DNA from: Escherichia coli
GTDB lineage: Bacteria; Pseudomonadota; Gammaproteobacteria; Enterobacterales; Enterobacteriaceae
Reading direction: 5' to 3' (one strand)
Length of the DNA: 64,000 nucleotides
NCBI RefSeq assembly: GCF_001677475.2
Contig: NZ_CP015229.1
Shown: one piece after another, positions 1 to 64,000 of the stretch
Numbering within the stretch: the stretch's first letter is position 1
Layout: each line of letters begins with the position of its first letter
The notes under the pieces: generated by a model
What the model saw: only the letters and a program-made list of their open reading frames with translations
Database searches by the model: none
Told to the model about the DNA's origin: nothing
Program-made: the position numbers and the translations under genes

Positions 1-165
1 TCATTTTGTTTTTTTAGGAATATATCAATACAAAATATCAATATAATTTCATGAAGATATTCATGTGATGGATAATATTGGGGGCTATTGTTTTATTTCG
101 ATGTATTAATATGCAAAAAAAGAGGGGATTGCCTCCCCCCTTAATTCATAAATAGTGCAATATCT

Positions 166-1368
166 TTATATGTGAGCCTCACGCAACATTTTCTGTTCTG
201 GCTGACGAATCGTCGTAGAGAGCGCCAGTGACAGAATCAGCAGGGCGAAAATCACGTAGAAGGTCACATAGAAGCCGCCAAACAGTGAGGCGATAATCGA
301 CCCACAAATGCTGCCGATACCGAAACCGAGATAAATCACACCGTAGTTTTTCGCCAGGTTATTGAGGCCGAAGAACTCACTGACCAGTGACGGAAAGACG
401 GTAATAGTGCCGCCAAAGTTAAATGCCACGCAGGCAATCGCTGCAAAGAACGTCACTGCATTCAATGGTGCAAACAGCAGGGCCGCCATACCCACCAGCG
501 AAATCACCTGACCAATGGTGATAACACGGATACGGGCGATTTTGTCAGACAGTATCCCCAGAACCAGACGACCTGAAAGGTTGGCGATGGAAATAACAGT
601 AACTGCATTAGCTGCGGAAACCACATCAAGGTGTGCCAGACTTTGGGCGATATCTTTCGCTACCCCAATCACGTACAGGCCGCTCATGCAGGCAGTCAGG
701 AACATTACCGCTAACATCCAGTACTGCGGTTTACGCATCGACTCTGCCAGCGTGTAATCTTTCTCCACCACACCATTGCTGGTTTTCACTTCCTGTTTTG
801 GTGCGTCTTTCATTAACGTTGCGCCGAAAACAATCATCACCAGCGCAATCGCTCCCCAAATCACAAAGGTTTTTTCCAGACCGACCGTTTCCAGCAGCTG
901 CGTGTCGATAAATTTGAAACCCAGGCTACCCAGACCATAAGAACCGATAGCGAACGCGGAGATCAGACCTTTACGCTCCGGGAACCACTTCACGCAGTTA
1001 GAGAGCGTCAGCAGGTAACCCGCGCCATCCGCCAGACCGACCAGCACACCGGCGCTTAACCACAGCATCATCAGGTTGTCAGAATGCGCTGTCAGGAAGA
1101 AGCCTAATCCTAGCAAAATGCCGGAAGCCATAGTGACGCGTTTAACGCCAAAACGTTCCTGTAATTTCCCCGCAACAGAAGATGAAATTGCCAGCCCCAG
1201 ACTTAACAAGCCGAAAGAGAAAGCGACCTGGCTTACCGGCGCATCCAGCTTGGCAGAAAGCGCGCCGTTAAACAGGCTCCAGGTATAAACCGACCCCAGC
1301 GCAAACTGGGTAATGATAGTACCGATGAGTGTCAGCCAGCGGGTACGCTGATAATTTGAAGGTGTCAT
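166..1368 (-). CDS. yhjX: MFS transporter, oxalate/formate antiporter-like (YhjX)
   Basis: ORF 166..1413; translation recognised as YhjX with multiple hydrophobic helices. Start placed at internal ATG 1368 (MTPSNYQ...), which has an AGGAA Shine-Dalgarno about 9 nt upstream; the upstream ATG at 1413 is an alternative. Confidence 0.85.
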   Translation of the reverse strand: MTPSNYQRTRWLTLIGTIITQFALGSVYTWSLFNGALSAKLDAPVSQVAFSFGLLSLGLAISSSVAGKLQERFGVKRVTMASGILLGLGFFLTAHSDNLMMLWLSAGVLVGLADGAGYLLTLSNCVKWFPERKGLISAFAIGSYGLGSLGFKFIDTQLLETVGLEKTFVIWGAIALVMIVFGATLMKDAPKQEVKTSNGVVEKDYTLAESMRKPQYWMLAVMFLTACMSGLYVIGVAKDIAQSLAHLDVVSAANAVTVISIANLSGRLVLGILSDKIARIRVITIGQVISLVGMAALLFAPLNAVTFFAAIACVAFNFGGTITVFPSLVSEFFGLNNLAKNYGVIYLGFGIGSICGSIIASLFGGFYVTFYVIFALLILSLALSTTIRQPEQKMLREAHI

Positions 1369-1596
1369 GGCAGTATTCCTGCAGTAATAAAAAGGAAAAA
1401 TCTCTGCCGACAACCATAACGAAGTGCACTTTATGCCTGGGGAAAAACGGCATGAAATGCCATCAGAACGGAATGAAATGCCTTAGTTCAGGAATGAATG
1501 ACGCGACAATTATTCACCAAATTTATTATTTGGTAAGTTAGCACCCACTATCGCCACAACTATTGTTATTCAATGGTTTCAATTGTGATTGTTACG

Positions 1597-2301
1597 TTAA
1601 AATCTGGCACTAACCCCCATCGTATACAGATAATCGCTATTGTTAGTGGTATTTTCTGCCTGAGATAGCGCGGCATAGGCGGCAATATTTTGATTGAGCA
1701 ACATATCAGCGCCTACGGTGACATCCAGCCAGTTGCCGTTCTGGTTTGTCGCCGTCATCCGGCTCAGGCCTGATTGCGCCTTCCAGATATTCTCGCCAAA
1801 TTGCTGGTTATAGCTGATTTGCGCCCAGGGTCGGAGATCGCCAAGCCGGGAGTCAACACGCCAGCCTAAGGTACTCACGCTGGCATGCCATAACGGATCG
1901 GTCAGCGTGGTAGTACTGTCGCCAAACTCGTTATACATCGAGGTGGTTGTGCCATCGTAATGTAATGCCGCGACCGGGCCAGTTGTAACCTGTTCATATA
2001 AAGGAAAATTCCAGCCCATACTCATACTGCTGGTCACATCCACAGGGGTTTCTTCCGCCAGATTAACTTCCAGTCCCAGCGCCCTTTGGCTACTTTGAAT
2101 ACGTTGCGACAAAATATCGTTGTAATCAGGTTGATGATCACTATCCCAGGTGTAACGCTCTGTGGAATGTCCGGGTTGCGTATCAACGATATATTCTTGT
2201 TGCCAGGCGTAAGCTGTGTTGAGAAAAAAGGCACTGATTACCACACTCGCCAGCAGGCTTAGCTGCCAGCGACCACCGCTTTTTTTTATGATCATTAACA
2301 C
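1597..2301 (-). CDS. yhjY: Uncharacterised protein YhjY with N-terminal signal-like hydrophobic segment
   Basis: 234-aa ORF; hydrophobic N-terminus (LLASVVISAFFLNTAYA) and C-terminal aromatic residue (ends ...VSARF); position between yhjX and tag as in K-12. Confidence 0.75.
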   Translation of the reverse strand: MLMIIKKSGGRWQLSLLASVVISAFFLNTAYAWQQEYIVDTQPGHSTERYTWDSDHQPDYNDILSQRIQSSQRALGLEVNLAEETPVDVTSSMSMGWNFPLYEQVTTGPVAALHYDGTTTSMYNEFGDSTTTLTDPLWHASVSTLGWRVDSRLGDLRPWAQISYNQQFGENIWKAQSGLSRMTATNQNGNWLDVTVGADMLLNQNIAAYAALSQAENTTNNSDYLYTMGVSARF

Positions 2302-2452
2302 GACTCCAGGGAAGAGCCGAATTCGGCAATATTATTGTCATTGTATGAAGGATATCGGGCATAGTAGCCCTGTATTAAATATTGACTTTTTCACCGATGC
2401 GTCAAGAAAAGCTGCTGAAATTTTTACGATCGGGTACATAGCGAGGGAAAGT

Positions 2453-3016
2453 ATGGAACGTTGCGGCTGGGTGAGTCAGGACCCGCTTTATATTGCCTAC
2501 CATGATAATGAATGGGGCGTGCCTGAAACTGACAGTAAAAAACTGTTCGAAATGATCTGCCTTGAAGGGCAGCAGGCTGGGTTATCGTGGATCACCGTCC
2601 TCAAAAAACGCGAAAACTATCGCGCATGCTTTCATCAGTTCGATCCGGTGAAGGTTGCCGCAATGCAGGTAGAGGATGTCGAAAGACTGGTACAGGACGC
2701 CGGGATTATCCGCCATCGCGGGAAAATTCAGGCAATCATTGGTAATGCGCGGGCGTACCTGCAAATGGAACAGAACGGCGAACCGTTTGCCGACTTTGTC
2801 TGGTCGTTTGTAAATCATCAGCCACAGGTGACACAAGCCACAACGTTGAGCGAAATCCCCACATCTACGCCCGCCTCCGACGCCCTATCTAAGGCACTGA
2901 AAAAACGTGGTTTTAAGTTTGTCGGTACCACAATCTGTTACTCCTTTATGCAGGCATGTGGGCTGGTGAATGATCATGTGGTTGGCTGCTGTTGCTATCC
3001 GGGAAATAAACCATGA
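2453..3016 (+). CDS. tag: DNA-3-methyladenine glycosylase I
   Basis: Internal ATG of ORF 2216..3016 gives a 187-aa protein (MERCGWVSQDPLYIAYHDNEWGVPE...) recognised as Tag; the longer upstream extension is not used. Confidence 0.9.
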   Translation: MERCGWVSQDPLYIAYHDNEWGVPETDSKKLFEMICLEGQQAGLSWITVLKKRENYRACFHQFDPVKVAAMQVEDVERLVQDAGIIRHRGKIQAIIGNARAYLQMEQNGEPFADFVWSFVNHQPQVTQATTLSEIPTSTPASDALSKALKKRGFKFVGTTICYSFMQACGLVNDHVVGCCCYPGNKP

Positions 3017-3453
3017 TTCGGGAAGCGCAACGTTCAGAACTCCCCGCGATCCTCGAACTGTGGCTGGAAAGTACAACCTGGGGGCATCCCTTTATAAAAG
3101 CGAATTACTGGCGTGATTGCATTCCGCTGGTGCGGGATGCGTATCTTGCCAATGCGCAAAACTGGGTCTGGGAAGAAGACGGTAAGCTTCTCGGTTTTGT
3201 CAGCATTATGGAAGGCCGATTTCTGGCAGCAATGTTTGTCGCACCGAAGGCCGTCAGACGCGGTATTGGTAAGGCGCTGATGCAATATGTGCAGCAGCGC
3301 CATCCCCATCTGATGCTGGAGGTTTATCAAAAAAATCAACCGGCGATAGATTTTTACCATGCGCAGGGTTTTCACATTGTCGATTGCGCATGGCAGGATG
3401 AAACCCAACTACCCACCTGGATTATGAGCTGGCCGGTGGATCAAACGCTGTAA
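3013..3453 (+). CDS. yiaC: GNAT-family N-acetyltransferase YiaC
   Basis: 146-aa ORF recognised as YiaC; start overlaps the tag stop by 4 nt (ATGA), suggesting translational coupling. Confidence 0.85.
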
Positions 3454-5755
3454 GTGTCAGTTCCGGACCGTTGTATTTTTCCAGCCATGCCAGCGCCGTA
3501 TTACCCGCACAGCCATTCCCCAGCCGCGAGCTGGGGAGATCTTTGGTCAGCACGTTCACTGCGCCGTTTTTACAAATACCGTCAGCGGTTAAATCCAGAT
3601 CCGGCCATGCCCCTTCGTGAATGCAAATCACGCCAGGTTTAATTCCCTCGCTAATGACTGCCCCGGCAAGAATTTGCCCGCGTGCGTTCCACAGCCGAAC
3701 AGTATCGCCATCTTGTATGCCGCGCGCCTGAGCATCGTCAGGATGAATGGTGACAGGCTCACGGTTTGCCACCGCGTACAATTCGCGCAGAGAACTGTAA
3801 TTCAGCTGGCTGTGCAGACGATGTGCCGGATGAGCAGAAAGTACCTGCAACTGTTCCGGTTCGGCATTGCCCTGCCATTCGTCCGGCTCCAGCCACATTG
3901 GATGCCCCGGGCAATCCGGATAAGCGTAATCAGCAATACGCTGCGAGAAGATTTCAATCTTACCACTGGCAGTTTTTAATGGATGCGCCTGCGGATCGCG
4001 GCGAAAATCGGCGAAGCGAATAAACCGCTCGCTGTCTGGGTTTTCCGGCATCTCAATTAACTGGTTGGCTTGCCAGAACTCAGCAAATGGCGGCAATTCA
4101 ACCTGCTGGCTTGCCCCGCGCTGCCGGGCAACGTTATAAAACGTTTCCAGCCATTGCAGCTCACTTTTTCCTTCCGTAAACCGCGCATAGCCGCCCTTCT
4201 CCCAACGTTCACTCAACTCGGCAAAGACATCAAAATCATTACGCGCTTCATAACGTGGCGGCACCACTTGTTTCATCAGCACCAGATGCTGATTGCTGTA
4301 ATCGCCGGTCATGGTGAGATCATTACGCTCAAACGAGGTGGTCGCAGGCAGAACGATATCCGCGTGTTTCGCCGCCGCCGTCCAGAAGCATTCAGAGATC
4401 ACCACCAGCTCCGGTTTTTGCCAGGCACGGATCAGGCGATTGGTATCCTGATGATGAGTAAAGTTGGCACCGCCCGCCCACCAGATAAAACGAATATCCG
4501 GGAAATGTCGGTCCATACCGTTATGTTGATATGCGCCACCGGGGTTTTCCAGTGCTTCAACAATGCGGGCAACAGGGATTTTATCCACCGCATCGGTGCC
4601 GCCAGGCAAGCTGCCCTGCATGGAAGAGAGCACCGCAGCGCGGCGAGTGGGGTTACCACCATTGGCAAAATGGTAAGAAAGTCCAAAACCGCCGCCGGGT
4701 GTGCCGATTTGCCCCAACATTGCCGCCAGCGTGACGATCATCCAGTGTTTTTGCTCACCAAACTGTTGGCGCTGCATTCCCCAGCCAGCCATCAGCATGG
4801 TAGTATTTTGATGGAAAAGAGCCGCCAGTTCGCGGATTTTCGCTGCGCCAACACCACAAATCCCTGCCGCCCATTCGGCGGTTTTCGCTATTCCGTCGCT
4901 CTCGCCCAGCAAATAAGAGGCGAAAACGTCATAACCTGTGGTGCAACGCGTCAGAAACGCTTCGTCGTGCCAGCCATTTTCCACCAGCGTATGGGCGATC
5001 CCTAGCATCAGCGCAACATCGGTGCCCATGTGCGGTGCCACCCACTCCATTTTATCGCCAAAGAAATCGACGGTTTCCGATCGCATTGGATCAATGCAGA
5101 TCAGCTTTTTCCCGCTGTCACGCAGTGCGGAAAAGTAAGAAAGCCCCTGCTCATCAGATGCATTCCACGCAATTTTCAGCGTATTGAGTGGGTTAGCACT
5201 CCACAACACCACGACATCGCTATGTTCCAGCACCAGCGGCCAACTGGTTTGCTGCTGATAGACTTCGCTGCCCCCCACGACATATGGCATGATCGCCTGT
5301 GCCGCGCCGGTCGAATAATCCCCCAGATGCCCGGTATAACCGCCTGCCAGCGCCATATAGCGTTGTAATAATGTCGAGGCCTTATGCAGCACGCCGTTTG
5401 AACGCCAGCCGTAGGAACCAGCAAAAATCGATGCCGGACCATAAGCCTCACGAATACGTTTATGTTGTTGGTGAATAAGCTCCAGCGCCTCATCCCAACT
5501 CACACGAACAAATTCATCCTGCCCACGAATGCCTTGCGGGTTTTCCGGTGACGCGAGAAAGCCTTTGCGCACCATTGGAAATCGTACCCGCGTATTGCTG
5601 TGAACCTGGTCGCGAACCGCGCTCTGCAAGGAATTTTCCATTCCTGTGGCTAACGCGCCACGTGAGCTAAACACGGTTTCGCCGTCAGTTTCAACCAGCA
5701 TGGGCCCCCAGTGGGCGGCAGTCAGAACGGAATATCGTGAGGATGAGTTGGCCAA
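3422..5755 (-). CDS. bisC: Biotin sulfoxide reductase (molybdopterin oxidoreductase)
   Basis: 777-aa ORF recognised as BisC ([26 protein letters not shown]...); 3' end overlaps the 3' end of yiaC by 32 nt, convergently. Confidence 0.9.
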
Positions 5756-5907
5756 ACCGAAGGCTCCTGAAAGGTTAGATGTATTGAGCAGTTAAATATT
5801 ACTTACAAATTTCCGAGTATTCCCAGGAATAATCTTCATGTTCACGCGGCATAATCTCCCGCCACGGAACCCGTGGCAAAGAATAAAAAGGTTATTAAGG
5901 ATTAACA

Positions 5908-6567
5908 ATGAAGAAACGTGTTTATCTTATTGCCGCCGTAGTGAGTGGCGCTCTGGCGGTATCTGGCTGCACAACTAACCCTTACACCGGCGAACGCGAA
6001 GCAGGTAAATCTGCTATCGGCGCAGGTCTGGGCTCTCTCGTTGGCGCGGGTATTGGTGCGCTCTCTTCTTCGAAGAAAGATCGCGGTAAAGGCGCGCTCA
6101 TTGGCGCAGCAGCAGGCGCGGCTCTGGGCGGCGGCGTGGGTTATTACATGGATGTGCAGGAAGCGAAGCTGCGTGACAAAATGCGCGGCACCGGTGTTAG
6201 CGTAACCCGCAGCGGGGATAACATTATCCTCAATATGCCGAACAATGTGACCTTCGACAGCAGCAGCGCGACCCTGAAACCGGCGGGCGCTAACACCCTG
6301 ACCGGCGTGGCAATGGTACTGAAAGAGTATCCGAAAACGGCGGTTAACGTGATTGGTTATACCGACAGCACGGGTGGTCACGACCTGAACATGCGTCTCT
6401 CCCAGCAGCGTGCGGATTCCGTTGCCAGCGCGTTGATCACCCAGGGCGTGGACGCCAGCCGCATCCGTACTCAGGGCCTTGGCCCGGCTAACCCAATCGC
6501 CAGCAACAGCACCGCAGAAGGTAAGGCGCAAAACCGCCGTGTAGAAATTACCTTAAGCCCGCTGTAA
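5908..6567 (+). CDS. yiaD: OmpA-domain lipoprotein YiaD
   Basis: 219 aa; lipoprotein signal peptide with lipobox (LAVSGC); glycine-rich linker; C-terminal OmpA-like peptidoglycan-binding region (...GYTDSTGGHDLNMRLSQQRADSV...). Confidence 0.9.
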   Translation: MKKRVYLIAAVVSGALAVSGCTTNPYTGEREAGKSAIGAGLGSLVGAGIGALSSSKKDRGKGALIGAAAGAALGGGVGYYMDVQEAKLRDKMRGTGVSVTRSGDNIILNMPNNVTFDSSSATLKPAGANTLTGVAMVLKEYPKTAVNVIGYTDSTGGHDLNMRLSQQRADSVASALITQGVDASRIRTQGLGPANPIASNSTAEGKAQNRRVEITLSPL

Positions 6568-6670
6568 TCCCTTTCATGCCAGGTGATGCAGAAATCACCT
6601 GGCATTCTTCAGTTTTCCTTCATCATATTTCAGGCTAAGGTGATCGCCTTATCAGTGAATGGAGAGAAGC

Positions 6671-7645
6671 ATGAAGCCGTCCGTTATCCTCTACAAAGCC
6701 TTACCTGATGATTTACTGCAACGCCTGCAAGAGCATTTCACCGTTCACCAGGTGGCAAACCTCAGCCCACAAACCGTCGATCAAAATGCAGCAATTTTTG
6801 CAGAAGCTGAAGGTTTACTGGGTTCAAACGAGAATGTAGATGCCGCATTGCTGGAAAAAATGCCGAAACTGCGTGCCACATCAACGATCTCCGTCGGCTA
6901 TGACAATTTTGATGTCGATGCGCTTACCGCCCGAAAAATTCTGCTGATGCACACGCCAACCGTATTAACAGAAACCGTCGCCGATACGCTGATGGCGCTG
7001 GTGTTGTCTACCGCTCGTCGGGTTGTGGAGGTAGCTGAACGGGTAAAAGCAGGCGAATGGACCGCGAGCATAGGCCCGGACTGGTACGGCACTGACGTTC
7101 ACCATAAAACACTGGGCATTGTCGGGATGGGACGGATCGGCATGGCGCTGGCACAACGTGCGCACTTTGGCTTCAACATGCCCATCCTCTATAACGCGCG
7201 CCGCCACCATAAAGAAGCAGAAGAACGCTTCAACGCCCGCTACTGCGATTTGGATACTCTGTTACAAGAGTCAGATTTCGTTTGCCTGATCCTGCCGTTA
7301 ACTGATGAGACGCATCATCTGTTTGGCGCAGAACAATTCGCCAAAATGAAATCCTCCGCCATTTTCATTAATGCCGGACGTGGCCCGGTGGTTGATGAAA
7401 ATGCACTGATTGCTGCATTGCAGAAAGGGGAAATTCACGCCGCCGGGCTGGATGTTTTCGAACAAGAGCCACTGTCCGAAGATTCGCCGTTGCTCTCAAT
7501 GACCAACGTCGTCGCAGTACCGCATATTGGATCTGCCACTCATGAGACGCGTTATGGCATGGCCGCCTGTGCCGTGGATAATTTGATTGATGCGTTACAA
7601 GGAAAGGTTGAGAAGAACTGTGTGAATCCGCACGTCGCGGACTAA
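6671..7645 (+). CDS. ghrB: Glyoxylate/hydroxypyruvate reductase B (2-ketoaldonate reductase)
   Basis: Internal ATG at 6671 gives 324 aa ([14 protein letters not shown]...); D-isomer 2-hydroxyacid dehydrogenase pattern with NAD-binding GxGxxG (GIVGMGRIG). Confidence 0.9.
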
Positions 7646-7694
7646 GCCGCGACTGCGTGGAGTAAAGCCCGATAATCGCTCGGGCTTTTACTCT

Positions 7695-8405
7695 TTATTG
7701 GGTTGCAGTAACTGCTGTAGTCCAGGCCTGATTAAACGCCTGATGCTGTGCCGGTAATGGCGCAATCAGTTTGTTATATTCACTTGCCTGTTGTGACGTC
7801 GGGAACTGGATGCCATTTGCTACAAAGCTCACCTGAGTACCTTGCTGAGCAATGTAGTCTCCAACCATCACCAGTTGTTGCGTGAAAGTTTGTGCCGCCG
7901 GAATCAACGGTTGCAATGCATCAGCTGGTGTCGTTACCACTTTGGTGAATGCCTGATCAAAGACCGGTTTCAAATCATCGGTCTGTTTTAGCGCAGAGTG
8001 CGCAGCATCGGCCTGCAACTTCGCATTTTGCAGTTGTTGCGCCAGCACACCTAGCGAACCGTTCATTTCACGCAGCGGACCGCTTTGCGTAACGTAATCC
8101 TGCGGTACGCGAATTGCGTTAACGCTGTCTACGACCGGGCGCAGACCGGAATCCATCGCCTGATTCACCTGCTGAGAATAACCATACAGAATCGCGTAAT
8201 CAGAGACAAAAGGACCAAACTGTTTTTTCTGATCGGCAGTCAGGGTTGGTAGACGTTCGCCGCTACGCATCACTGTATTCTGCAGGAAGTCGATAAACGC
8301 TTTACGCTGATCGCCTTCTTTATCAAAACACCCACTCAGGCTAACTACCATTAATAACGCCGCAAGAGGCGCAAACCAGCGAGAGCAGGACTTTCCTGTC
8401 GCCAT
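7695..8405 (-). CDS. yiaF: Putative inner-membrane lipoprotein YiaF
   Basis: Start placed at internal ATG 8405 (MATGKSCSRWFAPLAALLMVVSLSGC...), 236 aa with lipobox LSGC; the upstream ORF extension is not used. Confidence 0.8.
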   Translation of the reverse strand: MATGKSCSRWFAPLAALLMVVSLSGCFDKEGDQRKAFIDFLQNTVMRSGERLPTLTADQKKQFGPFVSDYAILYGYSQQVNQAMDSGLRPVVDSVNAIRVPQDYVTQSGPLREMNGSLGVLAQQLQNAKLQADAAHSALKQTDDLKPVFDQAFTKVVTTPADALQPLIPAAQTFTQQLVMVGDYIAQQGTQVSFVANGIQFPTSQQASEYNKLIAPLPAQHQAFNQAWTTAVTATQ

Positions 8406-8838
8406 TTTCTTACTCCTTTCACCCAAAAAAAGCGCACAACGACACACGCGTGTCTGACGTGACAAGGATAGTCCAGGACAGGCTTGCAGGATACCCTTTC
8501 TACGTAATCTTCCTGGTAAAATCATGGAGAAAATGAAACAAGGTTAATTTGTTGTTTCATTGTTAAAAAATGATAGTGCCGTTGCTTTTTTTGTTGCCAG
8601 AGATTTACGCCTTCTCAGAACGTTAGATTTTCGAAATCTTTACAAACCGGGAGTGGTAAGAGATATATCGGCATTTATCAGATCGTTAGGTGGCTATAAG
8701 TCACGCTAAATGACTGGCTGAATCGAATCATAGCCAGAGCATGCCCTGACTTCACCCCGCTGTGTCTGCTTTTCCCGACTATTCTTAATGAGCTTCGATG
8801 CAATTCACGATCCCGCAGTGTGATTTGAGGAGTTTTCA

Positions 8839-9129
8839 ATGGAATATAAAGATCCAATGCATGAGCTGTTGAGCAGCCTGGAACAGATTGTTTTTAAAGA
8901 TGAAACGCAGAAAATTACCCTGACGCACAGAACAACGTCCTGTACCGAAATTGAGCAGTTACGAAAAGGGACAGGGTTAAAAATCGATGATTTCGCCCGG
9001 GTTTTGGGCGTATCAGTCGCCATGGTAAAGGAATGGGAATCCAGACGCGTGAAGCCTTCAAGTGCCGAACTAAAATTGATGCGTTTGATTCAAGCCAACC
9101 CGGCATTAAGTAAGCAGTTGATGGAATAG
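8839..9129 (+). CDS. yiaG: XRE-type helix-turn-helix transcriptional regulator YiaG
   Basis: 96-aa ORF recognised as YiaG; HTH segment (IDDFARVLGVSVAMVKEWESRR). Confidence 0.85.
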   Translation: MEYKDPMHELLSSLEQIVFKDETQKITLTHRTTSCTEIEQLRKGTGLKIDDFARVLGVSVAMVKEWESRRVKPSSAELKLMRLIQANPALSKQLME

Positions 9130-9213
9130 ACTTTTATCCACTTTATTGCTGTTTACGGTCCTGATGACAGGACCGTTTTCCAACCGATTAATCATAAATA
9201 TGAAAAATAATTG

Positions 9214-9242
9214 TTGCATCACCCGCCAATGCGTGGCTTAAT
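9214..9242 (+). promoter_or_regulatory. cspA: cspA sigma70 promoter (-35 TTGCAT, -10 CTTAAT) with AT-rich UP-like region upstream
   Basis: TTGCAT at 9214..9219 and CTTAAT at 9237..9242 with 17-nt spacing; AT-rich tract at 9191..9212; placed about 160 nt upstream of the cspA ATG, matching the known long leader. Confidence 0.7.
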
Positions 9243-9250
9243 GCACATCA

Positions 9251-9409
9251 ACGGTTTGACGTACAGACCATTAAAGCAGTGTAGTAAGGCAAGTCCCTTC
9301 AAGAGTTATCGTTGATACCCCTCGTAGTGCACATTCCTTTAACGCTTCAAAATCTGTAAAGCACGCCATATCGCCGAAAGGCACACTTAATTATTAAAGG
9401 TAATACACT
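9251..9409 (+). promoter_or_regulatory. cspA: cspA long 5'UTR (cold-box, RNA thermosensor leader)
   Basis: Leader begins ACGGTTTGACGTACAGACC, containing the cold-box-like TGACGTACAGA at 9256..9266, and runs about 159 nt to the ATG; the cspA leader is an established cold-responsive RNA element. Confidence 0.75.
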
Positions 9410-9622
9410 ATGTCCGGTAAAATGACTGGTATCGTAAAATGGTTCAACGCTGACAAAGGCTTCGGCTTCATCACTCCTGACGATGGCTCTAAAGACGTGT
9501 TCGTACACTTCTCTGCTATCCAGAACGATGGTTACAAATCTCTGGACGAAGGTCAGAAAGTGTCCTTCACCATCGAAAGCGGCGCTAAAGGCCCGGCAGC
9601 TGGTAACGTAACCAGCCTGTAA
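9410..9622 (+). CDS. cspA: Major cold-shock protein CspA
   Basis: 70-aa [41 protein letters not shown]...; RNP1 motif KGFGFI and RNP2-like VFVHF. Confidence 0.97.
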
Positions 9623-9650
9623 TCTCTGCTTAAAAGCACAGAATCTAAGA

Positions 9651-9678
9651 TCCCTGCCATTTGGCGGGGATTTTTTTA
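9651..9678 (+). terminator. Rho-independent terminator of cspA
   Basis: Stem TCCCTGCC / GGCGGGGA followed by T-run TTTTTTTATT at 9671..9680. Confidence 0.8.
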
Positions 9679-9774
9679 TTTGTTTTTCAGGAAATAAATA
9701 ATCGATCGCGTAGTAAAATCTATTATTATTTTTGTGAAAAATAAATTTGGGTGCAATGAGAATGCGCAACGCCG

Positions 9775-9801
9775 TAAGAAAGGCGGGAATAACTTCCCGC
9801 C
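9775..9801 (-). terminator. 3' stem-loop / terminator downstream of hokA
   Basis: On the minus strand, stem TTCCCGCC / GGCGGGAA (plus coordinates 9782..9801) is followed by TTTCTT; lies 8 nt after the hokA stop. Confidence 0.5.
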
Positions 9802-9809
9802 GAAGACTC

Positions 9810-9962
9810 TTACTCTTTTAAATTGCAGGCTAAAAATGCCGCCAGCTCATAACTCCCCTGTTTAATATGCAATTCACACAGTGAATCTCTTATCATCCAG
9901 GTGAAAAATAAAAGCGTGAAACAAATCACTATTAAAGAAAGCAATCTATATTTCTGCGGCAT
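9810..9962 (-). CDS. hokA: Hok-family type I toxin (small membrane peptide), HokA-like
   Basis: 50-aa product MPQKYRLLSLIVICFTLLFFTWMIRDSLCELHIKQGSYELAAFLACNLKE: single transmembrane helix plus conserved Cys, characteristic of Hok/Gef peptides. The same frame extends upstream to an ATG at 10022 (70 codons). No IS element interrupts the locus. Confidence 0.8.
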   Translation of the reverse strand: MPQKYRLLSLIVICFTLLFFTWMIRDSLCELHIKQGSYELAAFLACNLKE

Positions 9963-10284
9963 TCCCAGCCCCCTGTGTTGATTTCCAACGAGTAAGAGGC
10001 TAACCTTATGGTGTCTATGCATAGAGGGGCCTCACTTTGATTTATAGTCAGGTGGGGCTTTTCTCTGTCTGCCTTTCGGTGAATACCTGAGACAAACAGT
10101 CTCAAGCACCCGTGGCTATTCTAGCTTAATAAGTTTGTTTCTTCTCCTTGATATAATCCTAAAAAAATCTCATAAAATTAATATATGAGATAATCTTTAT
10201 TCAGCAGAAGATTATTAAAGGTTGCTGTATTATTTAGCGATAAAAAAAGCCTGCCAGATGGCAGGCTTTTTAATAACGGCGTTA

Positions 10285-12354
10285 TTACTGCAACAGCGAA
10301 ATATCCGCAACGCGCAGGAACAGTTCGCGCAGTTTCTCCAGCATGGTCAGACGGTTGATACGCAATTCTTTGTCATCAACCATGACCATCACTTTATCGA
10401 AGAAGGCATCGACCGGTTCACGCAGCTCTGCCAGTTCGACCAGCGCATCCTGGTAACGACCTTCCGCAAAGTACGGCTCCAGCTTGTCACGTAGCACCAC
10501 AACCTGCATCGCCAGTTTAATTTCTTCCGGCTCTTTCAGAGTAGAGGCATTCACGCGATCGCTCAGCACTTCGTCAGATTTCGCCAGGATGTTAGATACA
10601 CGTTTGTTCGCCGCCGCCAGTGCTGCAGCTGCTTCCAGGGTACGGAAGTGCGATACCGCTTTCATGCGGGCATCGAAATCAGCCGGACGAGTCGGACGAC
10701 GCGCCAGTACCGCCTGGATGGTGTCAACGGTATAACCTTCGTCCTGATACCAGGCGCGGAAGCGACCGAGCATAAAGTCGATAACATCATCAACTACGTT
10801 GGCATTAGTCAGCTTATCGCCATACAGACGCACCGCTTCTTCGGTCAGCGTTTGCAGATCAAGGTTGAGGTTCTTCTCAACGATAATTCGCAGCACGCCA
10901 AGTGCGGCACGACGCAGCGCAAACGGGTCTTTGTCGCCTTTCGGATGCTGACCGATACCGAAGATACCCGCCAGAGTATCCATCTTATCAGCAATCGCCA
11001 GCGCACAAGCTACCGGGTTGGACGGCAGGTCATCACCGGCAAAGCGCGGCTGATACTGCTCATTCAGCGCGACGGCTACGTCTTCCGCTTCGCCATCGTG
11101 ACGCGCGTAGTGCATCCCCATAACGCCTTGGGTGTCGGTGAACTCGAAGACCATGTTGGTCATCAGGTCACACTTAGACAGCAGGCCCGCACGGGTTGCG
11201 TGGTTAACGTCAGCGCCAATCTGTTCGGCGATCCAGCCAGCCAGCGCCTGGATGCGGTCAGTCTTGTCACGCAGCGTACCCAGCTGTTGCTGGAACAGCA
11301 CGGTTTGCAGGCGCGGCAGGTTATCTTCCAGACGTTTTTTACGGTCGGTGTTGAAGAAGAACTCGGCATCAGCCAGACGTGGACGAACGACTTTCTCGTT
11401 ACCAGAGATAATTTGCTGCGGATCTTTCGATTCGATGTTGGCAACGAAGATAAAGTTCGGCAGCAGTTTGCCGTCGTTCGCATACACCGGGAAGTATTTC
11501 TGGTCACCTTTCATGGTGTAAACCAGCGCTTCAGACGGCACCGCGAGGAATTTCTCTTCGAATTTCGCGGTCAGAACGACCGGCCACTCCACCAGCGAAG
11601 CGACTTCTTCCAGCAGGCTTTCGCTTAAGTCAGCGTTACCGCCAATCTTACGCGCTGCTTCTTCGGCATCGGCTTTAATCTTCGCCTTACGTTCTTCGTA
11701 ATCGGCGATGACTTTCCCGCGCTCACGCAGAATTTCTGGATATTGATCGGCGTTGTCGATAGTGAATTCCGGCTCGCCCATAAAGCGGTGGCCGCGAATC
11801 ACGCGATCGGACTGAATGCCCAGAATGGTTGCCGGAATGACTTTGTCGCCCAGCAGCAGGGTCACGGTGTGCACCGGACGCACGAAGTGCACGTCGCTTG
11901 CACCCCAGCGCATCAGTTTCGGGATCGGCAGTTTCGCCAGCGAAGTCGCAACCATATTCGGCAGCAGTGCTTCAGTGCTTTCGCCCTTCACATGGGCGCG
12001 ATACAGCAGCCATTCGCCTTTATCGGTAGTCAGACGCTCAGCCTGGTCAACGGTAATACCGCAACCACGCGCCCAACCTTCTGCCGCTTTGCTCGGTTTG
12101 CCTTCAGCGTCGAACGCCTGGGCAATCGCCGGGCCGCGTTTTTCGATTTCACGATCCGGTTGCGCTTCCGCCAGGTTAGCTACTTTCAGCGCCAGACGAC
12201 GCGGAGCAGCAAACCATTGAACGGTGCCGTGTGCGAGGCCAGCGTTATCCAGCTCCGCAGTAAAGTTCGCAGCAAAGGACTCAGCCAGGCTGCGCAGTGC
12301 TTTTGGTGGCAGCTCTTCAGTGCCGATTTCCACCAGAAAAGTTTTCTCAGACAT
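10285..12354 (-). CDS. glyS: Glycine--tRNA ligase beta subunit
   Basis: 689-aa ORF recognised as GlyS ([23 protein letters not shown]...); immediately downstream of glyQ on the same strand. Confidence 0.97.
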
Positions 12355-12363
12355 AGCCGCCTC

Positions 12364-13275
12364 TTACTTATCTTTGTTGCACATCGGGAAGCCGAGGGCT
12401 TCACGGGAAGCGTAGTATGCTTCTGCCACTGCTTTGGTCAGGGTGCGAATGCGCAGAATGTAGCGCTGACGCTCGGTGACGGAGATGGCTTTACGCGCAT
12501 CCAGCAGGTTGAAGCTGTGGGCGGCTTTCAGAATACGCTCGTAGGCTGGCAGCGGCAGCGGATTTTCCAGCGCCAGCAACTGCTGCGCTTCTTTCTCGTA
12601 TTGCTCGAAGCAGGTGAACAGGAAATCCACATCCGCGTATTCGAAGTTGTAAGTGGACTGCTCCACTTCGTTCTGATGGAACACGTCGCCGTAGGTGGTT
12701 TTACCCAGCGGGCCGTCGCTCCAGACCAGGTCGTAAACGCTGTCTACGCCCTGAATGTACATGGCCAGACGTTCCAGACCGTAAGTGATCTCGCCGGTAA
12801 CCGGTTTACACTCCAGACCACCAACCTGCTGGAAGTAAGTGAACTGCGTCACTTCCATGCCGTTTAGCCACACTTCCCAGCCCAGCCCCCAGGCACCCAG
12901 CGTCGGGTTTTCCCAGTTATCTTCCACGAAACGGATGTCGTGAATAGTCGGGTCCATGCCCAGCTCTTTCAGAGAACCGAGGTACAGCTCCTGAATATTG
13001 TCCGGCGATGGCTTAATGACCACCTGGAACTGATAGTAGTGCTGTAAACGGTTGGGGTTTTCGCCGTAGCGACCATCGGTCGGGCGACGAGAAGGCTGAA
13101 CATAAGCAGCCGCCATCGGTTCTGGCCCCAGCGCGCGCAGACAGGTCATTGGGTGAGAGGTTCCCGCGCCGACTTCCATGTCCAATGGTTGAACAATGGT
13201 GCAGCCCTGGCGAGCCCAGTAATCCTGTAAGGTCAGGATCAAGCCCTGGAAGGTCCTGGTATCAAACTTTTGCAT
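12364..13275 (-). CDS. glyQ: Glycine--tRNA ligase alpha subunit
   Basis: 303-aa ORF recognised as GlyQ ([25 protein letters not shown]...); 9-nt spacer to glyS. Confidence 0.97.
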
Positions 13276-13369
13276 ATTATTTCGTGCTGGATACGTGTGG
13301 ATTTAAAGGAAGGGATCAGTATACCCGCTGGATGGAAGATATACAGTACGAAACGGGAAAAAGCAGGGC

Positions 13370-13678
13370 TTAACGCATGGAAAGATGCAAAAAATGGCCA
13401 TCTGCGTCAAAAGAACAGACAAACTGCTCTTTACGGAAGGTATAACCGCGCATTTCGTAGCTTCCCTGGAACTGTTCAAATGCGGTGACGTCGATTTTTT
13501 GCTCGCCGGTGTTATAACGTTTCGCCGCCTGATCCTTGCATAACGCTTCCATATTCAACGAACGCAGAGGATCAACCTTTACCCGTTGTGCTTTCTGCAC
13601 GGGTGACGGTGTAGAACAACCCACTAGCACCATAAGCGCCATAAGCGCCATTGCCGGAAAGAAAGAGTTCATCATCAT
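13370..13678 (-). CDS. ysaB: Uncharacterised lipoprotein YsaB
   Basis: About 100 aa; signal peptide with lipobox LVGC. Three consecutive ATG codons at 13670..13678 make the exact start ambiguous. Confidence 0.75.
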   Translation of the reverse strand: MMMNSFFPAMALMALMVLVGCSTPSPVQKAQRVKVDPLRSLNMEALCKDQAAKRYNTGEQKIDVTAFEQFQGSYEMRGYTFRKEQFVCSFDADGHFLHLSMR

Positions 13679-13852
13679 TAAATTACCGTCTGGTTTGCAG
13701 GTGAGTCTTATTATTTATATCGGTATAGTGGCTGATATCTTACGAACTTCCTTAAGCCTCTATAAGCTGTAGTGATAAAACTCAGATTATTCCAGTGCGC
13801 CAACTGAATGATTTATCGGTCAGACTTTTTTTAACCAGATACAGAGACACAG

Positions 13853-14848
13853 ATGCAGCCCAAAATTTACTGGATTGATAACCTGCGAGGGATAGCGTGT
13901 TTAATGGTGGTGATGATTCACACCACTACCTGGTATGTGACCAATGCTCATAGTGTTAGCCCCGTCTCCTGGGATATCGCCAATGTTCTGAACTCTGCCT
14001 CTCGTGTCAGCGTGCCGCTATTTTTCATGATTTCCGGCTATCTCTTTTTTGGCGAACGCAGCGCCCAGCCGCGCCATTTCTTGCGTATCGGCTTATGTCT
14101 GTTTTTTTATAGCGCAATCGCGCTGCTCTACATTGCACTGTTTACCTCCATTAATGTGGAGTTAGCGCTGAAAAACCTGCTGCAAAAGCCAGTGTTTTAC
14201 CACTTATGGTTTTTCTTCGCGATTGCGGTGATTTATCTGGTTTCACCGTTGATTCAGGTGAAGAACGTCGGCGGAAAAATGTTGCTGGTGCTAATGGTGG
14301 TGATTGGTATCATCGCTAACCCAAACACCGTGCCGCAGAAAATCGACGGTTTTGAATGGCTGCCAATTAACTTATATATCAATGGCGATACTTTTTACTA
14401 CATCCTGTATGGCATGTTGGGCCGAGCTATAGGAATGATGGACACACAGCATAAAGCACTGTCGTGGGTGAGCGCCGCACTGTTTGCAACGGGGGTTTTT
14501 ATTATCTCTCGCGGGACATTATATGAATTGCAGTGGCGCGGAAATTTTGCCGATACCTGGTATCTTTACTGTGGGCCGATGGTTTTTATCTGCGCAATCG
14601 CGCTATTGACTCTGGTTAAAAACACGCTGGATACGCGTACCATTCGCGGACTTGGCTTAATCTCCCGCCATTCGTTGGGTATATACGGATTCCACGCCTT
14701 GATTATCCATGCGCTGCGCACCCGGGGAATTGAGCTTAAAAATTGGCCAATACTGGATATTATTTGGATCTTTTGCGCGACGTTGGCAGCGAGTTTGTTA
14801 CTTTCTATGCTGGTACAACGAATCGACAGAAACAGATTAGTGAGTTAA
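13853..14848 (+). CDS. wecH: Membrane O-acyltransferase (acyltransferase-3 family), WecH/YiaH
   Basis: 331 aa, polytopic hydrophobic protein recognised as YiaH/WecH ([25 protein letters not shown]...). Confidence 0.85.
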
Positions 14849-14889
14849 GTAAAAGCCCGGTCACATTGGACTGACCGGGCTTACGTGAG

Positions 14890-15330
14890 TTATTCGCTGT
14901 ATTCTTCCGGGGTAACCTGTGTTTCTTTTGGTGGGTTTATTCCGGCATCACGAATATTTTTCTGCACCGCTACTGCACCAAACAAGCTTAAGAAGAAAGC
15001 CAGTCCATAAAAACCTTTTTCGCTGAGTAATAATGTCGCATTCCACAGACCTACCATCAGTAATGCAACAGAGATAATAAAGACAGTCAGGCAGGTCATA
15101 TAATAAATGGAAGTGGTCGGTATGCCTTCATACTTGTCCCGAACGGTCTTTTGATAAGACGCCGCAGAAAACAGTCCTAATACCAGTACGGCAAAATAAT
15201 ATCCTTTTTCATTTAACTGCATCTCTGCATTCCATAGCCCTAACAGATAGGTAACGATACCACCAACGAGAGCTATCCATGACACAATACTAAAGGCCGG
15301 TGAATAGGTTGATATTTTGTTGTCCATCAC
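14890..15330 (-). CDS. yiaA: Inner-membrane protein YiaA (YiaA/YiaB family)
   Basis: 146-aa ORF with four hydrophobic helices arranged as two internally repeated halves (...[19 protein letters not shown]... / ...[19 protein letters not shown]...). Confidence 0.8.
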
Positions 15331-15372
15331 AGTATTCCTTTCATTCCTGAATGTGTAAGAGCTTTATGTTGC

Positions 15373-15714
15373 TCATGCCGAGCGAAACAAACGCATTTGA
15401 CCAAACAAGCAGACAAAAAAGGCGATGGGATAGATCACCATTTCATAAGCATTGATAGGTGCATTTAAAACACCGATAAACAAGAGACCGATAGTGATTA
15501 ACGCAACTAACTGGCAAATATGGATAAAAAAATCATCCAGTTGCCCGAGTTTTTCTGCGCGAAGATATGCATAGTTGCCAAAAGTTGCCGTCATTAACAC
15601 GCCAAGAAAATAGCCTTTTCCACTTAACAATGGGCATGAGATCCATAGCCCAACCAGATAAACCAGCGCCCCGACAACAAATAATAGTTTTGCCACAGTC
15701 TTTGAGGTTTTCAT
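15373..15714 (-). CDS. yiaB: Inner-membrane protein YiaB (YiaA/YiaB family)
   Basis: Start at internal ATG 15714 (MKTSKTVAKLLFVVGALVYLVGLWI...), 113 aa, with GGAG Shine-Dalgarno about 6 nt upstream; paralogous to the adjacent yiaA. Confidence 0.8.
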   Translation of the reverse strand: MKTSKTVAKLLFVVGALVYLVGLWISCPLLSGKGYFLGVLMTATFGNYAYLRAEKLGQLDDFFIHICQLVALITIGLLFIGVLNAPINAYEMVIYPIAFFVCLFGQMRLFRSA

Positions 15715-15882
15715 AACGATCTCCATATCTACCAGCGATACATTACGAGTAACCAACGAAAGACAAAACTGAAAAATGCCATTAACAAATGATTTTCAGA
15801 ATAAATTCATACTAAATATTAATTAATTACTGAGATGTATAGATGTGAATTATCCCCCACCCGGTCAGGCAGGGGATAACGT

Positions 15883-17337
15883 TTACGCCATTAATGGCAG
15901 AAGTTGCTGATAGAGGCGACGGAACGTTTCTCGTCGTGGCTGATAAGCGGCATAACGCTGCGCATCAGGTAGATGCGACTGTTCTAACGGTAGCTGCGGC
16001 AACAACTCAATGAGCGATTTCTCTGGATTCGCCGCAATCTGCGCCAGCCTTGCTGCGCCCAGTGCTGGCCCCACATCCCCCCCCGTACGGTAATCGAGCT
16101 GCTGACCGCTGATATCCGCCAGCATCTGACGCCAGTACTCACTACGCGCCCCGCCACCAATCAACGTAACACTTTGCGGTTTAATGCCGCAGGCATGCAC
16201 GACATCCATGCCATCTGCCAGCGCATAACCCACGCCTTCCAGCACTGCTCGCGCCAGTTCATTGGGGCCATGTTGATGAGTCAAACCAAAGAAAACCCCC
16301 TTCGCCTGGGGATTATTGTGTGGTGTACGCTCGCCGGAAAGATAAGGCAGAAACCAAACTGGCTCGGCACTTTCATCAGCCTGTTGAGCAGCCGCGATTA
16401 AAGCTGGGACATTGTTCAGGCCCGTTAATTTCGCGGCCCAATCCAGACACGACGCTGCACTCAGCATTACAGACATTAAATGCCAACGCTGCGGTAGCGC
16501 ATGGCAAAAGCTGTGTACGGCGCTTTCTGGCTTGCTTAAAAACCCTTCGCTAACAGCAAAATAGACCCCCGACGTCCCCAGCGATAACATTGCCTGATTA
16601 GCATCAACCATTCCCACACCAACCGCACCAGCTGCATTGTCGCCACCGCCTGCGACAACTGGCACCGTCGCCATCCCCCACGCTTTCGCAACTTCAGGTA
16701 ACAAAGCACCAGTAATTTCGCTGCCTTCGTATAATGCGGGCATCTGGTCACGAGATAAGTGGCAAGCCTGCAGCATGACGTCACTCCAGTCACGCTTTGC
16801 GACATCCAGCCACATGGTGCCAGCTGCGTCAGACATATCGCTGGCAAACTCCCCCGTCATACGCAGACGCAAGTAATCTTTCGGTAATAATACTTTGTCG
16901 ATTTGACGGAATATCTCCGGCTCATGCCGCTGAACCCATAGCAATTTAGGCGCAGTAAATCCGGGCATCATCAGGTTGCCGGTAATCACCCGCGATTGCG
17001 GAACTCGCGCTTCCAGCAAAGTGCACTCTTGCGCACAGCGCCCGTCGTTCCACAAAATGGCAGGGCGCAATACCCGTTGTTGAGCATCCAGTAAGGTTGC
17101 ACCGTGCATCTGGCCGGCAATACCCAATGCTTTAACGTCCTGCAGAGAATGCTGATCGCCCAGGGCTTTCATTGCGCGATCAGTTGCCTGCCACCACTGT
17201 TCCGGGTCTTGTTCCGACCAGAGTGGATGCGGGCGCGAAACGGTCAGCTTTTCCGTTTGCGAAGCAACCACCTCACCCTGCTCGTTGAGCAAAATAACTT
17301 TTACGCCCGAGGTGCCAAGATCTATCCCGATATACAT
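15883..17337 (-). CDS. xylB: Xylulokinase
   Basis: 484 aa; FGGY sugar-kinase N-terminus MYIGIDLGTSGVKVILL; directly downstream of xylA. Confidence 0.97.
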   Translation of the reverse strand: MYIGIDLGTSGVKVILLNEQGEVVASQTEKLTVSRPHPLWSEQDPEQWWQATDRAMKALGDQHSLQDVKALGIAGQMHGATLLDAQQRVLRPAILWNDGRCAQECTLLEARVPQSRVITGNLMMPGFTAPKLLWVQRHEPEIFRQIDKVLLPKDYLRLRMTGEFASDMSDAAGTMWLDVAKRDWSDVMLQACHLSRDQMPALYEGSEITGALLPEVAKAWGMATVPVVAGGGDNAAGAVGVGMVDANQAMLSLGTSGVYFAVSEGFLSKPESAVHSFCHALPQRWHLMSVMLSAASCLDWAAKLTGLNNVPALIAAAQQADESAEPVWFLPYLSGERTPHNNPQAKGVFFGLTHQHGPNELARAVLEGVGYALADGMDVVHACGIKPQSVTLIGGGARSEYWRQMLADISGQQLDYRTGGDVGPALGAARLAQIAANPEKSLIELLPQLPLEQSHLPDAQRYAAYQPRRETFRRLYQQLLPLMA

Positions 17338-17408
17338 ATCGATCGTTCCTTAAAAAAATGCCCGGTATCGCTACCGATAACCGGGCCAACGGACTGCACA
17401 GTTAGCCG

Positions 17409-18731
17409 TTATTTGTCGAACAGATAATGGTTTACCAGATTTTCCAGTTGTTCCTGGCGACCACTCTGATGCACCGGAGACAAATTGTGTTCCTGAGCAT
17501 ATTTGGCTAAATCTGCCAGTGACATTTGGCCTTTCAGGATTTGCTGGCCTAATTCGCTATTCCAGCCGGAATAACGCTGCGCGATGCGTTTATCCAGCTC
17601 GCCATCTTCAATCATGCGTGCTGCAATTTTCAGCGCCAACGCCATCGTATCCATCGCGCCGATATGACCGTAAAACAGATCATATTTATCAGTACTTTGA
17701 CGACGTACTTTGGCATCGAAGTTCAGACCACCGGTGGTGAAACCGCCTGCTTTGAGAATTTCATACATCACCAGCGCATTCTCTTCCACACTGTTCGGGA
17801 ACTGGTCGGTGTCCCAGCCCAGTTGCGCATCGCCACGGTTGGCGTCGACAGAACCGAACAGGCCAAGCGCAATGGCGGTGGCTATTTCATGATGGAAAGA
17901 GTGACCTGCCAGCGTCGCGTGGTTAGCTTCAATGTTCAGTTTAATCTCTTTTTCCAGACCAAACTGTTTCAGGAAGCCATAGACCGTCGCGGCATCGTAA
18001 TCATATTGATGTTTGGTCGGTTCTTGCGGTTTCGGTTCGATAAGCAACGTGCCCTGGAAACCGATTTTATGTTTATGCTCAACCACCATCTGCATAAAGC
18101 GGCCCAGCTGTTCACGCTCCTGACGCAAGTCGGTATTTAACAGCGTTTCGTAACCTTCACGACCGCCCCACAGGACATAGTTTTCACCGCCCAATTTATG
18201 GGTTGCTTCCATCGCTGTAACAACTTGCGTTGCCGCCCAACTGAAGACTTCAGGATCTGGGTTCGTCGCCGCACCCGCGCCATAGCGAGGGTTTGTAAAG
18301 CAGTTAGCGGTTCCCCACAGCAGCTTCACGCCGCTCTCTTCTTGCTTGCCTGCCAGGACATCAACCATTTGCGCAAAATTATTGATGTACTCTTTTAACG
18401 ACGCGCCCTCAGGGGAAACATCCACATCGTGGAAGCAATAAAATGGCACATGTAACTTGTGGAAAAACTCAAATGCGACATCTGCTTTACGCTTCGCCAA
18501 CGCCAGTGCCTCACCAGGCTGCTGCCACGGACGATTAAACGCCCCCACACCAAACATGTCCGCTCCGTTCCAGCAGAAGGTGTGCCAGTAGCAGGCGGCA
18601 AAACGCAAGTGCTCTTCCATACGCTTACCCAACACCAGTTCGTCGGGATTGTAGTGACGGAATGCTAACGGGTTTGAGGATTTTGAGCCTTCATAACGAA
18701 CGCGATCGAGCTGGTCAAAATAGGCTTGCAT
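17409..18731 (-). CDS. xylA: Xylose isomerase
   Basis: Start at ATG 18731 ([28 protein letters not shown]...), 440 aa, recognised as XylA. Confidence 0.97.
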
Positions 18732-19096
18732 ATTGAACTCCATAATAAGGTAATGCCGCGGGTAATGGATGATGTCCTAATATTGGGCACTCCCTTTCAG
18801 TTGCTCAATTATGTTATTTCACACTGCTATTGAGATAATTCACAAGTGTGCGCTCGCTCGCAAAATAAAATGGGATGATGAAACTGGGTAATTCCTCGAA
18901 GAGAAAAATGCAATAAGTACAATTGCGCAACAAAAGTAAGATCTCTGTCATAAATCAAGAAATAAACCAAAAATCGTAATCGAAAGATAAAAATCTGTAA
19001 TTGTTTTCCCCTGTTTAGTTGCTAAAAATTGGTTACGTTTATCGCGGTGATTGTTACTTATTAAAGCTGTCCTCTAACTACAGAAGGCCCTACACC
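18732..19096. promoter_or_regulatory. Divergent xylAB / xylFGH control region (expected XylR and CRP operators)
   Basis: 365-bp AT-rich intergenic region between divergent operons; contains CRP-half-site-like TTCACAC and TTCACAAG (about 18815..18850). Individual operators were not mapped. Confidence 0.55.
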
Positions 19097-20089
19097 ATGA
19101 AAATAAAGAACATTCTACTCACCCTTTGCACCTCACTTCTGCTTACCAACGTTGCGGCACACGCCAAAGAAGTCAAAATAGGTATGGCGATTGATGATCT
19201 CCGTCTTGAACGCTGGCAAAAAGATCGAGATATTTTTGTGAAAAAGGCAGAATCTCTCGGCGCGAAAGTATTTGTACAGTCTGCAAATGGCAATGAAGAA
19301 ACACAAATGTCGCAGATTGAAAACATGATTAACCGGGGTGTCGATGTTCTTGTCATTATTCCGTATAACGGTCAGGTATTAAGTAACGTTGTAAAAGAAG
19401 CCAAACAAGAAGGTATTAAAGTATTAGCTTACGACCGTATGATTAACGATGCGGATATCGATTTTTATATTTCTTTCGATAACGAAAAAGTCGGTGAACT
19501 GCAGGCAAAAGCCCTGGTCGATATTGTTCCGCAAGGTAATTACTTCCTGATGGGCGGCTCGCCGGTAGATAACAACGCCAAGCTGTTCCGCGCCGGACAA
19601 ATGAAAGTGTTAAAACCTTATGTTGATTCCGGAAAAATTAAAGTCGTTGGTGACCAATGGGTTGATGGCTGGTTACCGGAAAACGCATTGAAAATTATGG
19701 AAAACGCGCTAACCGCCAATAATAACAAAATTGATGCTGTAGTTGCCTCAAACGATGCCACCGCAGGTGGGGCAATTCAGGCATTAAGCGCGCAAGGTTT
19801 ATCAGGGAAAGTAGCAATTTCCGGCCAGGATGCGGATCTCGCAGGTATTAAACGTATTGCTGCCGGTACGCAAACTATGACGGTGTATAAACCTATTACA
19901 TTGTTGGCAAATACTGCCGCAGAAATTGCCGTTGAGTTGGGCAATGGTCAGGAACCAAAAGCAGATACCACACTGAATAATGGTCTGAAAGATGTTCCCT
20001 CCCGCCTGCTGACACCGATCGATGTGAATAAAAACAACATCAAAGATACGGTAGTTAAAGACGGATTCCACAAAGAGAGCGAGCTGTAA
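19097..20089 (+). CDS. xylF: D-xylose ABC transporter periplasmic binding protein
   Basis: Start at internal ATG 19097, 330 aa, signal peptide MKIKNILLTLCTSLLLTNVAAHA; periplasmic sugar-binding fold pattern. Confidence 0.95.
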   Translation: MKIKNILLTLCTSLLLTNVAAHAKEVKIGMAIDDLRLERWQKDRDIFVKKAESLGAKVFVQSANGNEETQMSQIENMINRGVDVLVIIPYNGQVLSNVVKEAKQEGIKVLAYDRMINDADIDFYISFDNEKVGELQAKALVDIVPQGNYFLMGGSPVDNNAKLFRAGQMKVLKPYVDSGKIKVVGDQWVDGWLPENALKIMENALTANNNKIDAVVASNDATAGGAIQALSAQGLSGKVAISGQDADLAGIKRIAAGTQTMTVYKPITLLANTAAEIAVELGNGQEPKADTTLNNGLKDVPSRLLTPIDVNKNNIKDTVVKDGFHKESEL

Positions 20090-20166
20090 GCGTTACGCCC
20101 CGGCGAGGAGCGGGGGCGTGATTTCTCTCCATGCCGCGTGAATTAATTGGCTTAGGTGGAGTCGTT

Positions 20167-21708
20167 ATGCCTTATCTACTTGAAATGAAGAACATTACCA
20201 AAACCTTCGGCAGTGTGAAGGCGATTGATAACGTCAGCTTGCGGTTGAATGCTGGCGAAATCGTCTCACTCTGTGGGGAAAATGGGTCTGGTAAATCAAC
20301 GCTGATGAAAGTGCTGTGTGGTATTTATCCCCATGGCTCCTACGAAGGCGAAATTATTTTTGCGGGAGAAGAGATTCAGGCGAGTCACATCCGCGATACC
20401 GAACGCAAAGGTATCGCCATCATTCACCAGGAATTGGCGCTGGTGAAAGAATTGACCGTGCTGGAAAATATCTTCCTGGGTAACGAAATAACCCATAATG
20501 GTATTATGGATTATGATCTGATGACGCTACGCTGTCAGAAGCTGCTCGCACAGGTCAGTTTATCTATTTCACCAGATACCCGCGTTGGCGATTTAGGGCT
20601 TGGGCAACAACAACTGGTTGAAATTGCCAAGGCACTTAATAAACAGGTGCGTTTGTTAATTCTCGATGAGCCGACAGCCTCATTAACTGAGCAGGAAACG
20701 TCGGTTTTACTGGATATTATTCGCGATCTACAACAGCACGGTATCGCCTGTATTTATATTTCGCATAAACTTAACGAAGTCAAAGCGATTTCCGATACGA
20801 TTTGCGTTATTCGCGACGGTCAGCACATTGGTACGCGTGATGCTGCCGGAATGAGTGAAGACGATATTATCACCATGATGGTCGGGCGAGAGTTAACCGC
20901 GCTTTACCCAAATGAACCACATACCACCGGAGATGAAATATTACGTATTGAACATCTGACGGCATGGCATCCGGTTAATCGTCATATTAAACGAGTTAAT
21001 GATGTCTCGTTTTCCCTGAAACGTGGCGAAATACTGGGTATTGCCGGACTCGTTGGTGCCGGACGTACCGAGACTATTCAGTGCCTGTTTGGCGTGTGGC
21101 CCGGAAAATGGGAAGGAAAAATTTATATTGATGGCAAACAGGTAGATATTCGTAACTGTCAGCAAGCCATCGCCCAGGGGATTGCGATGGTACCCGAAGA
21201 CAGAAAGCGCGACGGCATCGTTCCGGTAATGGCGGTTGGTAAAAATATTACCCTCGCCGCACTCAATAAATTTACCGGTGGCATTAGCCAGCTTGATGAC
21301 GCGGCAGAGCAAAAATGTATTCTGGAATCAATCCAGCAACTCAAAGTTAAAACGTCGTCCCCCGACCTTGCTATTGGACGTTTGAGCGGCGGCAATCAGC
21401 AAAAAGCGATCCTCGCTCGCTGTCTGTTACTTAACCCGCGTATTCTCATTCTTGATGAACCCACCAGGGGTATCGATATTGGCGCGAAATACGAGATCTA
21501 CAAATTAATTAACCAACTCGTCCAGCAGGGCATTGCCGTTATTGTCATCTCTTCTGAATTACCTGAAGTGCTCGGCCTTAGCGATCGTGTACTGGTGATG
21601 CATGAAGGGAAACTAAAAGCCAACCTGATAAATCATAACCTGACTCAGGAGCAGGTGATGGAAGCCGCATTGAGGAGCGAGCATCATGTCGAAAAGCAAT
21701 CCGTCTGA
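20167..21708 (+). CDS. xylG: D-xylose ABC transporter ATP-binding protein (tandem ABC domains)
   Basis: Start at internal ATG 20167, 513 aa; Walker [10 protein letters not shown]; ABC signature-like LSGGNQQK and a second nucleotide-binding domain. Confidence 0.95.
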
Positions 21709-22867
21709 AGTGAAATTGGCCGTACCGACATCCGGTGGCTTTTCCGGGCTGAAGTCACTGAATTTGCAGGTCTTCGTGATGATTGCAGCTATCATCGCAA
21801 TCATGCTGTTCTTCACCTGGACCACCGATGGTGCCTACTTAAGCGCCCGTAACGTCTCCAACCTGTTACGCCAGACCGCGATTACCGGCATCCTCGCAGT
21901 AGGAATGGTGTTCGTCATAATTTCTGCTGAAATCGACCTTTCCGTCGGCTCAATGATGGGGCTATTAGGTGGCGTCGCGGCGATTTGTGACGTCTGGCTA
22001 GGCTGGCCTTTGCCACTTACCATCATTGTGACTTTGATTCTGGGACTGCTTCTCGGTGCCTGGAACGGATGGTGGGTAGCGTACCGCAAAGTCCCGTCAT
22101 TTATTGTCACCCTCGCGGGCATGTTGGCATTTCGCGGCATACTCATTGGCATCACCAACGGCACGACTGTATCCCCCACCAGCGCCGCGATGTCACAAAT
22201 TGGGCAAAGCTATCTACCTGCCAGCACCGGCTTCATCATTGGCGCGCTTGGCTTAATGGCTTTTGTTGGCTGGCAATGGCGCGGAAGAATGCGCCGTCAG
22301 GCTTTGGGTTTGCAGTCTCCGGCCTCTACCGCAGTTGTCGGTCGCCAGGCATTAACGGCGATTATCGTCTTAGGCGCAATCTGGCTTTTGAATGATTACC
22401 GTGGCGTTCCCACTCCTGTTCTGCTGCTGACGTTGCTGTTACTCGGCGGAATGTTTATGGCAACGCGGACAGCATTTGGACGACGCATTTATGCCATCGG
22501 CGGCAATCTGGAAGCAGCACGTCTCTCCGGGATTAACGTTGAACGCACCAAACTTGCCGTATTCGCTATTAACGGATTAATGGTCGCTATCGCCGGATTA
22601 ATCCTCAGTTCTCGACTTGGCGCTGGTTCACCTTCTGCGGGGAATATCGCCGAGCTGGACGCAATTGCAGCATGCGTGATTGGCGGCACCAGTCTGGCAG
22701 GCGGCGTCGGGAGCGTGGCTGGAGCGGTAATGGGGGCATTCATCATGGCTTCACTGGATAACGGTATGAGTATGATGGATGTACCGACCTTCTGGCAGTA
22801 TATCGTTAAAGGTGCGATTCTGTTGCTGGCAGTATGGATGGACTCCGCAACCAAACGCCGTTCTTGA
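21686..22867 (+). CDS. xylH: D-xylose ABC transporter permease
   Basis: 393-aa polytopic membrane protein; start overlaps the xylG 3' end by 23 nt. Confidence 0.95.
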
Positions 22868-22944
22868 TTTTGATAAAAATTTTCTCAAAGCCGGTAACGT
22901 ATTACCGGTGTTGAGTTTTTGCATGATTCAGCAGGAAAAGAACC

Positions 22945-24123
22945 ATGTTTACTAAACGTCACCGCATCACATTACTGTTCAATGCCAATAAAGCCTATGA
23001 CCGGCAGGTAGTAGAAGGCGTAGGAGAATATTTACAGGCGTCACAATCGGAATGGGATATTTTCATTGAAGAAGATTTCCGCGCCCGCATTGATAAAATC
23101 AAGGACTGGTTAGGAGATGGCGTCATTGCCGACTTCGACGACAAACAAATCGAGCAAGCGCTGGCTGATGTCGACGTCCCCATTGTTGGGGTTGGCGGCT
23201 CGTATCACCTTGCAGAAAGTTACCCACCCGTTCATTACATTGCCACCGATAACTATGCGCTGGTTGAAAGCGCATTTTTGCATTTAAAAGAGAAAGGTGT
23301 TAACCGCTTTGCATTTTATGGTCTTCCAGAATCAAGCGGCAAACGTTGGGCCACTGAACGCGAATATGCATTTCGCCAGCTTGTCGCCGAAGAAAAGTAT
23401 CGCGGAGTGGTTTATCAGGGGTTAGAAACCGCGCCAGAAAACTGGCAACACGCGCAAAATCGGCTGGCAGACTGGCTACAAACGCTGCCACCGCAAACCG
23501 GGATTATTGCCGTTACTGACGCCCGGGCGCGGCATATTCTGCAAGTATGTGAACATCTACATATTCCCGTACCGGAAAAATTATGTGTGATTGGCATCGA
23601 TAACGAAGAACTGACCCGCTATCTGTCGCGTGTCGCCCTTTCTTCGGTCGCTCAGGGCGCGCGGCAAATGGGCTATCAGGCGGCAAAACTGTTGCATCGA
23701 TTATTAGATAAAGAAGAAATGCCGCTACAGCGGATTTTGGTCCCACCAGTTCGCGTCATTGAACGGCGCTCAACAGATTATCGCTCGCTGACCGATCCCG
23801 CCGTTATTCAGGCCATGCATTACATTCGCAATCACGCCTGTAAAGGGATTAAAGTGGATCAGGTACTCGATGCGGTCGGGATCTCGCGCTCCAATCTTGA
23901 GAAGCGTTTTAAAGAAGAGGTGGGTGAAACCATCCATGCCATGATTCATGCCGAGAAGCTGGAGAAAGCGCGCAGTCTGCTGATTTCAACCACCTTGTCG
24001 ATCAATGAGATATCGCAAATGTGCGGTTATCCATCGCTGCAATATTTCTACTCTGTTTTTAAAAAAGCATATGACACGACGCCAAAAGAGTATCGCGATG
24101 TAAATAGCGAGGTCATGTTGTAG
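22945..24123 (+). CDS. xylR: Xylose operon activator (AraC/XylS family with sugar-binding N-domain)
   Basis: 392 aa; C-terminal AraC-type HTH (...EISQMCGYPSLQYFYSVFKKAYDTTPKEYR). Confidence 0.95.
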   Translation: MFTKRHRITLLFNANKAYDRQVVEGVGEYLQASQSEWDIFIEEDFRARIDKIKDWLGDGVIADFDDKQIEQALADVDVPIVGVGGSYHLAESYPPVHYIATDNYALVESAFLHLKEKGVNRFAFYGLPESSGKRWATEREYAFRQLVAEEKYRGVVYQGLETAPENWQHAQNRLADWLQTLPPQTGIIAVTDARARHILQVCEHLHIPVPEKLCVIGIDNEELTRYLSRVALSSVAQGARQMGYQAAKLLHRLLDKEEMPLQRILVPPVRVIERRSTDYRSLTDPAVIQAMHYIRNHACKGIKVDQVLDAVGISRSNLEKRFKEEVGETIHAMIHAEKLEKARSLLISTTLSINEISQMCGYPSLQYFYSVFKKAYDTTPKEYRDVNSEVML

Positions 24124-24167
24124 CGATGATGAGAATTGTCGGCGTCACATCAGGTAACGCTGCATGG

Positions 24168-24203
<36 letters not shown>

Positions 24204-24267
24204 CCGCCAGGCATGATAAAACGCACCAACAACGCTTCAGGCTCGTAGCTCAACTGCCTGAGACAAA

Positions 24268-24305
24268 GTAAAAAGCCTTATCCGACTGACAAGTCGGATA
24301 AGGCT
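24268..24305 (-). terminator. Rho-independent terminator of bax
   Basis: Perfect 13-bp inverted repeat GCCTTATCCGACT / AGTCGGATAAGGC at 24275..24305, followed on the minus strand by CTTTTTAC. Confidence 0.7.
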
Positions 24306-24318
24306 CAAGGAAATGCAA

Positions 24319-25143
24319 TTACATATGCGCCGCGATTAACCGTTGGTTATCCTGGTACATTGCGAACAGGTAGTTGTTATAACTCTTCCCTTTGGTCGAG
24401 TAGCCCTTCAGCTTGTGAATCATCGCTGTAGCAGTCACTTCCTGATCCGCTTTACGCAGCTGTGCACGCGATTTACGGAACGAAGAGTAAGCCGGGTGCG
24501 TATTCAGGTTAGTGACATAGGCGCTCACCGATTCTTTGACAGAACTAAACTGTGAGTACCCTTTCACTTTACCCGGCGCATTAGTACAACGTCCTTTCAT
24601 GCATTTCATGCCGAACAGGTTGTTGTTGTTGCGCGCCAGCTTCGACGTTCCCCAACCGCTTTCTGCTGCAGCCATCGTCGCCACCATACTAGTGGGGATA
24701 ATGTCTACGCGTTCAAGCAAGGTATTCCACGGGATTTTTCGCGTATTACCAGACCACTTCACCTTGTAGCGTTTGGCGATGTCTTTCAGACGCGCACGCT
24801 CAGCAGGTGACCATTGGCCCTGATACTGTTTTGAAATGAGCCAGTTACGTTCCGCAGTAATGGCCGCATTTTGGCTGGTAATGTAAGGCATTACGGTCCG
24901 GAGAAACGCTTTTTTCCTTGGTGTTCCGGAAGGGTATTTTCGCAAATCAGGAAGTGAACTACTCTTTGCACTATTGCGAGAATACTCTTGTTTACTGCTT
25001 ACCTGTTTATTACTAGCTTTAGTTAAGTGGGACTTTTGACTCGCTGTTGTTGTGTGCGTCTTCGCTAACACCTCACTCGAAAACACCAGAGTGAGTAACA
25101 TAAGAATCATCGCCCCATATCGTCGTATGGGAGTCAAAATCAT
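24319..25143 (-). CDS. bax: Bax protein (putative peptidoglycan glucosaminidase-like)
   Basis: 274 aa recognised as Bax; N-terminal signal sequence (MILMLLTLVFSSEVLA); position between xylR and malS as in K-12. Confidence 0.85.
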   Translation of the reverse strand: MILTPIRRYGAMILMLLTLVFSSEVLAKTHTTTASQKSHLTKASNKQVSSKQEYSRNSAKSSSLPDLRKYPSGTPRKKAFLRTVMPYITSQNAAITAERNWLISKQYQGQWSPAERARLKDIAKRYKVKWSGNTRKIPWNTLLERVDIIPTSMVATMAAAESGWGTSKLARNNNNLFGMKCMKGRCTNAPGKVKGYSQFSSVKESVSAYVTNLNTHPAYSSFRKSRAQLRKADQEVTATAMIHKLKGYSTKGKSYNNYLFAMYQDNQRLIAAHM

Positions 25144-25462
25144 CAGGTCTCCTGGTCGGATTTAATCATTCCAACACCTTATATTTTTCACAAATTTGAG
25201 AGTTGAATCTCAAATCATATCAAAAATAGCTGTCAAGAGCACCCCAAGGAATAGTCCAAATCTGAAACTATGTCACGAGTTAACGATTCAGATTGGCGCT
25301 AAATCGCAGAAAATGTGGGGTTTATCGCAAAATTCAGCCGTTTTTTGCGCGCGATCGCTCCCCCTTGCTTCTCATCCTGTGGACTTACCGTTCAGGGATG
25401 AGTTTTGTCTGGCTTATCGCTGGCAAACTGTCTGAAATCGCAGCAATAAGGACTCATCCGCC

Positions 25463-27493
25463 ATGAAACTCGCCGCCTGTTTTCTGACACTCCTTCCTGG
25501 CTTTGCCGTTGCCGCCAGCTGGACTTCTCCGGGGTTCCCTGCCTTTAGCGAACAGGGAACGGGAACATTTGTCAGCCACGCGCAGTTGCCCAAAGGTACG
25601 CGTCCACTAACGCTAAATTTTGACCAACAGTGCTGGCAGCCTGCGGATGCGATAAAACTCAATCAGATGCTTTCCCTGCAACCTTGTAGCAACACGCCGC
25701 CTCAATGGCGATTGTTCAGGGACGGCGAATATACGCTGCAAATAGACACCCGCTCCGGTACGCCAACATTGATGATTTCCATCCAGAACGCCGCCGAACC
25801 GGTAGCAAGCCTGGTCCGTGAATGCCCGAAATGGGATGGATTACCGCTCACGCTGGATGTCAGCGCCACTTTTCCGGAGGGAGCCGCAATCCGGGATTAT
25901 TACAGCCAGCAAATTGCGATAGTGAAGAACGGTCAAATAACGTTACAACCCGCTGCCACCAGCAACGGTTTACTCCTGCTGGAACGGGCCGAAACTGACG
26001 CCCCTGCCCCTTTCGACTGGCATAACGCCACGGTTTACTTTGTGCTGACAGATCGTTTCGAAAACGGCGATCCCAGTAATGACCAGAGTTACGGACGTCA
26101 TAAAGACGGTATGGCAGAAATTGGCACTTTTCACGGCGGCGATTTACGCGGCCTGACCAACAAACTGGATTATCTCCAGCAGCTGGGCATCAATGCTTTA
26201 TGGATAAGCTCCCCATTTGAGCAAATTCACGGCTGGGTCGGCGGCGGTACAAAAGGTGATTTCCCGCATTATGCCTATCATGGTTATTACACACAGGACT
26301 GGACGAATCTTGATGCCAATATGGGCAACGAAGCCGATCTACGGACGCTGGTTGATAGCGCACATCAGCGCGGTATTCGTATTCTCTTTGATGTCGTGAT
26401 GAACCACACCGGCTATGCCACGCTGGCGGATATGCAGGAGTATCAGTTTGGCGCGTTATATCTTTCTGGTGACGAAGTGAAAAAAACGCTGGGTGAACGC
26501 TGGAGCGACTGGAAACCTGCCGCCGGGCAAACCTGGCATAGCTTTAACGATTACATTAATTTCAGCGACAAAACAGGCTGGGATAAATGGTGGGGAAAAA
26601 ACTGGATCAGAACCGATATCGGCGATTACGACAATCCTGGATTTGACGATCTCACTATGTCGCTGGCCTTTTTGCCGGATATCAAAACCGAATCAACGAC
26701 CGCTTCTGGTCTGCCGGTGTTCTATAAAAACAAAACGGATACCCACGCTAAAGTCATCGACGGCTTTACCCCTCGCGATTACTTAACCCACTGGTTAAGT
26801 CAGTGGGTCCGCGACTATGGGATTGATGGTTTTCGGGTCGATACCGCCAAACATGTTGAGTTGCCCGCCTGGCAGCAACTGAAAACCGAAGCCAGCGCCG
26901 CGCTTCGCGAATGGAAAAAAGCTAACTCCGACAAAGCATTAGATGACAAACCTTTCTGGATGACCGGTGAAGCCTGGGGCCACGGCGTGATGCAAAGTGA
27001 CTACTATCGCCACGGCTTCGATGCGATGATCAATTTCGATTATCAGGAGCAGGCGGCGAAAGCAGTCGATTGTTTTGCACAGATGGATACTACCTGGCAG
27101 CAAATGGCGGAGAAATTGCAGGGTTTCAACGTGTTGAGCTACCTATCGTCGCATGATACCCGCCTGTTCCGTGACGGGGGCGACAAAGCAGCAGAGTTAT
27201 TATTATTAGCGCCAGGCGCGGTACAAATCTTTTACGGTGATGAATCCTCGCGTCCGTTCGGTCCTACCGGTTCTGATCCGCTGCAAGGCACACGTTCAGA
27301 TATGAACTGGCAGGATGTTAGCGGTAAATCTGCCGCCAGCGTCGCACACTGGCAGAAAATCAGCCAGTTCCGCGCCCGTCATCCCGCAATTGGCGCGGGC
27401 AAACAAACGACACTTTCGCTGAAGCAGGGCTACGGCTTTGTTCGTGAGCATGGCGACGATAAAGTGCTGGTCGTCTGGGCAGGGCAACAGTAA
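25463..27493 (+). CDS. malS: Periplasmic alpha-amylase
   Basis: 676 aa; signal peptide MKLAACFLTLLPGFAVAA; GH13 motifs (DVVMNH, GFRVDTAKH). Confidence 0.95.
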   Translation: MKLAACFLTLLPGFAVAASWTSPGFPAFSEQGTGTFVSHAQLPKGTRPLTLNFDQQCWQPADAIKLNQMLSLQPCSNTPPQWRLFRDGEYTLQIDTRSGTPTLMISIQNAAEPVASLVRECPKWDGLPLTLDVSATFPEGAAIRDYYSQQIAIVKNGQITLQPAATSNGLLLLERAETDAPAPFDWHNATVYFVLTDRFENGDPSNDQSYGRHKDGMAEIGTFHGGDLRGLTNKLDYLQQLGINALWISSPFEQIHGWVGGGTKGDFPHYAYHGYYTQDWTNLDANMGNEADLRTLVDSAHQRGIRILFDVVMNHTGYATLADMQEYQFGALYLSGDEVKKTLGERWSDWKPAAGQTWHSFNDYINFSDKTGWDKWWGKNWIRTDIGDYDNPGFDDLTMSLAFLPDIKTESTTASGLPVFYKNKTDTHAKVIDGFTPRDYLTHWLSQWVRDYGIDGFRVDTAKHVELPAWQQLKTEASAALREWKKANSDKALDDKPFWMTGEAWGHGVMQSDYYRHGFDAMINFDYQEQAAKAVDCFAQMDTTWQQMAEKLQGFNVLSYLSSHDTRLFRDGGDKAAELLLLAPGAVQIFYGDESSRPFGPTGSDPLQGTRSDMNWQDVSGKSAASVAHWQKISQFRARHPAIGAGKQTTLSLKQGYGFVREHGDDKVLVVWAGQQ

Positions 27494-27670
27494 CTTTTCC
27501 GGCTTCCCGTTCGTCAGTACCTCGGGAAGCCGCCAACCAGGATAAAATGTCAGCCCTAATCAGCGTTGCAGGATAAAGTACCGCTCACCCTTCAACAGAC
27601 CGATTTGCACCCCAGCAAATGTAGCGTTATTGTTACCTTCCTTGCTACAGAGTTCGACAGATATCCCGCT

Positions 27671-28924
27671 ATGACATTCTCCCTTTTTGGTGACAAATTT
27701 ACCCGCCACTCCGGCATTACGCTGCTGATGGAAGATCTGAACGACGGTTTACGCACGCCCGGCGCGATTATGCTCGGCGGCGGTAATCCGGCGCAGATCC
27801 CGGAAATGCAGGACTACTTCCAGACGCTACTGACCGACATGCTGGAAAGTGGCAAAGCGACTGATGCACTGTGTAACTACGACGGTCCACAGGGGAAAAC
27901 GGAGCTACTCACACTGCTTGCCGGAATGCTGCGCGAGAAGTTGGGTTGGGATATCGAACCACAGAATATTGCACTAACAAACGGCAGCCAGAGCGCGTTT
28001 TTCTACTTATTTAATCTGTTTGCCGGACGCCGTGCCGATGGTCGGGTCAAAAAAGTGCTGTTTCCGCTGGCACCGGAATACATTGGCTACGCTGACGCCG
28101 GACTGGAAGAAGATCTGTTTGTCTCTGCGCGTCCGAATATTGAACTGCTGCCGGAAGGCCAGTTTAAATACCACGTCGATTTTGAGCATCTGCATATTGG
28201 CGAAGAAACCGGGATGATTTGCGTCTCCCGGCCGACGAATCCAACAGGCAATGTGATTACTGACGAAGAGTTGCTGAAGCTTGACGCGCTGGCGAATCAA
28301 CACGGCATTCCGCTGGTGATTGATAACGCTTATGGCGTCCCGTTCCCGGGTATCATCTTCAGCGAAGCGCGCCCGCTGTGGAATCCGAATATCGTGCTGT
28401 GCATGAGTCTTTCCAAGCTGGGTCTACCTGGCTCCCGCTGCGGCATTATCATCGCCAATGAAAAAATCATCACCGCCATCACCAATATGAACGGCATTAT
28501 CAGCCTGGCACCTGGCGGTATTGGTCCGGCGATGATGTGTGAAATGATTAAGCGTAACGATCTGCTGCGCCTGTCTGAAACAGTCATCAAACCGTTTTAC
28601 TACCAGCGTGTTCAGGAAACTATCGCCATCATTCGCCGCTATTTACCGGAAGATCGCTGCCTGATTCATAAACCGGAAGGAGCCATTTTCCTCTGGCTAT
28701 GGTTTAAGGATTTGCCCATTACGACCGAGCAGCTCTACCAGCGCCTGAAAGCTCGGGGCGTGCTGATGGTGCCGGGGCACAACTTCTTCCCAGGGCTGGA
28801 TAAACCGTGGCCACATACACATCAATGTATGCGCATGAACTACGTGCCGGAGCCGGATAAAATTGAGGCGGGTGTGAAGATTCTGGCAGAAGAGATAGAA
28901 AGAGCCTGGGCTGAAAGTCACTAA
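27671..28924 (+). CDS. avtA: Valine--pyruvate aminotransferase
   Basis: Start at internal ATG 27671 (MTFSLFGDKFTRHSGITLLMEDL...), 417 aa, recognised as AvtA; candidate PLP-binding lysine in SLSKLG. Confidence 0.93.
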   Translation: MTFSLFGDKFTRHSGITLLMEDLNDGLRTPGAIMLGGGNPAQIPEMQDYFQTLLTDMLESGKATDALCNYDGPQGKTELLTLLAGMLREKLGWDIEPQNIALTNGSQSAFFYLFNLFAGRRADGRVKKVLFPLAPEYIGYADAGLEEDLFVSARPNIELLPEGQFKYHVDFEHLHIGEETGMICVSRPTNPTGNVITDEELLKLDALANQHGIPLVIDNAYGVPFPGIIFSEARPLWNPNIVLCMSLSKLGLPGSRCGIIIANEKIITAITNMNGIISLAPGGIGPAMMCEMIKRNDLLRLSETVIKPFYYQRVQETIAIIRRYLPEDRCLIHKPEGAIFLWLWFKDLPITTEQLYQRLKARGVLMVPGHNFFPGLDKPWPHTHQCMRMNYVPEPDKIEAGVKILAEEIERAWAESH

Positions 28925-28929
28925 AAATT

Positions 28930-29028
28930 GCCTGATGCGCTACGCTTATCAGGCCTACATGATTTCTGCAATATATTGAATTTGGTAGAATTTGTAGGCC
29001 GGATAAGGCGTTTTAGCCGCATCCGGCA
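28930..29028. repeat. BIME: pair of inverted REP elements
   Basis: GCCTGATGCGCTACGCTTATCAGGCCTAC (28930..28958) and GTAGGCCGGATAAGGCGTTTTAGCCGCATCCGGCA (28994..29028). Confidence 0.85.
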
Positions 29029-29075
29029 TAAACAAAGCGCACTATCCCTGCGTTGAGAAACGCCGGAAAAACGTT

Positions 29076-29549
29076 TCAAACAGGCTGCTGCCGTAGCCGA
29101 TGCCGCTGCACTTTCTCGACATCCATGCACTGCAATGCCTTTGTCGGGCAGGCTTCAACACAGGCCGGTCCCGTCTCCCGATGCCAGCACAGATCGCACT
29201 TAATCGCCCTCGCCTTTTTGCGCGAAGAAACGACCTCCATCGCACCAAACGGGCAAGCCAGCATACAGCTTTTACAGCCAATGCAACGTGTTTGTTCAAC
29301 GAAAATATGCCCATGTTCGCGGCTTATCGCGCCAACAGGGCAGACATTCGCGCACGGTGCATCTTCACACTGATGACAGGCTACCGCCGTGGTCCAGCAG
29401 TGGTCTTTAATGACACGAATACGGGAAATAAACTCGTCTGGTGACAACGCAGCGCAATCCTGATTCTCCTGATGCGACACTGCGCAAGCCACTTCACAGG
29501 TACGGCAACCGATACATTTCGTCGCATCCGCAATAATAAACCGGTTCAT
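29076..29549 (-). CDS. ysaA: 4Fe-4S ferredoxin-type protein YsaA (HycB-like electron-transfer subunit)
   Basis: Start at ATG 29549 (MNRFIIADATKCIGCRTCEVAC...), 157 aa; four Cys clusters of CxxCxxCxxxC type. Confidence 0.88.
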   Translation of the reverse strand: MNRFIIADATKCIGCRTCEVACAVSHQENQDCAALSPDEFISRIRVIKDHCWTTAVACHQCEDAPCANVCPVGAISREHGHIFVEQTRCIGCKSCMLACPFGAMEVVSSRKKARAIKCDLCWHRETGPACVEACPTKALQCMDVEKVQRHRLRQQPV

Positions 29550-29792
29550 GATCACTCCTTTGCACTAAAACAGCAGAGTGCCAGAGAGCGCGTCTCTACT
29601 GCTTTGATCCAACGAAGGAAATGTTAAAGTTTTGGCACTTGTCCAAAGCGTTATTTGATCGCGCCCTGGTCGTCCCTGACAGTAAATCCCAGTTCATTAG
29701 AAATAGCCTGCGCGGTTTCACGCAGTGGTTTCAGGAGATTTTTCTCCCCCACCTGTTTCAGACGTGATGTCGAAAGAGAAATCGACACGGCA

Positions 29793-30608
29793 CTACGAAT
29801 TGATATGTTCCTTGCTGTAACGCCGCTTCCACGCTGCTGGCGTTAAACCGGTGTGTTTGCGAAAAATCTGCCGGAAATAGCCAACGTCATTAAACCCGCA
29901 CAACGCCGCCACTTCCGTGAGCGATCGCGCTTCGCTAATTAACAGCTTTTCGGCTTCGCGCACCCGCTGGCGATGGATTGCTTCTGTTAACGTCAGATGA
30001 AACACCCGCCGGTAGACGCGCCCAAGATAATCGGCATTGCAGTACAGCTCGCGGGCCAGAAGCGCCGTAGAAAGCGGGCGATGATATTGCGTGCGGATCA
30101 GTTTCTGCGCTTTCCAGGCAAGGGTGGTGCCTGCGCCATCGGCCTGTTCATCAAGACGCGCGTCACGGGTGAGCTGCTGCAAAATGAGCAGCACAATAAA
30201 CTCCAGCGCCGGAGTGCGTTGATGCTTTTCCTGTTCGCTTAAGAACTGGCGAAACAGGGCCACCAGCGCCTGCGGATCGACAACCTTCGTTTGTTGCGGC
30301 ACGCTAAGATGAGTAAGCCAGCGAGGGTCGTTGTCCGGCGCTTTAACCTCAAAATGCAGCCAGTAAAATTTGAGATCGGCGGGAAAATCCTCCACCCCAA
30401 CATGTTGTCGGTTCGGCCAGAGTAATAAACTCTCTCCCGCATCGACCAGAAATATCCGTTCTTCTTCCTGAATCGTTAATCGACCTTTTTCGACAAAGAT
30501 AATTTCCCATGACTCCAGCCGCCTTGCAGGATGCCTCCCTACGCCACGGGAAATAAATAATCCACCATTTTGCACTTTAATCGGTAACGTCATGGATAAT
30601 TCGAGCAT
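29793..30608 (-). CDS. AraC/XylS-family transcriptional regulator (cupin-like N-domain plus C-terminal HTH)
   Basis: 271 aa; N-terminal effector-binding region; C-terminal AraC HTH (...LTEVAALCGFNDVGYFRQIFRKHTGLTPAAWKRR). Divergent from the downstream transporter gene. Start could be ATG 30608 or 30593. Confidence 0.8.
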   Translation of the reverse strand: MLELSMTLPIKVQNGGLFISRGVGRHPARRLESWEIIFVEKGRLTIQEEERIFLVDAGESLLLWPNRQHVGVEDFPADLKFYWLHFEVKAPDNDPRWLTHLSVPQQTKVVDPQALVALFRQFLSEQEKHQRTPALEFIVLLILQQLTRDARLDEQADGAGTTLAWKAQKLIRTQYHRPLSTALLARELYCNADYLGRVYRRVFHLTLTEAIHRQRVREAEKLLISEARSLTEVAALCGFNDVGYFRQIFRKHTGLTPAAWKRRYSKEHINS

Positions 30609-30833
30609 TGATATGTAATTTCCCGCTTATTCATTAATGATTAAACACATTACCTTTTGATTATTAATCAAAAATATTAATTTCACCTGATCCATTTCAC
30701 ACTTTTAAATTCAGGTCGGAATCGTCACCTTTTTTTACTCTTTTCTCGCCTTGTTGATATTCCCGTTCACGGCAGAATTAATCAGGTCATTTCAATAAAA
30801 CTAAAAATTGCTCCCTATTCACGAGGAATATCT

Positions 30834-32234
30834 ATGACCTCTACACCGATTACTACCGCTGATATCGCTAAAGGTAAAATTGACGATGCGTTATCTGTAC
30901 GGGAAAAAATAGGCTACGGCCTGGGTGACGCAGGCGGCACCGTAATAACTTGCCTGATCATGAATTTTCTCACCTTTTTCTACACCGACGTTTTTGGATT
31001 AACTCCGGCGCTGGTTGGCACGCTGTTTATTGCACTGCGCGTGTTTGATGCCATCTCCGACCCGGTGATGGGCGTCATTGCCGACCGGACGCAAAGTCGC
31101 TGGGGGCGCTTTCGCCCGTGGCAGCTATGGATTGCCATTCCCATCGGCATTATCGGCATCCTGACGTTCACCGTGCCAGATGCCAGCATGGGAGTAAAAA
31201 TCGCCTGGGCGTTCGGTACTTACCTGCTCCTTTCAGTCGGTTATACCGCCATCAACGTACCGTACTGCGCGCTGATCAACACCATGACCACCCGCCACAA
31301 TGAAGTGATCTCCTGCCAGTCCTGGCGATTCGTTCTCTGTGGCGTAGCGGGATTTCTGGTTTCGGTAGGCTTACCGTGGATGGTAGATCTCTTCGGTCAG
31401 GGTAATGCCGCGCGCGGCTATCAATTGGGCGTCGGCGTGCTGTGCGCCATTGCCGTGGTGATGTTCCTGTGCTGTTTTTTCTGGGTTCGTGAACGGGTGC
31501 CACTCTCCACAATGGGGAAATTTACCCTGCGCGAACATCTTGCCGGGCTGCGGAACAACGACCAACTGCTGCTGATGCTGGTCATGTCTTTCCTGCTGAT
31601 TAACGTCTTTAACATTCGCGGCGGTGGGTATATGTACTTCATTACCTACGTCTTACAAGGCAGTACGGGCTACACGTCGCTGTTCTTCACCATGGTCACC
31701 TTCGCCTCCATTATCGGCTCGGTGATTGTCAGCCCGTTAACGCGGCGTTTCGATACCGTCAAAATTTACTACTACACCAACCTGCTCCTCGCTGCGCTGG
31801 CGGTGTTGATGTGGTTCCTGCCCTCCGGCCCGGCTTATCAAACGCTGTGGCTGGCGGTGATCCTCGGTAATGGCGTAATTCTTGGCTTCACATTGCCACT
31901 GCACTTCTCATTGATGGCCTTTGCCGATGACTACGGCGAGTGGAAAACCCGCGTACGTTCTTCCGGCATGAACTTCGCCTTCAATCTGTTTTTCATCAAG
32001 CTGGCCTGGGCCTCCAGCGCCGGGATCATCAGCCTGCTGTTTATTTTTGTCGCCTACCAGCCTGGCGTGGAAAACCAGACCGCCAGTTCGCTTGGCGGGA
32101 TCGCGGCGATGGAAACATTACTGCCTGCGCTATTCCACCTGCTGCTGGCAGGGGCGATCCGCTTTTGCAAACTCAATAATCCTATGATGTCACGCATAGC
32201 TACCGACCTGCGTCAGCGTCATGTACAGCCTTAA
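30834..32234 (+). CDS. GPH-family (glycoside-pentoside-hexuronide) cation symporter, MelB/YicJ-like
   Basis: 466 aa, about 12 transmembrane helices; GPH hallmark [25 protein letters not shown]; GAGGA Shine-Dalgarno 8 nt upstream of the ATG. Confidence 0.85.
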
Positions 32235-32244
32235 GGAGCACAAG

Positions 32245-34215
32245 ATGAACATTTCGGAAGTCGATCTGCATAAACTGACGGTCAGCGATCCGTTCCTCGG
32301 TCAGTACCAACAACTGGTCCGCGACGTGGTGATTCCTTATCAGTGGGATGCCTTGAACGATCGTATCCCAGAAGCGGAACCCAGCCATGCGATTGAAAAC
32401 TTTCGCATTGCCGCCGGACTTCAGGAGGGTGAATTTTACGGGATGGTGTTTCAGGACAGCGACGTCGCCAAATGGCTGGAAGCGGTAGCCTGGTCGCTGT
32501 GCCAGAAGCCGGACGCCGAACTGGAAAAAACCGCCGACGAGGTAATCGAACTGATCGCCTCCGCCCAATGCGAAGACGGCTATCTCAATACTTACTTTAC
32601 GGTAAAAGTACCCGAAGAACGCTGGAGCAATCTGGCGGAGTGTCATGAACTTTACTGCGCCGGTCATCTGATTGAAGCCGGAGTCGCCTTCTTCCAGGCC
32701 ACGGGCAAGCGGCGCTTGCTGGAAGTGGTTTGCCGTCTGGCCGATCATATCGACAGCGTATTTGGTCCAGATGAAAGTAAGTTACACGGTTACCCTGGTC
32801 ACCCGGAAATTGAACTGGCACTGATGCGTCTGTATGAAGTGACCGAAGAGCCGCGCTACCTGGCACTGACGAACTATTTTGTCGAACAGCGTGGTGCGCA
32901 ACCGCACTATTACGACCAGGAATATGAAAAGCGCGGGCAGACCTCGCACTGGCACACCTACGGCCCGGCGTGGATGGTGAAAGATAAAGCCTACAGCCAG
33001 GCGCATTTGCCCATCGCACAGCAACAAACCGCCATCGGACATGCAGTACGCTTTGTCTATCTGATGACCGGCGTCGCGCATCTCGCGCGTTTAAGTCACG
33101 ATGACAGCAAGCGTCAGGACTGCCTGCGGCTGTGGAACAATATGGCCCAGCGTCAGTTATATATTACCGGCGGCATTGGCTCGCAAAGCAGCGGCGAAGC
33201 GTTCACTAGCGATTACGATCTGCCGAATGACACGGTATACGCTGAAAGTTGCGCCTCCATCGGCCTGATGATGTTTGCCCGACGAATGCTGGAAATGGAA
33301 GGCGACAGTCAATATGCCGATGTGATGGAGCGCGCACTGTACAACACCGTGCTCGGCGGCATGGCGCTGGATGGCAAACATTTCTTCTATGTGAATCCGC
33401 TGGAAGTACATCCAAAATCGCTGAAATTCAACCATATCTACGATCACGTTAAACCGATCCGCCAGCGTTGGTTTGGCTGCGCTTGTTGTCCGCCAAATAT
33501 CGCCCGCGTGCTGACCTCGATTGGTCATTATCTCTACACGCCGCGTGAAGATGCGTTGTATATCAACATATACGCAGGAAACAGCATGGAAGTGCCGGTA
33601 GAAAATGGCACGCTGCGCCTGCGGGTTAGCGGGAACTATCCGTGGCAGGAGCAGGTGACGATTGCGGTTGAATCGCCCCAGCCGGTACGTCATACGCTGG
33701 CTTTACGTCTGCCGGACTGGTGCACACAGCCGCAGATCATATTGAATGGGGAAGAGGTCGAGCAGGATATTCGTAAAGGGTATTTGCACATTACCCGCGA
33801 ATGGCAGGAGGGCGATACGCTGAATCTGACTTTGCCGATGCCGGTACGCCGCGTTTACGGTAACCCGCTGGTGCGTCACGTCGCCGGAAAAGTGGCGATT
33901 CAGCGCGGCCCGCTGGTGTATTGCCTGGAACAGGCCGACAACGGCGAGTCACTGCATAATCTGTGGCTGCCCACCGATGCGCCATTTACGACATTTGAAG
34001 GCAAGGGATTGTTTAGCCATAAGATCTTAATCCAGGCACCGGGTTACCGGTATGAACAGAGCAATCCAGAGCAGCAACCGCTGTGGCATTACGACAGCGC
34101 GCCAGCCAAACGCCAGACGCAAACTCTGACCTTTATCCCGTGGTTTAGCTGGGCCAACCGGGGTGAAGGCGAAATGCGGATCTGGGTGAATGAGGAAAAG
34201 CATTGCCATCCGTAG
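32245..34215 (+). CDS. Glycoside hydrolase family 127 (DUF1680, beta-L-arabinofuranosidase-like) protein
   Basis: Start at ATG 32245 (AAGGAG Shine-Dalgarno at 32233..32238), 656 aa. Motifs E-S-C (YAESCASIG) and C-A-C-C-P-P-N (WFGCACCPPNIARVL) match what I recall of the Zn/Cys catalytic centre of GH127 enzymes. Immediately follows the GPH symporter. Confidence 0.75.
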   Translation: MNISEVDLHKLTVSDPFLGQYQQLVRDVVIPYQWDALNDRIPEAEPSHAIENFRIAAGLQEGEFYGMVFQDSDVAKWLEAVAWSLCQKPDAELEKTADEVIELIASAQCEDGYLNTYFTVKVPEERWSNLAECHELYCAGHLIEAGVAFFQATGKRRLLEVVCRLADHIDSVFGPDESKLHGYPGHPEIELALMRLYEVTEEPRYLALTNYFVEQRGAQPHYYDQEYEKRGQTSHWHTYGPAWMVKDKAYSQAHLPIAQQQTAIGHAVRFVYLMTGVAHLARLSHDDSKRQDCLRLWNNMAQRQLYITGGIGSQSSGEAFTSDYDLPNDTVYAESCASIGLMMFARRMLEMEGDSQYADVMERALYNTVLGGMALDGKHFFYVNPLEVHPKSLKFNHIYDHVKPIRQRWFGCACCPPNIARVLTSIGHYLYTPREDALYINIYAGNSMEVPVENGTLRLRVSGNYPWQEQVTIAVESPQPVRHTLALRLPDWCTQPQIILNGEEVEQDIRKGYLHITREWQEGDTLNLTLPMPVRRVYGNPLVRHVAGKVAIQRGPLVYCLEQADNGESLHNLWLPTDAPFTTFEGKGLFSHKILIQAPGYRYEQSNPEQQPLWHYDSAPAKRQTQTLTFIPWFSWANRGEGEMRIWVNEEKHCHP

Positions 34216-34217
34216 GT

Positions 34218-34293
34218 TGGATAAGGCACTCGCGCCGCATCCAACGTAAGGAGCACATTGCCTGATGCGACGCTTAACACGTCTTATCAGGCA
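34218..34293. repeat. REP-like palindromic elements
   Basis: GGTTGGATAAGGCACTCGCGCCGCATCCAAC and GCCTGATGCGACGCTTAACACGTCTTATCAGGC between the GH127 gene and yiaT. Confidence 0.7.
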
Positions 34294-34344
34294 TACAAGT
34301 CGGTGCGAGAGCGTAGGCCAGCCGCACCGACATCCACCGGTGAA

Positions 34345-35085
34345 TTAAAAACGCCAGCTCACGCCGGTGACAAAGGTAAAACTCTCATTACGATCAATCA
34401 TCGGGCTGTCGGTAATCTCTTCCGGCAGCTCGCTGTATCCTGCGCTCGCCATCAATACGACGTGCTCTCCTATCGGGTATTTTGCCGTCAGGCTGACATA
34501 GGGCACCCAGGAATCCTGCGCGGAATAACTTGCCAGACCGCTACGACGGGACTCACTCTCTGAAATGCCATAGTAATAGTCACTGAAATTCTCGTCATAA
34601 TAGAGAACGCCCAGCGCAGGTGTCAGCGACAGACGACCTATCTGCATTTTGTGGAATACCGATAGCTCCCCCACCCAGCCGTTGCTGTTATCCAGAACGT
34701 CCGCAGCTGCAGAGGCTTTCACGGTTCCCCAACGCTCGTGGTGATACCAGGCAACCCCCGCCATAGCCGTACTATCACGCTTATCAAGCTGTTGCATGGC
34801 ATAATCGTCATTATCGGCAGGGTCAAATTCCAGCGGCATCCAGGATGCGGTCAGGCTAAGTTCATTTTTTTCACTTTGCGACAGAATAAAACCTAACGTG
34901 GTCTGACGAACATAAAAAGAATCACCTTCATAACTAATCAGGGGAATTGCCTTTGTATTTTCATTATAACCGCGATAAGGCGATTCATTATAAGCCGCAC
35001 CGGCACCAATGGATAATTCAGAAGCAGTTGCGCTTGCCATAAAAGGCAACGCAAATAACGCCACAATATTGCGGTTAATTAACAT
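34345..35085 (-). CDS. yiaT: Outer-membrane protein YiaT (MipA/OmpV family)
   Basis: 246 aa; signal peptide (ALFALPFMASATASE); beta-strand-rich; C-terminal ...GVSWRF with terminal Phe typical of outer-membrane beta-barrels. Confidence 0.85.
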   Translation of the reverse strand: MLINRNIVALFALPFMASATASELSIGAGAAYNESPYRGYNENTKAIPLISYEGDSFYVRQTTLGFILSQSEKNELSLTASWMPLEFDPADNDDYAMQQLDKRDSTAMAGVAWYHHERWGTVKASAAADVLDNSNGWVGELSVFHKMQIGRLSLTPALGVLYYDENFSDYYYGISESESRRSGLASYSAQDSWVPYVSLTAKYPIGEHVVLMASAGYSELPEEITDSPMIDRNESFTFVTGVSWRF

Positions 35086-35208
35086 GTCCGGTATTCCATT
35101 TTAAAATAAGATAAAAAAGAGTCGGCATAGTAATGCTTACAATTTCTCCGGTGCAAGATTCATATTTATATAGTAATATATAAAATTATATATAATTGGG
35201 CTGTTGCG

Positions 35209-36183
35209 ATGACAAAATTACAACTTAAGTACCGGGAGTTAAAAATTATCTCGGTAATCGCTGCCAGTGAAAATATCAGCCATGCCGCGACTGTACTTGG
35301 CATCGCACAGGCCAACGTCAGCAAATATCTTGCTGATTTTGAATCAAAAGTAGGTTTAAAAGTCTTTGACCGAACCACCCGGCAACTGATGCTCACACCT
35401 TTTGGTACCGCGCTGTTGCCATACATCAATGACATGCTGGACAGAAACGAGCAGCTTAATAATTTTATTGCAGATTATAAGCATGAGAAACGTGGTCGGG
35501 TCACTATCTATGCACCAACCGGCATAATTACCTATTTATCCAAACATGTAATCGATAAAATTAAAGATATCGGTGATATCACCTTATCGCTAAAAACCTG
35601 CAATCTTGAGCGTAATGCCTTTTATGAAGGCGTCGAATTTCCCGATGATTGTGATGTTTTAATCAGCTACGCTCCACCAAAAGATGAATCGCTGGTTGCC
35701 AGTTTTATTACGCAATATGTCGTAACCGCTTATGCCAGCCAGCGCTATCTTGAGAAACATCACATTAGCCGTCCTGACGAACTCGAACATCACTCCTGTA
35801 TTTTGATCGACTCAATGATGATCGACGACGCGAATATCTGGCGCTTCAACGTCTCCGGGAGTAAAGAGGTGCGGGATTATCGTGTGAAGGGAAATTACGT
35901 TTGCGACAACACGCAATCGGCGCTGGAGCTGGCACGAAATCACCTGGGGATTGTGTTTGCGCCAGACAAAAGTGTGCAGAGCGATCTGCAAGACGGCACG
36001 CTGGTGCCCTGCTTTCAGCACCCGTATGAATGGTGGCTGGATCTGGTGGCTATCTTCCGTAAACGGGAATACCAGCCCTGGCGGGTCCAGTATGTGCTGG
36101 ATGAAATGCTGCGTGAAATTCGCCACCAGCTTGCTCAGTCGCAGCAACTGCGGCCTGAACAAGCGGCGGAAAGCGAAGATTAA
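35209..36183 (+). CDS. yiaU: LysR-family transcriptional regulator YiaU
   Basis: 324 aa; N-terminal LysR HTH (...[37 protein letters not shown]). Confidence 0.85.
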
Positions 36184-37316
36184 TGATCGAGATAAAGGTA
36201 ATGCACCCAGCTGGTCATGCGTAATAACACTTTGCGCATCACCGAGACATGGCTGAAATGATCGGAGTAGACCGCCACCTGGGCGTAAATACCGTCTGGT
36301 AAAGCGCTCAAATCAGTATGCTCATCCAGTTCAATGGTCGCGATAACGCCATCTGAACCCGGCGCTGTGTTTAACGTCTGTAAGGTACCGGTCGACTGAT
36401 AAGCTCCACCGGGAACAGCTGGACTAATGGCTGCCAGCTTACCGCTGAATACCTTACCTGGCAGAGCATTAAACACCACTTCCGCATCGTCACCAGGAGC
36501 CAGTCGCAGCAAGGAGTTCTGACGGAACTGCGCCACGATTTGTCGTTTCTGATCGGGTATAAACACCATCACCGGACGTAGCGGCAGCGACGCGGCATAG
36601 GTACCCGGACGAATCAGGACCTGGGCCACGTAACCATCGCTCGGCGCACGCACTATCGTCTGCTCAAGGTTATATTTTGCTTCCGCGAGCTGCGCTTTCA
36701 GGCTGGCGATTAGAGAATGTTCACCCAACACCAGGCTATCCAGCTGGCTCTGGACCTGTTTTTGTTCCGCCGCCGATGACTTTACGGAGGCTTCCTGCGC
36801 CAGATAATTTTGCCGCGCCACATCAATATCGCGTTCTGAAAACGGGTTTACTTTCGCCTGGCTGCCGCGTGCGTAACGCTGATACTCTTTAGCGAATTTA
36901 TCCCGCGTGGCCTTTGCCTGCTGAGTATTCGCCGCCATCTCATCTAACTCTGCGCCCAACGCCCGCTGTTTATGTTCTGCGGTAACGATATCCGCCATCA
37001 GCCGATCCACCCGCGCCTGATAACGCGTCGGGTCCAGTCGAAAAAGCACCTCGCCTTTTTTAATCAGCGTATTTTTCTTATCCGTCACTTCAATCACCAC
37101 GCCTGTCACCTGTGGGACAACAGGGATGGAAATAACCGCTTTTTGCGCTTTAAAGGTATACGGATGGTTATAGTTCATTAACAGAATTAAACCGCTGACA
37201 ATAAATATTCCCCCCAGGGCCGCTGTGGGAATGGTCCATTTATTTACAGGAATTTTGAAGATCTTAAACATTGCCCATGCGAAAGCCACATAGGTCAAGA
37301 TAATCAGTAAATCCAT
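36180..37316 (-). CDS. yiaV: HlyD-family membrane-fusion-type protein YiaV (no adjacent transporter)
   Basis: 378 aa; N-terminal transmembrane helix, long coiled-coil middle, C-terminal beta domain. Roughly three-quarters identical (by eye) to the ORF at 45242..46378 (yibH). 3' end overlaps yiaU by 4 nt, convergently. Confidence 0.85.
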
Positions 37317-37321
37317 AAGTA

Positions 37322-37645
37322 TTACTCGGCAGAAGAGGATTTGATGTCGGCGAGCTGTTTCTCCAGCCCGGCAATACGCTGTTGTAGTTGCACAACGGAG
37401 GAGTCATGGTTTTGCATTCCCCATCCCCGCTCCGGGCGGTAAAGCGTGGCCCAAATCCACAAAAATGGCCAGATAACATGCAGCGTAAAAAGACTCACCC
37501 AACCAGCGACATGAATGGCGTCGGCATGAGGATGATTACGTTTTTTAGCAATCAGGTAGGGAATATCATGTAAAATAATAATCCCATAGAATATCACCAG
37601 AAATACAAAAATAAGCACTCCCAGTGCAAAATAATCCAGGAACAT
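37322..37645 (-). CDS. yiaW: Small inner-membrane protein YiaW (DUF3302-type, two transmembrane helices plus C-terminal coiled coil)
   Basis: Start at ATG 37645 ([45 protein letters not shown]...), 107 aa, Shine-Dalgarno GAGGGA; stop lies 5 nt from the yiaV start; paralog of yibI. Confidence 0.8.
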
Positions 37646-38075
37646 ATTTCCCTCAGAGAATATAAAAAAGAACAATTAACGCATATTATGAAATGCCATG
37701 ATGCAGTGCAATTTCCTTATTTATATAACGACATATTGTTTTTTATATACTTTCTGAAGTGTGCTGCCTGGCTTTTCAGCAGGTCGAGGCTTATCATATT
37801 GAAATAATGGAACTATTGACAAAACTAATGAATAACTCCAGTAAAACATCCACAGTACAGATAAAGCGTATTAAACCTTCAATTATCTACCGTTTATTGC
37901 TGATTGGCCTCGGAACACCAATGGTGATTTACGGCCTGGTTCGCCCGCTCACCATCGAAACGCGAGATTAAACTCCTGGCAAAACACGCCCCAGAAACGC
38001 ACTTCTGTTGGCGTAGTCTGGGTTATTGCGCACGTAGGTTTAAAACGTAAATTGTAACAAAGTGCGCTTTGTTTA

Positions 38076-38158
38076 TGCCGGATGCGGCGTGTACGCCTTA
38101 TCCGGCCTACGGTCAGGTCCCCGTAGGCATGATAAGACGCGTAAGCGTCGCATCAGGC
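38076..38158. repeat. BIME: pair of inverted REP elements
   Basis: GCCGGATGCGGCGTGTACGCCTTATCCGGCCTAC and GTAGGCATGATAAGACGCGTAAGCGTCGCATCAGGC. Confidence 0.85.
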
Positions 38159-38189
38159 AATGAATACCCAATGCGACCAGCTTCTTATA

Positions 38190-39728
38190 TCAGAACAGCC
38201 CCAACGGTTTATCCGAGTAGCTCACCAGCAGACACTTGGTTTGCTGATAATGCTCCAGCATCATCTTATGGGTTTCGCGTCCGATGCCCGACTGTTTGTA
38301 GCCGCCAAACGCCGCATGTGCCGGGTAAGCGTGATAACAGTTGGTCCACACGCGCCCGGCCTGAATGCCGCGCCCCATCTTATAGGCCAGATTACCGTTG
38401 CGGCTCCAGACGCCCGCGCCCAGGCCATATTGCGTGTCATTCGCCAGCTCCAGCGCCTCTTCCATCGTTTTGAAGGTGGTCACCGCCAGCACCGGGCCAA
38501 ATATCTCTTCCTGGAACACACGCATATTGTTCTGACCAAACAGAATCGTCGGTTCGAGGTAGTAGCCGTCTTTCAGTTCGCCTTCCAGCAGCTTGCGCCG
38601 CCCGCCGGTAAGCACATCTGCGCCCTCTTTTTTGCCGATATCAATGTAATTGAGGATGGTTTCCAGTTGCCCGTGAGATACCTGCGCGCCCATTTGCGTC
38701 ACGCTGTCGAGCGGGTTACCGCTACGAATGCTTTCAACACGACGGATGGCGCGTTCCATAAAGCGTTCGTAGATAGACTCCTGCACTAAAGCACGGCTTG
38801 GACAGGTGCAAACTTCGCCCTGGTTGAAGGCGAACAATGCAAAGCCCTCCAGCGCCTTATCGAAGAAAGCATCTTCTTCATCCATCACATCGGCAAAGAA
38901 GATATTTGGCGACTTACCGCCCAACTCCAGCGTCACCGGAATAATATTTTGCGTGGCGTACTGCATAATCTGCTGACCGACTTCCGTTGAGCCGGTAAAC
39001 GCCACTTTGGCGATACGTTTTGAGGTCGCCAGATATTCACCTATTTCGCCGCCCGCACCGTTGACCACGTTCACCACGCCTGGCGGCAGTAAATCACCGA
39101 CGATCTCCATCAAAAGCAACACTGAAAGCGGGGTAAGTCGTGCGGGTTTTAGCACCACGCAGTTGCCCGCCGCCAGCGCGGGAGCCATTTTCCAGCTCGC
39201 CATCAGCAACGGGAAGTTCCACGGGATAATCTGCCCCACCACGCCTAACGGTTCGTGGAAGTGATAAGCCACAGTTTCGCTATCGACTTCACTGATCCCA
39301 CCTTCCTGCGCCCGAATACACGAGGCGAAATAGCGGAAATGGTCAATCGCCAGCGGCACATCGGCAGCACTGGTTTCGCGGATGGGCTTGCCGTTATCCC
39401 AGGTTTCTGCCGTCGCTAACAGTTCGAGGTTCTGCTCCATCCGATCGGCAATCTTAAACAGAATCGCCGCGCGATCCTGCACCGAGGTATGCGCCCATTT
39501 GTCTTTCACTTTATGCGCGGCATCCAGCGCCAGATCGATGTCGCGTTTGCCCGAAGACGCCACTTCGCACAGTAGCTGCCCGGTCACCGGCGTCAGGTTC
39601 TGGTAATACTCGCCGTCGGCGGGTGCTACCCATTCGCCGCCGATAAAGTTGTCATAGCGAGCTTTTAACTTGAGGGGGAAACCATACTCGCCGGGCTTAA
39701 TCTGTGCTGAAGGGGGATTGTTGGTCAT
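38190..39728 (-). CDS. aldB: Aldehyde dehydrogenase B (NADP-dependent)
   Basis: Start at internal ATG 39728 ([28 protein letters not shown]...), 512 aa; ALDH motifs including catalytic Cys in GEVCTCPSR and Glu in LELGGKSP. Confidence 0.93.
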
Positions 39729-39892
39729 GATCGTCTCCTTGCGGTGTGAGGTATAACAAGGGTAGACGTGACTGGCGAAATCTTCGCCAGCCGGTGACAG
39801 CTTTACGACGGCAATCACGAATTTACGGGCAAGGATTACAGAGATAATTGAAAAATCGGCTGACAATTTGCCAGCCGTTGTGGGAATGATGA

Positions 39893-41044
39893 TTACATCG
39901 CAGCGCGATAAATCGCCACAATTTCTTCGTGAGTTGCCTGAATCGGGTTAGTAAATCCGCAGGCATCTTTCAGAGCATTGGTCGCCAGTACCGCGAAATC
40001 TTCTTCTTTCACGTTCAGATCGCGCAGACCTGCCGGAATATCGACTTTCTTCGCCAGTTCACGGATAGCGTTAATGCAGGCTTCTGCACCTTCCGCGTCG
40101 TTTTTACCTGTCACGTTCACGCCCATTGCAGCAGCGCAGTCACGCAGACGTGCGGCAGCTACTTTGCTGTTGAATACCTGAACGTGCGGCAGCAGAACGG
40201 CGTTACATACACCGTGCGGCAGGTTGTAGAAACCGCCTAACTGGTGCGCCATCGCATGAACATAACCCAAAGACGCATTGTTGAACGCCATACCGGCGAG
40301 GAACTGGGCATAAGCCATCGCTTCACGCGCTTTCGCATTGCTGCCATCTTCTACGGCTAACGGCAGGTTTTCGGCAATCATGGTCACGGCTTTCAGTGCG
40401 CAAGCGTCAGTGATCGGCGTTGCGGCAATAGACACATACGCTTCGATAGCGTGTGTTAAGGCATCCATACCCGTTGCAGCGGTCAGTGACTTCGGCATAC
40501 CGATCATCAGAGAGGAGTCATTGACAGAAAGCAGCGGAGTCACGTGTTTATCCACAATCGCCATTTTGATGTGGCGCGCTTCGTCAGTGATAATGCAGAA
40601 ACGGGTCATTTCAGACGCAGTACCCGCCGTGGTGTTGATGGCGATCATCGGCAACTGCGGTTTTGCAGAGCGGTCAACGCCTTCGTAATCGCGAATATCA
40701 CCGCCGTTGGCTGCCACCAGCGCAATGCCTTTCGCACAATCGTGCGGAGAACCACCACCTAAGGAAATCACGCTATCGCAATTATTTTCTTTCAGCAGTT
40801 TGAGGCCTGCGGCGACGTTTTCCGTAGTTGGGTTAGGCTGGGTGCCATCATAAATAACGCTAAAAATATTGCGTTCTTCCAGTGCTTTTTGCACATCGCC
40901 CGCCATACCTAATTTCGTTAAAATATTGTCAGTAACAATTAATGTACGGGTAAAGCCATAGTCTGCCATCATATTCATTGCATCATTCAATGAATCAGCG
41001 CCGATGACATTCACTGAAGGAATAAAAAAGGTTGAAGCTGCCAT
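39893..41044 (-). CDS. yiaY: Iron-containing (group III) alcohol dehydrogenase YiaY
   Basis: 383 aa; Fe-ADH family pattern ([11 protein letters not shown]; conserved His residues in ...HAIEAYV... and ...HAMAHQLGG...). Confidence 0.88.
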
Positions 41045-41232
41045 AAAACACTCCTGGAAGAGTAAAAAGGGCTGGCAGATTACAAAGTATTTTCATTCGG
41101 AAATATGATCAACATTACCGTTTATCAAAATATTTTTAATAAAAAGCACGTTACATTCATCAAATAACGTGCTTCTTTAATATTAATAAGAATTTTGTAT
41201 TAATTCATATTTATTATGAATTAATCATTTCC

Positions 41233-43077
41233 TTATTTTTCGGGAAATAATAATGCATCGCGCAATAAATGATCATTTCCACGACGCCGCGTAAAGCCAA
41301 TGCGGTCAAAATATTCCAGAATCTGAATTGCCAGCTTTCGGCCTACACCTAAGCGATCGCGGAAATCCGCCGCGCAGGTTGAGCCACATTCCTGATCGAG
41401 ATCGCGGATCATATTGGCAAATTCAACAATCCGATCATTACGGTAATAACGATCTTTGACGATCGCCGTAATTATCCCCTGCTGTGCCGCCTGGCGTAGC
41501 GTCAAGCGCATTGCCTGCTCGTCGGTTCCCGTCTCTTTTGCCAGGTCACGCACCCACCACGGCTCGTCACCAAACAGCGGCTCTGCTTTTTGCCAGATGG
41601 CCTGCTGCTCTTCGCTGAAGCCCGCTTTGTGATCCGGCAGATGCAGCCAGCCGTGATGACTGAGGATGTCGCCGCTTTCGCGCATCTTTTCAATCAGCAA
41701 CAGTACCAGCGCTTCATCTTCCATTGGCAACGCCATACGTCGCAGACGTTCGCGCCCAGGACCAGGTTCATCGCGATGTTGCTCATGATAAGTCGCTAAT
41801 GTGTCGAGAATTTTCCGCTGCCAGCGGGCGGCAACCGGCGCATTCAACAAGCTATAACCAGCCTGAATATAGCCAGGCTGTTGCAATAGTTCGCGCATCC
41901 CTTCGCCGTTGAGCTGCCGTGCCCAGGCGAAATCGGCAAGGTTAACCGCGCCGCGTTCCAGATGAACAGATAACGCATCGGCATCGCTCTGCGCCCGTGC
42001 CAGTGACGCCAGCCATTGCAGATATTCCGGCTTACGTTTACCGCGACGCGGCGGGTTAAGCATCACCACACGCGCCCCCGCCAGCGTGTTGCGGGCCGAG
42101 ATATCGCGCAGCACTAAGCGATCGTTATCCGCCAGCCACAGCGGCGTGTCGAACACCAGCTCGGCAAGGTTATCTTCCAGCAGCGAAACGCGCCCCGTAA
42201 CATGGCTGGCGGCGTGGTGAATATGCAGCGGCTGCCACTGGGTCAGCGGTGTATGAGTTTGAAGCTCGACAATCACCCGTGTGAACGGCTCTGGCGGCAC
42301 ATCGGCAAGCAGCCAGTCGCCACGGTTAATCTGCTCTTTTTCCGCATCACCCGCGATGTTAAGTGCGATACGCTGCCCGGCATGGGCGGTTTCTGTTGGC
42401 TGGTTTTGCGCATGCAGCGCACGTACACGCATCGATTTATTTACACCAGTCAGCCATAGTGAATCGCCTACCTTCACTTCCCCGCTTAACGCCGTACCGG
42501 TGACGACCAGCCCGGCACCTTTTACAGTAAATGCGCGGTCGATCGCGAGGCGGAAACTATGTTGGCTGGCGTGTTCACGTTCTGGTAACTGAAGCAGATG
42601 CTCGCGCAGGGCATCAATTCCCCGACCTTCGGTTGCTGCGGTGATAAACAGTTTTGCCTCAGCAAAACCGTATTCCCGCAGCACCTCCTTTACCTGGCGT
42701 TCAACCTCATCAACACGCGCTTCGTCCACGCGATCGGCTTTGGTCAGCGCCACTGTCAGCATCGGGTTACCAGTCAGCTGCAAAATCGCCAGATGCTCAC
42801 GGGTCTGTGCCATCACGCCGTCATCGCACGCCACCACCAACAGCGCGTGATCGATACCACCAACGCCCGCCAGCATGTTGGAAAGAAACTTTTCATGACC
42901 GGGAACGTCGATAAAACCAGGCACGCGGCCATCCGGCTGCGGCCAGTAGGCATAACCGAGATCGATGGTCATGCCGCGCTTTTTTTCTTCCGGCAGACGG
43001 TCGGCATTTACGCCAGTAATCGCCTGCAATAAGGTTGTTTTGCCGTGGTCAACGTGTCCGGCAGTCGCAATAATCAT
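41233..43077 (-). CDS. selB: Selenocysteine-specific translation elongation factor
   Basis: 614 aa; GTPase G1 motif GHVDHGKT at the N-terminus; C-terminal extension; 4-nt overlap with selA. Confidence 0.95.
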
Positions 43078-44465
43078 TTCAACAACATCTCCAAAAACCG
43101 TTGCTCATCTTCAAGGCAGCGTAAATCCAGCCACAATCGTCCGTCATAAATACGACCAATCACCGGCACTGGCAATTCACGCCAGCGGGCGGCTAATGAC
43201 TCAAGGTGGCTACCGCGTCCATCATGGGGTGTAAACGTTAATGCCGCGCTCGGCAGGCGATCAACCGGCAGCGAACCACTGCCAATCTGCGAAAGACATG
43301 GCATAACCTGGACTGCAAACTCCGCGCCGTAATGTGCGGCAAGGGGAGCCTGTAAACGTTGTGCCTGGATTTGAATGACCTCTGCGCTGCGGGTAAGCAG
43401 GCGCAGGGTCGGTAATTTTTCACTCAGCGCCTCAGGGTGTAAATAAAGACGCAGCGTGGCTTCCAGCGCCGCGAGGGTCATTTTATCCGCGCGTAATGCA
43501 CGCTTCAGTGGATGGCTTTGCAGGCGGGCGATCATCTCTTTTTTACCAACGATAATCCCTGCCTGCGGCCCGCCTAACAACTTGTCGCCGGAGAAGCTCA
43601 CCAGGCTGACGCCCGCCGCAATCAACTCCTGCGGCATCGGCTCTTTCGGCAAACCGTACTGGCTAAGATCGACCAGCGAACCACTGCCTAAATCAGTCAC
43701 TACGGGAACATCCAGTTCTTTGCCAAGCGCCACCAGTTCAGCTTCATCTATCGCTTTGGTGAACCCCTGAATGCTGTAGTTACTGGTATGTACTTTCATC
43801 AACAGTGCGGTATTTTCATTCACCGCCTGACGATAATCATTCGCGTGCGTGCGGTTGGTGGTCCCCACTTCGTGCAGGGTACAGCCAGCCTGACGCATGA
43901 CGTCAGGGATACGAAACGCGCCGCCGATCTCCACCAGTTCGCCACGAGACACCACCACCTCTTTACCGCTGGCAGTGGCCGCCAACATCAATAACACCGC
44001 CGCCGCATTGTTATTAACGATACAGGCATCTTCCGCCCCCGTAATACGGCACAGCAGCTGCGCCAGCGCACGATCGCGATGTCCGCGTCCGGCGTCGTCC
44101 AGATCGTACTCCAGCGTCACCGGCGAACGCATAGCCTGCGCAACGGCTTCCACCGCGGCTTCTGCCTGTAAAGCTCGCCCAAGATTGGTATGCAGCACGG
44201 TTCCCGTCAGGTTGATCACCGGACGCAGCGCGCTCTGCGCTTCTTTCGTCAACCGGGCATCGACTTCTTGCGCCCAGTTCTCACACCACGCGGGCAGCGT
44301 CTGGCTGTCACGAATCACTTCTCGCGCTTCGTCAAGCATCTGACGCAGCAATTCCACCACGCGGGTGTGACCATAAGTATCACGCAAAGAAAGGAAGGAG
44401 CTATCGCGCAATAAGCGATCAATAGCCGGAAGTTGACTATAGAGGGAACGCGTTTCGGTTGTCAT
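43074..44465 (-). CDS. selA: L-seryl-tRNA(Sec) selenium transferase
   Basis: 463-aa ORF recognised as SelA ([21 protein letters not shown]...); candidate PLP-lysine region [13 protein letters not shown]. Confidence 0.95.
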
Positions 44466-44562
44466 AGGAAACCTGGCTAATCAAGGCTCTCTCACACGGA
44501 GAAGGGCGTTTAACATAACCACGGATTGTAACGTGAGATGGGTCAGGAGGACATATCGCGCA

Positions 44563-45171
44563 TCAAGCCTTTGGCGGTTCGGTGCGAGCAAAACTTTCGC
44601 GGCTAAACAGGTTTTCGACCAGTTTGACTAAGTGTGGGCGGTCGACACACCAGCCTGGCGCAACGCGGCGGAAATTGAGATATCCGACGGCACAGGCAAT
44701 GGCGATAGTCGCCAGATTGACCGTATCGGTTTTGAGTGTGCCATCGACCAGATATCCTTCCAGCACATCCAGACTGCGGTTGATTTTCTCCCGCTGGCGT
44801 AACAATTCATCTTCAGACTGCTGCGCCGCCGGACGCGCCTGTTCGCGCACCGACACCAGCCCGGCATCCATAATACCGTCGGCCAGCGCCTCAATTTTAC
44901 GCACTCGCAACGACTCCAGCGGATCGCGCGGCAACATCGCCGGAGCGACATTCATTAATTCAATATATTCGGCAATGATCGGCGAATCAAACCAACATTC
45001 GCCCTCTTCGGTCACCAGCACCGGCACTTTCCCTAACGGGTTAAATTGCGCCACGCCGTTGTCCGCGTTATAGGGCAGCTCATTAATAAATTCGAAAGTT
45101 ATGCCCTTTTCTAACAACAGAATAGAAAGTTTGCGTACAAACGGGCTGGTGTAGCTACCGACGAGTTTCAT
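44563..45171 (-). CDS. yibF: Glutathione S-transferase-family protein YibF
   Basis: 202 aa; N-terminal thioredoxin-like GST domain ([28 protein letters not shown]). Confidence 0.88.
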
Positions 45172-45241
45172 GCCGAGTCCTTTGTGCGAGGAAAAATATC
45201 AGTATGGCTCAGGCTCGCGCAAAACACAGGTGACATAAGTC

Positions 45242-46378
45242 TCAATGATCCAAATAAAGATAATGCATCCAACTGGTCATTCTCAGCAGCACCTTCCGCA
45301 TCACCGAAACATGGCTGAAATGGTCGGAGTAAACTGCTACCTGGGCGTAAATGCCGTCGGGTAAGGCATCGATATCATCGTTGGGGTCCAGTTCAATGGT
45401 TCCCAGCACACCGTCCGTGCCGGGCACGACCGTTAATGATTGCAATACCCCCTGCGCCTGATAAGAACCGCCTGGCACGACAGGTAAAATACTGGTCAGT
45501 TTGCCGTGGAACACCTGCCCAGGTAGCGCGTTAAACACCACTTCCGCATCATCGCCGGGTTTCAGACGTAACAGCGAGTTCTGCCGAAATTGGGCGACAA
45601 TTTGCCGTTTTTGCTCGGGGATGAAAACCATCACCGGACGTAGCGGCAAGGCAGCTGCGTATGTACCTGGGCGGATCAGTACCTGAGTAACGTAGCCATT
45701 GCTTGGTGCGCGAATGACAGTCTGCTCAAGGTTATATTTTGCTTCAGTAAGTTGCGCTCTTAAGCTCACAATCTGCGACTGCTCGCCGTTAACCATACTG
45801 TCGAGCTGGCTCTGGATCTGCGCCTGCTCCGCCACCGAGCCTTTCACCAGCGCGTCCTGCGCGAGGAAGTTTTGCCGCGCATCGTCGATGTCACGTTCCG
45901 AGAACGGATTCACCGCCGCCTGGCTACCTTTCAGGTAACGTTGATAATTTTTAAACAGACGGTCGCGCTCCGCTGAAACCTGGGTGGTGTTGGCCTGCGC
46001 TTCAGTGAGCTGGGCGCGCAGCGTCTTTATATTATGCGTCGCCGTCATCAGGTCAGCCTGAAGTCTGTCAACTCGCGCCTGGTAACGAACCGGGTCGAGT
46101 TTAAAAAGCACCTCGCCCTTTTGAATAAGCTGATTATTCTTGTCAGTGACTTCAGTAACAATTCCCGTCACCTGTGGCGTGATGGGGATCGCTATCACTG
46201 CCTTTTGCGCGGTAAAAGTGTAAGGATGGTTGTAGTTCATCAATAAAATCAAACCACTCACCAGAAATACGCCTCCCAACGCCGCCGTCGCCAGCGTCCA
46301 CTGATTCACCGGAATGCGGAAGATTTTAAATACTGCCCATGCCAGCGCCACGTAAGTTAAAACAATTAACAGATCCAT
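45242..46378 (-). CDS. yibH: HlyD-family membrane-fusion-type protein YibH (paralog of YiaV)
   Basis: 378 aa; same architecture as yiaV; the N-terminal region and the last ~30 residues are near-identical to YiaV (differing at one position in the final 30, V/M). Confidence 0.85.
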
Positions 46379-46380
46379 AA

Positions 46381-46743
46381 TCAGATCTCCGGGAACGTGG
46401 AATAGTCACTCTTTTTTTCAGCTGCAAGTTGGTGCTCCAGCCGGGAAATACGGTCAGAAAGTGCGGCGATTTCCGGGTCAGTCACTTTCTCCTGCGACGC
46501 AACATGTGACTGCATGCCCCAGCCGCGCTCCGGTTGATAGAGCGTCGCCCAGATCCACAGAAACGGCCAGATAACATGCAGAGTAAACAGGCTAACCCAG
46601 CCCGCCGTATGAATAGCGTCGGCATGGGGATGGTTGCGCTTTTTGGCAATCAAATAAGGGATGTCATGTATCGCGATGATTCCATAAAAAATCACCAGAA
46701 AGACGAAGATCAGCACTCCCAACGCGAAGTAGTTTAGAAACAT
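46381..46743 (-). CDS. yibI: Small inner-membrane protein YibI (DUF3302-type, paralog of YiaW)
   Basis: 120 aa; N-terminal region near-identical to YiaW, C-terminal tail divergent; stop is 2 nt from the yibH start; GAGG Shine-Dalgarno. Confidence 0.85.
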
Positions 46744-47279
46744 ATCTGCCTCGGATTCACGCTTATCAGTGTTGTTTTTTGGCTGGCAGCCGGAAGGGAG
46801 TCAGGCTGATACTTTGACATTAATCTGCGTTTGCCAATCTCGCCATCACACCGAAGGATAATTTTAAAAGGCGATGAGTTGCTCAGTTACAAAACTGTCT
46901 TAAGGCAAAGTCAGAACATGTTGCAGATCACATCAGGTGAATTACCGAAGAAAATATCTTGTGATTCAGATCACAAAAATCTAACAAACCATCAAAACAA
47001 AAATGTGACATTACTCACATTTAAATGCCATTTTTAGCGAAAATCGCCGCCTTGTTGCTTTTTTACACAAGCGTTTTGTGATGAACGTCACGCCAATTAC
47101 CTCTCTACCCCCTATATTTATGTGACTGATATCACACAAAAGACCGTCGACTGGACAGTTAACCGATTCAGTGCCAGATTTCGCAGTATCTACAAGGTCC
47201 GGCTACCTCTGCCGCCACATTAACAAAAAACCTCGGGCTTCCAGCCTGCGCGACAGCAAACATAAGAAGGGGTGTTTTT
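46744..47279 (+). promoter_or_regulatory. mtlADR promoter/operator region
   Basis: 536-bp AT-rich non-coding region upstream of mtlA; known to carry the sigma70 promoter with CRP and MtlR operators. Individual sites were not mapped here. Confidence 0.5.
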
Positions 47280-49193
47280 ATGTCATCCGATATTAAGATC
47301 AAAGTGCAAAGCTTTGGTCGTTTCCTCAGCAACATGGTGATGCCAAATATCGGCGCGTTTATCGCGTGGGGTATCATCACCGCGTTATTTATTCCAACAG
47401 GGTGGTTACCGAACGAAACGCTGGCGAAGCTGGTCGGGCCGATGATCACTTATCTCCTGCCGCTGCTGATCGGTTATACCGGTGGTAAGCTGGTAGGCGG
47501 CGAACGTGGCGGCGTAGTCGGTGCCATTACCACCATGGGCGTTATCGTCGGCGCAGACATGCCGATGTTCCTCGGTTCTATGATTGCAGGTCCGCTGGGC
47601 GGCTGGTGCATTAAGCACTTCGACCGCTGGGTAGACGGTAAGATCAAATCCGGTTTTGAGATGCTGGTGAATAACTTCTCCGCAGGCATCATCGGGATGA
47701 TCCTCGCTATTCTGGCATTCCTCGGCATTGGCCCGATTGTTGAAGCCCTGTCCAAAATGCTGGCTGCGGGCGTTAACTTCATGGTTGTCCATGACATGCT
47801 GCCGCTGGCGTCTATCTTTGTTGAACCGGCGAAAATCCTGTTCCTCAACAACGCCATTAACCACGGTATCTTCTCGCCGCTGGGCATTCAGCAGTCCCAT
47901 GAACTGGGTAAATCCATCTTCTTCCTGATTGAAGCTAACCCAGGTCCAGGTATGGGCGTGCTGCTGGCGTACATGTTCTTTGGTCGTGGCAGTGCTAAAC
48001 AATCTGCGGGCGGTGCGGCAATCATCCACTTCCTGGGTGGTATCCACGAAATCTACTTCCCGTATGTGCTGATGAATCCGCGTCTGATTCTGGCCGTTAT
48101 TCTCGGCGGTATGACTGGCGTGTTCACGCTAACTATCCTGGGCGGTGGTCTGGTTTCTCCGGCATCTCCAGGTTCTATCCTTGCGGTACTGGCGATGACA
48201 CCAAAAGGTGCTTATTTCGCTAACATCGCGGGTGTGTGTGCGGCGATGGCTGTCTCCTTCGTTGTCTCTGCTATTTTGCTGAAAACCAGCAAAGTGAAAG
48301 AAGAAGATGATATTGAAGCAGCAACTCGTCGTATGCAGGACATGAAAGCTGAGTCTAAAGGTGCGTCTCCGCTGTCTGCGGGCGATGTGACTAACGACCT
48401 GAGCCACGTACGTAAAATCATCGTTGCCTGTGACGCCGGTATGGGTTCCAGTGCAATGGGCGCAGGCGTGCTGCGTAAGAAAATTCAGGATGCAGGTCTG
48501 TCGCAGATTTCGGTCACTAACAGCGCGATCAACAACCTGCCGCCAGATGTGGACCTGGTCATCACTCACCGTGACCTGACCGAACGCGCTATGCGCCAGG
48601 TTCCGCAGGCACAGCATATTTCGCTGACCAACTTCCTCGACAGCGGCTTGTACACCAGCCTGACCGAACGTCTGGTTGCTGCCCAGCGCCATACTGAAAA
48701 CGAAGTAAAAGTGAAAGACAGTCTGAAAGACAGCTTTGACGATTCCAGTGCTAACCTGTTCAAGCTAGGCGCGGAGAACATCTTCCTCGGTCGCAAAGCG
48801 GCCACCAAAGAAGAAGCGATTCGTTTTGCTGGCGAGCAACTGGTGAAAGGCGGTTACGTTGAGCCGGAATATGTTCAGGCGATGCTGGATCGTGAAAAAC
48901 TGACCCCGACTTATCTGGGTGAGTCTATCGCGGTGCCACACGGTACGGTTGAAGCGAAAGATCGCGTACTCAAAACGGGCGTCGTGTTCTGCCAGTACCC
49001 GGAAGGCGTACGCTTCGGTGAAGAAGAAGATGACATTGCCCGTCTGGTGATTGGTATTGCTGCCCGTAACAACGAGCACATTCAGGTTATAACCAGCCTG
49101 ACCAATGCACTGGATGATGAGACTGTCATCGAGCGTCTGGCACACACCACCAGCGTGGATGAAGTGCTGGAACTGCTGGCAGGTCGTAAGTAA
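47280..49193 (+). CDS. mtlA: PTS mannitol-specific EIICBA component
   Basis: 637-aa ORF recognised as MtlA: N-terminal polytopic EIIC, then EIIB (candidate phospho-cysteine in IVACDAGMGSS) and C-terminal EIIA. Confidence 0.97.
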   Translation: MSSDIKIKVQSFGRFLSNMVMPNIGAFIAWGIITALFIPTGWLPNETLAKLVGPMITYLLPLLIGYTGGKLVGGERGGVVGAITTMGVIVGADMPMFLGSMIAGPLGGWCIKHFDRWVDGKIKSGFEMLVNNFSAGIIGMILAILAFLGIGPIVEALSKMLAAGVNFMVVHDMLPLASIFVEPAKILFLNNAINHGIFSPLGIQQSHELGKSIFFLIEANPGPGMGVLLAYMFFGRGSAKQSAGGAAIIHFLGGIHEIYFPYVLMNPRLILAVILGGMTGVFTLTILGGGLVSPASPGSILAVLAMTPKGAYFANIAGVCAAMAVSFVVSAILLKTSKVKEEDDIEAATRRMQDMKAESKGASPLSAGDVTNDLSHVRKIIVACDAGMGSSAMGAGVLRKKIQDAGLSQISVTNSAINNLPPDVDLVITHRDLTERAMRQVPQAQHISLTNFLDSGLYTSLTERLVAAQRHTENEVKVKDSLKDSFDDSSANLFKLGAENIFLGRKAATKEEAIRFAGEQLVKGGYVEPEYVQAMLDREKLTPTYLGESIAVPHGTVEAKDRVLKTGVVFCQYPEGVRFGEEEDDIARLVIGIAARNNEHIQVITSLTNALDDETVIERLAHTTSVDEVLELLAGRK

Positions 49194-49197
49194 TCCA

Positions 49198-49385
<188 letters not shown>

Positions 49386-49421
49386 CCCTCTCGGGTAAAA
49401 ACATTGATGAAGGTTAATACT

Positions 49422-50570
49422 ATGAAAGCATTACATTTTGGCGCAGGTAATATCGGTCGTGGCTTTATCGGTAAACTGCTGGCAGACGCGGGTATCCAAC
49501 TGACGTTTGCCGATGTCAATCAGGTGGTACTTGATGCCCTGAATGCCCGTCATAGCTATCAGGTTCATGTGGTCGGTGAAACCGAGCAGGTAGATACCGT
49601 TTCCGGCGTCAATGCCGTCAGCAGCATTGGTGATGATGTCGTTGATCTGATTGCTCAGGTTGATTTAGTCACTACCGCCGTTGGTCCGGTTGTGCTGGAA
49701 CGTATTGCCCCGGCAATCGCCAAAGGGCTGGTGAAACGTAAAGAACAAGGTAATGAATCCCCGCTGAACATCATCGCTTGTGAAAACATGGTCCGCGGCA
49801 CCACACAGCTGAAAGGCCATGTGATGAACGCCCTGCCGGAAGATGCCAAAGCGTGGGTAGAAGAACACGTTGGCTTTGTTGATTCCGCCGTTGACCGCAT
49901 CGTGCCGCCTTCGGCTTCTGCAACCAACGATCCGCTGGAAGTGACGGTAGAAACATTCAGCGAATGGATTGTCGATAAAACTCAGTTCAAAGGCACGCTG
50001 CCAAACATTCCTGGTATGGAGTTAACCGACAACCTGATGGCGTTTGTCGAACGTAAACTCTTCACCCTGAACACGGGTCATGCTATAACCGCGTACCTCG
50101 GAAAACTGGCCGGTCATCAGACCATTCGTGACGCTATTCTCGACGAGAAAATCCGCGCGGTGGTTAAAGGTGCGATGGAAGAAAGTGGTGCAGTATTGAT
50201 CAAGCGCTACGGCTTTGACGCTGACAAGCATGCGGCGTACATCCAGAAAATCCTCGGCCGTTTCGAGAACCCGTATCTGAAAGATGATGTAGAGCGCGTA
50301 GGCCGTCAGCCGCTGCGTAAACTGAGTGCTGGCGACCGTCTGATCAAGCCACTGCTGGGTACGCTGGAATACGGCCTTCCGCACAAGAATCTGATTCAGG
50401 GGATTGCTGGTGCAATGCACTTCCGCAGTGAAGATGATCCGCAGGCTCAGGAGCTGGCAGCACTGATCGCTGACAAAGGCCCGCAGGCGGCGCTGGCACA
50501 GATTTCCGGTCTTGATGCCAACAGCGAGGTTGTATCCGAGGCGGTAACCGCTTATAAAGCAATGCAATAA
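49422..50570 (+). CDS. mtlD: Mannitol-1-phosphate 5-dehydrogenase
   Basis: Start at internal ATG 49422 ([20 protein letters not shown]...), 382 aa; NAD-binding GAGNIGRG; the upstream part of the ORF is the palindrome-rich spacer. Confidence 0.96.
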
Positions 50571-51157
50571 TGGTGGACCAGGCGCAGGACACCCTGCGCC
50601 CGAATAACAGATTGTCAGATATGCAGGCAACAATGGAACAAACCCAGGCCTTTGAAAACCGTGTGCTTGAGCGTCTGAATGCTGGCAAAACCGTGCGAAG
50701 CTTTCTGATCACCGCCGTCGAGCTTTTGACCGAGGCGGTAAATCTTCTGGTGCTTCAGGTATTCCGCAAAGACGATTACGCGGTGAAGTATGCTGTAGAA
50801 CCGTTACTCGACGGCGACGGTCCGCTGGGCGATCTTTCTGTGCGTTTAAAACTCATTTACGGGTTGGGTGTCATTAACCGCCAGGAATACGAAGATGCGG
50901 AGCTACTGATGGCATTGCGTGAAGAGCTAAATCACGACGGCAACGAGTACGCGTTTACCGATGATGAAATCCTTGGACCCTTTGGTGAACTGCATTGCGT
51001 GGCGGCGTTACCACCGCCGCCACAGTTTGAACTTGCAGACGCCAGTTTGTATGCAATGCAAATTCAGCGTTACCAACAGGCTGTGCGATCAACAATGGTC
51101 CTTTCACTGACAGAGCTGATTTCCAAAATCAGCTTAAAAAAAGCCTTTCAAAAGTAA
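50570..51157 (+). CDS. mtlR: Mannitol operon repressor
   Basis: 195-aa ORF recognised as MtlR; ATG shares one nucleotide with the mtlD stop (TAATG). Confidence 0.92.
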   Translation: MVDQAQDTLRPNNRLSDMQATMEQTQAFENRVLERLNAGKTVRSFLITAVELLTEAVNLLVLQVFRKDDYAVKYAVEPLLDGDGPLGDLSVRLKLIYGLGVINRQEYEDAELLMALREELNHDGNEYAFTDDEILGPFGELHCVAALPPPPQFELADASLYAMQIQRYQQAVRSTMVLSLTELISKISLKKAFQK

Positions 51158-51167
51158 GTACTTTCGC

Positions 51168-51377
51168 TTACTTCTCCTCTACCTGTTTCGGCCGATAAAG
51201 CCGACGATAATACTCCAGACGTTGTAGATATAACGGCACGCTTTCATCAGGTATTCCGGACGGAATCGCGTTACGGGGAGGTAGTTTTTTCAGATACTCC
51301 CGGAACGCCTGGCTGGATGCCATGAAATCTACGGCTTTATCGATAAGAAGCGGAACGTTTTCACCTAATTTGCCCAT
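51168..51377 (-). CDS. yibT: Small uncharacterised protein YibT
   Basis: 69-aa [44 protein letters not shown]...; position as in K-12. Confidence 0.75.
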
Positions 51378-51660
51378 GATGATATCTCCGAATTACCCCG
51401 CGCCGGGAATGCGCGGCCGCCAATTTTAGTTTAGATCCCGGTATAAATGACATTAAGGAAAACGTGCTCAATCCTCAATAATCATCCGCTTCTGTTAATT
51501 ATCTTTTTTCTATAAATTTCTTAGTTAATCAACAAATTGCGTGCTTTTTAAGCAAGTTAATGATTACGTTATAGAACTATTGCAATGTCATCAGTTGTGA
51601 ACAAAGCACCTGGTCGCGCATACTAGGGGCTATAAATTTATCTTTATCAGAAGTCATCAC

Positions 51661-52023
51661 ATGAAAGAAGTCGAAAAAAACGAAATCAAACGTCTCAGCG
51701 ATCGTCTGGACGCCATCCGTCACCAGCAGGCCGATCTGTCGCTGGTTGAAGCCGCAGACAAATATGCCGAACTGGAAAAAGAGAAAGCTACGCTGGAAGC
51801 TGAAATTGCCCGCCTGCGTGAAGTTCATAGCCAGAAACTCAGCAAAGAAGCACAAAAGCTGATGAAGATGCCGTTCCAGCGTGCGATTACCAAAAAAGAA
51901 CAAGCCGATATGGGTAAGCTGAAGAAGAGTGTCCGTGGGTTAGTCGTAGTGCATCCGATGACCGCACTGGGTCGTGAAATGGGTCTGCAAGAGATGACCG
52001 GGTTCTCAAAGACAGCGTTTTAA
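51661..52023 (+). CDS. yibL: Uncharacterised coiled-coil protein YibL
   Basis: 120-aa [45 protein letters not shown]... Confidence 0.8.
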
Positions 52024-52513
52024 CCCTCTTACCTGTATATCTCCCTCACATCCCGCGTTTCTAAATGCGGGATGCAACAAATATCCTCCTCTTTTTCCTC
52101 TGTTACCTCGTAGAGTCTACTTTTTACCAATGGCACTAAATCTGAAAATGCATTCAGTAAAAGGTTTGGTTCGACGCCTAAAAATGGAAGATATCATTCA
52201 TAAAATAAAACTTTTGCCGTTATTTTTTCCATCTACATTCTAAAAACTCACCCAAAACATTTATTGTGTGAATATTAAATGAAAGCTATTTTTCTGCTTT
52301 AAATGCAGTGTTTGACATCTGATAACCCTCCTCATTAAAATCCGCCTCCCTAACACAATTAAACAATTTTAAAACTTAATAAATAATTTTCATAACAAAT
52401 ATATTCGCAACATTCATAAAGCCAGCCGTATAAATCGCAAAAGCATCAACCACAAATGGACACATCCCTTAGACCGCGTTGGTATCAGGGATGATATGTA
52501 AGGATAACTTTAT

Positions 52514-53197
52514 ATGAAAGTGAATAAATTATTGATAAGCGTCCTGGCGGCTTCGACAATACTGATGCTGTCAGGTTGTGATTACGTCGAAAAAACGAAA
52601 GTCGTTGATGAACTCACAAAACAACAAGAAGAACAAAAGGCCAGAATTGATCAACTCGAAAAACGATTAGAACAAGAAACCAAAAAGACAAACACCATTG
52701 AAAAACAAAGCATTAGTCTGATAAACAGTACAAAGCTGCTGGCTCAGGTAGTGAAAGAGATTAAGCATCAGCAAGATACATTTGTCTTTACTGAATTTAA
52801 CCCCGATCAAACAAAATATTTCATTTTAAATAACGGTTCGGTAGGTATTGCCGGCAGGGTGTTATCTGTTGAAGCAATAGAAAATGGCAGTGTTATTCAT
52901 ATGTCATTGGCCAATTTATTAAGTGTTCCCGTATCAAATATTGGTTTTCATGCCACCTGGGGCGGTGAAAGACCGGGTGATCAAAAAGAATATGCCAAAT
53001 GGCAACAACTGCTATTTAGCACCAACATGAACTCCACGCTGAAATTATTACCAGGTCAATGGCAAGACATTAACTTGACGTTAAAAGGGGTGTCTCCCAA
53101 CAACCTGAAATACCTGAAGTTGGCTATTAATATGCAGAATATCAACTTCGACAACCTTCCACCTGCTGATAACCGGCAGAAAAAAAGCAAAAAATAA
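52514..53197 (+). CDS. Inner-membrane lipoprotein with coiled coil, SadB-like putative export helper for the downstream trimeric autotransporter
   Basis: 227 aa; signal peptide with lipobox LSGC followed by Asp at +2 (the inner-membrane retention signal); long coiled-coil (QQEEQKARIDQLEKRLEQETKK), then a beta-rich domain; Shine-Dalgarno AAGGA; AT-rich codon usage; 43 bp upstream of the adhesin gene on the same strand. Confidence 0.65.
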   Translation: MKVNKLLISVLAASTILMLSGCDYVEKTKVVDELTKQQEEQKARIDQLEKRLEQETKKTNTIEKQSISLINSTKLLAQVVKEIKHQQDTFVFTEFNPDQTKYFILNNGSVGIAGRVLSVEAIENGSVIHMSLANLLSVPVSNIGFHATWGGERPGDQKEYAKWQQLLFSTNMNSTLKLLPGQWQDINLTLKGVSPNNLKYLKLAINMQNINFDNLPPADNRQKKSKK

Positions 53198-53240
53198 ATG
53201 CAGTCATTGCACTTATATCAAGGAATAGAGAGCAACAACA

Positions 53241-56200
53241 ATGAACAAAATTTTTAAAGTTATCTGGAACCCTGCGACGGGAAGTTACAGCGTCGCCAGC
53301 GAAACGGCAAAAAGCCGTGGAAAGAAGAGCGGTCGCAGCAAGCTGTTAATTTCTGCGTTGGTTGCCGGTGGGTTGCTGTCGTCGTTCGGGGCGAGTGCTT
53401 CTGTCAGTCTTGATGGTGGTACATATTCTGATGGCACCGAACTTACTGATGCATGGATTGCTATTGGTAAAGGTGCGAAAGCTTCCTCTGTAGGCGGTAG
53501 CACAGCAAGTATTTCTATTGGGGTAAATGCAATCTCTGCTGCTGGGGCTACTGCAGTGGGTTATAACAGTAATGCTACTGGACAAAGTTCAGTATCAATG
53601 GGGCAGCTATCGAAAGCCACAGGGAGCAGGGGGGTTGCTATCGGCAGTGGAGCTAGTGCCATTGGCGACTATACAGTTGCATTAGCGGTTGGCTCCAGTG
53701 CTAGCGGTGAGAGTGCAGTGGCAATAGGTCAAGGTTCCGGAGCCAAAAATAAAGGTAGTGTTGCGTTAGGTAACAGAGCGTCATCATTAGGAGAAAAATC
53801 GGTAGCACTAGGGGTAGACAGTAAGGCCACTGGTGACGATAGCCTGGCATTAGGTAGAAACGCCTTGGGCAATAGCACAGGTTCCATTGCAATGGGTGCC
53901 GCAAGCGAAGCCAATGGATTATATAGTTTGGCATTAGGCGCAAGCAGCGTAGCTAACGCGGACAATACCGTTGCGCTCGGATATGGTGCCAATGCAGCCA
54001 AAGCTGGAGCAATGGCTTTCGGTCAGGCAGGAAAGGCAGATGGTGTAAATTCTATTGCGCTGGGTAATAAAAGTCAGTCAAGCGGCGAAAACAGTATTGT
54101 GCTTGGACAAGAAAGCTATGCTGGTAGTGAAAAAAGTATTGCGATTGGTAGCCTGTCCAACGTAACCGGTGTTAACTCCGTTGCTCTGGGCACAGAGTCT
54201 ACTGCCGTGGAAGATAATACTGTTTCAGTAGGTAACGACACGCTGCAGCGTAAAATTGTCCATATGGGAAAAGGCGATATTAGCAGTACCAGTACTGATG
54301 CCATCAATGGTTCACAGCTTTATGATATCAGTAAGTCAGTTGCAGACCGTCTGGGCGGCGGTGCCTCCGTGAGTACTGCCGGGGTTGTTAACGCCCCTAA
54401 CTACAAACTGCAAAGTGGTAACTTTAATAATGTTGGCGACGCATTAAAGGGTCTTGATGATAATACGTTGCAATGGGACTCGCTTAAAAAAGTCTACAGT
54501 GCAAAACACGGTTCCGATGCCACCAGCAAAATCACCAACGTTACGGCGGGTGAGCTGAACGCATCCAGTACCGACGCCGTTAACGGTTCTCAGTTGAAAA
54601 CCACTAACGACAATGTGGCAACCAACACCACTAATATCAGCAACCTGACCGGCGAAGTTGCTAACAACACCACCAATATCACTAACCTGACGAATGATGT
54701 TGCCGCCAACACCACCAGTATCACCAACCTGGCTGATACGGTGACTAACCTTGGTGAAGATGCGCTGAAATGGGATGACACCGCTGGCGTATTCACTGCT
54801 GCACACGGCACCGAAGCCACCAACAAAATCACCAATGTTACGGCAGGTGAGCTGACGGAGACCAGTACCGATGCGGTTAACGGTTCTCAGTTGAAAACCA
54901 CTAACGATAACGTGGCAACCAACACCACCAGTATCACCAACCTGACTGATACAGTGACTAACCTTGGTGCCGACGCGCTGGCATGGGATGACGCCTCAGG
55001 TGCATTCACCGCCAAACACGGCACCGAAGCCACCAACAAAATCACTAACGTTACGGCAGGTGAACTGACGGAGACCAGTACCGATGCCGTTAACGGTTCT
55101 CAGTTGAAAACCACTAACGATAACGTGGCAACCAACACCACCAATATCAGCAACCTGACCGGCGAAGTTGCTAACAACACCACCAACATCACTAACCTGA
55201 CGAATGATGTTGCCGCCAACACCACCAGTATCACCAACCTGGCTGATACGGTGACTAACCTTGGTGCCGACGCGCTGGCATGGGATGACGCCTCAGGTGC
55301 ATTCACCGCCAAACACGGCACCGAAGCCACCAACAAAATCACTAACGTTACGGCGGGTGAGCTGACGGAGACCAGTACTGATGCCGTTAACGGTTCTCAG
55401 TTAAAAACCACTAACGACAATGTGGCAACCAACACCACCAACATCACCAATCTGGCTGATACGGTGAACAACCTCGGTGAAGATGCGCTGAAATGGGATG
55501 ACGCCGCAAGCGCATTCACCGCTGCACACGGCACCGAAGCCACCAGCAAAATCACTAACGTCACCGCTGGAACAATCTCGTCTACCAGTACCGACGCTGT
55601 TAACGGTGGGCAACTCTTTAGCTTAAGTGATTCACTGGCAGACTATTTTGGCGGTAACGCCTCGGTTGATGAAAACGGTGTATTTACTGGCCCGTCCTAC
55701 ACCATCGGTAGCAACAGCTACGATAACGTAGGTGATGCGCTGGCGGCGATTAACACCTCCTTTAGCACTTCACTGGGCGACGCTCTGCTGTGGGATGAAA
55801 CGGCAAGTGCATTCAGCGCCGGCCACGGTGGCAATGCCAGCAAAATTACCAATGTCGCAAACGGTACTATTTCTGAAACCAGCACCGATGCCATCAATGG
55901 TGGGCAACTCTACGGTGTGAGCAACTCTGTTGTTGATGCCCTGGGCGGTGGCGCCGCAGTAAATGCTGACGGTAGCATCAGTGCGCCGACGTACTCCATT
56001 GCTGATACCGATTACAATAACGTCGGTGATGCTCTGGACGCGATCGACTCAACCCTGGATGATGCGCTGCTCTGGGACGCAACCGCCGGTGAAAATGGTG
56101 CGTTCAGCGCCAGCCGCGATGGCAAAGCCAGCGTAATCACTAATGTTGCTAATGGTGATATTTCTGAAACCAGTACTGATGCAATTAATGGTTCACAGTT

Positions 56201-57905
56201 GTTCGCCACCAACACGTTGATCAATCAGCAAAATGAGATCATCAACCAGATTGCCGGTAATACCAGCACAGACTACATCGAAGAGAACGGTGCGGGTCTG
56301 AACTATGCGCGTACTAATGACACCGGCTTAACCTTTATTGATGCGAGCGCATCAGGTACTGGCGCTACAGCGGTGGGTTATAACGCTGTCGCTTCCGGCG
56401 AAAGCAGTGTCGCAATTGGTCAGAATAGCAGCAGCAGCGTTGATACTGGTATCGCGCTGGGTAGCGAATCCGTCTCCAGCCGTGTGATTGTTAAAGGTTC
56501 TCGTAACACCAGCGTAACCGAAGAAGGCGTTGTGATTGGTTACGACACCACTGACGGCGAACTGCTTGGTGCATTGTCGATTGGCGATGATGGTAAGTAC
56601 CGTCAGATCATCAACGTTGCTGATGGTACTGAATCCCATGACGCCGTGACTGTACGCCAGTTGCAAAACGCCATTGGTGCGGTCGCCACTACGCCGACCA
56701 AGTACTACCATGCCAACTCAACGGAAGAAGATTCACTGGCGGTAGGTACTGACTCGCTGGCGATGGGCGCGAAAACTATCGTCAATGGTAATGCGGGTAT
56801 TGGTATCGGCCTGAATACTCTGGTTCTGGCAGATGCCATCAACGGTATTGCTATCGGTTCTAACGCACGCGCCAACCATGCAAACAGTATTGCAATGGGT
56901 AATGGTTCTCAGACCACTCGCGGCGCTCAGACTGGCTACACCGCCTACAACATGGACGCGCCGCAGAACTCTGTCGGTGAGTTCTCTGTCGGCAGTGAAG
57001 ACGGTCAACGTCAGATCACTAATGTCGCGGCGGGTTCGGCAGATACCGATGCCGTTAACGTTGGTCAGTTGAAAGTGACGGACGCACAGGTTTCCCAGAA
57101 CACCCAGAGCATTACTAACCTGAATACTCAGGTAACGAATCTGGATACCCGCGTCACCAATATCGAAAACGGTATTGGCGATATCGTAAGCACCGGTAGC
57201 ACCAAGTACTTCAAGACCAACACCGATGGCGTAGATGCTAACGCGCAGGGTAAAGACAGTGTTGCGATTGGCTCTGGCTCTATTGCTGCCGCTGATAACA
57301 GCGTTGCGCTGGGTACTGGCTCTGTGGCAAACGAAGAAAATACGATCTCCGTAGGTTCTTCCACTAACCAACGCCGTATCACCAACGTTGCCGCTGGTAA
57401 AAATGCTACTGACGCGGTTAACGTTGCGCAGTTGAAGTCTTCCGAAGCAGGCGGCGTGCGCTATGACACCAAAGCTGACGGTTCTGTTGATTACAGCAAC
57501 ATCACTCTCGGCGGTGGTAATGGCGGAACGACTCGCATCAGCAACGTTTCCGCTGGCGTTAACAACAACGACGCGGTGAACTACGCGCAGTTGAAGCAAA
57601 GCGTGCAGGAAACGAAGCAATACACCGATCAGCGCATGGTTGAGATGGATAACAAACTGTCCAAAACCGAAAGCAAGTTGAGCGGTGGTATCGCTTCTGC
57701 AATGGCGATGACCGGTCTGCCGCAGGCTTACACGCCAGGTGCCAGCATGGCCTCCATTGGTGGCGGTACATACAACGGTGAATCGGCTGTTGCTTTAGGT
57801 GTGTCGATGGTGAGCGCCAACGGTCGTTGGGTCTACAAATTACAAGGTAGTACCAATAGCCAGGGTGAATACTCCGCCGCACTTGGTGCCGGTATTCAGT
57901 GGTAA
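53241..57905 (+). CDS. upaG: Trimeric autotransporter adhesin (YadA-like head/stalk repeats and C-terminal membrane anchor), UpaG/EhaG/SadA-like
   Basis: 1554 aa; extended signal peptide [27 protein letters not shown]...; many head-type repeats (SVALG, NSIALG, AVAIG); neck-like motifs (TDAVNGSQL); tandem stalk repeats; C-terminal YadA-type anchor ending ...AALGAGIQW. Confidence 0.8.
54540..55600 (+). repeat. In-frame tandem coding repeats (alternating ~297-nt and ~213-nt units) within the adhesin stalk
   Basis: GTTAACGGTTCTCAGTTGAAAACCACTAACGA recurs at about 54579, 54875, 55088 and 55385; the encoded 99-aa and 71-aa units ([21 protein letters not shown]...[21 protein letters not shown]) are near-identical at nucleotide level. 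Confidence 0.9.
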
Positions 57906-57907
57906 TG

Positions 57908-57925
57908 ACCCATTAACAAATGGGT
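57908..57925 (+). terminator. Stem-loop immediately after the adhesin stop codon
   Basis: ACCCATT AACA AATGGGT, a perfect 7-bp inverted repeat 3 nt after TAA; no strong T-run, so terminator function is uncertain. Confidence 0.4.
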
Positions 57926-57945
57926 AAACGCCAAATTGCCTGATG

Positions 57946-58022
57946 CGCTACGCTTATCAGGCCTACAGGGGATTCTGCACATTCCTGTAGGCCGGATAAG
58001 GCGTTCACGCCGCATCCGGCAA
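57946..58022. repeat. BIME: pair of inverted REP elements
   Basis: GCCTGATGCGCTACGCTTATCAGGCCTAC and GTAGGCCGGATAAGGCGTTCACGCCGCATCCGGCA. Confidence 0.85.
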
Positions 58023-58321
58023 GATAAGACGCACCAGGTCAATGGTCTAAGGGCAATTCTCTGACGGGGATTGCCCTTTTCTTTACCAGACATCTCCCTA
58101 TCAAAAAATTGGCCCTACCAATTCTTCGCTTATCTGACCACTGGTTCACAGTTCCCCAATTAAAACTCACATTAACGTTGCCAATACAAAACATTTAGTT
58201 AACTATTCATTGTCATTATCCCTACACAACAAAATTGGCAGTGCCACTTTTACACAACGTGTGACAAGGAGATGAGCAACAGACTCATTACACGATGTGC
58301 GTGGCCTCCAGGAGACCTGCA

Positions 58322-59977
58322 ATGAATCTCTGGCAACAAAACTACGATCCCGCCGGGAATATCTGGCTTTCCAGCCTGATAGCATCGCTTCCCATCCTGT
58401 TTTTTTTCTTTGCGCTTATTAAGCTCAAACTAAAAGGCTATGTCGCCGCTACATGGACAGTCGTTATCGCTCTGACTGTCGCGCTATTGTTCTACAAAAT
58501 GCCGGTCGCCAATGCGCTGGCCTCAGTGGTTTATGGCTTCTTCTACGGTTTGTGGCCCATCGCGTGGATCATTATTGCAGCGGTGTTCGTCTATAAGATC
58601 TCGGTGAAAACCGGACAGTTTGACATCATCCGCTCGTCTATTCTTTCAATAACCCCTGACCAGCGCCTGCAAATGCTGATCGTCGGTTTCTGTTTCGGCG
58701 CATTTCTCGAAGGTGCCGCAGGCTTTGGCGCACCGGTAGCAATTACCGCCGCATTGCTGGTCGGGCTGGGCTTTAAACCGCTGTACGCCGCCGGGCTGTG
58801 CCTGATTGTTAACACCGCGCCGGTGGCATTTGGCGCGATGGGTATTCCGATTCTGGTTGCCGGACAGGTAACAGGCATCGACAGCTTTGAGATTGGCCAG
58901 ATGGTGGGACGTCAGCTACCGTTTATGACCATTATCGTGCTGTTCTGGATCATGGCGATTATGGACGGCTGGCGGGGTATCAAAGAGACGTGGCCTGCGG
59001 TCGTGGTCGCGGGAGGCTCGTTTGCCATCGCACAGTACCTTAGCTCTAACTTTATTGGGCCGGAACTGCCGGACATTATCTCTTCGCTGGTATCGCTGCT
59101 CTGCCTGACACTGTTCCTCAAACGTTGGCAGCCGGTGCGCGTTTTCCGCTTCGGCGATCTGGGCGCATCGCAAGTTGATATGACGCTGGCTCATACCGGT
59201 TACACCGCAGGTCAGGTGTTACGCGCCTGGACACCGTTCCTGTTCCTGACCGCCACCGTAACGCTGTGGAGTATTCCGCCGTTTAAAGCCCTGTTCGCTT
59301 CGGGTGGTGCGCTGTATGAATGGGTGATCAATATTCCGGTGCCGTACCTCAATAAACTGGTTGCCCGTATGCCGCCAGTGGTCAGCGAAGCGACAGCGTA
59401 TGCCGCCGTGTTTAAGTTCGACTGGTTCTCTGCCACCGGTACCGCCATTCTTTTTGCTGCCCTGCTCTCGATTGTCTGGCTGAAGATGAAACCATCTGAC
59501 GCTATCAGCACCTTCGGCAGCACGCTGAAAGAACTGGCTCTGCCCATCTACTCCATCGGTATGGTGCTGGCGTTCGCCTTTATCTCGAACTATTCCGGAC
59601 TATCATCAACGCTGGCGCTGGCACTGGCGCACACCGGCCATGCATTCACCTTCTTCTCGCCGTTCCTCGGCTGGCTTGGTGTCTTCCTGACCGGATCGGA
59701 TACCTCATCTAACGCCCTGTTCGCCGCCCTGCAAGCCACTGCAGCACAACAAATTGGCGTTTCTGACCTGTTGTTGGTTGCCGCCAACACCACCGGTGGT
59801 GTCACCGGTAAGATGATCTCTCCGCAATCTATCGCTATCGCCTGTGCGGCGGTAGGCCTGGTAGGCAAAGAGTCAGATCTGTTCCGCTTTACCGTCAAAC
59901 ACAGCCTGATCTTCACCTGTATGGTGGGCGTGATTACCACGCTTCAGGCCTACGTCTTAACGTGGATGATTCCGTAA
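58322..59977 (+). CDS. lldP: L-lactate permease
   Basis: Start at internal ATG 58322 ([30 protein letters not shown]...), 551 aa, polytopic membrane protein recognised as LldP. Confidence 0.95.
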
Positions 59978-60753
59978 TGATGGTTATACCCAGACGCCTG
60001 TCAGACGAGGTAGCTTCCCGTGTGCGGGCGCTGATTGAAGAACAAAATCTGGAACCGGGCATGAAGTTGCCCGCTGAACGCCAACTGGCGATGCAGCTCG
60101 GCGTGTCGCGTAATTCACTGCGCGAGGCGCTGGCGAAACTGGTGAGTGAAGGTGTGCTTCTTAGTCGTCGCGGTGGCGGGACGTTTATTCGCTGGCGCCA
60201 TGACGTGTGGTCGGAACAAAACATCGTCCAGCCGCTGAAAACGCTAATGGCCGATGATCCGGATTACAGCTTCGATATTCTGGAAGCCCGCTACGCCATT
60301 GAGGCCAGCACCGCCTGGCACGCAGCAATGCGTGCCACACAAGCCGATAAAGAAAAGATACAGCTCTGCTTTGAAGCGACGCTGAGTGAAGACCCGGATC
60401 TCGCCTCGCAAGCGGACGTTCGTTTTCATCTGGCAATTGCCGAAGCCTCACATAACATCGTGCTGCTGCAAACCATGCGCGGTTTCTTTGATGTCCTGCA
60501 ATCTTCAGTGATGCAAAGTCGTCAGCGGATGTATCTGGTGCCGCCCGTTTTTTCGCAACTGACTGAACAGCATCAGGCGGTCATTAACGCCATTTTTGCC
60601 GGTGATGCCGACGGTGCGCGTAAAGCAATGATGTCGCACCTCAGCTTTGTCCACACCACCATGAAACGATTCGATGAAGATCAGGCTCGCCGTGCACGCA
60701 TTACCCGCCTGCCCGGTGAGCATAATGAGCATTCGAGGGAGAAAAACGCATGA
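59977..60753 (+). CDS. lldR: GntR/FadR-family L-lactate operon regulator
   Basis: Start at ATG 59977 ([25 protein letters not shown]...), 258 aa; GntR-type HTH (...[25 protein letters not shown]); shares one nucleotide with the lldP stop. Confidence 0.9.
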
Positions 60754-61940
60754 TTATTTCCGCAGCCAGCGATTATCGCGCCGCAGCGCAACGCATTTTG
60801 CCGCCGTTCCTGTTCCACTATATGGATGGTGGTGCATATTCTGAATACACGCTGCGCCGCAACGTGGAGGATTTGTCAGAAGTGGCGCTGCGCCAGCGTA
60901 TTCTGAAAAACATGTCCGACTTAAGCCTGGAAACGACGCTGTTTAATGAGAAATTGTCGATGCCAGTGGCGCTGGCTCCGGTGGGTTTGTGCGGCATGTA
61001 TGCGCGTCGCGGCGAAGTTCAGGCAGCCAAAGCGGCTGATGCGCATGGCATTCCGTTTACTCTCTCAACGGTTTCAGTTTGCCCGATTGAAGAAGTCGCT
61101 CCAGCTATCAAACGTCCGATGTGGTTCCAGCTTTATGTGCTGCGCGATCGCGGCTTTATGCGTAACGCACTGGAACGGGCAAAAGCGGCGGGCTGTTCGA
61201 CACTGGTTTTCACCGTGGATATGCCGACGCCAGGCGCACGTTATCGTGACGCACACTCCGGTATGAGCGGCCCGAATGCCGCAATGCGCCGCTACTTGCA
61301 GGCGGTGACGCATCCGCAATGGGCGTGGGATGTCGGCCTGAACGGTCGTCCACATGATTTAGGTAATATTTCGGCTTACCTCGGCAAACCGACCGGACTG
61401 GAAGATTACATCGGCTGGCTGGGGAATAACTTCGATCCGTCCATCTCATGGAAAGACCTTGAGTGGATCCGCGATTTCTGGGATGGCCCGATGGTGATCA
61501 AAGGGATCCTCGACCCGGAAGATGCGCGTGATGCAGTACGTTTTGGTGCTGACGGGATTGTGGTTTCTAACCACGGTGGCCGCCAGCTGGACGGTGTACT
61601 CTCTTCCGCTCGTGCGCTGCCCGCTATTGCGGATGCGGTAAAAGGTGATATCGCCATTCTGGCGGATAGCGGGATTCGTAACGGGCTTGATGTCGTGCGT
61701 ATGATTGCGCTCGGTGCCGACACCGTACTGCTGGGTCGTGCTTTCCTGTATGCGCTGGCAACAGCGGGCCAGGCGGGTGTAGCTAACCTGCTGAATCTGA
61801 TCGAAAAAGAGATGAAAGTGGCAATGACGCTGACTGGCGCGAAATCGATTAGCGAAATTACGCAAGATTCGCTGGTGCAGGGGCTGGATAAAGAGTTGCC
61901 TGCGGCACTGGCTCCGATGGCGAAAGGGAATGCGGCATAG
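60750..61940 (+). CDS. lldD: L-lactate dehydrogenase (FMN-dependent)
   Basis: 396-aa ORF recognised as LldD, FMN-dependent alpha-hydroxyacid dehydrogenase pattern; 4-nt overlap with lldR. Confidence 0.96.
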
Positions 61941-62011
61941 TTGGGGTGAGGGGAAAAGGCCGTACCAATCACCAATTTTCTGCTATCCTGCCCCCGCACT
62001 AAGGGGGCAGT

Positions 62012-62485
62012 ATGCTAAACATCGTACTTTACGAACCAGAAATTCCGCCAAATACTGGCAACATCATCCGTCTTTGCGCTAATACCGGCTTTCGTCTACA
62101 TATCATCGAACCGATGGGATTTGCCTGGGACGATAAGCGCCTGCGCCGCGCGGGGCTGGACTATCACGAGTTTACCGCCGTTACGCGTCATCATGACTAT
62201 CGCGCGTTCGTCGAAGCCGAAAATCCCCAGCGCCTGTTTGCCCTCACCACGAAAGGTACGCCTGCTCACAGCGCCGTAAGCTATCAGGATGGCGATTATC
62301 TGATGTTCGGCCCGGAAACGCGCGGCCTGCCAGCAAGCATTCTTGATGCCCTGCCCGCTGAACAAAAAATTCGCATTCCAATGGTGCCGGACAGCCGCAG
62401 CATGAACCTGTCCAATGCGGTGTCGGTCGTGGTGTATGAAGCCTGGCGGCAGTTGGGATATCCGGGAGCGGTGTTGAGAGATTAG
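62012..62485 (+). CDS. trmL: tRNA (cytidine/uridine-2'-O)-methyltransferase TrmL (SPOUT family)
   Basis: 157-aa [37 protein letters not shown]..., recognised as TrmL/YibK. Confidence 0.93.
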
Positions 62486-62496
62486 TTACGCCATGC

Positions 62497-62533
62497 CGGA
62501 TAAGATGCGTTATGAACCGCATCGCATCCGGCA
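62497..62533. repeat. REP-like palindromic element
   Basis: GCCGGATAAGATGCGTTATGAACCGCATCGCATCCGGC between trmL and cysE. Confidence 0.7.
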
Positions 62534-62546
62534 TAATCACAGGACA

Positions 62547-63368
62547 TCAGATCCCATCCCCATATTCAAACGTATGGTTAATACCGTTGAAATGCTGATC
62601 CATGTCCATTGACGGTTTATCGCTGTCTGGTTTACCGACAATGCGTGCCGGAACGCCAGCGGCGGTGGTATGCGGCGGCACCGGTTGCAGCACCACGGAA
62701 CCTGCGCCAATCTTCGCGCCGCGCCCAACTTCAATATTGCCGAGGATTTTCGCGCCCGCGCCAATCATCACACCTTCACGAATTTTCGGGTGACGGTCAC
62801 CACCAGATTTACCCGTACCGCCAAGCGTGACAGATTGCAGTATCGACACATCGTTTTCAATCACCGCCGTTTCACCAACGACGATGCCTGTCGCGTGGTC
62901 GAGCATGATACCGCGACCGATTTTTGCTGCCGGGTGAATATCCACCTGGAACGTCACAGAAACCTGGTTTTGCAGAAAGATTGCCAGTGCGCGGCGGCCC
63001 TGATTCCACAGCCAGTGACCGATGCGATAGGCCTGCAAGGCATGAAAACCTTTCAGGTATAACAGTGGGGTTGAGTATTTATCGACTGCCGGGTCGCGGG
63101 TACGTACGGCCTGAATATCGCAGGCCGCAGAAGCGATCATTTCCGGGTCGGCGGCGTAGGCTTCTTCAACCACTTCGCGGATAGCAATGGCAGGCATAAT
63201 TGGCGATGACAGCTTGTTCGCCAGCATGTAGCTCAGTGCACTGCCAAGGTTTTCGTGCTTGAGTAGCGTTGCGTGGTAAAAACTGGCCAGCATTGGCTCA
63301 CAGTCCGCCAGCGTTCTGGCTTCCGCTTTAATATTGTTCCAGACAATTTCCAGTTCTTCACACGACAT
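62547..63368 (-). CDS. cysE: Serine O-acetyltransferase
   Basis: 273 aa; N-terminus MSCEELEIVWNNIKAEAR; C-terminal left-handed beta-helix hexapeptide repeats. Confidence 0.97.
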   Translation of the reverse strand: MSCEELEIVWNNIKAEARTLADCEPMLASFYHATLLKHENLGSALSYMLANKLSSPIMPAIAIREVVEEAYAADPEMIASAACDIQAVRTRDPAVDKYSTPLLYLKGFHALQAYRIGHWLWNQGRRALAIFLQNQVSVTFQVDIHPAAKIGRGIMLDHATGIVVGETAVIENDVSILQSVTLGGTGKSGGDRHPKIREGVMIGAGAKILGNIEVGRGAKIGAGSVVLQPVPPHTTAAGVPARIVGKPDSDKPSMDMDQHFNGINHTFEYGDGI

Positions 63369-63447
63369 TGCTTACTCCACACGATGAGATAATGACCGGC
63401 TCGTTCTGCGCGAGCCGGGTCATAGCGGTAACAAAGGTTCCCTGGGT

Positions 63448-64000
63448 TTAGTGGCTGCTTCGCTCGTCCTTGCGTGCACGACCTAATAACGTCAATGCTG
63501 CCTCGCGCGCGTTTTTTCCGCAATATAATACTTGATAAATTTCCTCGGTTATTGGCATTTCAACGCCGAAGCGATGCGCCAGTTCGCGGACTTCTTTCGT
63601 ATTGCGGTAGCCTTCCACCACCTGACCAATCTTCTCTTGCGCGCTTTGTACATCCATGCCCTGACCGAGCATCATGCCAAAACGGCGGTTACGCGACTGG
63701 TTGTCGGTACAGGTAAGCACCAGATCGCCCAGCCCCGCCATGCCCATAAAGGTGGCAGGATCGGCACCCAGCGCCGCGCCAAGACGCGACATTTCAGCCA
63801 GGCCACGGGTGATTAGCGCCGTACGCGCATTCGCGCCAAAACCGATACCGTCGGACATCCCCGCGCCAATGGCAATGACGTTTTTCACCGCGCCGCCAAG
63901 CTGCACGCCAATGAAATCCGGGTTACTGTAAACGCGGAAACTTTTACCGCAGTGCAGCAGCTGCTGAAGATCATCAGCAAAAGTTTGGTCGGTCGAGGCC
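63448..64000 (-). CDS. gpsA: Glycerol-3-phosphate dehydrogenase [NAD(P)+], C-terminal part (gene continues beyond the window end)
   Basis: Reading frame open from the window edge to the stop at 63448; C-terminal sequence ...[59 protein letters not shown] recognised as GpsA. Confidence 0.9.

Follow-up and report, generated by a model that had tools for sequence, protein, structure and literature searches.

YsaA, a solitary four-cluster ferredoxin of Escherichia coli, as a probable electron-transfer subunit linked to formate dehydrogenase H

A ferredoxin gene that stands apart from any catalytic gene raises the question of which enzyme supplies electrons to its product and which one receives them. 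Such a gene, ysaA, is located on the minus strand of the 64,000-nucleotide stretch of E. coli DNA analyzed here (the window). A previous sequence-only reading had described its product as a stand-alone four-cluster ferredoxin flanked by REP elements, whose redox partner was unknown. The features of the locus are as follows.

29076..29549, minus strand: ysaA (yiaI) coding sequence, an open reading frame and a RefSeq ysaA CDS of the same extent, 157 aa plus stop
29555..29560, minus strand: Shine-Dalgarno sequence AAGGAG, read from the sequence, 5 nt ahead of the ATG at 29549
29561..29650, minus strand: upstream region with three blocks kept across genera, presumably a promoter or leader of ysaA itself
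29578-29588, minus strand: block CTCTCTGGCAC of the conserved upstream region
29601-29609, minus strand: block GATCAAAGC of the conserved upstream region
29629-29638, minus strand: block GTGCCAAAAC of the conserved upstream region, TGACAAAA in other genera
28929..29030, no strand assigned: BIME of two inverted REPs in the avtA/ysaA convergent intergenic region, between both stops
29651..29791, minus strand: 3' end of a yiaJ remnant (IclR family), a pseudogene, incomplete IclR-family CDS in RefSeq; not part of ysaA
29793..34215, no strand assigned: strain-variable sugar module, from Pfam and NCBIfam matches and annotation; not part of ysaA
29793-30608, minus strand: AraC-family regulator of the sugar module (Pfam/NCBIfam)
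30834-32234, plus strand: GPH/MFS symporter of the sugar module (Pfam/NCBIfam)
~32245-34215, plus strand: GH127 beta-L-arabinofuranosidase-like hydrolase of the sugar module (Pfam/NCBIfam)

The open reading frame comprised 474 nt and the RefSeq annotation matched it at both ends; the gene had thus been named correctly. The ORF tool also listed a GTG at 29555, which sits within the Shine-Dalgarno sequence and is an unlikely start. A purine-rich GGAG-like block was observed at the Shine-Dalgarno position in other genera as well when the upstream regions were aligned. ysaA was single-copy and full-length in 5423 of the 5426 complete E. coli genomes, in which it was always convergent to avtA (malS-avtA><ysaA). 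The position beside avtA was also found in Citrobacter, Salmonella, Kosakonia, Enterobacter, Kluyvera, and one further locus (L013), and synteny extended across at least eight genera. Between genera, the dN/dS of ysaA was 0.08-0.22; the gene is under purifying selection. ysaA is a core Enterobacteriaceae gene that encodes a soluble protein of the cytoplasm, 157 residues long. The allele in the window agreed with K-12 ysaA in its start, its length, and its place beside avtA, was 97-99% identical to annotated ysaA, and carried the private substitutions S51C and D73G, neither of which lies in the ligand motifs. No molybdoenzyme or hydrogenase gene was found within approximately 12 kb on either side of ysaA, in agreement with the absence of an adjacent catalytic partner reported previously. 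ysaA is an already described gene with a dedicated paper, and the observation is real and ordinary; because the gene belongs to the textbook-level inventory of E. coli, its confirmation adds nothing new.

Subsequently, the cysteine clusters were examined. The 16 ligand cysteines of YsaA form the groups C12-x2-C-x2-C-x3-C22 (I), C58-x2-C-x4-C-x3-C70 (II), C89-x2-C-x2-C-x3-C99 (III), and C118-x2-C-x8-C-x3-C134 (IV), which match the family order CxxCxxCxxxC / CxxCx4CxxxCP / CxxCxxCxxxCP / CxxCxnCxxxCP and align residue for residue with those of HydN and HycB. The sequence-only reading had expected four clusters of the CxxCxxCxxxC type; all four groups were indeed complete on alignment, whereas the strict spacing occurred only in groups I and III. 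Among 92 diverse homologues, 13 of the 16 cysteines were invariant and three were at least 90% conserved, and each ligand cysteine was found in 112-121 of 121 close homologues. The Pfam model Fer4_11 matched residues 57-144 with 47.7 bits (cutoff, 26.2), and other Fer4 models also scored over their cutoffs. HycB (7z0s_B) was matched by sequence with an E value of 2.6e-36; DmsB, NrfC, FdnH, and PsrB were further sequence or fold matches. An AF2 model calculated from the 92 diverse homologues had a pLDDT of 94.5 and a pTM of 0.86 (an input of 60 close homologues gave a pLDDT of 50.5 and was unusable). When this model was searched with Foldseek, the TM score was 0.79 (rmsd 2.4) for HycB 7z0s_B, 0.82-0.83 for HDCR HycB3/HycB4 (7qv7_A/B), 0.69 for FdnH, and 0.67 for PsrB. 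The model consists of a fused pair of 2x[4Fe-4S] ferredoxin domains, and the four predicted cubane clusters, lying in a row, would make an electron wire approximately 40 Å long. The cysteines and the HycB matches support the previous assignment of YsaA as a four-[4Fe-4S] ferredoxin-like protein, of the electron-transfer-subunit type of formate hydrogenlyase and DMSO-reductase-type complexes.

The description of ysaA as flanked by REPs holds for its 3' side (28929-29030) only; on the other side, a REP consensus scan of the window found no REPs between ysaA and the sugar module. The arms of the BIME (~28929-28960 and 28993-29030) are complementary, corresponding to inverted repeats I1 and I2, and contain REP consensus cores at 28945-28958 (plus strand) and 28994-29007 (minus strand) with 0 mismatches each. 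The window held 12 matches to the REP consensus against 0.42 expected, the next ones being at 24190 and 34212. The BIME, which as a query matched approximately 21 places per E. coli genome, had an RNA fold z of -4.0 and is predicted to form the 3' end of both the avtA and the ysaA transcripts; a marginal Rfam match to ES036 was also obtained at 28951-28993 (minus strand). In comparison with the K-12 ysaA locus, the upstream neighbor in the window is an O157-type AraC/MFS/GH127 module and not an intact yiaJ. The module stands in place of K-12 yiaJ-sgbE and left behind the yiaJ remnant, which aligned to the intact yiaJ of K-12-type strains. A query running from the remnant into the 5' portion of the AraC gene was covered to at least 80% by 426 of the 5426 genomes, and the same three-gene module was found at the ysaA position in Kluyvera.

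Approximately 100 nt before the ATG of ysaA were conserved in six genera with different upstream genes, and the upstream blocks were common to Escherichia, Citrobacter, Salmonella, Kosakonia, Kluyvera, and locus L013 despite the differing upstream gene. Because this region is kept in spite of such differences and the downstream gene is convergent, ysaA is likely to be monocistronic, a property that is not provable by sequence. A sigma-70 promoter scan on the ysaA strand gave no site upstream of ysaA, and the same scan gave no intrinsic terminator after it. A conserved TGGCAC, located 31 nt before the ATG, resembles the -24 element of sigma-54 promoters, and hydN carries CTGGCAT. However, the -12 position was TT or GT in all six genera, without the GC of sigma-54; accordingly, a sigma-54 promoter for ysaA was unsupported. 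An FNR site was rejected as well, since the half-site ATCAA alone was conserved and the left half was mismatched. A leader hairpin between CUCUG and the Shine-Dalgarno region was also rejected, as RNAalifold gave no consensus structure. A genomic-SELEX peak of sigma-E has been reported in the ysaA/yiaJ spacer (PMC5493296). In the upstream region TCAAA was invariant, whereas the AACTT-like -35 element was not conserved and lay 19 nt off, compared with approximately 16; control of ysaA by sigma-E is a weak lead.

The closest paralogue of YsaA in E. coli is HydN (b2713), with an identity of 62-65%. Both share the N-terminus MNRFIIAD, all 16 cysteines, and two further conserved cysteines, C32 and C141. 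On the HydN equivalog model NF007658 (NCBIfam), YsaA scored 220 bits, below the cutoff of 260, and in the tree it formed a separate clade beside HydN (bootstrap 72% and 62%). Judged from these comparisons, YsaA is a paralogue of HydN and not HydN itself. Furthermore, ysaA lies outside the hydN-hypF operon, and the linker between cysteine groups III and IV is 18 aa in YsaA, 13 aa shorter than that of HydN (31 aa), and 50 aa in HycB.

Phenotypes of both genes have been published. In the study by Pinske in 2018, benzyl-viologen-linked FDH-H activity was decreased to 57% by deletion of ysaA, to 28% in a ΔhydN ΔysaA strain, and to 1% when hycB was deleted too (PMC6004506). The dye-linked effects of YsaA and HydN are therefore similar and additive. 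Complementation between them was incomplete: the defect of ΔysaA was restored by ysaA or by hydN, whereas ysaA in trans failed to complement ΔhydN and further lowered the activity (PMC6004506). This failure indicates that the functions of the two proteins are not identical. It also bears on the idea that ysaA is a redundant duplicate of hydN, functionless on its own and kept by chance. The high identity, the mild phenotype, and the complementation of ΔysaA by hydN would be consistent with such a duplicate. Nevertheless, we consider it highly improbable, as the gene has been retained intact, in single copy and in synteny, with low dN/dS values, the reciprocal complementation failed, and the short III-IV linker is distinctive of YsaA.

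In the same study, H2 production, Hyd-3 activity, and the amount and migration of FdhF were unchanged in ΔysaA, ΔhydN, and the double mutant, and so were the activities and migration of nitrate reductase, FDH-N, Hyd-1, and Hyd-2 (PMC6004506). ysaA was 2.7-fold up under anoxia (PMC6004506); this increase and the deletion phenotype indicate that the gene is expressed. Two-hybrid partners of YsaA were FdhF, HydN, HycB, HycF, and AegA, the last being the strongest (PMC6004506). The view that its redox partner is unknown is consequently outdated: the FDH-H phenotype and the FdhF and AegA interactions put the donor side as known. The deletion phenotype, interaction screen, and fdhF co-occurrence that had been proposed as experiments were largely available already.

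One explanation of these data is that YsaA, like HydN, is a holding or assembly factor, which transiently binds newly made FdhF and shields its surface Fe-S cluster, or preserves the competence of that cluster, until FdhF is handed over to HycB in FHL, with no separate acceptor. Pinske raised this possibility in 2018, and the two-hybrid signal with FdhF was obtained with T25-FdhF only (694 MU; threshold, 600 MU) (PMC6004506). Moreover, an earlier proposal viewed HydN as a 'pool of small subunits', both YsaA and HydN were absent from purified FHL (PMC6004506), and no acceptor complex has been found. However, the unchanged H2 production, Hyd-3 activity, and FdhF in the mutants mean that FHL is assembled without need for YsaA or HydN. 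The conservation of all 16 ligand cysteines under purifying selection suits an electron carrier, and relatives of YsaA share operons with Fdh-alpha and AegA/YgfT, of which they are stoichiometric partners. A holding function thus seems unlikely to us.

The two-hybrid data contain much stronger signals than that with FdhF. YsaA and AegA gave 5867/6150 MU, a value exceeded in the table only by HycB-AegA (6482 MU), and YsaA gave 4237 MU with itself, 4608 MU with HydN, and approximately 4000 MU with HycB (PMC6004506). Weak signals were also recorded with FdnH (905 MU) and NarH (927 MU) (PMC6004506), so the contacts of YsaA may be promiscuous ferredoxin-ferredoxin contacts. Since the self and cross signals far exceed that with FdhF, YsaA could be regarded as part of an Fe-S 'nanowire' or hub, in which it would oligomerize both with itself and with HydN, HycB, and the ferredoxin domain at the N-terminus of AegA, perhaps by way of its C-terminal helix; a mixed wire would pool electrons among several anaerobic enzymes. 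Indeed, the nearest folds after HycB in the Foldseek search were those of filament formers (7qv7_A/B, 9mqx_E/G, and 8c0z_C). By sequence and model, YsaA shares with HDCR HycB3/HycB4 (7QV7) and with AorA (8C0Z) and WorS (9MQX) of tungsten aldehyde oxidoreductases, all of which form wires, the fold (TM 0.72-0.83) and, as a prediction of the AF2 model, a C-terminal helix at residues 144-154. The filaments of those polyferredoxins depend on such a helix (PMC10413684, PMC12318220). In contrast to these polyferredoxins, the tail of YsaA is short and variable, being poorly conserved among orthologues and truncated in Kluyvera, and catalytic partners are not co-encoded. In addition, when the cell also makes the native partners, a two-hybrid signal between Fe-S proteins may stem from a bridged or unspecific contact. 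We therefore regard a wire of this kind as improbable.

The comparison with HycB (PDB 7Z0S/7Z0T), the best match in both sequence and fold, was more informative about the acceptor. The two proteins have an identity of 38-47% and the same four cluster-binding motifs, and both are reported partners of FdhF. In contrast, YsaA lacks the 32-residue insertion of HycB between motifs III and IV as well as its long C-terminal tail. The III-IV loop of HycB docks onto HycF and HycE (PMC9474812); that YsaA lacks this hydrogenase-3 docking loop is new here. Unlike hycB, ysaA is outside the hyc operon, and H2 production is independent of it. YsaA is not a hydrogenase-3 subunit.

We also examined the gene neighborhoods of relatives. 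All five of the sampled relatives with 47-51% identity adjoined Fdh-alpha genes, AegA/YgfT-type genes, or both, and no other enzyme class was found in the sampled neighborhoods. This location of relatives outside Enterobacteriaceae, beside genes for FdhF-type formate dehydrogenases or AegA/YgfT-type flavoproteins, is also new here. In Serratia, a true aegA gene was followed after 15-22 nt by a HydN/YsaA-like gene (23 contigs). A ygfT-like gene was followed by a ygfS-like gene in 28 Enterobacterales loci, in 16 of which an FdhF-like gene was within 7 kb; the three were contiguous in Erwinia (ygfT-ygfS-fdhF). YgfS and the Serratia 'HydN' belong to the protein family of YsaA (46-47% identity), and YgfS presumably bridges FdhF to YgfT. 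These results also concern the proposal that YsaA is the beta-subunit of another molybdoenzyme or hydrogenase, encoded elsewhere and unrelated to FdhF. Family likeness to DmsB, NrfC, TtrB, PsrB, and HybA, together with the weak FdnH and NarH signals, would agree with such a role. However, the corresponding enzyme activities were unchanged in the mutants, the closest relatives in sequence and fold (HycB, HDCR HycB, and HydN) are all linked to formate dehydrogenase, and the neighborhoods point to the same enzymes; hence, we give this proposal very little weight.

The best explanation overall is probably that YsaA is a beta-subunit of FdhF that passes the electrons of formate not to hydrogenase 3 but to a different acceptor, most likely AegA. 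YsaA would dock on FdhF in the manner of HycB, as an alternative beta-subunit, and carry the electrons of formate oxidation away from it. An acceptor other than hydrogenase 3 is expected because YsaA is without the long III-IV loop that docks HycB onto HycF and HycE. The Fe-S flavoprotein AegA would be the likeliest acceptor. In that case, YsaA would serve AegA as a small ferredoxin partner in the way that YgfS serves YgfT, and the ysaA gene would have become separated from the flavoprotein gene in Enterobacteriaceae. We consider it quite probable that YsaA is an FdhF-linked electron-transfer subunit; that AegA is its physiological acceptor is a possibility to which we attach less than even confidence.

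Several points count against these assignments. The YsaA-FdhF signal is barely over the threshold, and the phenotype of ysaA was measured with an artificial dye; both weigh on the link to FdhF. An AegA-FdhF interaction was not detected by two-hybrid, and deletion of aegA gave no added FDH-H defect (PMC6004506). In E. coli, ygfT and ygfS are adjacent, whereas aegA is solitary; ysaA and aegA are approximately 1 Mb apart and both solitary in E. coli and close relatives, so their pairing is inferred, not encoded. In the genera sampled, ysaA orthologues always stood alone and never directly downstream of an aegA/ygfT-type gene, unlike the genes for YgfS and the Serratia 'HydN', which directly follow the flavoprotein gene. 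The solitary position makes it less likely that YsaA is itself a YgfS but does not bear on whether it functions in the same way. The neighborhoods considered belong to paralogous lineages, namely those of YgfS, Serratia 'HydN', and HDCR HycB, and not to orthologues of YsaA; in the tree, the AegA-linked protein of Serratia was joined to the YsaA/HydN clade with a bootstrap below 50%. The Erwinia ygfT-X-fdhF operon (P0136) was rejected as a context of the YsaA lineage, as the tree and a genome scan placed P0136 in the YgfS lineage; consequently, it is family-level evidence only.

More tentatively, YsaA may be the 'lost' small subunit of AegA, and FdhF-YsaA-AegA may constitute a soluble formate:acceptor oxidoreductase acting from formate to urate or another substrate. 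The Serratia aegA-hydN-like operon and E. coli ygfT-ygfS would represent the pairs that are still together, while aegA and ysaA would have drifted apart in Enterobacteriaceae. The layout would match that of the contiguous ygfT-ygfS-fdhF of Erwinia, and the complex might be a short polyferredoxin wire capped by a flavoprotein, like Aor(AB)nC. The neighborhood pattern and the missing docking loop make bridging of FdhF to AegA by YsaA or HydN cheaply testable.

FdhF associates only loosely with formate hydrogenlyase and seems to supply electrons to other routes. Iwadate and Kato are reported to have described, in 2019, formate-dependent degradation of urate in E. coli. Anaerobic urate use by E. 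coli depends on formate, AegA, and YgfT and is of importance for purine turnover in the gut. If the proposal is true, FdhF-YsaA-AegA would be the missing pathway in which formate produced by fermentation serves to reduce urate or another substrate rather than protons.

The interval 29076-29549 (-) coincided exactly with the RefSeq coding sequence of ysaA (yiaI), 474 nt encoding 157 amino acids. The elements around it in the window were as follows.
29651-29791 (-), same strand as ysaA: 141-nt 3' remnant of yiaJ, annotated as a pseudogene
29555-29560 (-): Shine-Dalgarno sequence AAGGAG, 5 nt 5' of the ysaA ATG at 29549
about 28929-29030: BIME, two inverted REP elements, in the gap between avtA and ysaA

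A GTG two codons 5' of the ATG, returned by the ORF tool, was rejected as a start because it lies inside the Shine-Dalgarno sequence and is not credible. When a 1.1-kb query around ysaA was used, matches were obtained in 5425 of the 5426 complete E. coli genomes; the coding sequence alone was found as one full-length chromosomal copy in 5423 of the 5426, and the local chromosomal order in E. coli is xylFGHR-bax-malS-avtA-ysaA. Across genera dN/dS was 0.08-0.22, which, with between-genera dS saturated, is a qualitative sign of purifying selection only. Two substitutions, S51C and D73G, are private to the YsaA allele of the window, and both lie outside the ligand motifs: Ser51 and Asp73 are present in E. 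coli SCU-316, WP8-S18-ESBL-07 and O157:H7 PV15-279, and identity to the window's coding sequence did not exceed 99.2% in any complete genome of the collection. Cys51 was observed in 8 of 121 close YsaA homologues. The observation on ysaA is real and well above chance, and the gene is already known as a named, partly characterised E. coli gene.

YsaA contains 19 cysteines, of which 16 are arranged as four groups.
Group I: C12-C15-C18-C22, strict CxxCxxCxxxC
Group II: C58-C61-C66-C70, 4-residue gap, like HycB and HydN
Group III: C89-C92-C95-C99, strict CxxCxxCxxxC
Group IV: C118-C121-C130-C134, 8-residue gap, like HycB and HydN

The four complete cysteine clusters proposed by the sequence-only reading were therefore confirmed; its description of all four as CxxCxxCxxxC-type holds strictly for groups I and III, whereas groups II and IV have wider gaps. 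Against 92 diverse homologues, 13 of the 16 ligand cysteines were invariant and the remaining three were at least 90% conserved. Two non-ligand cysteines, C32 and C141, were kept in YsaA orthologues and HydN (110 and 114 of 121 close homologues, respectively) but are lacking in HycB, the four-cluster subunit of formate hydrogenlyase (FHL); a disulfide, an extra metal site and a contact surface are possibilities for them.

Pfam Fer4_11 and several further Fer4 models exceeded their cutoffs on YsaA. The top NCBIfam model was HydN (220 bits, under the equivalog cutoff of 260), followed by the N-terminal domains of the Fe-S flavoproteins AegA and YgfT. [quoted passage not shown] The AlphaFold model gave a pLDDT of 50 with a shallow alignment and 94.5, with a pTM of 0.86, with a deep one. 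This model superposed on 7z0s_B with a TM of 0.79 and an rmsd of 2.4 A, on 7qv7_A/B with a TM of 0.82-0.83, and also on polyferredoxin subunits of tungsten aldehyde oxidoreductases, ahead of PsrB, ArrB and FdnH, which are beta-subunits of the classical kind.

The earlier interpretation of YsaA is right in kind. The statement that its redox partner is unknown is out of date on the donor side, which was addressed when Pinske in 2018 examined exactly ysaA (PMC6004506). In that study YsaA was the nearest paralogue of HydN in E. coli, at 62% identity (62-65% in our alignments), and ysaA was reported to be 2.7-fold up under anoxia. Benzyl-viologen-linked activity of formate dehydrogenase H (FDH-H, FdhF), relative to wild type, was 57% in the ysaA deletion, 59% in the hydN deletion, 28% in the double mutant and 1% when hycB was deleted in addition (PMC6004506). 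Neither the ysaA and hydN single mutants nor the double mutant differed from wild type in H2 production, hydrogenase activity or FdhF protein; NAR, FDH-N, Hyd-1 and Hyd-2 were unaffected, and the ysaA mutant was complemented by ysaA or hydN (PMC6004506). In the two-hybrid assay, with a threshold of 600 Miller units, YsaA gave 694 with FdhF, 4237 with itself, 4608 with HydN, about 4000 with HycB and 5867 / 6150 with AegA, the last being among the highest in the table and exceeded only by HycB-AegA (6482) (PMC6004506). Pinske interpreted HydN and YsaA as alternative small subunits carrying FDH-H electrons to non-hydrogen-producing acceptors (PMC6004506). The FHL cryo-EM paper describes FdhF as loosely bound and possibly contacting other proteins, citing for such contacts the Pinske work and a formate-dependent urate pathway (PMC9474812), and a 2025 review mentions HydN as a structural component of FHL-2 in Trabulsiella (unpublished data).

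Cysteine groups III and IV are joined by a linker of 18 residues in YsaA, against 31 residues in HydN and 50 in HycB, whose loop at this place docks onto HycF and HycE (PMC9474812). Compared with HycB, YsaA keeps the four-cluster wire and is without the part by which HycB connects to hydrogenase 3, which fits the absent H2 phenotype and the absence of YsaA from purified FHL. The best fold neighbours after HycB, namely HDCR HycB3/4, AorA and WorS, are Fe-S nanowire polymers that polymerise via a C-terminal helix (PMC10413684, PMC12318220). A C-terminal helix was predicted in YsaA at residues 144-154, and the self and cross two-hybrid signals with family members were strong (PMC6004506). On a bolder reading, YsaA could therefore form short mixed Fe-S wires; the YsaA tail, however, is poorly conserved.

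YsaA had been described as stand-alone, and indeed no catalytic oxidoreductase gene was found near ysaA. Beyond the yiaJ remnant lie genes for an AraC-family regulator, a GPH/MFS symporter and a GH127 (beta-L-arabinofuranosidase-like) hydrolase (module and remnant, 29651-34215), in place of the yiaJ-yiaK...sgbE region of K-12-type strains, which concerns 2,3-diketo-L-gulonate. A query spanning both the remnant and the 5' portion of the AraC gene reached at least 80% coverage in 426 of the 5426 complete E. coli genomes, with the best match in O157:H7. Across genera avtA is constant beside ysaA and the upstream neighbour varies.
Salmonella, Enterobacter: yiaJ
Citrobacter: yiaT
Kosakonia: aldB, with selA-selB just beyond
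Kluyvera: AraC/MFS/GH127 module as in the window

In Enterobacteriaceae as a whole, the slot from ysaA to yiaT/aldB seems to be a hotspot for the recombination of sugar modules. The genes selB and selA, required for the selenocysteine of formate dehydrogenases including FdhF, are at 41233-44465, 12-15 kb from ysaA; with fewer insertions between, the distance is 1.6-6 kb in Kosakonia, Kluyvera and a third comparison locus, L013. The arrangement selAB-(yiaY)-aldB-ysaA><avtA appears to be ancestral, and the closeness of selAB may be fortuitous or may faintly reflect a functional connection with selenoprotein formate dehydrogenases. Elsewhere in the window, strong Rfam matches ordinary for the region were the cspA thermoregulator 5' UTR (501 bits, 9250-9677, +) and the sok antitoxin RNA of the hok/sok locus (120 bits, 9960-10111, -).

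On the 3' side, avtA is convergent to ysaA across a 151-nt gap with a strong RNA fold (z = -4.0). The earlier statement that REP elements flank ysaA applies to this side; none occurs on the 5' side, and the next copies are at 24190 and 34212. A marginal Rfam match to the ES036 (CssrF) sRNA (28951-28993, -; 38.9 bits against a gathering score of 37.6) sits exactly in the 33-nt spacer between the REP arms, on the ysaA strand, and may represent simply the linker motif of the BIME or else a stable fragment from the 3' UTR of the ysaA mRNA.

About 100 nt 5' of the ysaA ATG (29561-29650, -) were kept in six genera despite differing upstream genes, with the blocks TGACAAAA (GTGCCAAAA in E. coli), GATCAAAGC and CTCTGGCAC...GTTTTA, CTCTGGCAC being located 31 nt 5' of the ATG. 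Together with the convergent orientation of the downstream gene, this conservation points to transcription of ysaA by itself, probably from a promoter of its own. A TGGCAC looks like the sigma-54 -24 box, as at hydN, although the GC of the -12 element is absent. The conserved region fitted no consensus for sigma-70, FNR or sigma-E, and no conserved RNA structure was found there. Genomic SELEX with sigma-E is reported to give a peak in the ysaA/yiaJ spacer (PMC5493296).

Close orthologues of YsaA, which share at least 63% identity and come from Enterobacteriaceae, are without exception encoded alone, whereas more distant family members are not. All five sampled relatives of 47-51% identity adjoin a gene for Fdh-alpha (TIGR01591) and/or an AegA/YgfT-type flavoprotein; one of these clusters is HDCR-like, and one of the Fdh-alpha genes is broken at its selenocysteine codon. 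A true AegA equivalog gene (1140 bits, cutoff 1003) was followed 22 nt on by a HydN/YsaA-like gene, and the same pair, 15 nt apart, was observed on 23 contigs of Serratia fonticola. Furthermore, a scan with one genome per species gave 28 Enterobacterales loci in which a ygfT-like gene is immediately followed by a small four-cluster ferredoxin. Sixteen of these loci have an FdhF-like gene no more than 7 kb away, and in two Erwinia species it is contiguous (ygfT-ygfS-fdhF). In a neighbour-joining tree, these ferredoxins fell in the YgfS lineage, and the Serratia AegA-linked protein grouped beside the YsaA/HydN clade at a node with less than 50% bootstrap. In E. coli K-12, ygfT-ygfS are adjacent and aegA is solitary.

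In many genera (L021-L046, other Enterobacterales ygfT-ygfS loci), an FdhF-like gene was located about 2 kb upstream of ygfT-ygfS on the opposite strand, and a second GltD-like flavoprotein gene, matching AegA residues 251-662 at about 30% identity, about 2.5 kb downstream. The K-12 ygfT-ygfS locus has neither. The loci of the other genera look like a more complete formate-linked purine/urate redox island than that of E. coli.

The gene neighbourhoods of the relatives point to a family rule, in which the partners of the small four-cluster ferredoxin are FdhF and an AegA/YgfT flavoprotein. By analogy with its paralogues, YsaA, perhaps with HydN, would be a detached partner of AegA, in agreement with the very strong YsaA-AegA two-hybrid signal. 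Electrons would then pass from FdhF via YsaA/HydN to AegA, parallel to the route from YgfS to YgfT, and the remaining value of the observation is this sharpened, testable hypothesis on the acceptor side.

Follow-up and report, generated by a model that had tools for sequence, protein, structure and literature searches.

What do three genes accomplish at a place in the Escherichia coli chromosome where K-12 carries a whole sugar operon, and how did they come to stand there? In K-12, the interval between ysaA and yiaT holds yiaJ-yiaKLMNO-lyxK-sgbHUE, as the initial annotation of this DNA correctly stated. In the 64,000-nucleotide stretch analyzed here (the window), the order is instead ysaA, a remnant of yiaJ, an AraC/XylS-family regulator, a GPH sugar:cation symporter, a GH127 glycoside hydrolase, and yiaT. 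Our preferred reading, which we hold with some confidence, is that these genes form a self-contained, substrate-inducible catabolic unit for a beta-L-arabinofuranoside, that the unit is resident at this locus, and that its arrangement in the window derives from a deletion.

An ORF scan and Pfam searches place the regulator on the minus strand (29793-30608, 271 aa) and, divergent from it, the symporter (30834-32234, 466 aa) as first gene of an operon and the GH127 gene (32245-34215, 656 aa) on the plus strand. This matches the divergent layout first described, including the 10-nt gap between the symporter stop (32234) and the GH127 ATG (32245). The ORF encoding the GH127 protein opens at 32221, but the annotated start at 32245, with a Shine-Dalgarno sequence upstream, gives the 656-residue product. 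A strong AAGGAG ribosome-binding site (TAAGGAGCACAAGATG) lies over the symporter stop codon and serves GH127, an overlap that implies a two-gene operon; the symporter ATG has its own GAGGA 7 nt upstream. Between the GH127 stop codon and the 3′ end of yiaT, a REP/BIME palindromic repeat pair (34215-34293) is probably the 3′ end structure of the operon. It scores 58.7 bits against the REP-derived Rfam family naRNA4 (gathering score 59.5, E 8.5e-9) and has a reverse match to another REP near aldB. Neither the ORF scan nor the annotation of the flanks gave any mobility gene beside the module, whose neighbors are ysaA and yiaT, again as initially described.

The assignment of the hydrolase to GH127 stands. 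PF07944 covers residues 12-427 (E 6e-112), followed by PF20736 (438-532, E 1e-23) and PF20737 (534-649, E 3e-25), which completes the architecture of a catalytic (alpha/alpha)6 domain with middle and C-terminal beta domains. The E-S-C and C-A-C-C-P-P-N motifs that had been singled out lie at residues 334-336 and 412-418, and the catalytic Cys and Glu are present. In HypBA1, C417 is the nucleophile, E322 the acid/base, and E338, C340, C417, and C418 make up the Zn(Cys3-Glu) site (PMC8106489). Alignment pairs E322, E338, C340, C417, and C418 of HypBA1 with E318, E334, C336, C414, and C415 of the E. coli protein, yielding a catalytic set—E318 as acid/base, C414 as nucleophile, and E334, C336, C414, and C415 as zinc ligands—whose residues are invariant in 81 orthologues. 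The protein aligns over its full length to PDB entries 4QJY and 3WKW. The best match, 4QJY, scores 784 bits and is 54% identical across 644 aligned columns (residues 11-650 of 656); the second, also full-length, is HypBA1 at 510 bits, and both are deposited as beta-L-arabinofuranosidases. Weaker matches are 6EX6 (387 bits), deposited as a ‘six-hairpin glycosidase’, and 5MQO (320 bits), deposited as a beta-L-arabinofuranosidase, which we take to be the aceric acid hydrolase BT1003. By these scores, its nearest relatives are the characterized beta-L-arabinofuranosidases, ahead of GH127 enzymes with different specificities. No N-terminal signal sequence was found in it, and we predict a cytoplasmic beta-L-arabinofuranosidase (EC 3.2.1.185).

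The alternative that survives best keeps the same three-gene unit but gives the enzyme another specificity—for a different furanoside or an unusual sugar glycoside, for instance of aceric-acid type, 3,6-anhydro-galactoside type, or a type as yet undescribed—and the cell another nutrient. We regard this as unlikely, if worth bearing in mind: GH127 is a polyspecific family, the PDB relatives include differently named entries such as 6EX6, the literature searched holds no assay of an enterobacterial member, and the sole NCBIfam match of the protein is to the aceric acid hydrolase equivalog NF049879 (E 1.6e-136). That match, however, amounts to 456.4 bits where the cut-off is 950, and its best stretch spans residues 252-649 only, so that this specific identity was rejected. 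The full-length scores also favor the beta-L-arabinofuranosidases (784 and 510 bits) over the others (387 and 320). Moreover, three invariant histidines, H134, H186, and H266, align with H142, H194, and H270 of HypBA1, residues that we take to be its L-Araf ligands.

The symporter, judged by its profile matches, is a member of the GPH:cation symporter family (TC 2.A.2), as proposed at the outset. PF13347 (MFS_2) matches residues 27-448 (E 9e-73), and TIGR00792 (gph) scores 331.8 bits over residues 25-462, above its cut-off of 231.35. Its best NCBIfam models, which represent xyloside symporters of YagG and YicJ type, are the YagG-like NF007237 (354.6 bits, cut-off 610) and the GPH family transporter model NF008526 (323.1 bits, cut-off 836); both scores fall short of their thresholds, making the protein a paralogue of these rather than a member. 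The regulator, likewise AraC-type as first called, combines AraC_binding (residues 26-132, E 1.3e-9) with HTH_18 (184-263, E 4e-19), that is, a cupin-type domain for ligand binding at the N-terminus and a double helix-turn-helix at the C-terminus, in a gene divergent to the operon. It is no orthologue of AraC proper, since its full-length score against that equivalog (NF007860) is 61.1 bits and the cut-off 208. The family matches of all three proteins are very strong and well outside the range of chance.

How might such a unit work? The GPH-family cation symporter would import a small beta-L-arabinofuranosyl glycoside, the presumed direction and coupling being cation-linked uptake; candidate substrates are Araf-beta-1,2-Ara and Araf-beta-Hyp. 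These may come from the hydroxyproline-rich glycoproteins of plants or from side chains of pectin, freed by the extracellular enzymes of other organisms. The cytoplasmic GH127 protein, a putative retaining glycosidase that uses a Zn-held cysteine as its nucleophile, would then release L-arabinose to feed the core araBAD pathway, and the divergent AraC-family protein, acting as a putative activator and probably with CRP, would turn on the two-gene operon. The likely function is to take up a small beta-L-arabinofuranoside and hydrolyze it in the cytoplasm, a judgment drawn from the 54% identity to the solved Geobacillus GH127 enzyme, and this role, already suggested in the initial annotation, remains the most plausible one. 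A precedent exists in HypBA1, an intracellular GH127 enzyme supplied by a dedicated beta-Ara2 importer (PMC7263609). Neither biochemical nor transport nor expression data on the E. coli GH127 protein or any enterobacterial orthologue turned up in the literature searched, in line with the early remark that the activity is uncharacterized in E. coli; among the gene neighbors of the module in other taxa, no arabinose-related context was seen. To our knowledge, E. coli has no extracellular enzyme that releases such glycosides, so substrate supply would depend on other organisms.

Signs of regulation can be sought in the 225-bp, AT-rich divergent control region between regulator and symporter (30609-30833), where GC drops to 0.39-0.44. 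A footprint built from a MAFFT alignment of 68 orthologous intergenic regions, from 68 species, reveals conserved blocks at 30658-30667, 30697-30705, 30711-30742, 30749-30756, and 30772-30782, which are 84-97% conserved compared with 59% across the whole intergenic region. The longest conserved non-coding block, TCAGGTCGGAATCGTCACCTTTTTTTACTCTT (30711-30742, plus strand; mean conservation 0.87), lies directly upstream of a putative -35-like element (CCTTGTTG, 30749-30756), and we infer that it is a candidate binding site for the AraC-family activator. A putative -10-like element (GCAGAATTAAT), like the -35 read from the sequence, occupies 30772-30782. A candidate CRP site, CCTGATCCATTTCACA (30686-30701, plus strand), has two mismatches to TGTGA-N6-TCACA. 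With 28 matches to the pattern in the window where 27 are expected, the candidate site alone is not significant; its matching bases, GATC and TCACA, are those conserved across genera. A simple sigma-70 scan reported no promoter in this intergenic region, as expected of an activator-dependent promoter, although such silence is not positive evidence for one.

Of 5426 complete E. coli genomes, 2311 (~43%) carry the module at 80% length coverage or more, and never on a plasmid. More than 2300 complete genomes have it annotated in RefSeq, and its patchy distribution in E. coli has already been discussed in two pangenome studies of the species; the locus is less novel than first implied. One study reports that, among IBD isolates, epithelial invasiveness and the GH127 gene segregate together (PMC11879602). 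Beyond E. coli, tblastn recovers the regulator(-)/GPH(+)/GH127(+) arrangement in about 70 other Enterobacterales species, with carriers in Citrobacter, Klebsiella, Raoultella, Enterobacter, Leclercia, Kluyvera, Pantoea, and Buttiauxella, as well as S. enterica diarizonae and E. whittamii. Most of these modules have sgbE or ysaA as a neighbor at one end, and in many the other end adjoins yiaT-yiaU, synteny by which the module is a long resident of this chromosomal site in Enterobacteriaceae. All three genes are under strong purifying selection, with dN/dS of 0.00-0.06 within E. coli and 0.03-0.14 between genera (symporter about 0.05-0.06; GH127 protein 0.03-0.08; regulator 0.07-0.14 against other genera). 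We therefore give very little credence to the idea that the module is cryptic or decaying, without current function in the window strain. It has indeed disappeared from more than half of E. coli genomes, by two or more independent deletions, and no expression data were found in the literature searched, yet in the window all three ORFs are full length relative to homologues, the catalytic residues are invariant, and the regulatory blocks are conserved across 68 species.

If the catabolic unit is resident, why does the window look like a swap of one operon for another? Strain EC0026B carries both sets, in the order ysaA-yiaJ-yiaK...sgbE-[AraC-GPH-GH127]-yiaT, and the module lies directly downstream of an intact yiaJ-yiaK...sgbE operon in 1893 of the 5426 genomes; the two are therefore neighbors, not alternatives. 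Window positions 29000-29791 align to 4234-5024 of the EC0026B locus (L002) at 97.7% identity, whereupon the alignment jumps to L002 14001. The ~9 kb lost comprise the 5′ part of yiaJ, yiaKLMNO, lyxK, and sgbHUE. The left scar is a 3′ remnant of yiaJ, an IclR-family repressor gene, consisting of its last 47 codons (141 nt, 29651-29791, minus strand); in strain Combat11I9, the collinear position is annotated in RefSeq as a partial IclR pseudogene. The remnant abuts the regulator stop codon (29793-29795), with the junction 1 nt beyond that codon, which argues for deletion rather than a swap. Three-way comparison locates the junction at CGGC (29788-29791), shared by the yiaJ side (CGACACGGC up to the breakpoint, GTACGG beyond it) and the sgbE/regulator side (CGCCCCGGC and ACTACG, respectively). 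A hairpin found 3′ of sgbE in intact strains, CCGGGGCTTCATCGCCCCGG, is gone from the window. On this comparison, the window arrangement arose when the yiaJ-sgbE operon next to the module was lost in a ~9-kb deletion associated with microhomology. The same junction is found in 426 of the 5426 genomes, O157:H7 included, and in Escherichia sp. E1V33.

Other lineages kept the opposite half. A K-12-type remnant junction, with the module lost and yiaJ-sgbE kept, occurs in 2461 of the 5426 genomes. In K-12 itself, the pseudogenes ysaC and ysaD, between sgbE (yiaS) and yiaT, are fragments of the module: 102 nt from the 3′ end of the regulator (94.8% identical to window 29781-29896) and 189 nt of GH127 (89.5% identical to window 33918-34107). 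K-12 thus carries the module here in fragments but not intact. About 4 kb were deleted between the ysaC and ysaD fragments, and a second deletion of ~210 bp took the REP region along with the 3′ end of GH127. In the published genotype of a K-12 strain, the site is written yiaS-ysaC::...::ysaD-yiaT. In CFT073-type strains, the module was lost together with yiaT-yiaW, and sgbE of CFT073 abuts aldB. One ancestral arrangement has been eroded by independent deletions into four states. Mutually exclusive gene sets with shared boundaries were also considered and rejected: both sets occur in tandem, their boundaries differ, and the scars of each deletion are kept. The original proposal, taken to mean that a horizontally acquired alternative cassette replaced yiaJ-sgbE at the same insertion slot—as the module's exact K-12 yiaJ-sgbE position between ysaA and yiaT and the divergent regulator-plus-operon layout of both units had suggested—is extremely improbable in view of the tandem genomes, the yiaJ remnant abutting the module, the fragments persisting downstream of sgbE in K-12, synteny across many genera, typical coding GC (0.53-0.57), and the lack of plasmid copies.

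The deletion-derived locus is a clean natural example of four-state erosion, and one that looks like cassette replacement when K-12 alone is compared. Should the functional prediction be true, plant beta-L-arabinofuranosides would be one small addition to the carbohydrates whose use varies from strain to strain in E. coli and related bacteria, and the K-12 fragments ysaC and ysaD would be given a function. None of this need surprise the specialist: annotation of the genes is routine, the chemistry of GH127 enzymes is firmly established, and their patchy distribution in E. coli has been reported. A broader and speculative extension is that ~43% of E. coli and most Enterobacteriaceae genera possess a dedicated import and cleavage route for beta-L-arabinofuranosyl disaccharides or Araf-Hyp, occupying a cross-feeding niche on plant extensin products freed by gut- or plant-associated microbes (for example, by extracellular Bifidobacterium GH121). 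The route would have disappeared through separate deletions in K-12, B2 strains, and many others, and it would have gone unstudied because K-12 lacks the module. Repeated lineage-specific loss of either the module or yiaJ-sgbE, together with the junction common to another Escherichia species, could then reflect selection rather than drift.

Known systems offer partial templates. The best solved relative of the E. coli protein is Ara127N of Geobacillus stearothermophilus T-6 (4QJY/4QK0), which shares its three-domain architecture and has identical E-x-C and C-A-C-C-P-P-N motifs, but its host is a Gram-positive thermophile, and its gene presumably sits in a large L-arabinan utilization cluster with ABC transporters rather than in a three-gene unit of GPH/AraC type. 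HypBA1 of Bifidobacterium longum, which works with HypAA, HypBA2, and an ABC importer, is a GH127 enzyme that works inside the cell on a beta-L-arabinofuranosyl disaccharide taken up from outside; its Glu322/Cys417 pair aligns with E318/C414 and its Zn(Cys3-Glu) site with E334/C336/C414/C415, although at 510 bits it resembles the E. coli protein less closely overall. Uptake in that system goes through an ABC transporter whose binding protein is specific for beta-Ara2, whereas the E. coli locus encodes a GPH symporter, and extracellular GH121 and GH43 make the substrate, partner enzymes that the E. coli locus lacks. The ysaC and ysaD genes of K-12 are remains of the very same module, but as non-functional fragments. 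In terms of design, E. coli itself supplies the parallels, in units that join a GPH symporter to a cytoplasmic glycosidase: yagG-yagH, yicJ-yicI, uidB-uidA, and melB-melA with the AraC-type MelR. The logic is the same—a GPH symporter cotranscribed with a cytoplasmic glycoside hydrolase, often under its own regulator—but where the partner enzymes of those units belong to GH43, GH31, GH2, or GH4, here the partner is GH127.

The regulator-symporter-GH127 module of the window sits next to ysaA through a 9-kb deletion, and its place in Escherichia coli is best appreciated from the range of states found at the locus. Megablast of window positions 29500-34400 against 5426 complete E. coli genomes, with states assigned from annotated regions and junction-spanning queries, recovered at least 80% of the module's length in 2311, where it is chromosomal in all cases. 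In state A, exemplified by strain EC0026B and present in 1893 genomes, the two units stand in tandem: ysaA-yiaJ-yiaKLMNO-lyxK-sgbHUE, then regulator-symporter-GH127, then yiaT. State B (2461 genomes, K-12 among them) has an intact yia operon followed by regulator and GH127 fragments and then yiaT. State C, shared by the window, Combat11I9 and O157:H7 (426 genomes), retains a 141-nt 3′ fragment of yiaJ ahead of an intact module. State D, in which sgbE abuts aldB, accounts for some of the ~646 remaining genomes; CFT073 (L004 2587-4867) has neither the module nor yiaT, yiaU, yiaV and yiaW, with aldB directly after sgbE, and E2348/69 (O127:H6) matches the query in that sgbE stretch alone. The initial annotation held that K-12 does not carry the module at this position, which is correct for an intact copy, but the regulator 3′ end persists there over 102 nt and the GH127 gene over 189 nt. 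These fragments are the pseudogenes ysaC and ysaD, and a K-12 strain genotype in print names the site yiaS-ysaC::...::ysaD-yiaT.

The deletions can be read at their junctions. On the yiaJ side CGACACGGC is followed by GTACGG, on the module side CGCCCCGGC is followed by ACTACG, and the window reads CGACACGGCACTACG; the exact 4-nt microhomology lies at 29788-29791, 1 nt off the regulator stop codon. Relative to state A, ~8987 bp are missing from the window, and the hairpin CCGGGGCTTCATCGCCCCGG, which lies between sgbE and the regulator gene in state A, is gone. The K-12 deletion shows two junctions, and a 6-nt CCAGCC repeat marks the second; this second, small deletion removed the REP/BIME palindrome pair that in the window occupies 34215-34293, in the gap separating the GH127 stop codon from yiaT. 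Both strands of the pair match Rfam naRNA4 (58.7 bits and thus just below the gathering score of 59.5).

When one genome per species was scanned for relatives of the GH127 protein, 265 coding stretches came up, and the best 80 of them were taken as loci. Among these, tblastn of the neighbors identified the same triad—regulator on the minus strand, symporter and GH127 gene on the plus strand—in ~70 Enterobacterales species, including Citrobacter, the Klebsiella oxytoca group, Raoultella, Enterobacter, Leclercia, Lelliottia, Kluyvera, Phytobacter, Kosakonia, Pantoea, Buttiauxella and Mangrovibacter, as well as Salmonella enterica subsp. diarizonae and Escherichia whittamii, with GH127 identities of 72-96%. 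The triad is mostly placed after sgbE or immediately after avtA-ysaA, with yiaT-yiaU next in many species, and both left-hand arrangements occur within one genus in Citrobacter and in Enterobacter. The triad is thus the stable resident of the site and yiaJ-sgbE the variable part. In E. whittamii (L006 4657-5552) the AraC-family gene apparently follows sgbU directly, with no full-length sgbE match between them, which may be a further local deletion variant.

Among the best 80 of the 265 relatives, Escherichia sp. E1V33, which represents a separate species, is the only other locus with a yiaJ remnant. Its yiaJ′-regulator deletion junction (L005 5400-5560) is exactly that of the window (29751-29800), although the 400 nt around the junction are just 93% identical. 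The deletion allele could be old, or could have been exchanged between species, or the same microhomology could have been used twice, in a recurrent deletion. The initial reading of the module as an alternative cassette in place of yiaJ-sgbE fails, and so does a horizontal island, against the tandem state in 1893 genomes, the retained deletion scars, the cross-genus synteny, a GC content in the normal range and the lack of any plasmid-borne copy.

Relatives outside the site present a different picture. Several Bradyrhizobium genomes (L075-L080) carry a GH127 gene whose product shares 71-72% identity with that of E. coli, with neither an AraC-type regulator nor a GPH symporter adjacent; such identity is unusually high between classes and suggests that the enzyme gene moved horizontally by itself. 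Another GPH-GH127 pair, a paralog at ~70% identity, lies elsewhere in an Enterobacteriaceae MAG and in Citrobacter gillenii (L083 and L084, about 4979-8360). In C. gillenii, which also holds an AraC-type triad at the yiaT site (L008), the pair adjoins a LacI-family regulator near purF and ubiX. No arabinose-related gene partners were found beside the off-site triads (Pantoea, Enterobacillus), the C. gillenii second copy or the Bradyrhizobium homolog, whose neighbors comprise a diguanylate cyclase, an AI-2E transporter, purF, ubiX, a LacI-type regulator and a peptidase; these neighborhoods add no substrate clue.

Within the window, an ORF scan placed the regulator gene at 29793-30608 on the minus strand (271 aa), the symporter gene at 30834-32234 on the plus strand (466 aa) and the GH127 gene at 32245-34215 on the plus strand (656 aa), the last in an ORF that itself opens at 32221. 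RefSeq annotation of Combat11I9, a collinear strain, gives the same three coordinates. At the symporter/GH127 junction (CAGCCTTAAGGAGCACAAGATG), an AAGGAG ribosome-binding site 6-7 nt 5′ of the ATG at 32245 contains the symporter TAA, which supports this start, the 10-nt spacing first proposed, and co-translation as one operon.

The divergent region between regulator and symporter is 225 bp long and AT-rich. Blocks within it are kept across 68 species at 84-97%, versus 59% overall: 30658-30667 (part of the palindrome TTTTGATTA-T-TAATCAAAA), 30697-30705, 30711-30742, 30749-30756 and 30772-30782. The TCACA block at 30697-30701 and a conserved GATC form a CRP-like candidate site, CCTGATCCATTTCACA (30686-30701), which on its own does not rise above chance in a CRP pattern search. 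CCTTGTTG and GCAGAAT may serve as weak -35 and -10 elements, and the 32-nt block just upstream of the -35-like element is a candidate activator site, a geometry that would resemble that of araBAD, with transcription predicted to start near 30785-30790. A simple scan called no sigma-70 promoter in the intergenic region, so this proposal draws solely on the cross-species footprints. An Rfam scan of 29000-35500 detected no riboswitch or leader, its sole match being the REP-derived, naRNA4-like element.

Elsewhere, the window resembles K-12 in the absence of a Fic-family gene between aldB and yiaY (window 39841-39848), which is present in CFT073 and in Combat11I9 (L085 39849-41207), the complete genome closest to the window. 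Collinearity with K-12 ends past yibF (~45208), where K-12 has rhsA; the window goes on through yibF-yibH-yibI-mtlA, like Combat11I9, and so is without the RhsA element. Four CRP consensus sites fall within ~180 bp at 46960-47136, three of them perfect TGTGA-N6-TCACA; judging by collinearity with Combat11I9, they probably lie upstream of mtlA.

The family assignments first proposed for the three proteins are confirmed. The symporter matches PF13347 (Pfam, E 9e-73) and passes the NCBIfam GPH:cation symporter model (331.8 against a cut-off of 231), scoring well under the cut-offs of the YagG-like and YicJ-like models. The regulator combines an AraC-type cupin ligand domain with a double helix-turn-helix; AraC itself is ruled out (NCBIfam, 61 bits against a cut-off of 208). 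The 656-aa protein contains the PF07944 catalytic domain (E 6e-112), the PF20736 middle domain and the PF20737 C-terminal domain. HMMER aligned it end to end with solved structures: the Geobacillus stearothermophilus GH127 beta-L-arabinofuranosidase 4QJY (784 bits; 54% identity over 644 columns), Bifidobacterium longum HypBA1 3WKW (510 bits), the "six-hairpin glycosidase" 6EX6 (387 bits) and 5MQO (320 bits), deposited as a beta-L-arabinofuranosidase, which we take to be the aceric acid hydrolase BT1003. Aceric acid hydrolase is also the protein's only NCBIfam match, rejected as an equivalog at 456 bits against a cut-off of 950.

HypBA1 employs Cys417 as nucleophile and Glu322 as acid/base, with Zn bound by three cysteines and one glutamate (PMC8106489). 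Its catalytic and Zn positions correspond in the HMMER alignment to C414, E318, E334, C336 and C415, bearing out the Zn/Cys active site initially read from motifs. All five are invariant across 81 aligned orthologs, as are H134, H186 and H266, which align with HypBA1 H142, H194 and H270, presumably sugar ligands. No signal sequence is found at the N-terminus (MNISEVDLHKLTVSDPF...), indicating a cytoplasmic enzyme. In all, this is an uncharacterized yet confidently classifiable GH127 member in a standard regulator-symporter-hydrolase unit. The initial suggestion of beta-L-arabinofuranoside uptake and cleavage is reasonable, with substrate identity the weakest link of the model.

Low dN/dS ratios indicate working genes under purifying selection: against Citrobacter, Klebsiella and Enterobacter orthologs the regulator gives 0.07-0.14, the symporter 0.05-0.06 and GH127 0.03-0.08, and inside E. 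coli the values are 0.00-0.06. The locus is ordinary, and all three genes are already RefSeq-annotated in thousands of genomes. A 2024 study of IBD isolates counted the GH127 gene of E. coli as one of the accessory genes co-segregating with epithelial invasion (PMC11879602; commentary PMC11954838), taking its function from citation of the HypBA1 paper (PMC11879602), and a 2021 preprint gives a prevalence of 98.8-100% for two clades of E. coli, the others ranging over 29.5-67%. A literature search on E. coli or Enterobacteriaceae GH127, ysaC and ysaD turned up no work on the enzymology, transport or regulation of any enterobacterial member. Because it is absent from K-12, the module is a sensible small wet-lab target.

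We propose that a small beta-L-arabinofuranosyl glycoside would cross the outer membrane by porins and be taken in by the GPH symporter, whereupon cytoplasmic GH127 would cleave it via a cysteinyl-glycosyl intermediate to yield L-arabinose for araBAD. The AraC-family protein may sense the glycoside or its product and activate the operon, under CRP control. The B. longum system provides the model: there, GH121 acts outside the cell to free Araf-beta-1,2-Araf from glycoproteins of the extensin type, and the disaccharide then enters through a dedicated importer and is cleaved inside the cell by HypBA1 (PMC7263609). Unlike B. longum, E. coli has no extracellular releasing enzyme at the locus, and would thus act as a scavenger of sugar freed by others.

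Follow-up and report, generated by a model that had tools for sequence, protein, structure and literature searches.

A conserved divergent control region, probably of the enteric sugar-operon type, between an AraC-family regulator gene and a symporter/GH127 operon in Escherichia coli and related bacteria

Which sequences in the short spacer between an AraC-family regulator gene and a divergent symporter operon of E. coli control the two transcription units, and do the palindromes within this spacer serve as operators of the regulator? The window analyzed here, a stretch of 64 kb, is E. coli chromosome, with thousands of E. coli genomes matching positions 29700-34300. By RefSeq annotation, its gene order in this neighborhood is malS, avtA, ysaA, a truncated remnant of the IclR-family gene yiaJ, the AraC-family regulator, an MFS transporter, a GH127 glycoside hydrolase, yiaT and yiaU. 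The locus itself comprises:

29793-30608, minus strand: AraC-family regulator gene (271 aa), encoding an AraC-type ligand-binding domain and a double helix-turn-helix DNA-binding domain
30609-30833, unstranded: divergent spacer of 225 bp, AT-rich (31.6% GC), between the start codons of the regulator (30608, minus strand) and the symporter (30834)
30834-32234, plus strand: GPH-family (MFS_2) glycoside:cation symporter gene (TIGR00792, 331.8 bits against a cut-off of 231; Pfam MFS_2)
32221-34215, plus strand: GH127 beta-L-arabinofuranosidase-like gene (Pfam GH127 catalytic, middle and C-terminal domains)

The first-pass annotation had delimited this spacer correctly, from one start codon to the other, and had described it as the control region that separates the divergent AraC-family regulator and symporter genes; the gene assignments hold, and the spacer contains strongly conserved cis-elements. 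The regulator, labeled an AraC family transcriptional regulator in RefSeq, matches the Pfam domains AraC_binding (residues 26-132), HTH_18 (184-263) and HTH_AraC, and falls below every NCBIfam equivalog cut-off, its top match being AraC with 61 bits versus the 208 needed. For the GH127 gene, RefSeq places the start at 32245, i.e., 11 nt past the symporter stop codon. Since the encoded enzyme is close in sequence to PDB 4QJY (E=1e-234) and to HypBA1 (PDB 3WKW; E=1e-151), the substrate class of the operon is likely that of the beta-L-arabinofuranosides.

Among 5426 complete E. coli genomes, the module or its spacer was found in 2312-2321 (~43%), O157:H7 and a BL21-type B strain included. Scanning one genome per species retrieved 79 loci with a regulator 61-94% identical to the present one, almost all of which have the symporter and GH127 genes divergent from the regulator gene. 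This divergent layout is kept in the 74 loci in which both start codons could be located, and the orthologous spacers measure 215-261 bp, except for one with an insertion of ~140 bp. Genera carrying the module include Escherichia, Citrobacter, Salmonella (diarizonae), Enterobacter, Klebsiella, Raoultella, Kluyvera, Lelliottia, Buttiauxella, Pantoea and Mixta, among others. A literature search found no description of this enterobacterial three-gene module or of its control region.

To locate conserved elements, 73 distinct orthologous spacers from ~25 genera were aligned, Leclercia, Kosakonia, Yokenella, Trabulsiella and Cedecea being represented as well. Conservation is strongest over positions 30686-30787, mostly to the right of the short palindromes, with near-invariant stretches at 30689-30692, 30697-30701, 30712-30740, 30749-30756 and 30772-30782, and is weak at 30629-30656 and 30671-30688. 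On the symporter side, the footprint and the adjoining leader contain the following elements, those of the strongest conservation outside the block being marked as such:

30683-30704, unstranded: CRP-like site, core CCTGA-TCCATT-TCACA (30686-30701), centered at 30693.5
30689-30701: GATC-N4-TCACA, strongest-conservation element
30712-30742, plus strand: best-conserved block, cAgGTCGGAATcgtCa.CTTTTTaTACTT, with a T-run at 30730-30736; candidate regulator site at about -73 to -43 of the predicted start
30749-30756, plus strand: CCTTGTTG, strongest-conservation element, in which TTGTTG (30751-30756) is the predicted weak -35 element of the symporter promoter
30772-30782: GCAgAAT.AAt, strongest-conservation element
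30773-30778, plus strand: CAGAAT, predicted -10 element of the symporter/GH127 operon, with a predicted start at ~30785
30785-30787: GGT, strongest-conservation element
30823-30827, plus strand: GAGGA, symporter Shine-Dalgarno sequence, strongest-conservation element, with the conserved form cgaGGagt at 6-7 nt before the ATG

Not only the sequence of these elements but also their spacing is preserved. The offset from GATC to GTCGGAAT is 26 bp in 72 of the 73 spacers, that from GTCGGAAT to CTTGTTG is 35 bp in 70 and that from GTCGGAAT to CA(G/A)AAT is 58 bp in 71, while the distance between CA(G/A)AAT and the symporter ATG varies from 51 to 97 bp. No indels were seen between box B (described below) and the -10 element; an indel-free core of ~120 bp next to a stretch whose length varies would be expected of a protein-binding promoter region and an untranslated leader.

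Promoter prediction, a check that the first-pass annotation had proposed for the spacer, was carried out in two ways. A scan of positions 30500-30950 with strict sigma-70 and terminator consensus sequences returned no strong promoter and nothing else, which fits activator dependence, as activator-dependent promoters are weak. A simple sigma-70 matrix applied to all orthologs, by contrast, did single out one consistent plus-strand position: the hexamer at 30773 ranked top, with a score of at least 4 in 71 of 73 spacers. Of 72 spacers, 49 have CAGAAT at this hexamer and 20 have CAAAAT, both forms keeping the A (position 2) and T (position 6) that are critical, and TTGTTG occurs in 62 of 72. With 3/6 consensus matches for TTGTTG, 4/6 for CA(G/A)AAT and 16 bp between the two, the symporter/GH127 operon would thus be transcribed from a weak sigma-70 promoter, giving a leader of ~49 nt in the window and of other lengths in other species. 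A sigma-54 promoter (GG-N10-GC) at 30770-30784 was also considered, and the sequence does not fit it.

As for the leader itself, an Rfam scan of 30450-30950 at E<=1 yielded no match and hence no known riboswitch or leader RNA, and the predicted fold of 30785-30860 is unremarkable (z = -1.05). The start codon and the predicted 5′ end are complementary over 7 bp (AGGTCAT/ATGACCT); this complementarity shows no covariation in other genera and was discarded.

Immediately upstream of the predicted -10 element and its spacer lies the most conserved part of the region. Most columns of the 30712-30742 block, with the 29 bp of GGTCGGAATcgtCa.CTTTTTaTACTT at 30712-30740, are at least 95% identical over ~25 genera, and together with CCTTGTTG this block makes up a near-invariant, indel-free stretch of ~45 bp, 30712-30756, at about -73 to -29 of the predicted start. 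The T-run that the first-pass annotation had listed alongside the palindromes is real (seven T at 30730-30736) and falls inside this block. Judging from position, we infer 30712-30756 to be the leading candidate for binding by the AraC-family regulator; the palindromes lie 45-100 bp to its left. AraC at I1-I2 spans about -72 to -35 and RhaS -81 to -32 at their respective promoters. MelR site 2′ occupies a position comparable to that of the block (PMC2377442).

The internal organization of this candidate site is less clear. CCTTGTTG may serve as its promoter-proximal end as well as carrying the -35 element, since CCTTGTT repeats a CCTTTTT found 21 bp upstream. In the conservation profile, this repeat, CCTT(T/G)TT at a 21-bp offset, has a weak score, and two clearly similar half-sites were not resolved in the block. 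By-eye comparison with the AraC half-site consensus (TAGC-N7-TCCATA) revealed no recognizable half-site within 30712-30756. The block motif occurs once per locus; neither the 64-kb window nor the flanks of 80 loci contain additional copies that would mark further regulon members. In the mechanism that we propose, the sugar-bound regulator would occupy 30712-30756 (about -73 to -35), reaching or overlapping the -35 element, and would recruit RNA polymerase from there. Its ligand is probably a beta-L-arabinofuranoside or L-arabinose, and induction would need both GTCGGAAT and CTTTTTTTACT.

Next to the block, on its distal side, is the CRP-like site. Its core matches TGTGA-N6-TCACA at 8 of 10 positions in the window and mostly at 7 of 10 in the orthologs; a match of 8/10 arises by chance in 8% of shuffled spacers. 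The two half-sites differ in how they are conserved: TCACA is invariant (72/72), and the left half keeps only GA (with the following TC), invariant or nearly so, its TGT positions being mostly C. The center of the site lies ~91.5 bp from the predicted symporter start, and CRP is centered at -93.5 at araBAD and at -92.5 at rhaBAD. We take cAMP-CRP to be the presumptive ligand of GATC-N4-TCACA, binding of which, at about -91.5 of the symporter promoter, would be comparable to the arrangement at araBAD and rhaBAD.

The same conservation could be read differently, namely as that of a third, distal half-site of the regulator, in which GATC-N4-TCACA-N-TT would provide TCACACTTTT (30697) as a repeat of TCACCTTTTT (30725) and TCGCCTTGTT (30746). 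Indeed, the best direct repeat in the conservation profile pairs 30697-30712 with 30725-30740 (score 9.4 versus 4.4 +/- 1.3 for the null), and the repeat at the 21-bp offset ranks next; however, the 28-bp offset of the former is out of helical phase with the latter, and the T-rich composition of the region raises repeat scores. The poor left half, with its mostly 7/10 core in orthologs, and the flanking TT, which is invariant and thus better conserved than CRP flanks usually are, also speak for a regulator half-site. Yet the invariant GA and TC stand exactly 6 bp from TCACA, as in TGTGA-N6-TCACA, and the supposed copies are unequal, TCAC of the middle one being 40-90% conserved versus 100% for TCACA at 30697. 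Moreover, the ara, rha and mel promoters regularly have a CRP site beside that of the activator (for mel, see PMC2377442). We consider a third half-site possible but doubtful, and retain CRP as the candidate factor at this position.

Toward the regulator gene lie two further elements:

30657-30667, minus strand: box B, a conserved asymmetric 11-mer, TTGATTATTAA, containing AATAAT (30665 down to 30660) as a predicted -10 element, with a predicted start at ~30653
30621-30628, minus strand: TCCCGCTT (AAGCGGGA on the regulator strand), 60-90% column identity over 73 spacers, 13-20 nt upstream of the regulator ATG

The latter may be a Shine-Dalgarno-like or leader element. Box B, which reads TTAATAATCAA on the minus strand, is unique in the 64-kb window. 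It is found as exact TTGATTATTAA in 34 of 72 spacers and as one-mismatch variants in most others, with AATAAT at a fixed offset in 57 of 72. Box B is separated from the GATC of the CRP-like site by 32 bp in 56 spacers and by 31 bp in 5, and the centers of the CRP-like site and of AATAAT are 31 bp apart in 56 of 61 orthologs, as compared with 32 bp in the canonical class II arrangement. In the proposed model, the CRP-like site would be shared: it would lie at about -40.5 to -41.5 of a leftward promoter with AATAAT in TTGATTATTAA as its -10 element, from which CRP would drive the regulator gene, as with melR. Transcription of melR is fully dependent on CRP bound over its -35 region (PMC2377442). 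As an explanation of the 11-mer, we favor the -10 region of the regulator promoter over an operator dyad; when a -35 term was included in the sigma-70 matrix, a minus-strand -10 at 30706 down to 30701 ranked above AATAAT.

Box B is missing in a clade comprising Buttiauxella, Cedecea and Atlantibacter, in which everything to its right is kept; the regulator promoter must therefore differ there. This absence also bears on whether TTGATTATTAA, alone or with its symmetric extension, serves chiefly as an operator bound by a protein, be it as an autoregulatory or looping half-site of the regulator, akin to MelR site R or araO, or as a site for some other conserved factor. Eleven contiguous conserved positions, plus A30670 at ~90%, are more than a lone -10 hexamer requires; box B keeps a fixed distance to the rest of the module; and its dyad is found sporadically, in Escherichia, C. 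amalonaticus, Enterobacter mori, Yokenella and a Pantoea. But the clade lacking box B retains the same regulator and the same block, to which box B bears no sequence similarity, and where its sequence diverges, a -10-like hexamer persists: GATAAT in Mixta, GATATT in Trabulsiella and AATAAT in the TTGATTATTCA variant. Likewise, by-eye comparison of box B and the palindromes with consensus sequences gave no convincing Fur, ArgR, IHF, Cra, KdgR or LacI-family site. A principal role of box B as an operator appears unlikely to us, and the -10 region of the regulator promoter remains our preferred assignment, although the tight conservation means that box B may have a second, autoregulatory role like that of MelR site R.

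The palindromes proposed as operators of the divergent AraC-family regulator are both present in the sequence:

30634-30644, unstranded: palindrome 1, TTAATGATTAA, with 5-bp arms around a 1-nt center and 10-60% column identity
30655-30673, unstranded: palindrome 2, TTTTGATTA-T-TAATCAAAA, a perfect 19-bp dyad (9+1+9) with TGATTATTAATCA (30659-30671; 6-bp arms) as its core

As first described, with arms of 5 and 6 bp, they are at chance level, perfect palindromes occurring in 74% of dinucleotide-preserving shuffles of the spacer for a minimum arm of 5 bp and in 31% for one of 6 bp. The second, however, is longer than first measured, and arms of at least 9 bp were obtained in only 0.8% of such shuffles; in addition, TGATTA/TAATCA occurs four times in the spacer versus 0.32 times expected. 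There is thus a non-random signal at the second palindrome and none at the first.

Conservation separates the two as well. Within the genus, Escherichia sp. E1V33 and E. whittamii already lack palindrome 1, which sits in the least conserved part of the spacer (30629-30656); only 3 of 72 orthologs show any palindrome there with arms of 5 bp or more. Palindrome 1 is probably an E. coli-specific chance feature in the variable leader of the regulator gene. Of palindrome 2, the left arm and center are kept in most genera, and the full dyad in Escherichia and Citrobacter amalonaticus. Only 10 of 72 orthologs have the extension of its right arm, TCAA, and only 12 of 62 reach arms of 6 bp or more; the most common arm length, 3-4 bp, is what the 11-mer alone gives. 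A dyad-symmetric operator of the LacI/GalR, Fur or ArgR style would have its symmetry maintained across orthologous promoters, which is not the case here. Palindrome 2 is thus retained as an asymmetric 11-mer rather than as a dyad; its symmetry may be viewed as an extension, particular to some lineages, around the regulator promoter's -10 region.

These observations leave little room for TTAATGATTAA and TGATTATTAATCA as operators of the regulator, a role that we regard as improbable. The rarity of the 19-bp dyad and the excess of TGATTA/TAATCA are in its favor, as is the location of palindrome 2, which in our model lies near the start of the regulator transcript, where AraC-family autoregulation often takes place (MelR site R; PMC2377442). 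The sites known for AraC-family proteins lack symmetry and span ~17-20 bp, being recognized through two helix-turn-helix motifs, as exemplified by the 18-bp MelR sites, as opposed to dyads of 11-13 bp (PMC2377442). For direct activation of the symporter promoter, the palindromes, 110-150 bp upstream of its predicted -10 element, would be too distant, whereas 30712-30756 is far better conserved and located where activator sites usually are. The most far-reaching scenario, in which box B is the operator of an unrecognized conserved factor or an unusual autoregulatory site and the invariant GATC renders a shared CRP/regulator region sensitive to Dam methylation, leading to heterogeneous (bistable) expression of a plant-glycan utilization operon across Enterobacteriaceae, strikes us as very improbable.

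Three other features of the spacer were examined and set aside. The only small ORF, of 22 aa on the minus strand, lies in unconserved sequence. An inverted repeat between 30675-30696 and 30776-30797 is 73% complementary, its left arm falling in an unconserved stretch, and is attributed to chance. Finally, a direct repeat, ATTAATCA (30663 and 30777), is common only to the Escherichia/Citrobacter lineage.

Taken together, we consider it reasonably probable, on sequence grounds, that the spacer acts as a compact two-way promoter region of the enteric sugar-operon type, served by the AraC-family activator and probably by CRP, in which the palindromes are not operators. The closest model is melR/melAB, where an AraC-family regulator gene likewise faces a divergent operon for a glycoside hydrolase and a GPH-family cation symporter. 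MelR sites are 18 bp long, and the divergent melAB promoter needs both MelR and CRP (PMC2377442). The likeness extends to a regulator promoter with CRP over its -35 region and a structural promoter with regulator plus CRP, both of which are predictions in the present locus. At the same time, the two systems differ in several respects. The mel starts are 237 bp apart, with five MelR and two CRP sites, as compared to predicted starts ~132 bp apart, one CRP-like site and one ~45-bp block here; the gene order is reversed, the symporter preceding the hydrolase, which is a GH127 enzyme instead of MelA. Nor is the regulator a MelR ortholog, scoring 38.6 bits against the NCBIfam MelR cut-off of 253.

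With araC/araBAD and rhaSR/rhaBAD, the region shares a divergent regulator gene, a candidate activator site abutting the -35 element of a weak promoter and, just upstream, a CRP-like site at about -92. The 21-bp CCTT(T/G)TT repeat recalls the 21-bp spacing of I1 and I2 in ara. In contrast to those systems, the block has no recognizable AraC half-site and the regulator remains far from the AraC cut-off (61 versus 208 bits); unlike in ara, there is no sign of a distant looping operator. The GH127 loci of Geobacillus stearothermophilus (4QJY) and Bifidobacterium longum (HypBA1, 3WKW), for their part, are Gram-positive and have another gene context.

The spacer is thus an apparently undescribed member of the known ara, rha and mel type, adding one more case of a well-understood architecture rather than a new principle. 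As K-12 is without the module, K-12-centered regulatory databases miss it, and yet it is carried by many Enterobacteriaceae and Erwiniaceae. The footprint provides exact, testable positions for the promoters, for the candidate activator site and for the CRP-like site. These may be of use in studies of enteric growth on plant-derived beta-L-arabinofuranosides, such as extensin or arabinan fragments, as well as in the search for a new sugar-inducible expression switch.

Within the predicted CRP-like element of the divergent control region (GATC-N4-TCACA, core 30686-30701), the GATC at 30689-30692, a Dam methylation site, was present in 71 of the 72 orthologous spacers, all except that of Salmonella diarizonae, and was more strongly conserved across these spacers than the adjoining positions of the CRP consensus. 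This near-invariant GATC may be no more than a consequence of the TGTGATC consensus, but a separate role is also possible. Elsewhere in the window, four near-perfect CRP cores (TGTGATTCAGATCACA, TGTGACATTACTCACA, TGTGATGAACGTCACG and TGTGACTGATATCACA) lie within ~180 bp at 46960-47136, a cluster that is probably a sugar-operon promoter with multiple CRP sites, for example that of mtlA (putative).

At the end of the spacer next to the gene for the AraC-family regulator, two further conserved sequences were recorded:

30611-30628, regulator on the minus strand: ATAT plus TCCCGCTT (AAGCGGGA on the regulator's strand), conservation 60-90%, distance upstream of the regulator ATG 3-20 nt.

Here, GGGA stands 12 nt from the regulator ATG, which is long as Shine-Dalgarno spacing. 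On the symporter side, the symporter mRNA has AGGTCAT at its predicted 5′ end (30784-30790), a perfect complement of the ATGACCT that includes the start codon (30834-30840), and the predicted fold of the leader has a paired GGUCAU/AUGACC core. This fold was not significant, and among the aligned orthologous spacers the pairing showed no covariation in genera that have GGTAC instead. Downstream, the longest open reading frame of the GH127 gene begins at 32221, overlapping the end of the symporter gene by 14 nt, and the RefSeq start lies at 32245, 11 nt past the symporter stop; with either start, the symporter and GH127 genes form a single, tightly coupled operon.

In Buttiauxella izardii the spacer measures 383 bp, ~140 bp more than in its relatives, and therefore carries an insertion. 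At three further loci (L067, L072 and L076) the matches to the symporter and/or GH127 genes are truncated or fragmented, suggesting these to be pseudogenes. Finally, the locus of E. coli ETEC4071 has an IS1 element (locus positions 2692-3389) within the spacer, ~140 bp from the regulator start. Because its similarity to the window stops at spacer position 30735 and selB comes next, where the symporter and GH127 genes would otherwise stand, this strain has either lost the operon or carries it in rearranged form.

The locus is also mosaic among E. coli strains, as seen at the module's flanks (29650-29792 and 34216-34345 in the window; collected loci L001 and L081). According to the RefSeq annotation, the module adjoins a truncated remnant of yiaJ (IclR) in the window strain, which is without yiaK-sgbE. 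In T7 Express, an E. coli B strain, the module directly follows lyxK, an sgbH homologue (annotated as ulaD), sgbU and an sgbE homologue (annotated as araD). K-12 has yiaJ-sgbE and is not known to carry the module. Overall, the module is carried by ~43% of complete E. coli genomes.

Follow-up and report, generated by a model that had tools for sequence, protein, structure and literature searches.

What occupies the inner membrane beneath a periplasmic adaptor protein that is encoded without a pump? To our knowledge, every characterized Gram-negative tripartite efflux or secretion system centers on an energized inner-membrane transporter of the RND, ABC, MFS, or FUSC/ArAE type. The question is posed by yiaW and yiaV, a small membrane protein gene and an adaptor gene that lie side by side in a stretch of Escherichia coli DNA of 64,000 nucleotides (here, the window), for which an earlier note, made from the sequence alone, had suggested that the small protein replaces the pump as the inner-membrane partner. 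A widespread family of pump-less adaptors would point either to a new and minimal kind of inner-membrane component or to a hidden partner that acts in trans. An answer would also supply a role for two E. coli y-genes that have long been without one, and for one DUF family. Moreover, E. coli carries two copies of the pair, and the question can thus be tested directly in the best genetic system.

Both genes, and all of their features located below, are on the minus strand. yiaW (37322..37645) starts with an ATG at 37645, ends with a TAA at 37324-37322, and encodes a protein of 107 amino acids that belongs to the DUF3302 family. A TTG-start open reading frame of 117 amino acids also overlies the gene; homologues begin at MFL(D/N)YF. 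A Shine-Dalgarno-like GAGGGA (37649..37654) can be read 3 nt 5' of the yiaW ATG. After a spacer of 5 nt (37317..37321), yiaV (36180..37316) runs from an ATG at 37316 to a stop codon at 36182-36180 and encodes a 378-amino-acid, EmrA-like membrane-fusion (periplasmic adaptor) protein. The open reading frames, their sizes, and the 5-nt gap reported in the earlier note are all borne out by these positions. RefSeq annotates yiaW and yiaV under these names in 3758 E. coli genomes, and, in line with the remark in that note, the genes are named yet uncharacterized. In comparisons with orthologues from Citrobacter, Pseudocitrobacter, and E. whittamii, the dN/dS values of the two genes are 0.02-0.11 (0.03-0.11 for yiaW), and this strong purifying selection indicates that both are real, constrained genes. 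About 150 nt 5' of yiaW, a consensus scan picks out a sigma-70 promoter-like site, TTGTCA-18-TATGAT (37793..37822), and a search of the yiaW-aldB spacer for inverted repeats gave none. Genomic SELEX in K-12 has located a constitutive RpoD promoter, as well as binding of H-NS, 5' of the "yiaWV" operon (PMC3946193).

The adjacency on which the earlier note had staked its suggestion proved to be the rule. Among related loci with enough sequence downstream to tell, 84 of 84 have a gene for a YiaV-type adaptor directly after the DUF3302 gene and on its strand, at a coupling-type spacing of -4 to +23 nt; the pairing breaks only at contig ends and at one IS5 insertion. Paired loci span the Enterobacterales, other Gammaproteobacteria and Alphaproteobacteria, one Bacteroidota genome, and metagenomes, and they include loci from Pseudoalteromonas, Aeromonas, Sinorhizobium, and Rhizobium, a third Klebsiella copy, and metagenomic lineages. 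Also, in a plasmid collection, the YiaV N terminus (first 60 amino acids) and DUF3302 are found in the same genera and in nearly equal numbers, and the surplus DUF3302 matches are partial remnants only. A fusion of DUF3302 with the adaptor, about which the earlier note had asked, does not occur among the approximately 390 family members listed. The genes that flank the pair vary by lineage, and none is a cognate pump.

The whole pair has, in addition, been duplicated as a unit. A second copy of the cassette, which is absent from the earlier note, lies 9 kb from yiaWV in the same window and consists, likewise on the minus strand, of yibI (46381..46743), encoding a 120-amino-acid paralogue of YiaW with 75% identity, and yibH (45242..46378), which starts 2 nt after the yibI stop codon and encodes a 378-amino-acid paralogue of YiaV with 76% identity. 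Some Citrobacter and Klebsiella genomes carry three copies. The yiaWV locus is syntenic and vertically conserved across the Enterobacteriaceae.

As previously stated, the neighbors of yiaWV are a LysR family gene and aldB. The former, yiaU (35209..36183, plus strand), is convergent with the pair, with a 4-nt overlap at the yiaV stop; its names in the literature are LpsR or CsuR, and yiaU-yiaV has been listed as a convergent excludon pair (PMC12288877). The latter, aldB (38190-39728, minus strand), is located upstream of yiaW. YiaU may regulate yiaWV in E. coli. It was rejected as an obligate partner: yiaU adjoins yiaWV only in Escherichia, Citrobacter, and Pseudocitrobacter; the yiaU-aldB adjacency is kept in Enterobacter and Lelliottia without yiaWV there; and yibIH and other copies of the cassette have no LysR neighbor.

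YiaW matches the Pfam model for DUF3302 (PF11742) at E 2.2e-43 over model positions 1-77 of 77, in a family whose members range from 70 to 229 amino acids. Hydropathy and modeled helices (residues 2-35 and 41-69) agree on two transmembrane helices in this small protein. Hydrophobic helix 1 (residues 5-25; 37571..37633), which lies within modeled helix 2-35, leads into a conserved, His/Asp-rich turn region (residues 26-46; 37508..37570), where P29, H38, P39, and A43 are invariant and H26, D27, R36, H40, D42, and H45 are nearly so. Hydrophobic helix 2 (residues 47-68; 37442..37507; modeled helix 41-69) is Trp-rich and includes the invariant residues W49, S51, W59, P60, and W65. The earlier note had further described an amphipathic C-terminal helix. 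A helix is indeed modeled at residues 82-102 (37340..37402), but its character is better described as a heptad pattern, coiled-coil-like, with L87, I91, L94, L98, and I101 in heptad positions and with L87 and L94 invariant (alignment A4); the length of the tail varies within the family. The positive-inside count, with 3 K/R in the loop versus 2 in the C-flank, is ambiguous for topology. A search of solved structures for relatives of DUF3302 returned chance-level matches only, to membrane helices and coiled coils.

YiaV matches the Pfam families CusB_dom_1, HlyD_D23, and HlyD_3. In an AlphaFold2 model (pLDDT 81.6), YiaV is predicted to have the lipoyl, beta-barrel, and alpha-helical hairpin architecture of HlyD/EmrA-type adaptors (TCDB 8.A.1). 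The best Foldseek match of the protein is E. coli EmrA (8zar; E 9e-21, TM-score 0.63), and other matches are MacA, AcrA, and MexA. Its scores against family models are 111.2 bits versus a cut-off of 390.8 for EmrA/EmrK (TIGR00998) and 110.6 bits versus a cut-off of 376 for MdtN (NF007785). Sequence alignment with EmrA extends over residues 53-298, with only a 2-residue gap within the hairpin. This alpha-helical hairpin (residues 97-218; 36663..37028) is modeled as helices 97-152, 161-196, and 202-218, and it is shorter in distant homologues. By eye, the R-L-S motif for TolC docking is not clearly in register at the hairpin tip of YiaV in the EmrA alignment.

The N-terminal anchor, hairpin, and beta domain that the earlier note had read from the sequence are all present, with the amendments that the anchor consists of two helices and that a C-terminal helix has to be added. 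The inner-membrane anchor is atypical in this respect, for adaptors have one N-terminal helix or a lipid anchor. Hydropathy and the model place the two hydrophobic helices of this membrane hairpin (37167..37313) at residues 2-19 and 28-50, separated by a +3 loop, and an invariant NYNHP at the end. The conserved C-terminal helix, modeled at residues 355-374 (36195..36254), has R361, L364, R366, M367, and W370 as invariant residues and is 96% identical between YiaV and YibH. Conservation in YiaV is highest in the membrane parts and lowest in the alpha-hairpin: mean identity to distant homologues is 61.5% for the N-terminal hairpin, 50% for the C-terminal helix, and 19% for the alpha-hairpin.

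In agreement with the earlier claim that no pump is encoded beside the pair, we found no RND, ABC, MFS, or FUSC pump in its operon, either in the window or in approximately 90 related loci from several classes. Neither the window nor any related locus has a FUSC/ArAE pump gene 3' of the adaptor; such a gene occurs only in the separate operon that adjoins the pair in L102. Several candidates were considered and rejected. For instance, polytopic neighbors proved to be PTS, GPH, lactate, or sugar permeases, or SulP; the EmrB-like gene of Yersinia locus L048 is part of an operon that is convergent with the pair and encodes a separate adaptor; and a MacB-like gene at L090 is separated from the pair by other genes and is missing from sister loci. 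The Na+/H+ exchanger genes that adjoin the pair in L078 and L102 are mutually unrelated and were treated as coincidence. At one locus, a Na+/H+ exchanger gene lies 12 nt 3' of the outer-membrane factor gene, and an additional partner may operate there.

Outer-membrane factors tell us more about the company that this pair keeps. At least six distinct distant loci carry a gene for a NodT/TolC-type outer-membrane factor in the operon of the pair, without a pump and in one of two gene orders, namely OEP-DUF3302-MFP (L080-83 and L090-95) and DUF3302-MFP-OEP (L102 and L104). These factors match TIGR01845 at 171-184 bits, and they match one another at E 1e-57 to 1e-65, versus E 1e-15 to 1e-19 for the factor of a neighboring FUSC operon. 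In L102, the pump-less DUF3302-MFP-OEP operon has a complete FUSC-OEP-DUF1656-MFP operon at a distance of three genes. No outer-membrane factor gene adjoins the E. coli-type pair. The adaptors linked to outer-membrane factors have hairpins much shorter than that of YiaV, which indicates that the geometry differs between lineages.

We propose that YiaW and YiaV make up, on their own, the inner-membrane and periplasmic module of a tripartite conduit of the TolC type that spans the envelope, and we assign this reading a probability of roughly 0.45. It is supported by the strict pairing in both directions, by the varied flanks without a pump, by the duplication of the pair as a unit, and by the match in fold and hairpin length between YiaV and the EmrA of the EmrAB-TolC assembly. 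In such a conduit, the lipoyl, beta-barrel, and long alpha-hairpin domains of YiaV would form a periplasmic tube up to the outer-membrane factor, which would be TolC, encoded elsewhere, in E. coli and a dedicated NodT-type protein in other phyla. The inner-membrane position would contain no MFS, ABC, RND, or FUSC transporter. At slightly less than even odds, the membrane helices of YiaW and YiaV form the inner-membrane part of this TolC-linked conduit; it would be built from the N-terminal hairpin and the C-terminal helix of YiaV and from the two-helix hairpin of YiaW, which would contribute the His/Asp-rich turn. A permeation path would then have to come from four short helices per YiaW-YiaV pair, a point that weighs against the reading. 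By these means, the pair would let a small solute or ion exit the cell or would otherwise link the two membranes. We infer that YiaW and YiaV are in physical contact, within a putative oligomer, and that YiaV would dock onto TolC in E. coli; any transport activity, along with its substrate and energy source, is likewise presumptive.

Within this conduit, YiaW would stand in for the pump, much as the earlier note had suggested. The idea gains indirect support from the operons that unite an outer-membrane factor with DUF3302 and the adaptor in two gene orders, from the unusually good conservation of the adaptor's membrane segments, and from L102, where a FUSC-OEP-DUF1656-MFP operon lies beside the pump-less one. 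Weighing against the conduit, no candidate for an energy-transducing component was found in the operon. The register of the R-L-S motif, the shorter hairpins of the adaptors linked to outer-membrane factors, the ambiguous topology of YiaW, and the exchanger gene 12 nt from an outer-membrane factor gene count against it as well. A crude structural test used AlphaFold2 on a fused chain, in which YiaW was joined to YiaV by a 25-amino-acid Gly/Ser linker, with a paired alignment of 21 sequences; the model had a pLDDT of 71.5 and a pTM of 0.43, and confidence in the membrane segments was no higher than for YiaV alone.

A bolder proposal, which we hold as possible but rather doubtful, is that DUF3302, the YiaV-type adaptor, and a TolC/NodT channel represent a new tripartite class. 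Its inner-membrane component would fall outside every known transporter superfamily and would be a ring of two-helix hairpins from the small protein and the adaptor itself. The conserved turn would provide an ion- or substrate-handling site, made from HD...RNHPHxDAIH in YiaW and NYNHP in YiaV.

Alternatively, YiaV could be an ordinary adaptor for a pump encoded elsewhere, such as an orphan FUSC/ArAE-type or MFS transporter, and YiaW a small accessory subunit that would act like AaeX or YdhI in AaeAB-type pumps or like AcrZ with AcrB. We consider this unlikely, albeit worth serious attention. A small two-helix gene directly 5' of the adaptor is precisely the aaeX-aaeA arrangement (7-nt gap), among NCBIfam families YiaV comes closest to EmrA/EmrK and MdtN, whose pumps are of the MFS and FUSC types, and an energy supply is absent from the pair itself. 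Adaptors can also serve more than one pump, and E. coli has candidates in YccS, YhfK, and YeeA, FUSC-family proteins that are not known to have an adjacent adaptor. Nevertheless, approximately 90 loci have no pump in the operon, even those with an outer-membrane factor of their own, and the pair has been duplicated and relocated without any pump. In L102, moreover, a FUSC pump adjoins its own DUF1656 and adaptor genes, which argues that such systems normally keep their parts together. The likeness to aaeX also has no counterpart at the level of homology, as none was detectable between DUF3302 and AaeX/DUF1656 (hhalign of A1 versus AaeX, probability 0.08). Finally, conservation of the membrane segments is far higher among YiaV-type adaptors than between EmrA and EmrK, where the N-terminal tail and transmembrane helix rank lowest, at 24-28%.

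It is more improbable still that the pair transports nothing and is an envelope scaffold, tether, or sensor, in which the adaptor fold links the inner membrane with either peptidoglycan or the outer membrane. A structure of this kind would need no energy module, which the pair is without, and it would influence cell-surface properties, which is where the reported phenotypes lie. Deletion of yibI in uropathogenic E. coli leads to less adherence and lower fitness in urine (PMC5404293), deletion of yibH in Klebsiella pneumoniae leads to fewer plaques by evolved phages (PMC11796411), and deletion of yiaW in E. coli leads to higher Ca2+ transformation efficiency, according to a passage in PMC12844161 that cites this result. 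The neighboring regulator YiaU, too, has been linked to cell-surface genes (PMC9068703; PMC9308461). However, failed export of an envelope-relevant molecule would equally give surface phenotypes. The outer-membrane partners found in distant relatives are efflux-type channels of the NodT/TolC family, not anchors, and the fold of YiaV is close to that of tube-forming EmrA. Second-hand accounts link the genes to drug tolerance as well. The reported links to urine fitness, adhesion, transformation, plaque formation, and drug tolerance suggest an envelope role that is relevant to infection; the published yiaWV and yibIH phenotypes are mild and nonspecific, and in this they count against the conduit. 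We give hardly any credence to an anti-phage defense or toxin-antitoxin-like membrane module, for although the two-gene cassette is duplicated and found in variable genomic contexts, is subject to H-NS silencing in K-12 (PMC3946193, from H-NS binding upstream in genomic SELEX), and is tied to phage plaque formation by a single report on yibH (PMC11796411), no defense-system protein model in PADLOC-DB 2.0 matches YiaW or YiaV, plaque formation fell when yibH was deleted, the reverse of what losing a defense system would do, and synteny, vertical conservation, and strong purifying selection are atypical of a defense island.

The conduit that we propose can be set against several known systems. 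YiaV shares the domains of EmrA from the MFS-type EmrAB-TolC system (PDB 8zar/8zal), with no membrane-proximal domain, and TolC is encoded elsewhere in E. coli for EmrAB, as YiaV would also need. YiaWV differs in that it has no EmrB-like MFS gene and has an obligatory DUF3302 gene 5' of the adaptor. EmrA, moreover, has one anchor helix, whereas YiaV has two and an extra conserved C-terminal helix, and the membrane part that is least conserved in EmrA and EmrK is the most conserved in YiaV.

AaeXAB resembles the pair in its small two-helix gene directly 5' of the adaptor gene, with a gap of 7 nt between aaeX and aaeA, and in the LysR regulator nearby. The AaeXAB type and the pair type even adjoin in L102, each with its own outer-membrane factor. 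However, the FUSC pump AaeB has no counterpart in yiaWV, and AaeA has a single transmembrane helix and is only 21% identical to YiaV. YdhIJK follows the AaeXAB plan, which combines a FUSC/ArAE pump and its adaptor with a small membrane protein of the DUF1656 family. In MdtNOP, the adaptor MdtN works with the FUSC-type MdtO and the outer-membrane factor MdtP, and MdtN is among the two best NCBIfam matches of YiaV; these matches, which cover both YiaV and its distant homologues, reach 111-133 bits versus an equivalog cut-off of 376. The pair differs from this system in that no MdtO-like gene lies beside it and, in E. coli, no MdtP-like gene either.

Lastly, AcrZ of AcrAB-TolC is a precedent for a tripartite pump with a very small membrane protein among its subunits. 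It is a single-helix protein that binds a large RND transporter; its gene does not lie with acrAB, and assembly does not require it. YiaW, in contrast, is always translationally adjacent to its adaptor and comes without a transporter.

The yiaW and yiaV genes both lie on the minus strand. yiaW, which encodes a small membrane protein, starts with an ATG at 37645, behind a GAGGGA at 37654 to 37649, and stops at 37324 to 37322, and yiaV, which encodes an EmrA-like periplasmic adaptor, runs from an ATG at 37316 to a stop codon at 36182 to 36180. Read from the sequence, the open reading frames contain 107 and 378 codons and are separated by 5 bases, just as the earlier note had described. At ~98% identity, the stretch matches E. 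coli chromosomes whose RefSeq annotation uses the same two gene names; the neighbors there are yiaT (MipA/OmpV family), yiaU (LysR family), and aldB, of which yiaU and aldB flank the pair, as had been recognized. YiaW matches DUF3302 along the complete Pfam model (E 2.2e-43), and YiaV matches the anticipated adaptor family HlyD_D23 together with CusB_dom_1 and HlyD_3. Both yiaW and yiaV have dN/dS values of 0.02 to 0.11 when compared with their orthologs from Citrobacter, Pseudocitrobacter, and E. whittamii. Given these reading frames, family matches, and dN/dS values, the two-gene observation is correct, far beyond chance.

The window also holds a second copy of the cassette, where the earlier note had described a single one. 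This copy, yibI-yibH, occupies 45242 to 46743 on the minus strand, between yibF and mtlA. yibI (46743 to 46381) encodes 120 amino acids with 75% identity to YiaW; yibH (46378 to 45242), starting 2 nt past the yibI stop, encodes 378 amino acids with 76% identity to YiaV. The yibIH type, flanked by mtlA and yibF, is the widespread one in Enterobacteriaceae, and the yiaWV type, with aldB on one side, yiaU on the other, and yiaT as a further flank, is found only in Escherichia, Citrobacter, and Pseudocitrobacter. At 44563 to 46378, yibF is followed directly by yibH; the window lacks the rhs element found after yibF in K-12 DH5alpha.

Several other features surround yiaWV. yiaU and yiaV are convergent, with stop codons sharing 4 nt at 36180 to 36183, and E. 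coli RNA-seq work has described them as a convergent excludon (PMC12288877); a search between the two genes turned up no terminator-like site. In the yiaW-aldB spacer, a small plus-strand reading frame (37759 to 37971; 70 amino acids from a GTG start) includes a hydrophobic segment and may encode a small membrane protein; RefSeq places a 47-amino-acid hypothetical protein there in K-12. No inverted repeat was found in 37640 to 38200. By megablast, 35000 to 38200 has a median of 4 matching places per E. coli genome, and this region therefore holds some repeated sequence besides the genes. Adjoining yiaT, a plus-strand reading frame of 664 amino acids (32221 to 34215) is related to GH127-like aceric acid hydrolase (NF049879; 457 bits, below the 950-bit cutoff). 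In K-12 this site retains just two pseudogene fragments, and Citrobacter and Pseudocitrobacter carry a gene 84 to 88% identical, also beside yiaT.

To survey the pairing, a DUF3302 alignment was scanned against species-representative genomes, giving 76 Enterobacterales loci, and loci of distant members were added by looking up their contigs and by drawing on annotated plasmids or chromids. A same-strand YiaV homolog directly follows the DUF3302 gene at every locus with downstream room (84/84), at a distance of -4 to +11 nt plus a single case of 23 nt. The pairing extends to Pseudoalteromonas, Aeromonas, Sinorhizobium, and Rhizobium, to a third paralogous pair in Klebsiella, and to several uncultured lineages; the sole exceptions are contig ends and one IS5-cut Microvirga copy. 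In the plasmid collection, the first 60 residues of YiaV match 67 records, and genus counts for this N terminus equal those for DUF3302, the surplus DUF3302 matches being partial remnants. DUF3302 comprises 883 clusters at 50% identity, and none of the ~390 members listed has the length that fusion to an adaptor would require. Remnants with 35 to 67% of the DUF3302 length and no adjoining adaptor occur in plasmid-collection records of Rhizobium, Ensifer, and Microvirga and at the related locus L086; these and the IS5-cut copy indicate that the pair decays in some alphaproteobacterial replicons.

No pump lies beside the pair in the loci surveyed, which extends across lineages what the earlier note had remarked for this site. 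Flanking genes change with lineage, and outside the aldB/yiaU/yiaT and mtlA/yibF contexts the neighbors are unrelated genes. Polytopic neighbors considered as pumps were identified as carriers of the PTS, GPH, lactate, or SulP type, and the EmrB-like gene of a Yersinia locus is convergently oriented and comes with a separate adaptor. Also rejected were a Na+/H+ exchanger as partner, since the adjoining genes at loci L078 and L102 are mutually unrelated, and the LysR gene as obligate companion, since Enterobacter and Lelliottia retain aldB-yiaU without yiaWV between. Genes for ion handling turn up repeatedly in the vicinity: rhizobia have SulP, ppk2, AI-2E, and cax with a K+ channel, Aeromonas has MscS, and L102 has a K+ channel together with AI-2E. 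The loci concerned are L087 and L098, on chromids of Sinorhizobium and Rhizobium, along with L089 and L102; the pattern may be accidental or may hint at ion homeostasis as a function.

YiaV carries unusually conserved membrane segments. The AlphaFold2 model of YiaV (mean pLDDT 81.6) contains a lipoyl domain, a beta-barrel, and a hairpin with arms of ~56 residues each (97 to 152, then 161 to 196 with 202 to 218), and it lacks a membrane-proximal domain. Its best structural matches are E. coli EmrA chains from the EmrAB-TolC assembly (8zar/8zal; E 9e-21, TM-score 0.63), followed by MacA, AcrA, and MexA. As an EmrA ortholog, YiaV was rejected, scoring 111 bits against curated cutoffs of 391 (EmrA/EmrK) and 376 (MdtN). 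The N-terminal anchor that had been noted is present; it consists, though, of two hydrophobic helices (2 to 19 and 28 to 50) joined by a +3 loop of 10 residues, and it is accompanied by a conserved C-terminal helix (355 to 374). Against nine distant homologs, mean identity is 61.5% for the N-terminal two-helix hairpin, 50% for the C-terminal helix, 47% for the beta-barrel, 38% for the lipoyl half, and 19% for the alpha-hairpin, whose length varies. K18, N25, W27, and an NYNHP motif at the periplasmic end of helix 2 are invariant, as are R361, L364, R366, M367, and W370 in the C-terminal helix. The paralogs YiaV and YibH share 96% identity in the C-terminal helix and 83% in the N-terminal hairpin, whereas EmrA and EmrK, compared as a control, are least alike in the N-terminal tail and transmembrane helix (24 to 28%, against 63 to 67% for the barrel). 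Because an anchor for mere tethering would not be so conserved, the YiaV membrane segments evidently have some specific role, as judged from sequence; most simply, they would bind YiaW and form the inner-membrane part of an assembly.

YiaW is modeled as two long helices (2 to 35 and 41 to 69) linked by the turn RNHPH. The C-terminal helix that had been called amphipathic exists and is more exactly a heptad repeat (82 to 102) with invariant L87 and L94. The family core of 42 residues is strikingly conserved, with P29, H38, P39, A43, W49, S51, W59, P60, and W65 invariant. A search for solved structural relatives of DUF3302 found none, and similarity to AaeX/DUF1656 was undetectable.

Distant pairs share an operon with a full-length NodT/TolC-family outer-membrane factor (TIGR01845; 171 to 184 bits over the whole profile); examples come from a genome of Reichenbachiella (Bacteroidota), an assembly from a hydrothermal vent, and several metagenomic lineages. 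The factor precedes the pair in loci L080-83 and L090-95 and follows it in L102 and L104; intergenic distances are 1 to 16 nt, or the genes overlap, and neither order includes a transporter gene. Factors from the two orders resemble each other (29 to 31% identity, E 1e-57 to 1e-65) much more than they resemble the factor of a neighboring FUSC operon (E 1e-15 to 1e-19), which, at the level of sequence, favors an ancient system of three parts in which the genes were later reordered. L102 (GCA_027057275.1, 957 to 10704) is a natural control: a complete FUSC-outer-membrane factor-DUF1656-adaptor operon, which resembles AaeXAB but includes an outer-membrane factor as well, is separated by a three-gene distance from the pumpless DUF3302-adaptor-outer-membrane factor operon. 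A Na+/H+ exchanger gene starts 12 nt after the latter.

We propose, with a rough probability of 0.45, that YiaWV is a TolC-linked conduit in which the membrane helices of YiaV and YiaW stand in the transporter's place. YiaV would oligomerize like EmrA into a periplasmic tube reaching a TolC-family channel, which in E. coli would be TolC itself, encoded elsewhere, as it is for other TolC-dependent E. coli pumps. The tube's base would be an inner-membrane component with no transporter, built from the YiaV hairpin, the C-terminal helix of YiaV, and the YiaW hairpin. The conserved His/Asp cluster around the YiaW turn and the YiaV NYNHP motif are candidate ion- or substrate-binding sites. Gene coupling, fold, the pattern of conservation, the missing pump, and the outer-membrane factor linkage were observed; we infer the YiaW-YiaV contact and its stoichiometry, TolC docking, transport, and any substrate and energy source. 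Weak points are the low confidence of a model of YiaW and YiaV as one fused chain and the short hairpins of those adaptors that share operons with an outer-membrane factor.

A pump encoded elsewhere, to which YiaW would be an accessory subunit like AaeX, would explain the pair's lack of an energy source, and a small gene before the adaptor gene recalls the aaeX-aaeA arrangement. We nevertheless consider it less likely, because some operons carry their own outer-membrane factor yet no pump, the L102 arrangement fits poorly, and the pair has been duplicated alone.

Of the papers searched, only two mention DUF3302, and no characterization of YiaV, YiaW, YibH, or YibI was found, in keeping with the earlier note; the TCDB entry of YiaV (8.A.1.1.4) is uncharacterized (PMC10971958). 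Both yiaWV and yibIH have mapped constitutive RpoD promoters upstream, accompanied at yiaWV by H-NS binding (PMC3946193), and YiaU (LpsR/CsuR) has been linked to yiaT, waa genes, and surface properties (PMC9068703; PMC9308461). E. coli evolved with macrophages acquired an IS1 insertion in yiaW that alone had no phenotype (PMC5495878), and work cited in PMC12844161 is described there as finding higher Ca2+ transformation efficiency after yiaW deletion. In uropathogenic E. coli, yibI is induced 5.6-fold in urine, and its deletion lowers adhesion and gives a urine competitive index of 0.33 (PMC5404293). Evolved phages form fewer plaques on a K. pneumoniae yibH deletion mutant (PMC11796411), and yibH has served as a chromosomal integration site (PMC5852967). 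A Vibrio vulnificus genome-wide association study lists yiaV among its associated genes (PMC10485832), and a passage of that paper attributes to earlier work an effect of yiaV on E. coli drug tolerance. An envelope scaffold or sensor without transport would agree with surface-type phenotypes; the channel partner, however, is efflux-type, and we regard this alternative as improbable. A defense or toxin module is highly improbable, the tests run having given no support, and neither YiaW nor YiaV matched PADLOC defense models.

Placing YiaW in the pump's position, as first suggested in the earlier note, is the best reading available, although unproven. The genes were already annotated; what is new is the system-level picture of a widespread adaptor and DUF3302 module without a pump, which some phyla combine with an outer-membrane factor and which has its own conserved membrane domain. 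We rate this module as a variant among tripartite efflux-type systems; by sequence as well, the solved protein nearest to YiaV is EmrA (E 7.5e-12), with a hairpin of nearly equal length.

Follow-up and report, generated by a model that had tools for sequence, protein, structure and literature searches.

An empty, very probably ancestral allele of the RhsA site between yibF and yibH in a divergent Escherichia coli strain

Introduction

How did a junction of only 70 bp come to lie between yibF and yibH in an Escherichia coli strain, at the place where K-12 carries the RhsA element? The question was raised by a first-pass annotation of a 64-kb stretch of DNA from one strain (referred to below as the window), in which the two genes were noted as separated by 70 bp, and in which rhsA and associated yib genes were said to lie between them in K-12. 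The short interval could be a site that was never occupied, a site from which an Rhs element was lost, or an error of assembly. Two papers of the Hill laboratory, Feulner 1990 and Wang 1998, reportedly describe that Rhs-minus strains have a short stretch of unrelated DNA at the RhsA site.

The yibF/yibH site is position 10 of 11 rhs positions and is variably occupied (Jackson et al., 2009; PMC2935791). Position 10 was inferred there to have arisen within E. coli, after the split from the pathogenic group without the clade I expansion (Jackson et al., 2009). It is the only one of these 11 positions that falls inside the window.

Results

The genes around the junction were assigned from the sequence and its list of open reading frames. 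On the minus strand are selB (41233..43077), selA (43074..44465; TIGR00474 match at 633 bits) and yibF (44563..45171), which codes for a glutathione S-transferase homologue of 202 aa and forms the conserved left flank of the Rhs site. The conserved right flank is yibH (45242..46378, minus strand), which codes for an HlyD-family membrane-fusion protein of 378 aa and is preceded by its co-oriented upstream partner yibI (46381..46743, minus strand; DUF3302, 120 aa, Pfam PF11742 at 140 bits); mtlA (47280..49193, plus strand) lies beyond yibI. The gap between yibF and yibH is exactly 45172..45241, so that the 70 bp of the first-pass annotation were correct. YibF was matched by the NCBIfam equivalog NF007682 at 408 bits (cut-off 181) and has no amino-acid difference from the K-12 protein, all 15 nucleotide differences being in third codon positions. 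YibH, in which HlyD/membrane-fusion domains were found by profile match, likewise has no amino-acid difference from K-12. The two flanking genes are intact, adjoining and co-oriented, as expected of an empty allele. The spacing is a matter of gene adjacency and not a statistical pattern, and chance is not at issue. A paralogous copy of yibI-yibH (45242..46743) is present about 8.5 kb away on the same strand as yiaW-yiaV (36182..37657; about 69.5% DNA identity).

The window was compared with K-12 MG1655 (NZ_CP184745.1, locus L001) using the RefSeq annotation. In MG1655 yibF and yibH are 8,287 bp apart, and the interval holds, besides rhsA and yibA, a pseudogene of an Rhs core, yibG, another piece of Rhs and an Imm57 immunity gene broken by a frameshift. 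A domain scan of K-12 RhsA showed DUF6531, the RHS repeats and core, and an Ntox34 toxin domain; YibA was identified as a HEAT-repeat protein. The position of rhsA given in the first-pass annotation was therefore borne out. Had it been wrong, with rhsA elsewhere and a 70-bp junction in K-12 as well, the annotation would not place rhsA, yibA, yibG and Rhs fragments between the two genes, nor would alignment with K-12 give a difference of 8,249 bp by BLAST and no 70-bp junction; this explanation is excluded.

Collinear BLAST matches joined L001 1..7751 to window 37459..45208 and L001 16001..22786 to window 45241..52023. By BLAST and alignment the breakpoints in the window were placed at 45208/45209 and 45240/45241. 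Identity with K-12 from the yibF side runs to ...CAGTATGGC (45208), and the match restarts at CTCAATGAT, where 45241 directly precedes the yibH stop codon, whose first coordinate is 45242. Between them lies a filler of 32 bp, TCAGGCTCGCGCAAAACACAGGTGACATAAGT (plus strand; 45209..45240), which is the only junction sequence that K-12 is without and which is replaced there by 8,249 bp (L001 7752..16000). In a repeat search neither a target-site duplication nor a terminal inverted repeat was found at the ends of the K-12 island, no remnant of the filler was found within the island, and no target duplication was found around the window junction. The lack of duplication or inverted repeat at the island ends points to a scar-free replacement and not to transposition or integrase-type insertion; judged from the aligned sequences, the occupied and empty alleles differ by a scar-free replacement of 32 bp by 8,249 bp.

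Rhs material was searched for throughout the 64 kb. The best tblastn match of K-12 RhsA to the window had an E value of 4.1, blastn with the whole 8.2-kb K-12 island gave zero matches, and tblastx with the same island (rhsA tip, yibA, yibG, Imm57) gave only scattered fragments of 16-34 residues. The YD motif Y.YD..G[RNK] occurred 0 times in the six-frame translation of the window and 4 times in that of the K-12 island. The highest GC content over 3 kb of the window was 57% (over selB), as against 61.9% in the K-12 rhsA core, and no GC-rich core (about 62%) followed by AT-rich tips was seen. The one open reading frame of more than 800 aa in the window (53241..57905) codes for a YadA-type adhesin and no Rhs protein; no long reading frame (about 1,400 aa) with YD/RHS repeats and an RHS core was found in the window, and neither were a C-terminal toxin with an adjacent immunity gene or orphan tip/immunity modules. 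The similarity, motif and GC searches thus agree with the first-pass annotation that the window is free of Rhs core reading frames, YD repeats and orphan fragments. Its further statement, that the strain lacks this polymorphic-toxin locus, holds for the yibF/yibH position, the 64-kb window being unable to speak for the whole genome. The RhsA toxin and its immunity genes are both missing at the yibF/yibH site of the strain.

Empty and occupied states were then counted in 5,426 complete E. coli genomes. The contiguous yibF-yibH junction was present in 1,523 of them (28%), a K-12-type left junction in 3,745 and a K-12-type right junction in 3,716; about 150 matched neither the empty nor the occupied state. 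In sampled genomes without K-12-type junctions the matches ended at query position 137 (L001 7751) or began at 302 (L001 16001), and the breakpoints were identical between these genomes and the K-12-type junctions. The site is empty in E. coli 042, VCSW7 and ETEC1738, and occupied in K-12, O157:H7, O103, O111 and O55:H7. A rare third state was seen in NZ_OZ197100.1 (12101..24100 of locus L062), where yibF adjoins a gene for an S6-family (SPATE-like) peptidase and a chaperone-usher fimbrial operon. In GCA_014469795.1 (locus L061, 1..962) the SelB protein is identical to that of the window (DNA 96.7%), and an Rhs gene, with a DUF6531 N-terminus, adjoins yibF; since this site is occupied despite the identical SelB, identical flanking proteins are no predictor of the state of the site.

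The best identities of any complete genome (n = 5,426) to the window were 97.6% at the site, 96.3% in a 15-kb comparison and 98.2% in the first 12 kb. The draft assembly GCA_019140535.1 from NCBI (contig ABBDLD010000020.1) reached 99.98% over 21.8 kb, and its junction is empty in the same way. The proteins of the window are nearly identical to those of K-12 despite a DNA identity of about 96%; the differences fall mostly in third codon positions and comprise 167 transitions and 49 transversions (ratio 3.4). An artificially recoded sequence was considered and was ruled out by the third-position bias, the transition/transversion ratio of 3.4 and the natural assembly at 99.98%. By these sequence comparisons the window is assigned to a genuine lineage of Escherichia bordering on E. 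coli, without a close relative among the 5,426 complete RefSeq genomes.

These data also bear on the quality of the assembly. Draft assemblies often break at Rhs cores, which are repeats in multiple copies, and the L061 contig does end inside the Rhs gene that adjoins yibF, so that a repeated Rhs element could in principle have been collapsed or dropped to leave a false junction. Against this, the junction holds a specific 32-bp filler that is confined to genomes with an empty site, the same junction is found in 1,523 complete genomes, and the independent assembly of the same lineage (GCA_019140535.1) has it as well. An assembly artefact is scarcely credible.

The ancestral state was examined by scanning GTDB species representatives with YibF, which returned 55 loci. 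The order yibI-yibH-(61-92 bp)-yibF-selA, with no Rhs match, was found in the divergent 'E. coli' representatives E69 and SCPM-O-B-8794, in E. whittamii and Escherichia sp. E1V33, and in Citrobacter amalonaticus, Kluyvera cryocrescens, Pluralibacter, Huaxiibacter, Lelliottia and others. In C. koseri the order yibI-yibH-yibF is the same and the spacer is longer (174 bp); in further genera, which are without yibHI, mtlA lies about 0.5 kb upstream of yibF. Six empty Escherichia spacers were aligned, each of 70 bp, and they correspond at every base; a spacer as long as that of the window is present in ETEC1738, 042, VCSW7, E69, E. whittamii and Escherichia sp. E1V33. The 34 nt upstream of a conserved motif that precedes yibF (described below) gave z scores of 11-18 between the window and other Escherichia and of 6.4 and 6.9 against C. 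amalonaticus; against the end of the K-12 island no similarity was found (z -1.0). The filler is shared with Rhs-free E. coli and with the outgroups, and its breakpoints are those of the occupied allele. Homology of the filler to the C. amalonaticus spacer makes the filler older than the genus and the empty site ancestral, and because the filler is missing from the K-12 allele, deletion of the K-12 element could not recreate it. On this sequence evidence the empty state is read as ancestral and not as a deletion, in agreement with Jackson et al. (2009).

The same observations weigh on secondary loss, by which RhsA would once have been present and a deletion would have regenerated the 70-bp junction. 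Rhs loci are known to have been lost and to have decayed in E. coli strains (Jackson et al., 2009; PMC2935791), and rare other states of the yibF/yibH site exist. Return of the 32-bp filler, absent from the K-12 allele, would however require re-import of an empty allele by recombination; outgroups free of Rhs, out to Citrobacter, have retained the filler, and no scar or Rhs fragment was left in the window. Secondary loss is on this balance highly improbable.

Two loci bear on the age of the occupied allele. Escherichia sp. MOD1-EC7003 (locus L007, 1..2962), a species representative outside E. coli, shares 184 bp of the K-12-type left junction (yibF-rhsA intergenic), followed by a lipoprotein-like reading frame and H-repeat/ISAs1-like fragments, with no Rhs core. 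In the E. albertii type strain (locus L008, 1..838) a reading frame of 230 aa, MOSC-like by eye, lies 57 bp upstream of yibF, and about 16 bp just past the breakpoint resemble K-12 and the K-12-type left junction. The junction likeness of these two loci suggests that the history of the occupied-type allele extends beyond E. coli proper. Such an allele may be of greater age than an origin within E. coli would imply, or may pass between lineages more readily. A further idea, in which the K-12 island would have as its left end a diverged copy of the ancestral region upstream of yibF, was rejected: similarity was limited to L007 (z 14) and E. albertii (z 5.4), the values for other genera being weak (z <=3.6) and drawn from many tests.

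The sequence upstream of yibF was aligned for the 55 loci. CATA[CA]T, usually as (G/T)CCATACT, starts 34-44 nt before the yibF ATG in most Enterobacteriaceae loci and is present irrespective of the upstream neighbour (yibH, mtlA or Rhs). In the window the conserved motif is GCCATACT (45201..45208, minus strand), 30-37 nt upstream of the yibF ATG, and the K-12 Rhs breakpoint lies directly 5' of it. CCTGA or TCTGA precedes the motif in many genera. The longer block (C/T)CTGA-N-CCATACT (window 45201..45213; loci L003-L056) is conserved across many Enterobacteriaceae genera with any upstream gene. The breakpoint in K-12 separates CCTGA precisely from GCCATACT, and K-12 retains the second half alone. 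Nearer to the gene, AAGGA (45178..45182, minus strand) is the likely Shine-Dalgarno sequence of yibF; the aligned loci share a conserved AAGGA/AGGA 6-11 nt upstream of the ATG. The replaced 32 bp would thus make up nearly the whole interval between the yibH stop codon and the yibF motif, both of them under functional constraint.

The GCCATACT motif is a candidate for part of the yibF core promoter. Reporter fusions of Salmonella yibF begin at -31 (PMC5137417), which indicates a start site near the gene. A sigma-E SELEX peak listed between yibF and yibA (PMC5493296) was considered and set aside, as it lies inside rhsA and is irrelevant to the yibF promoter. A consensus scan of 44400..47400 for sigma-70 promoters and terminators returned none in the spacer, RNA folding of the spacer region was no better than that of shuffled sequence (z -0.08), and a search of the whole window against Rfam returned cspA, sok and ES036 only, with none near the yibF-yibH site. 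In some other genera a hairpin with a T-tract is clear at the homologous place; Escherichia keeps the T-tract alone. As no terminator is recognisable between yibH and yibF, some read-through from yibIH into yibF is plausible in empty-site strains; it would be impossible in occupied strains.

Other features of the window were recorded. A 5.9-kb segment between yibL and lldP (52024..57962), missing from K-12, corresponds to the EhaG/UpaG locus of other E. coli, with its DUF3251/SadB-like lipoprotein. It contains the gene (53241..57905) for a YadA-type trimeric autotransporter of 1,554 aa with ESPR, head, stalk and anchor domains; matches to E. coli homologues covered only about 61% of these at about 82% identity, and the gene is therefore a divergent allele. 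The Rfam matches were the cspA thermoregulator 5' UTR (9250..9677), a sok antitoxin RNA (9960..10111) in a hok/sok-type locus adjoining cspA, and the sRNA ES036 (28951..28993) within a REP-like repeat region.

Discussion

The 70-bp interval is very probably the ancestral, never-occupied junction and so represents the empty allele at rhs position 10, in which 32 bp were later swapped for an Rhs composite in the K-12-type lineage. On the way to K-12-type strains, a dispensable 32 bp of the spacer would have given way to a composite of 8.2 kb made up of the rhsA core with its Ntox34 toxin tip, the immunity gene yibA, and downstream orphan tips with immunity genes. The exchange would have taken place without the scars of a transposon or an integrase, and the occupied allele would then have spread in E. 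coli, with homologous recombination in the conserved flanks as the probable route. In the window, yibF lies directly behind yibI-yibH and retains its own conserved upstream motif and likely ribosome-binding site.

The presence/absence polymorphism at yibF/yibH is common, ordinary and already described (PMC2935791), and the significance of the present junction beyond the description of the strain is small. For annotators, the strain is one without RhsA toxin/immunity modules at yibF/yibH, and it carries what appears to be the ancestral allele of a well-known polymorphic site. It also provides a clean example, with outgroups, in which the empty state reads as ancestral and the replacement, 32 bp against 8,249 bp, as free of scars.

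The sole mildly new angle is that the breakpoints coincide with the conserved motif upstream of yibF, so that the regulation of yibF could depend on the allele. Acquisition of the Rhs element probably changed the sequence upstream of yibF. A stronger proposal, which we put forward as doubtful, is that breakpoints placed exactly at the yibH stop codon and midway through the conserved block mean that yibF transcription differs between Rhs-plus and Rhs-minus strains, and that the occupied allele came by recombination from a diverged Escherichia donor and not by insertion in situ. If so, occupied strains would keep GCCATACT and lose the CCTGA half, and yibF would be unlinked from yibIH; the left end of the occupied allele, partly E. 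albertii-like, would fit such a donor.

Among known systems, the RhsA element of K-12, one of the Rhs elements of C. W. Hill's laboratory, occupies the same site within the same yibF and yibH bounds as the interval described here; the window has 32 bp in place of its 8,249 bp and is without the core, the toxin tip, yibA and the orphan tips. E. coli O55:H7 CB9615 is also occupied, with the same flanks and downstream orphan modules (yibG and the Imm57 pseudogene) as K-12, and with an Rhs C-terminal tip and immunity gene (DUF6258) unlike those of K-12, nothing of which is present in the window; the pair illustrates tip displacement at the occupied allele. In IHE3034 the K-12-type right junction is absent and the site is probably empty. 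Close counterparts of the window are E. coli 042, VCSW7 and ETEC1738, in which the architecture of the 70-bp spacer is identical, and the filler differs from that of the window by 0-2 bases where it was compared (ETEC1738 and E69).
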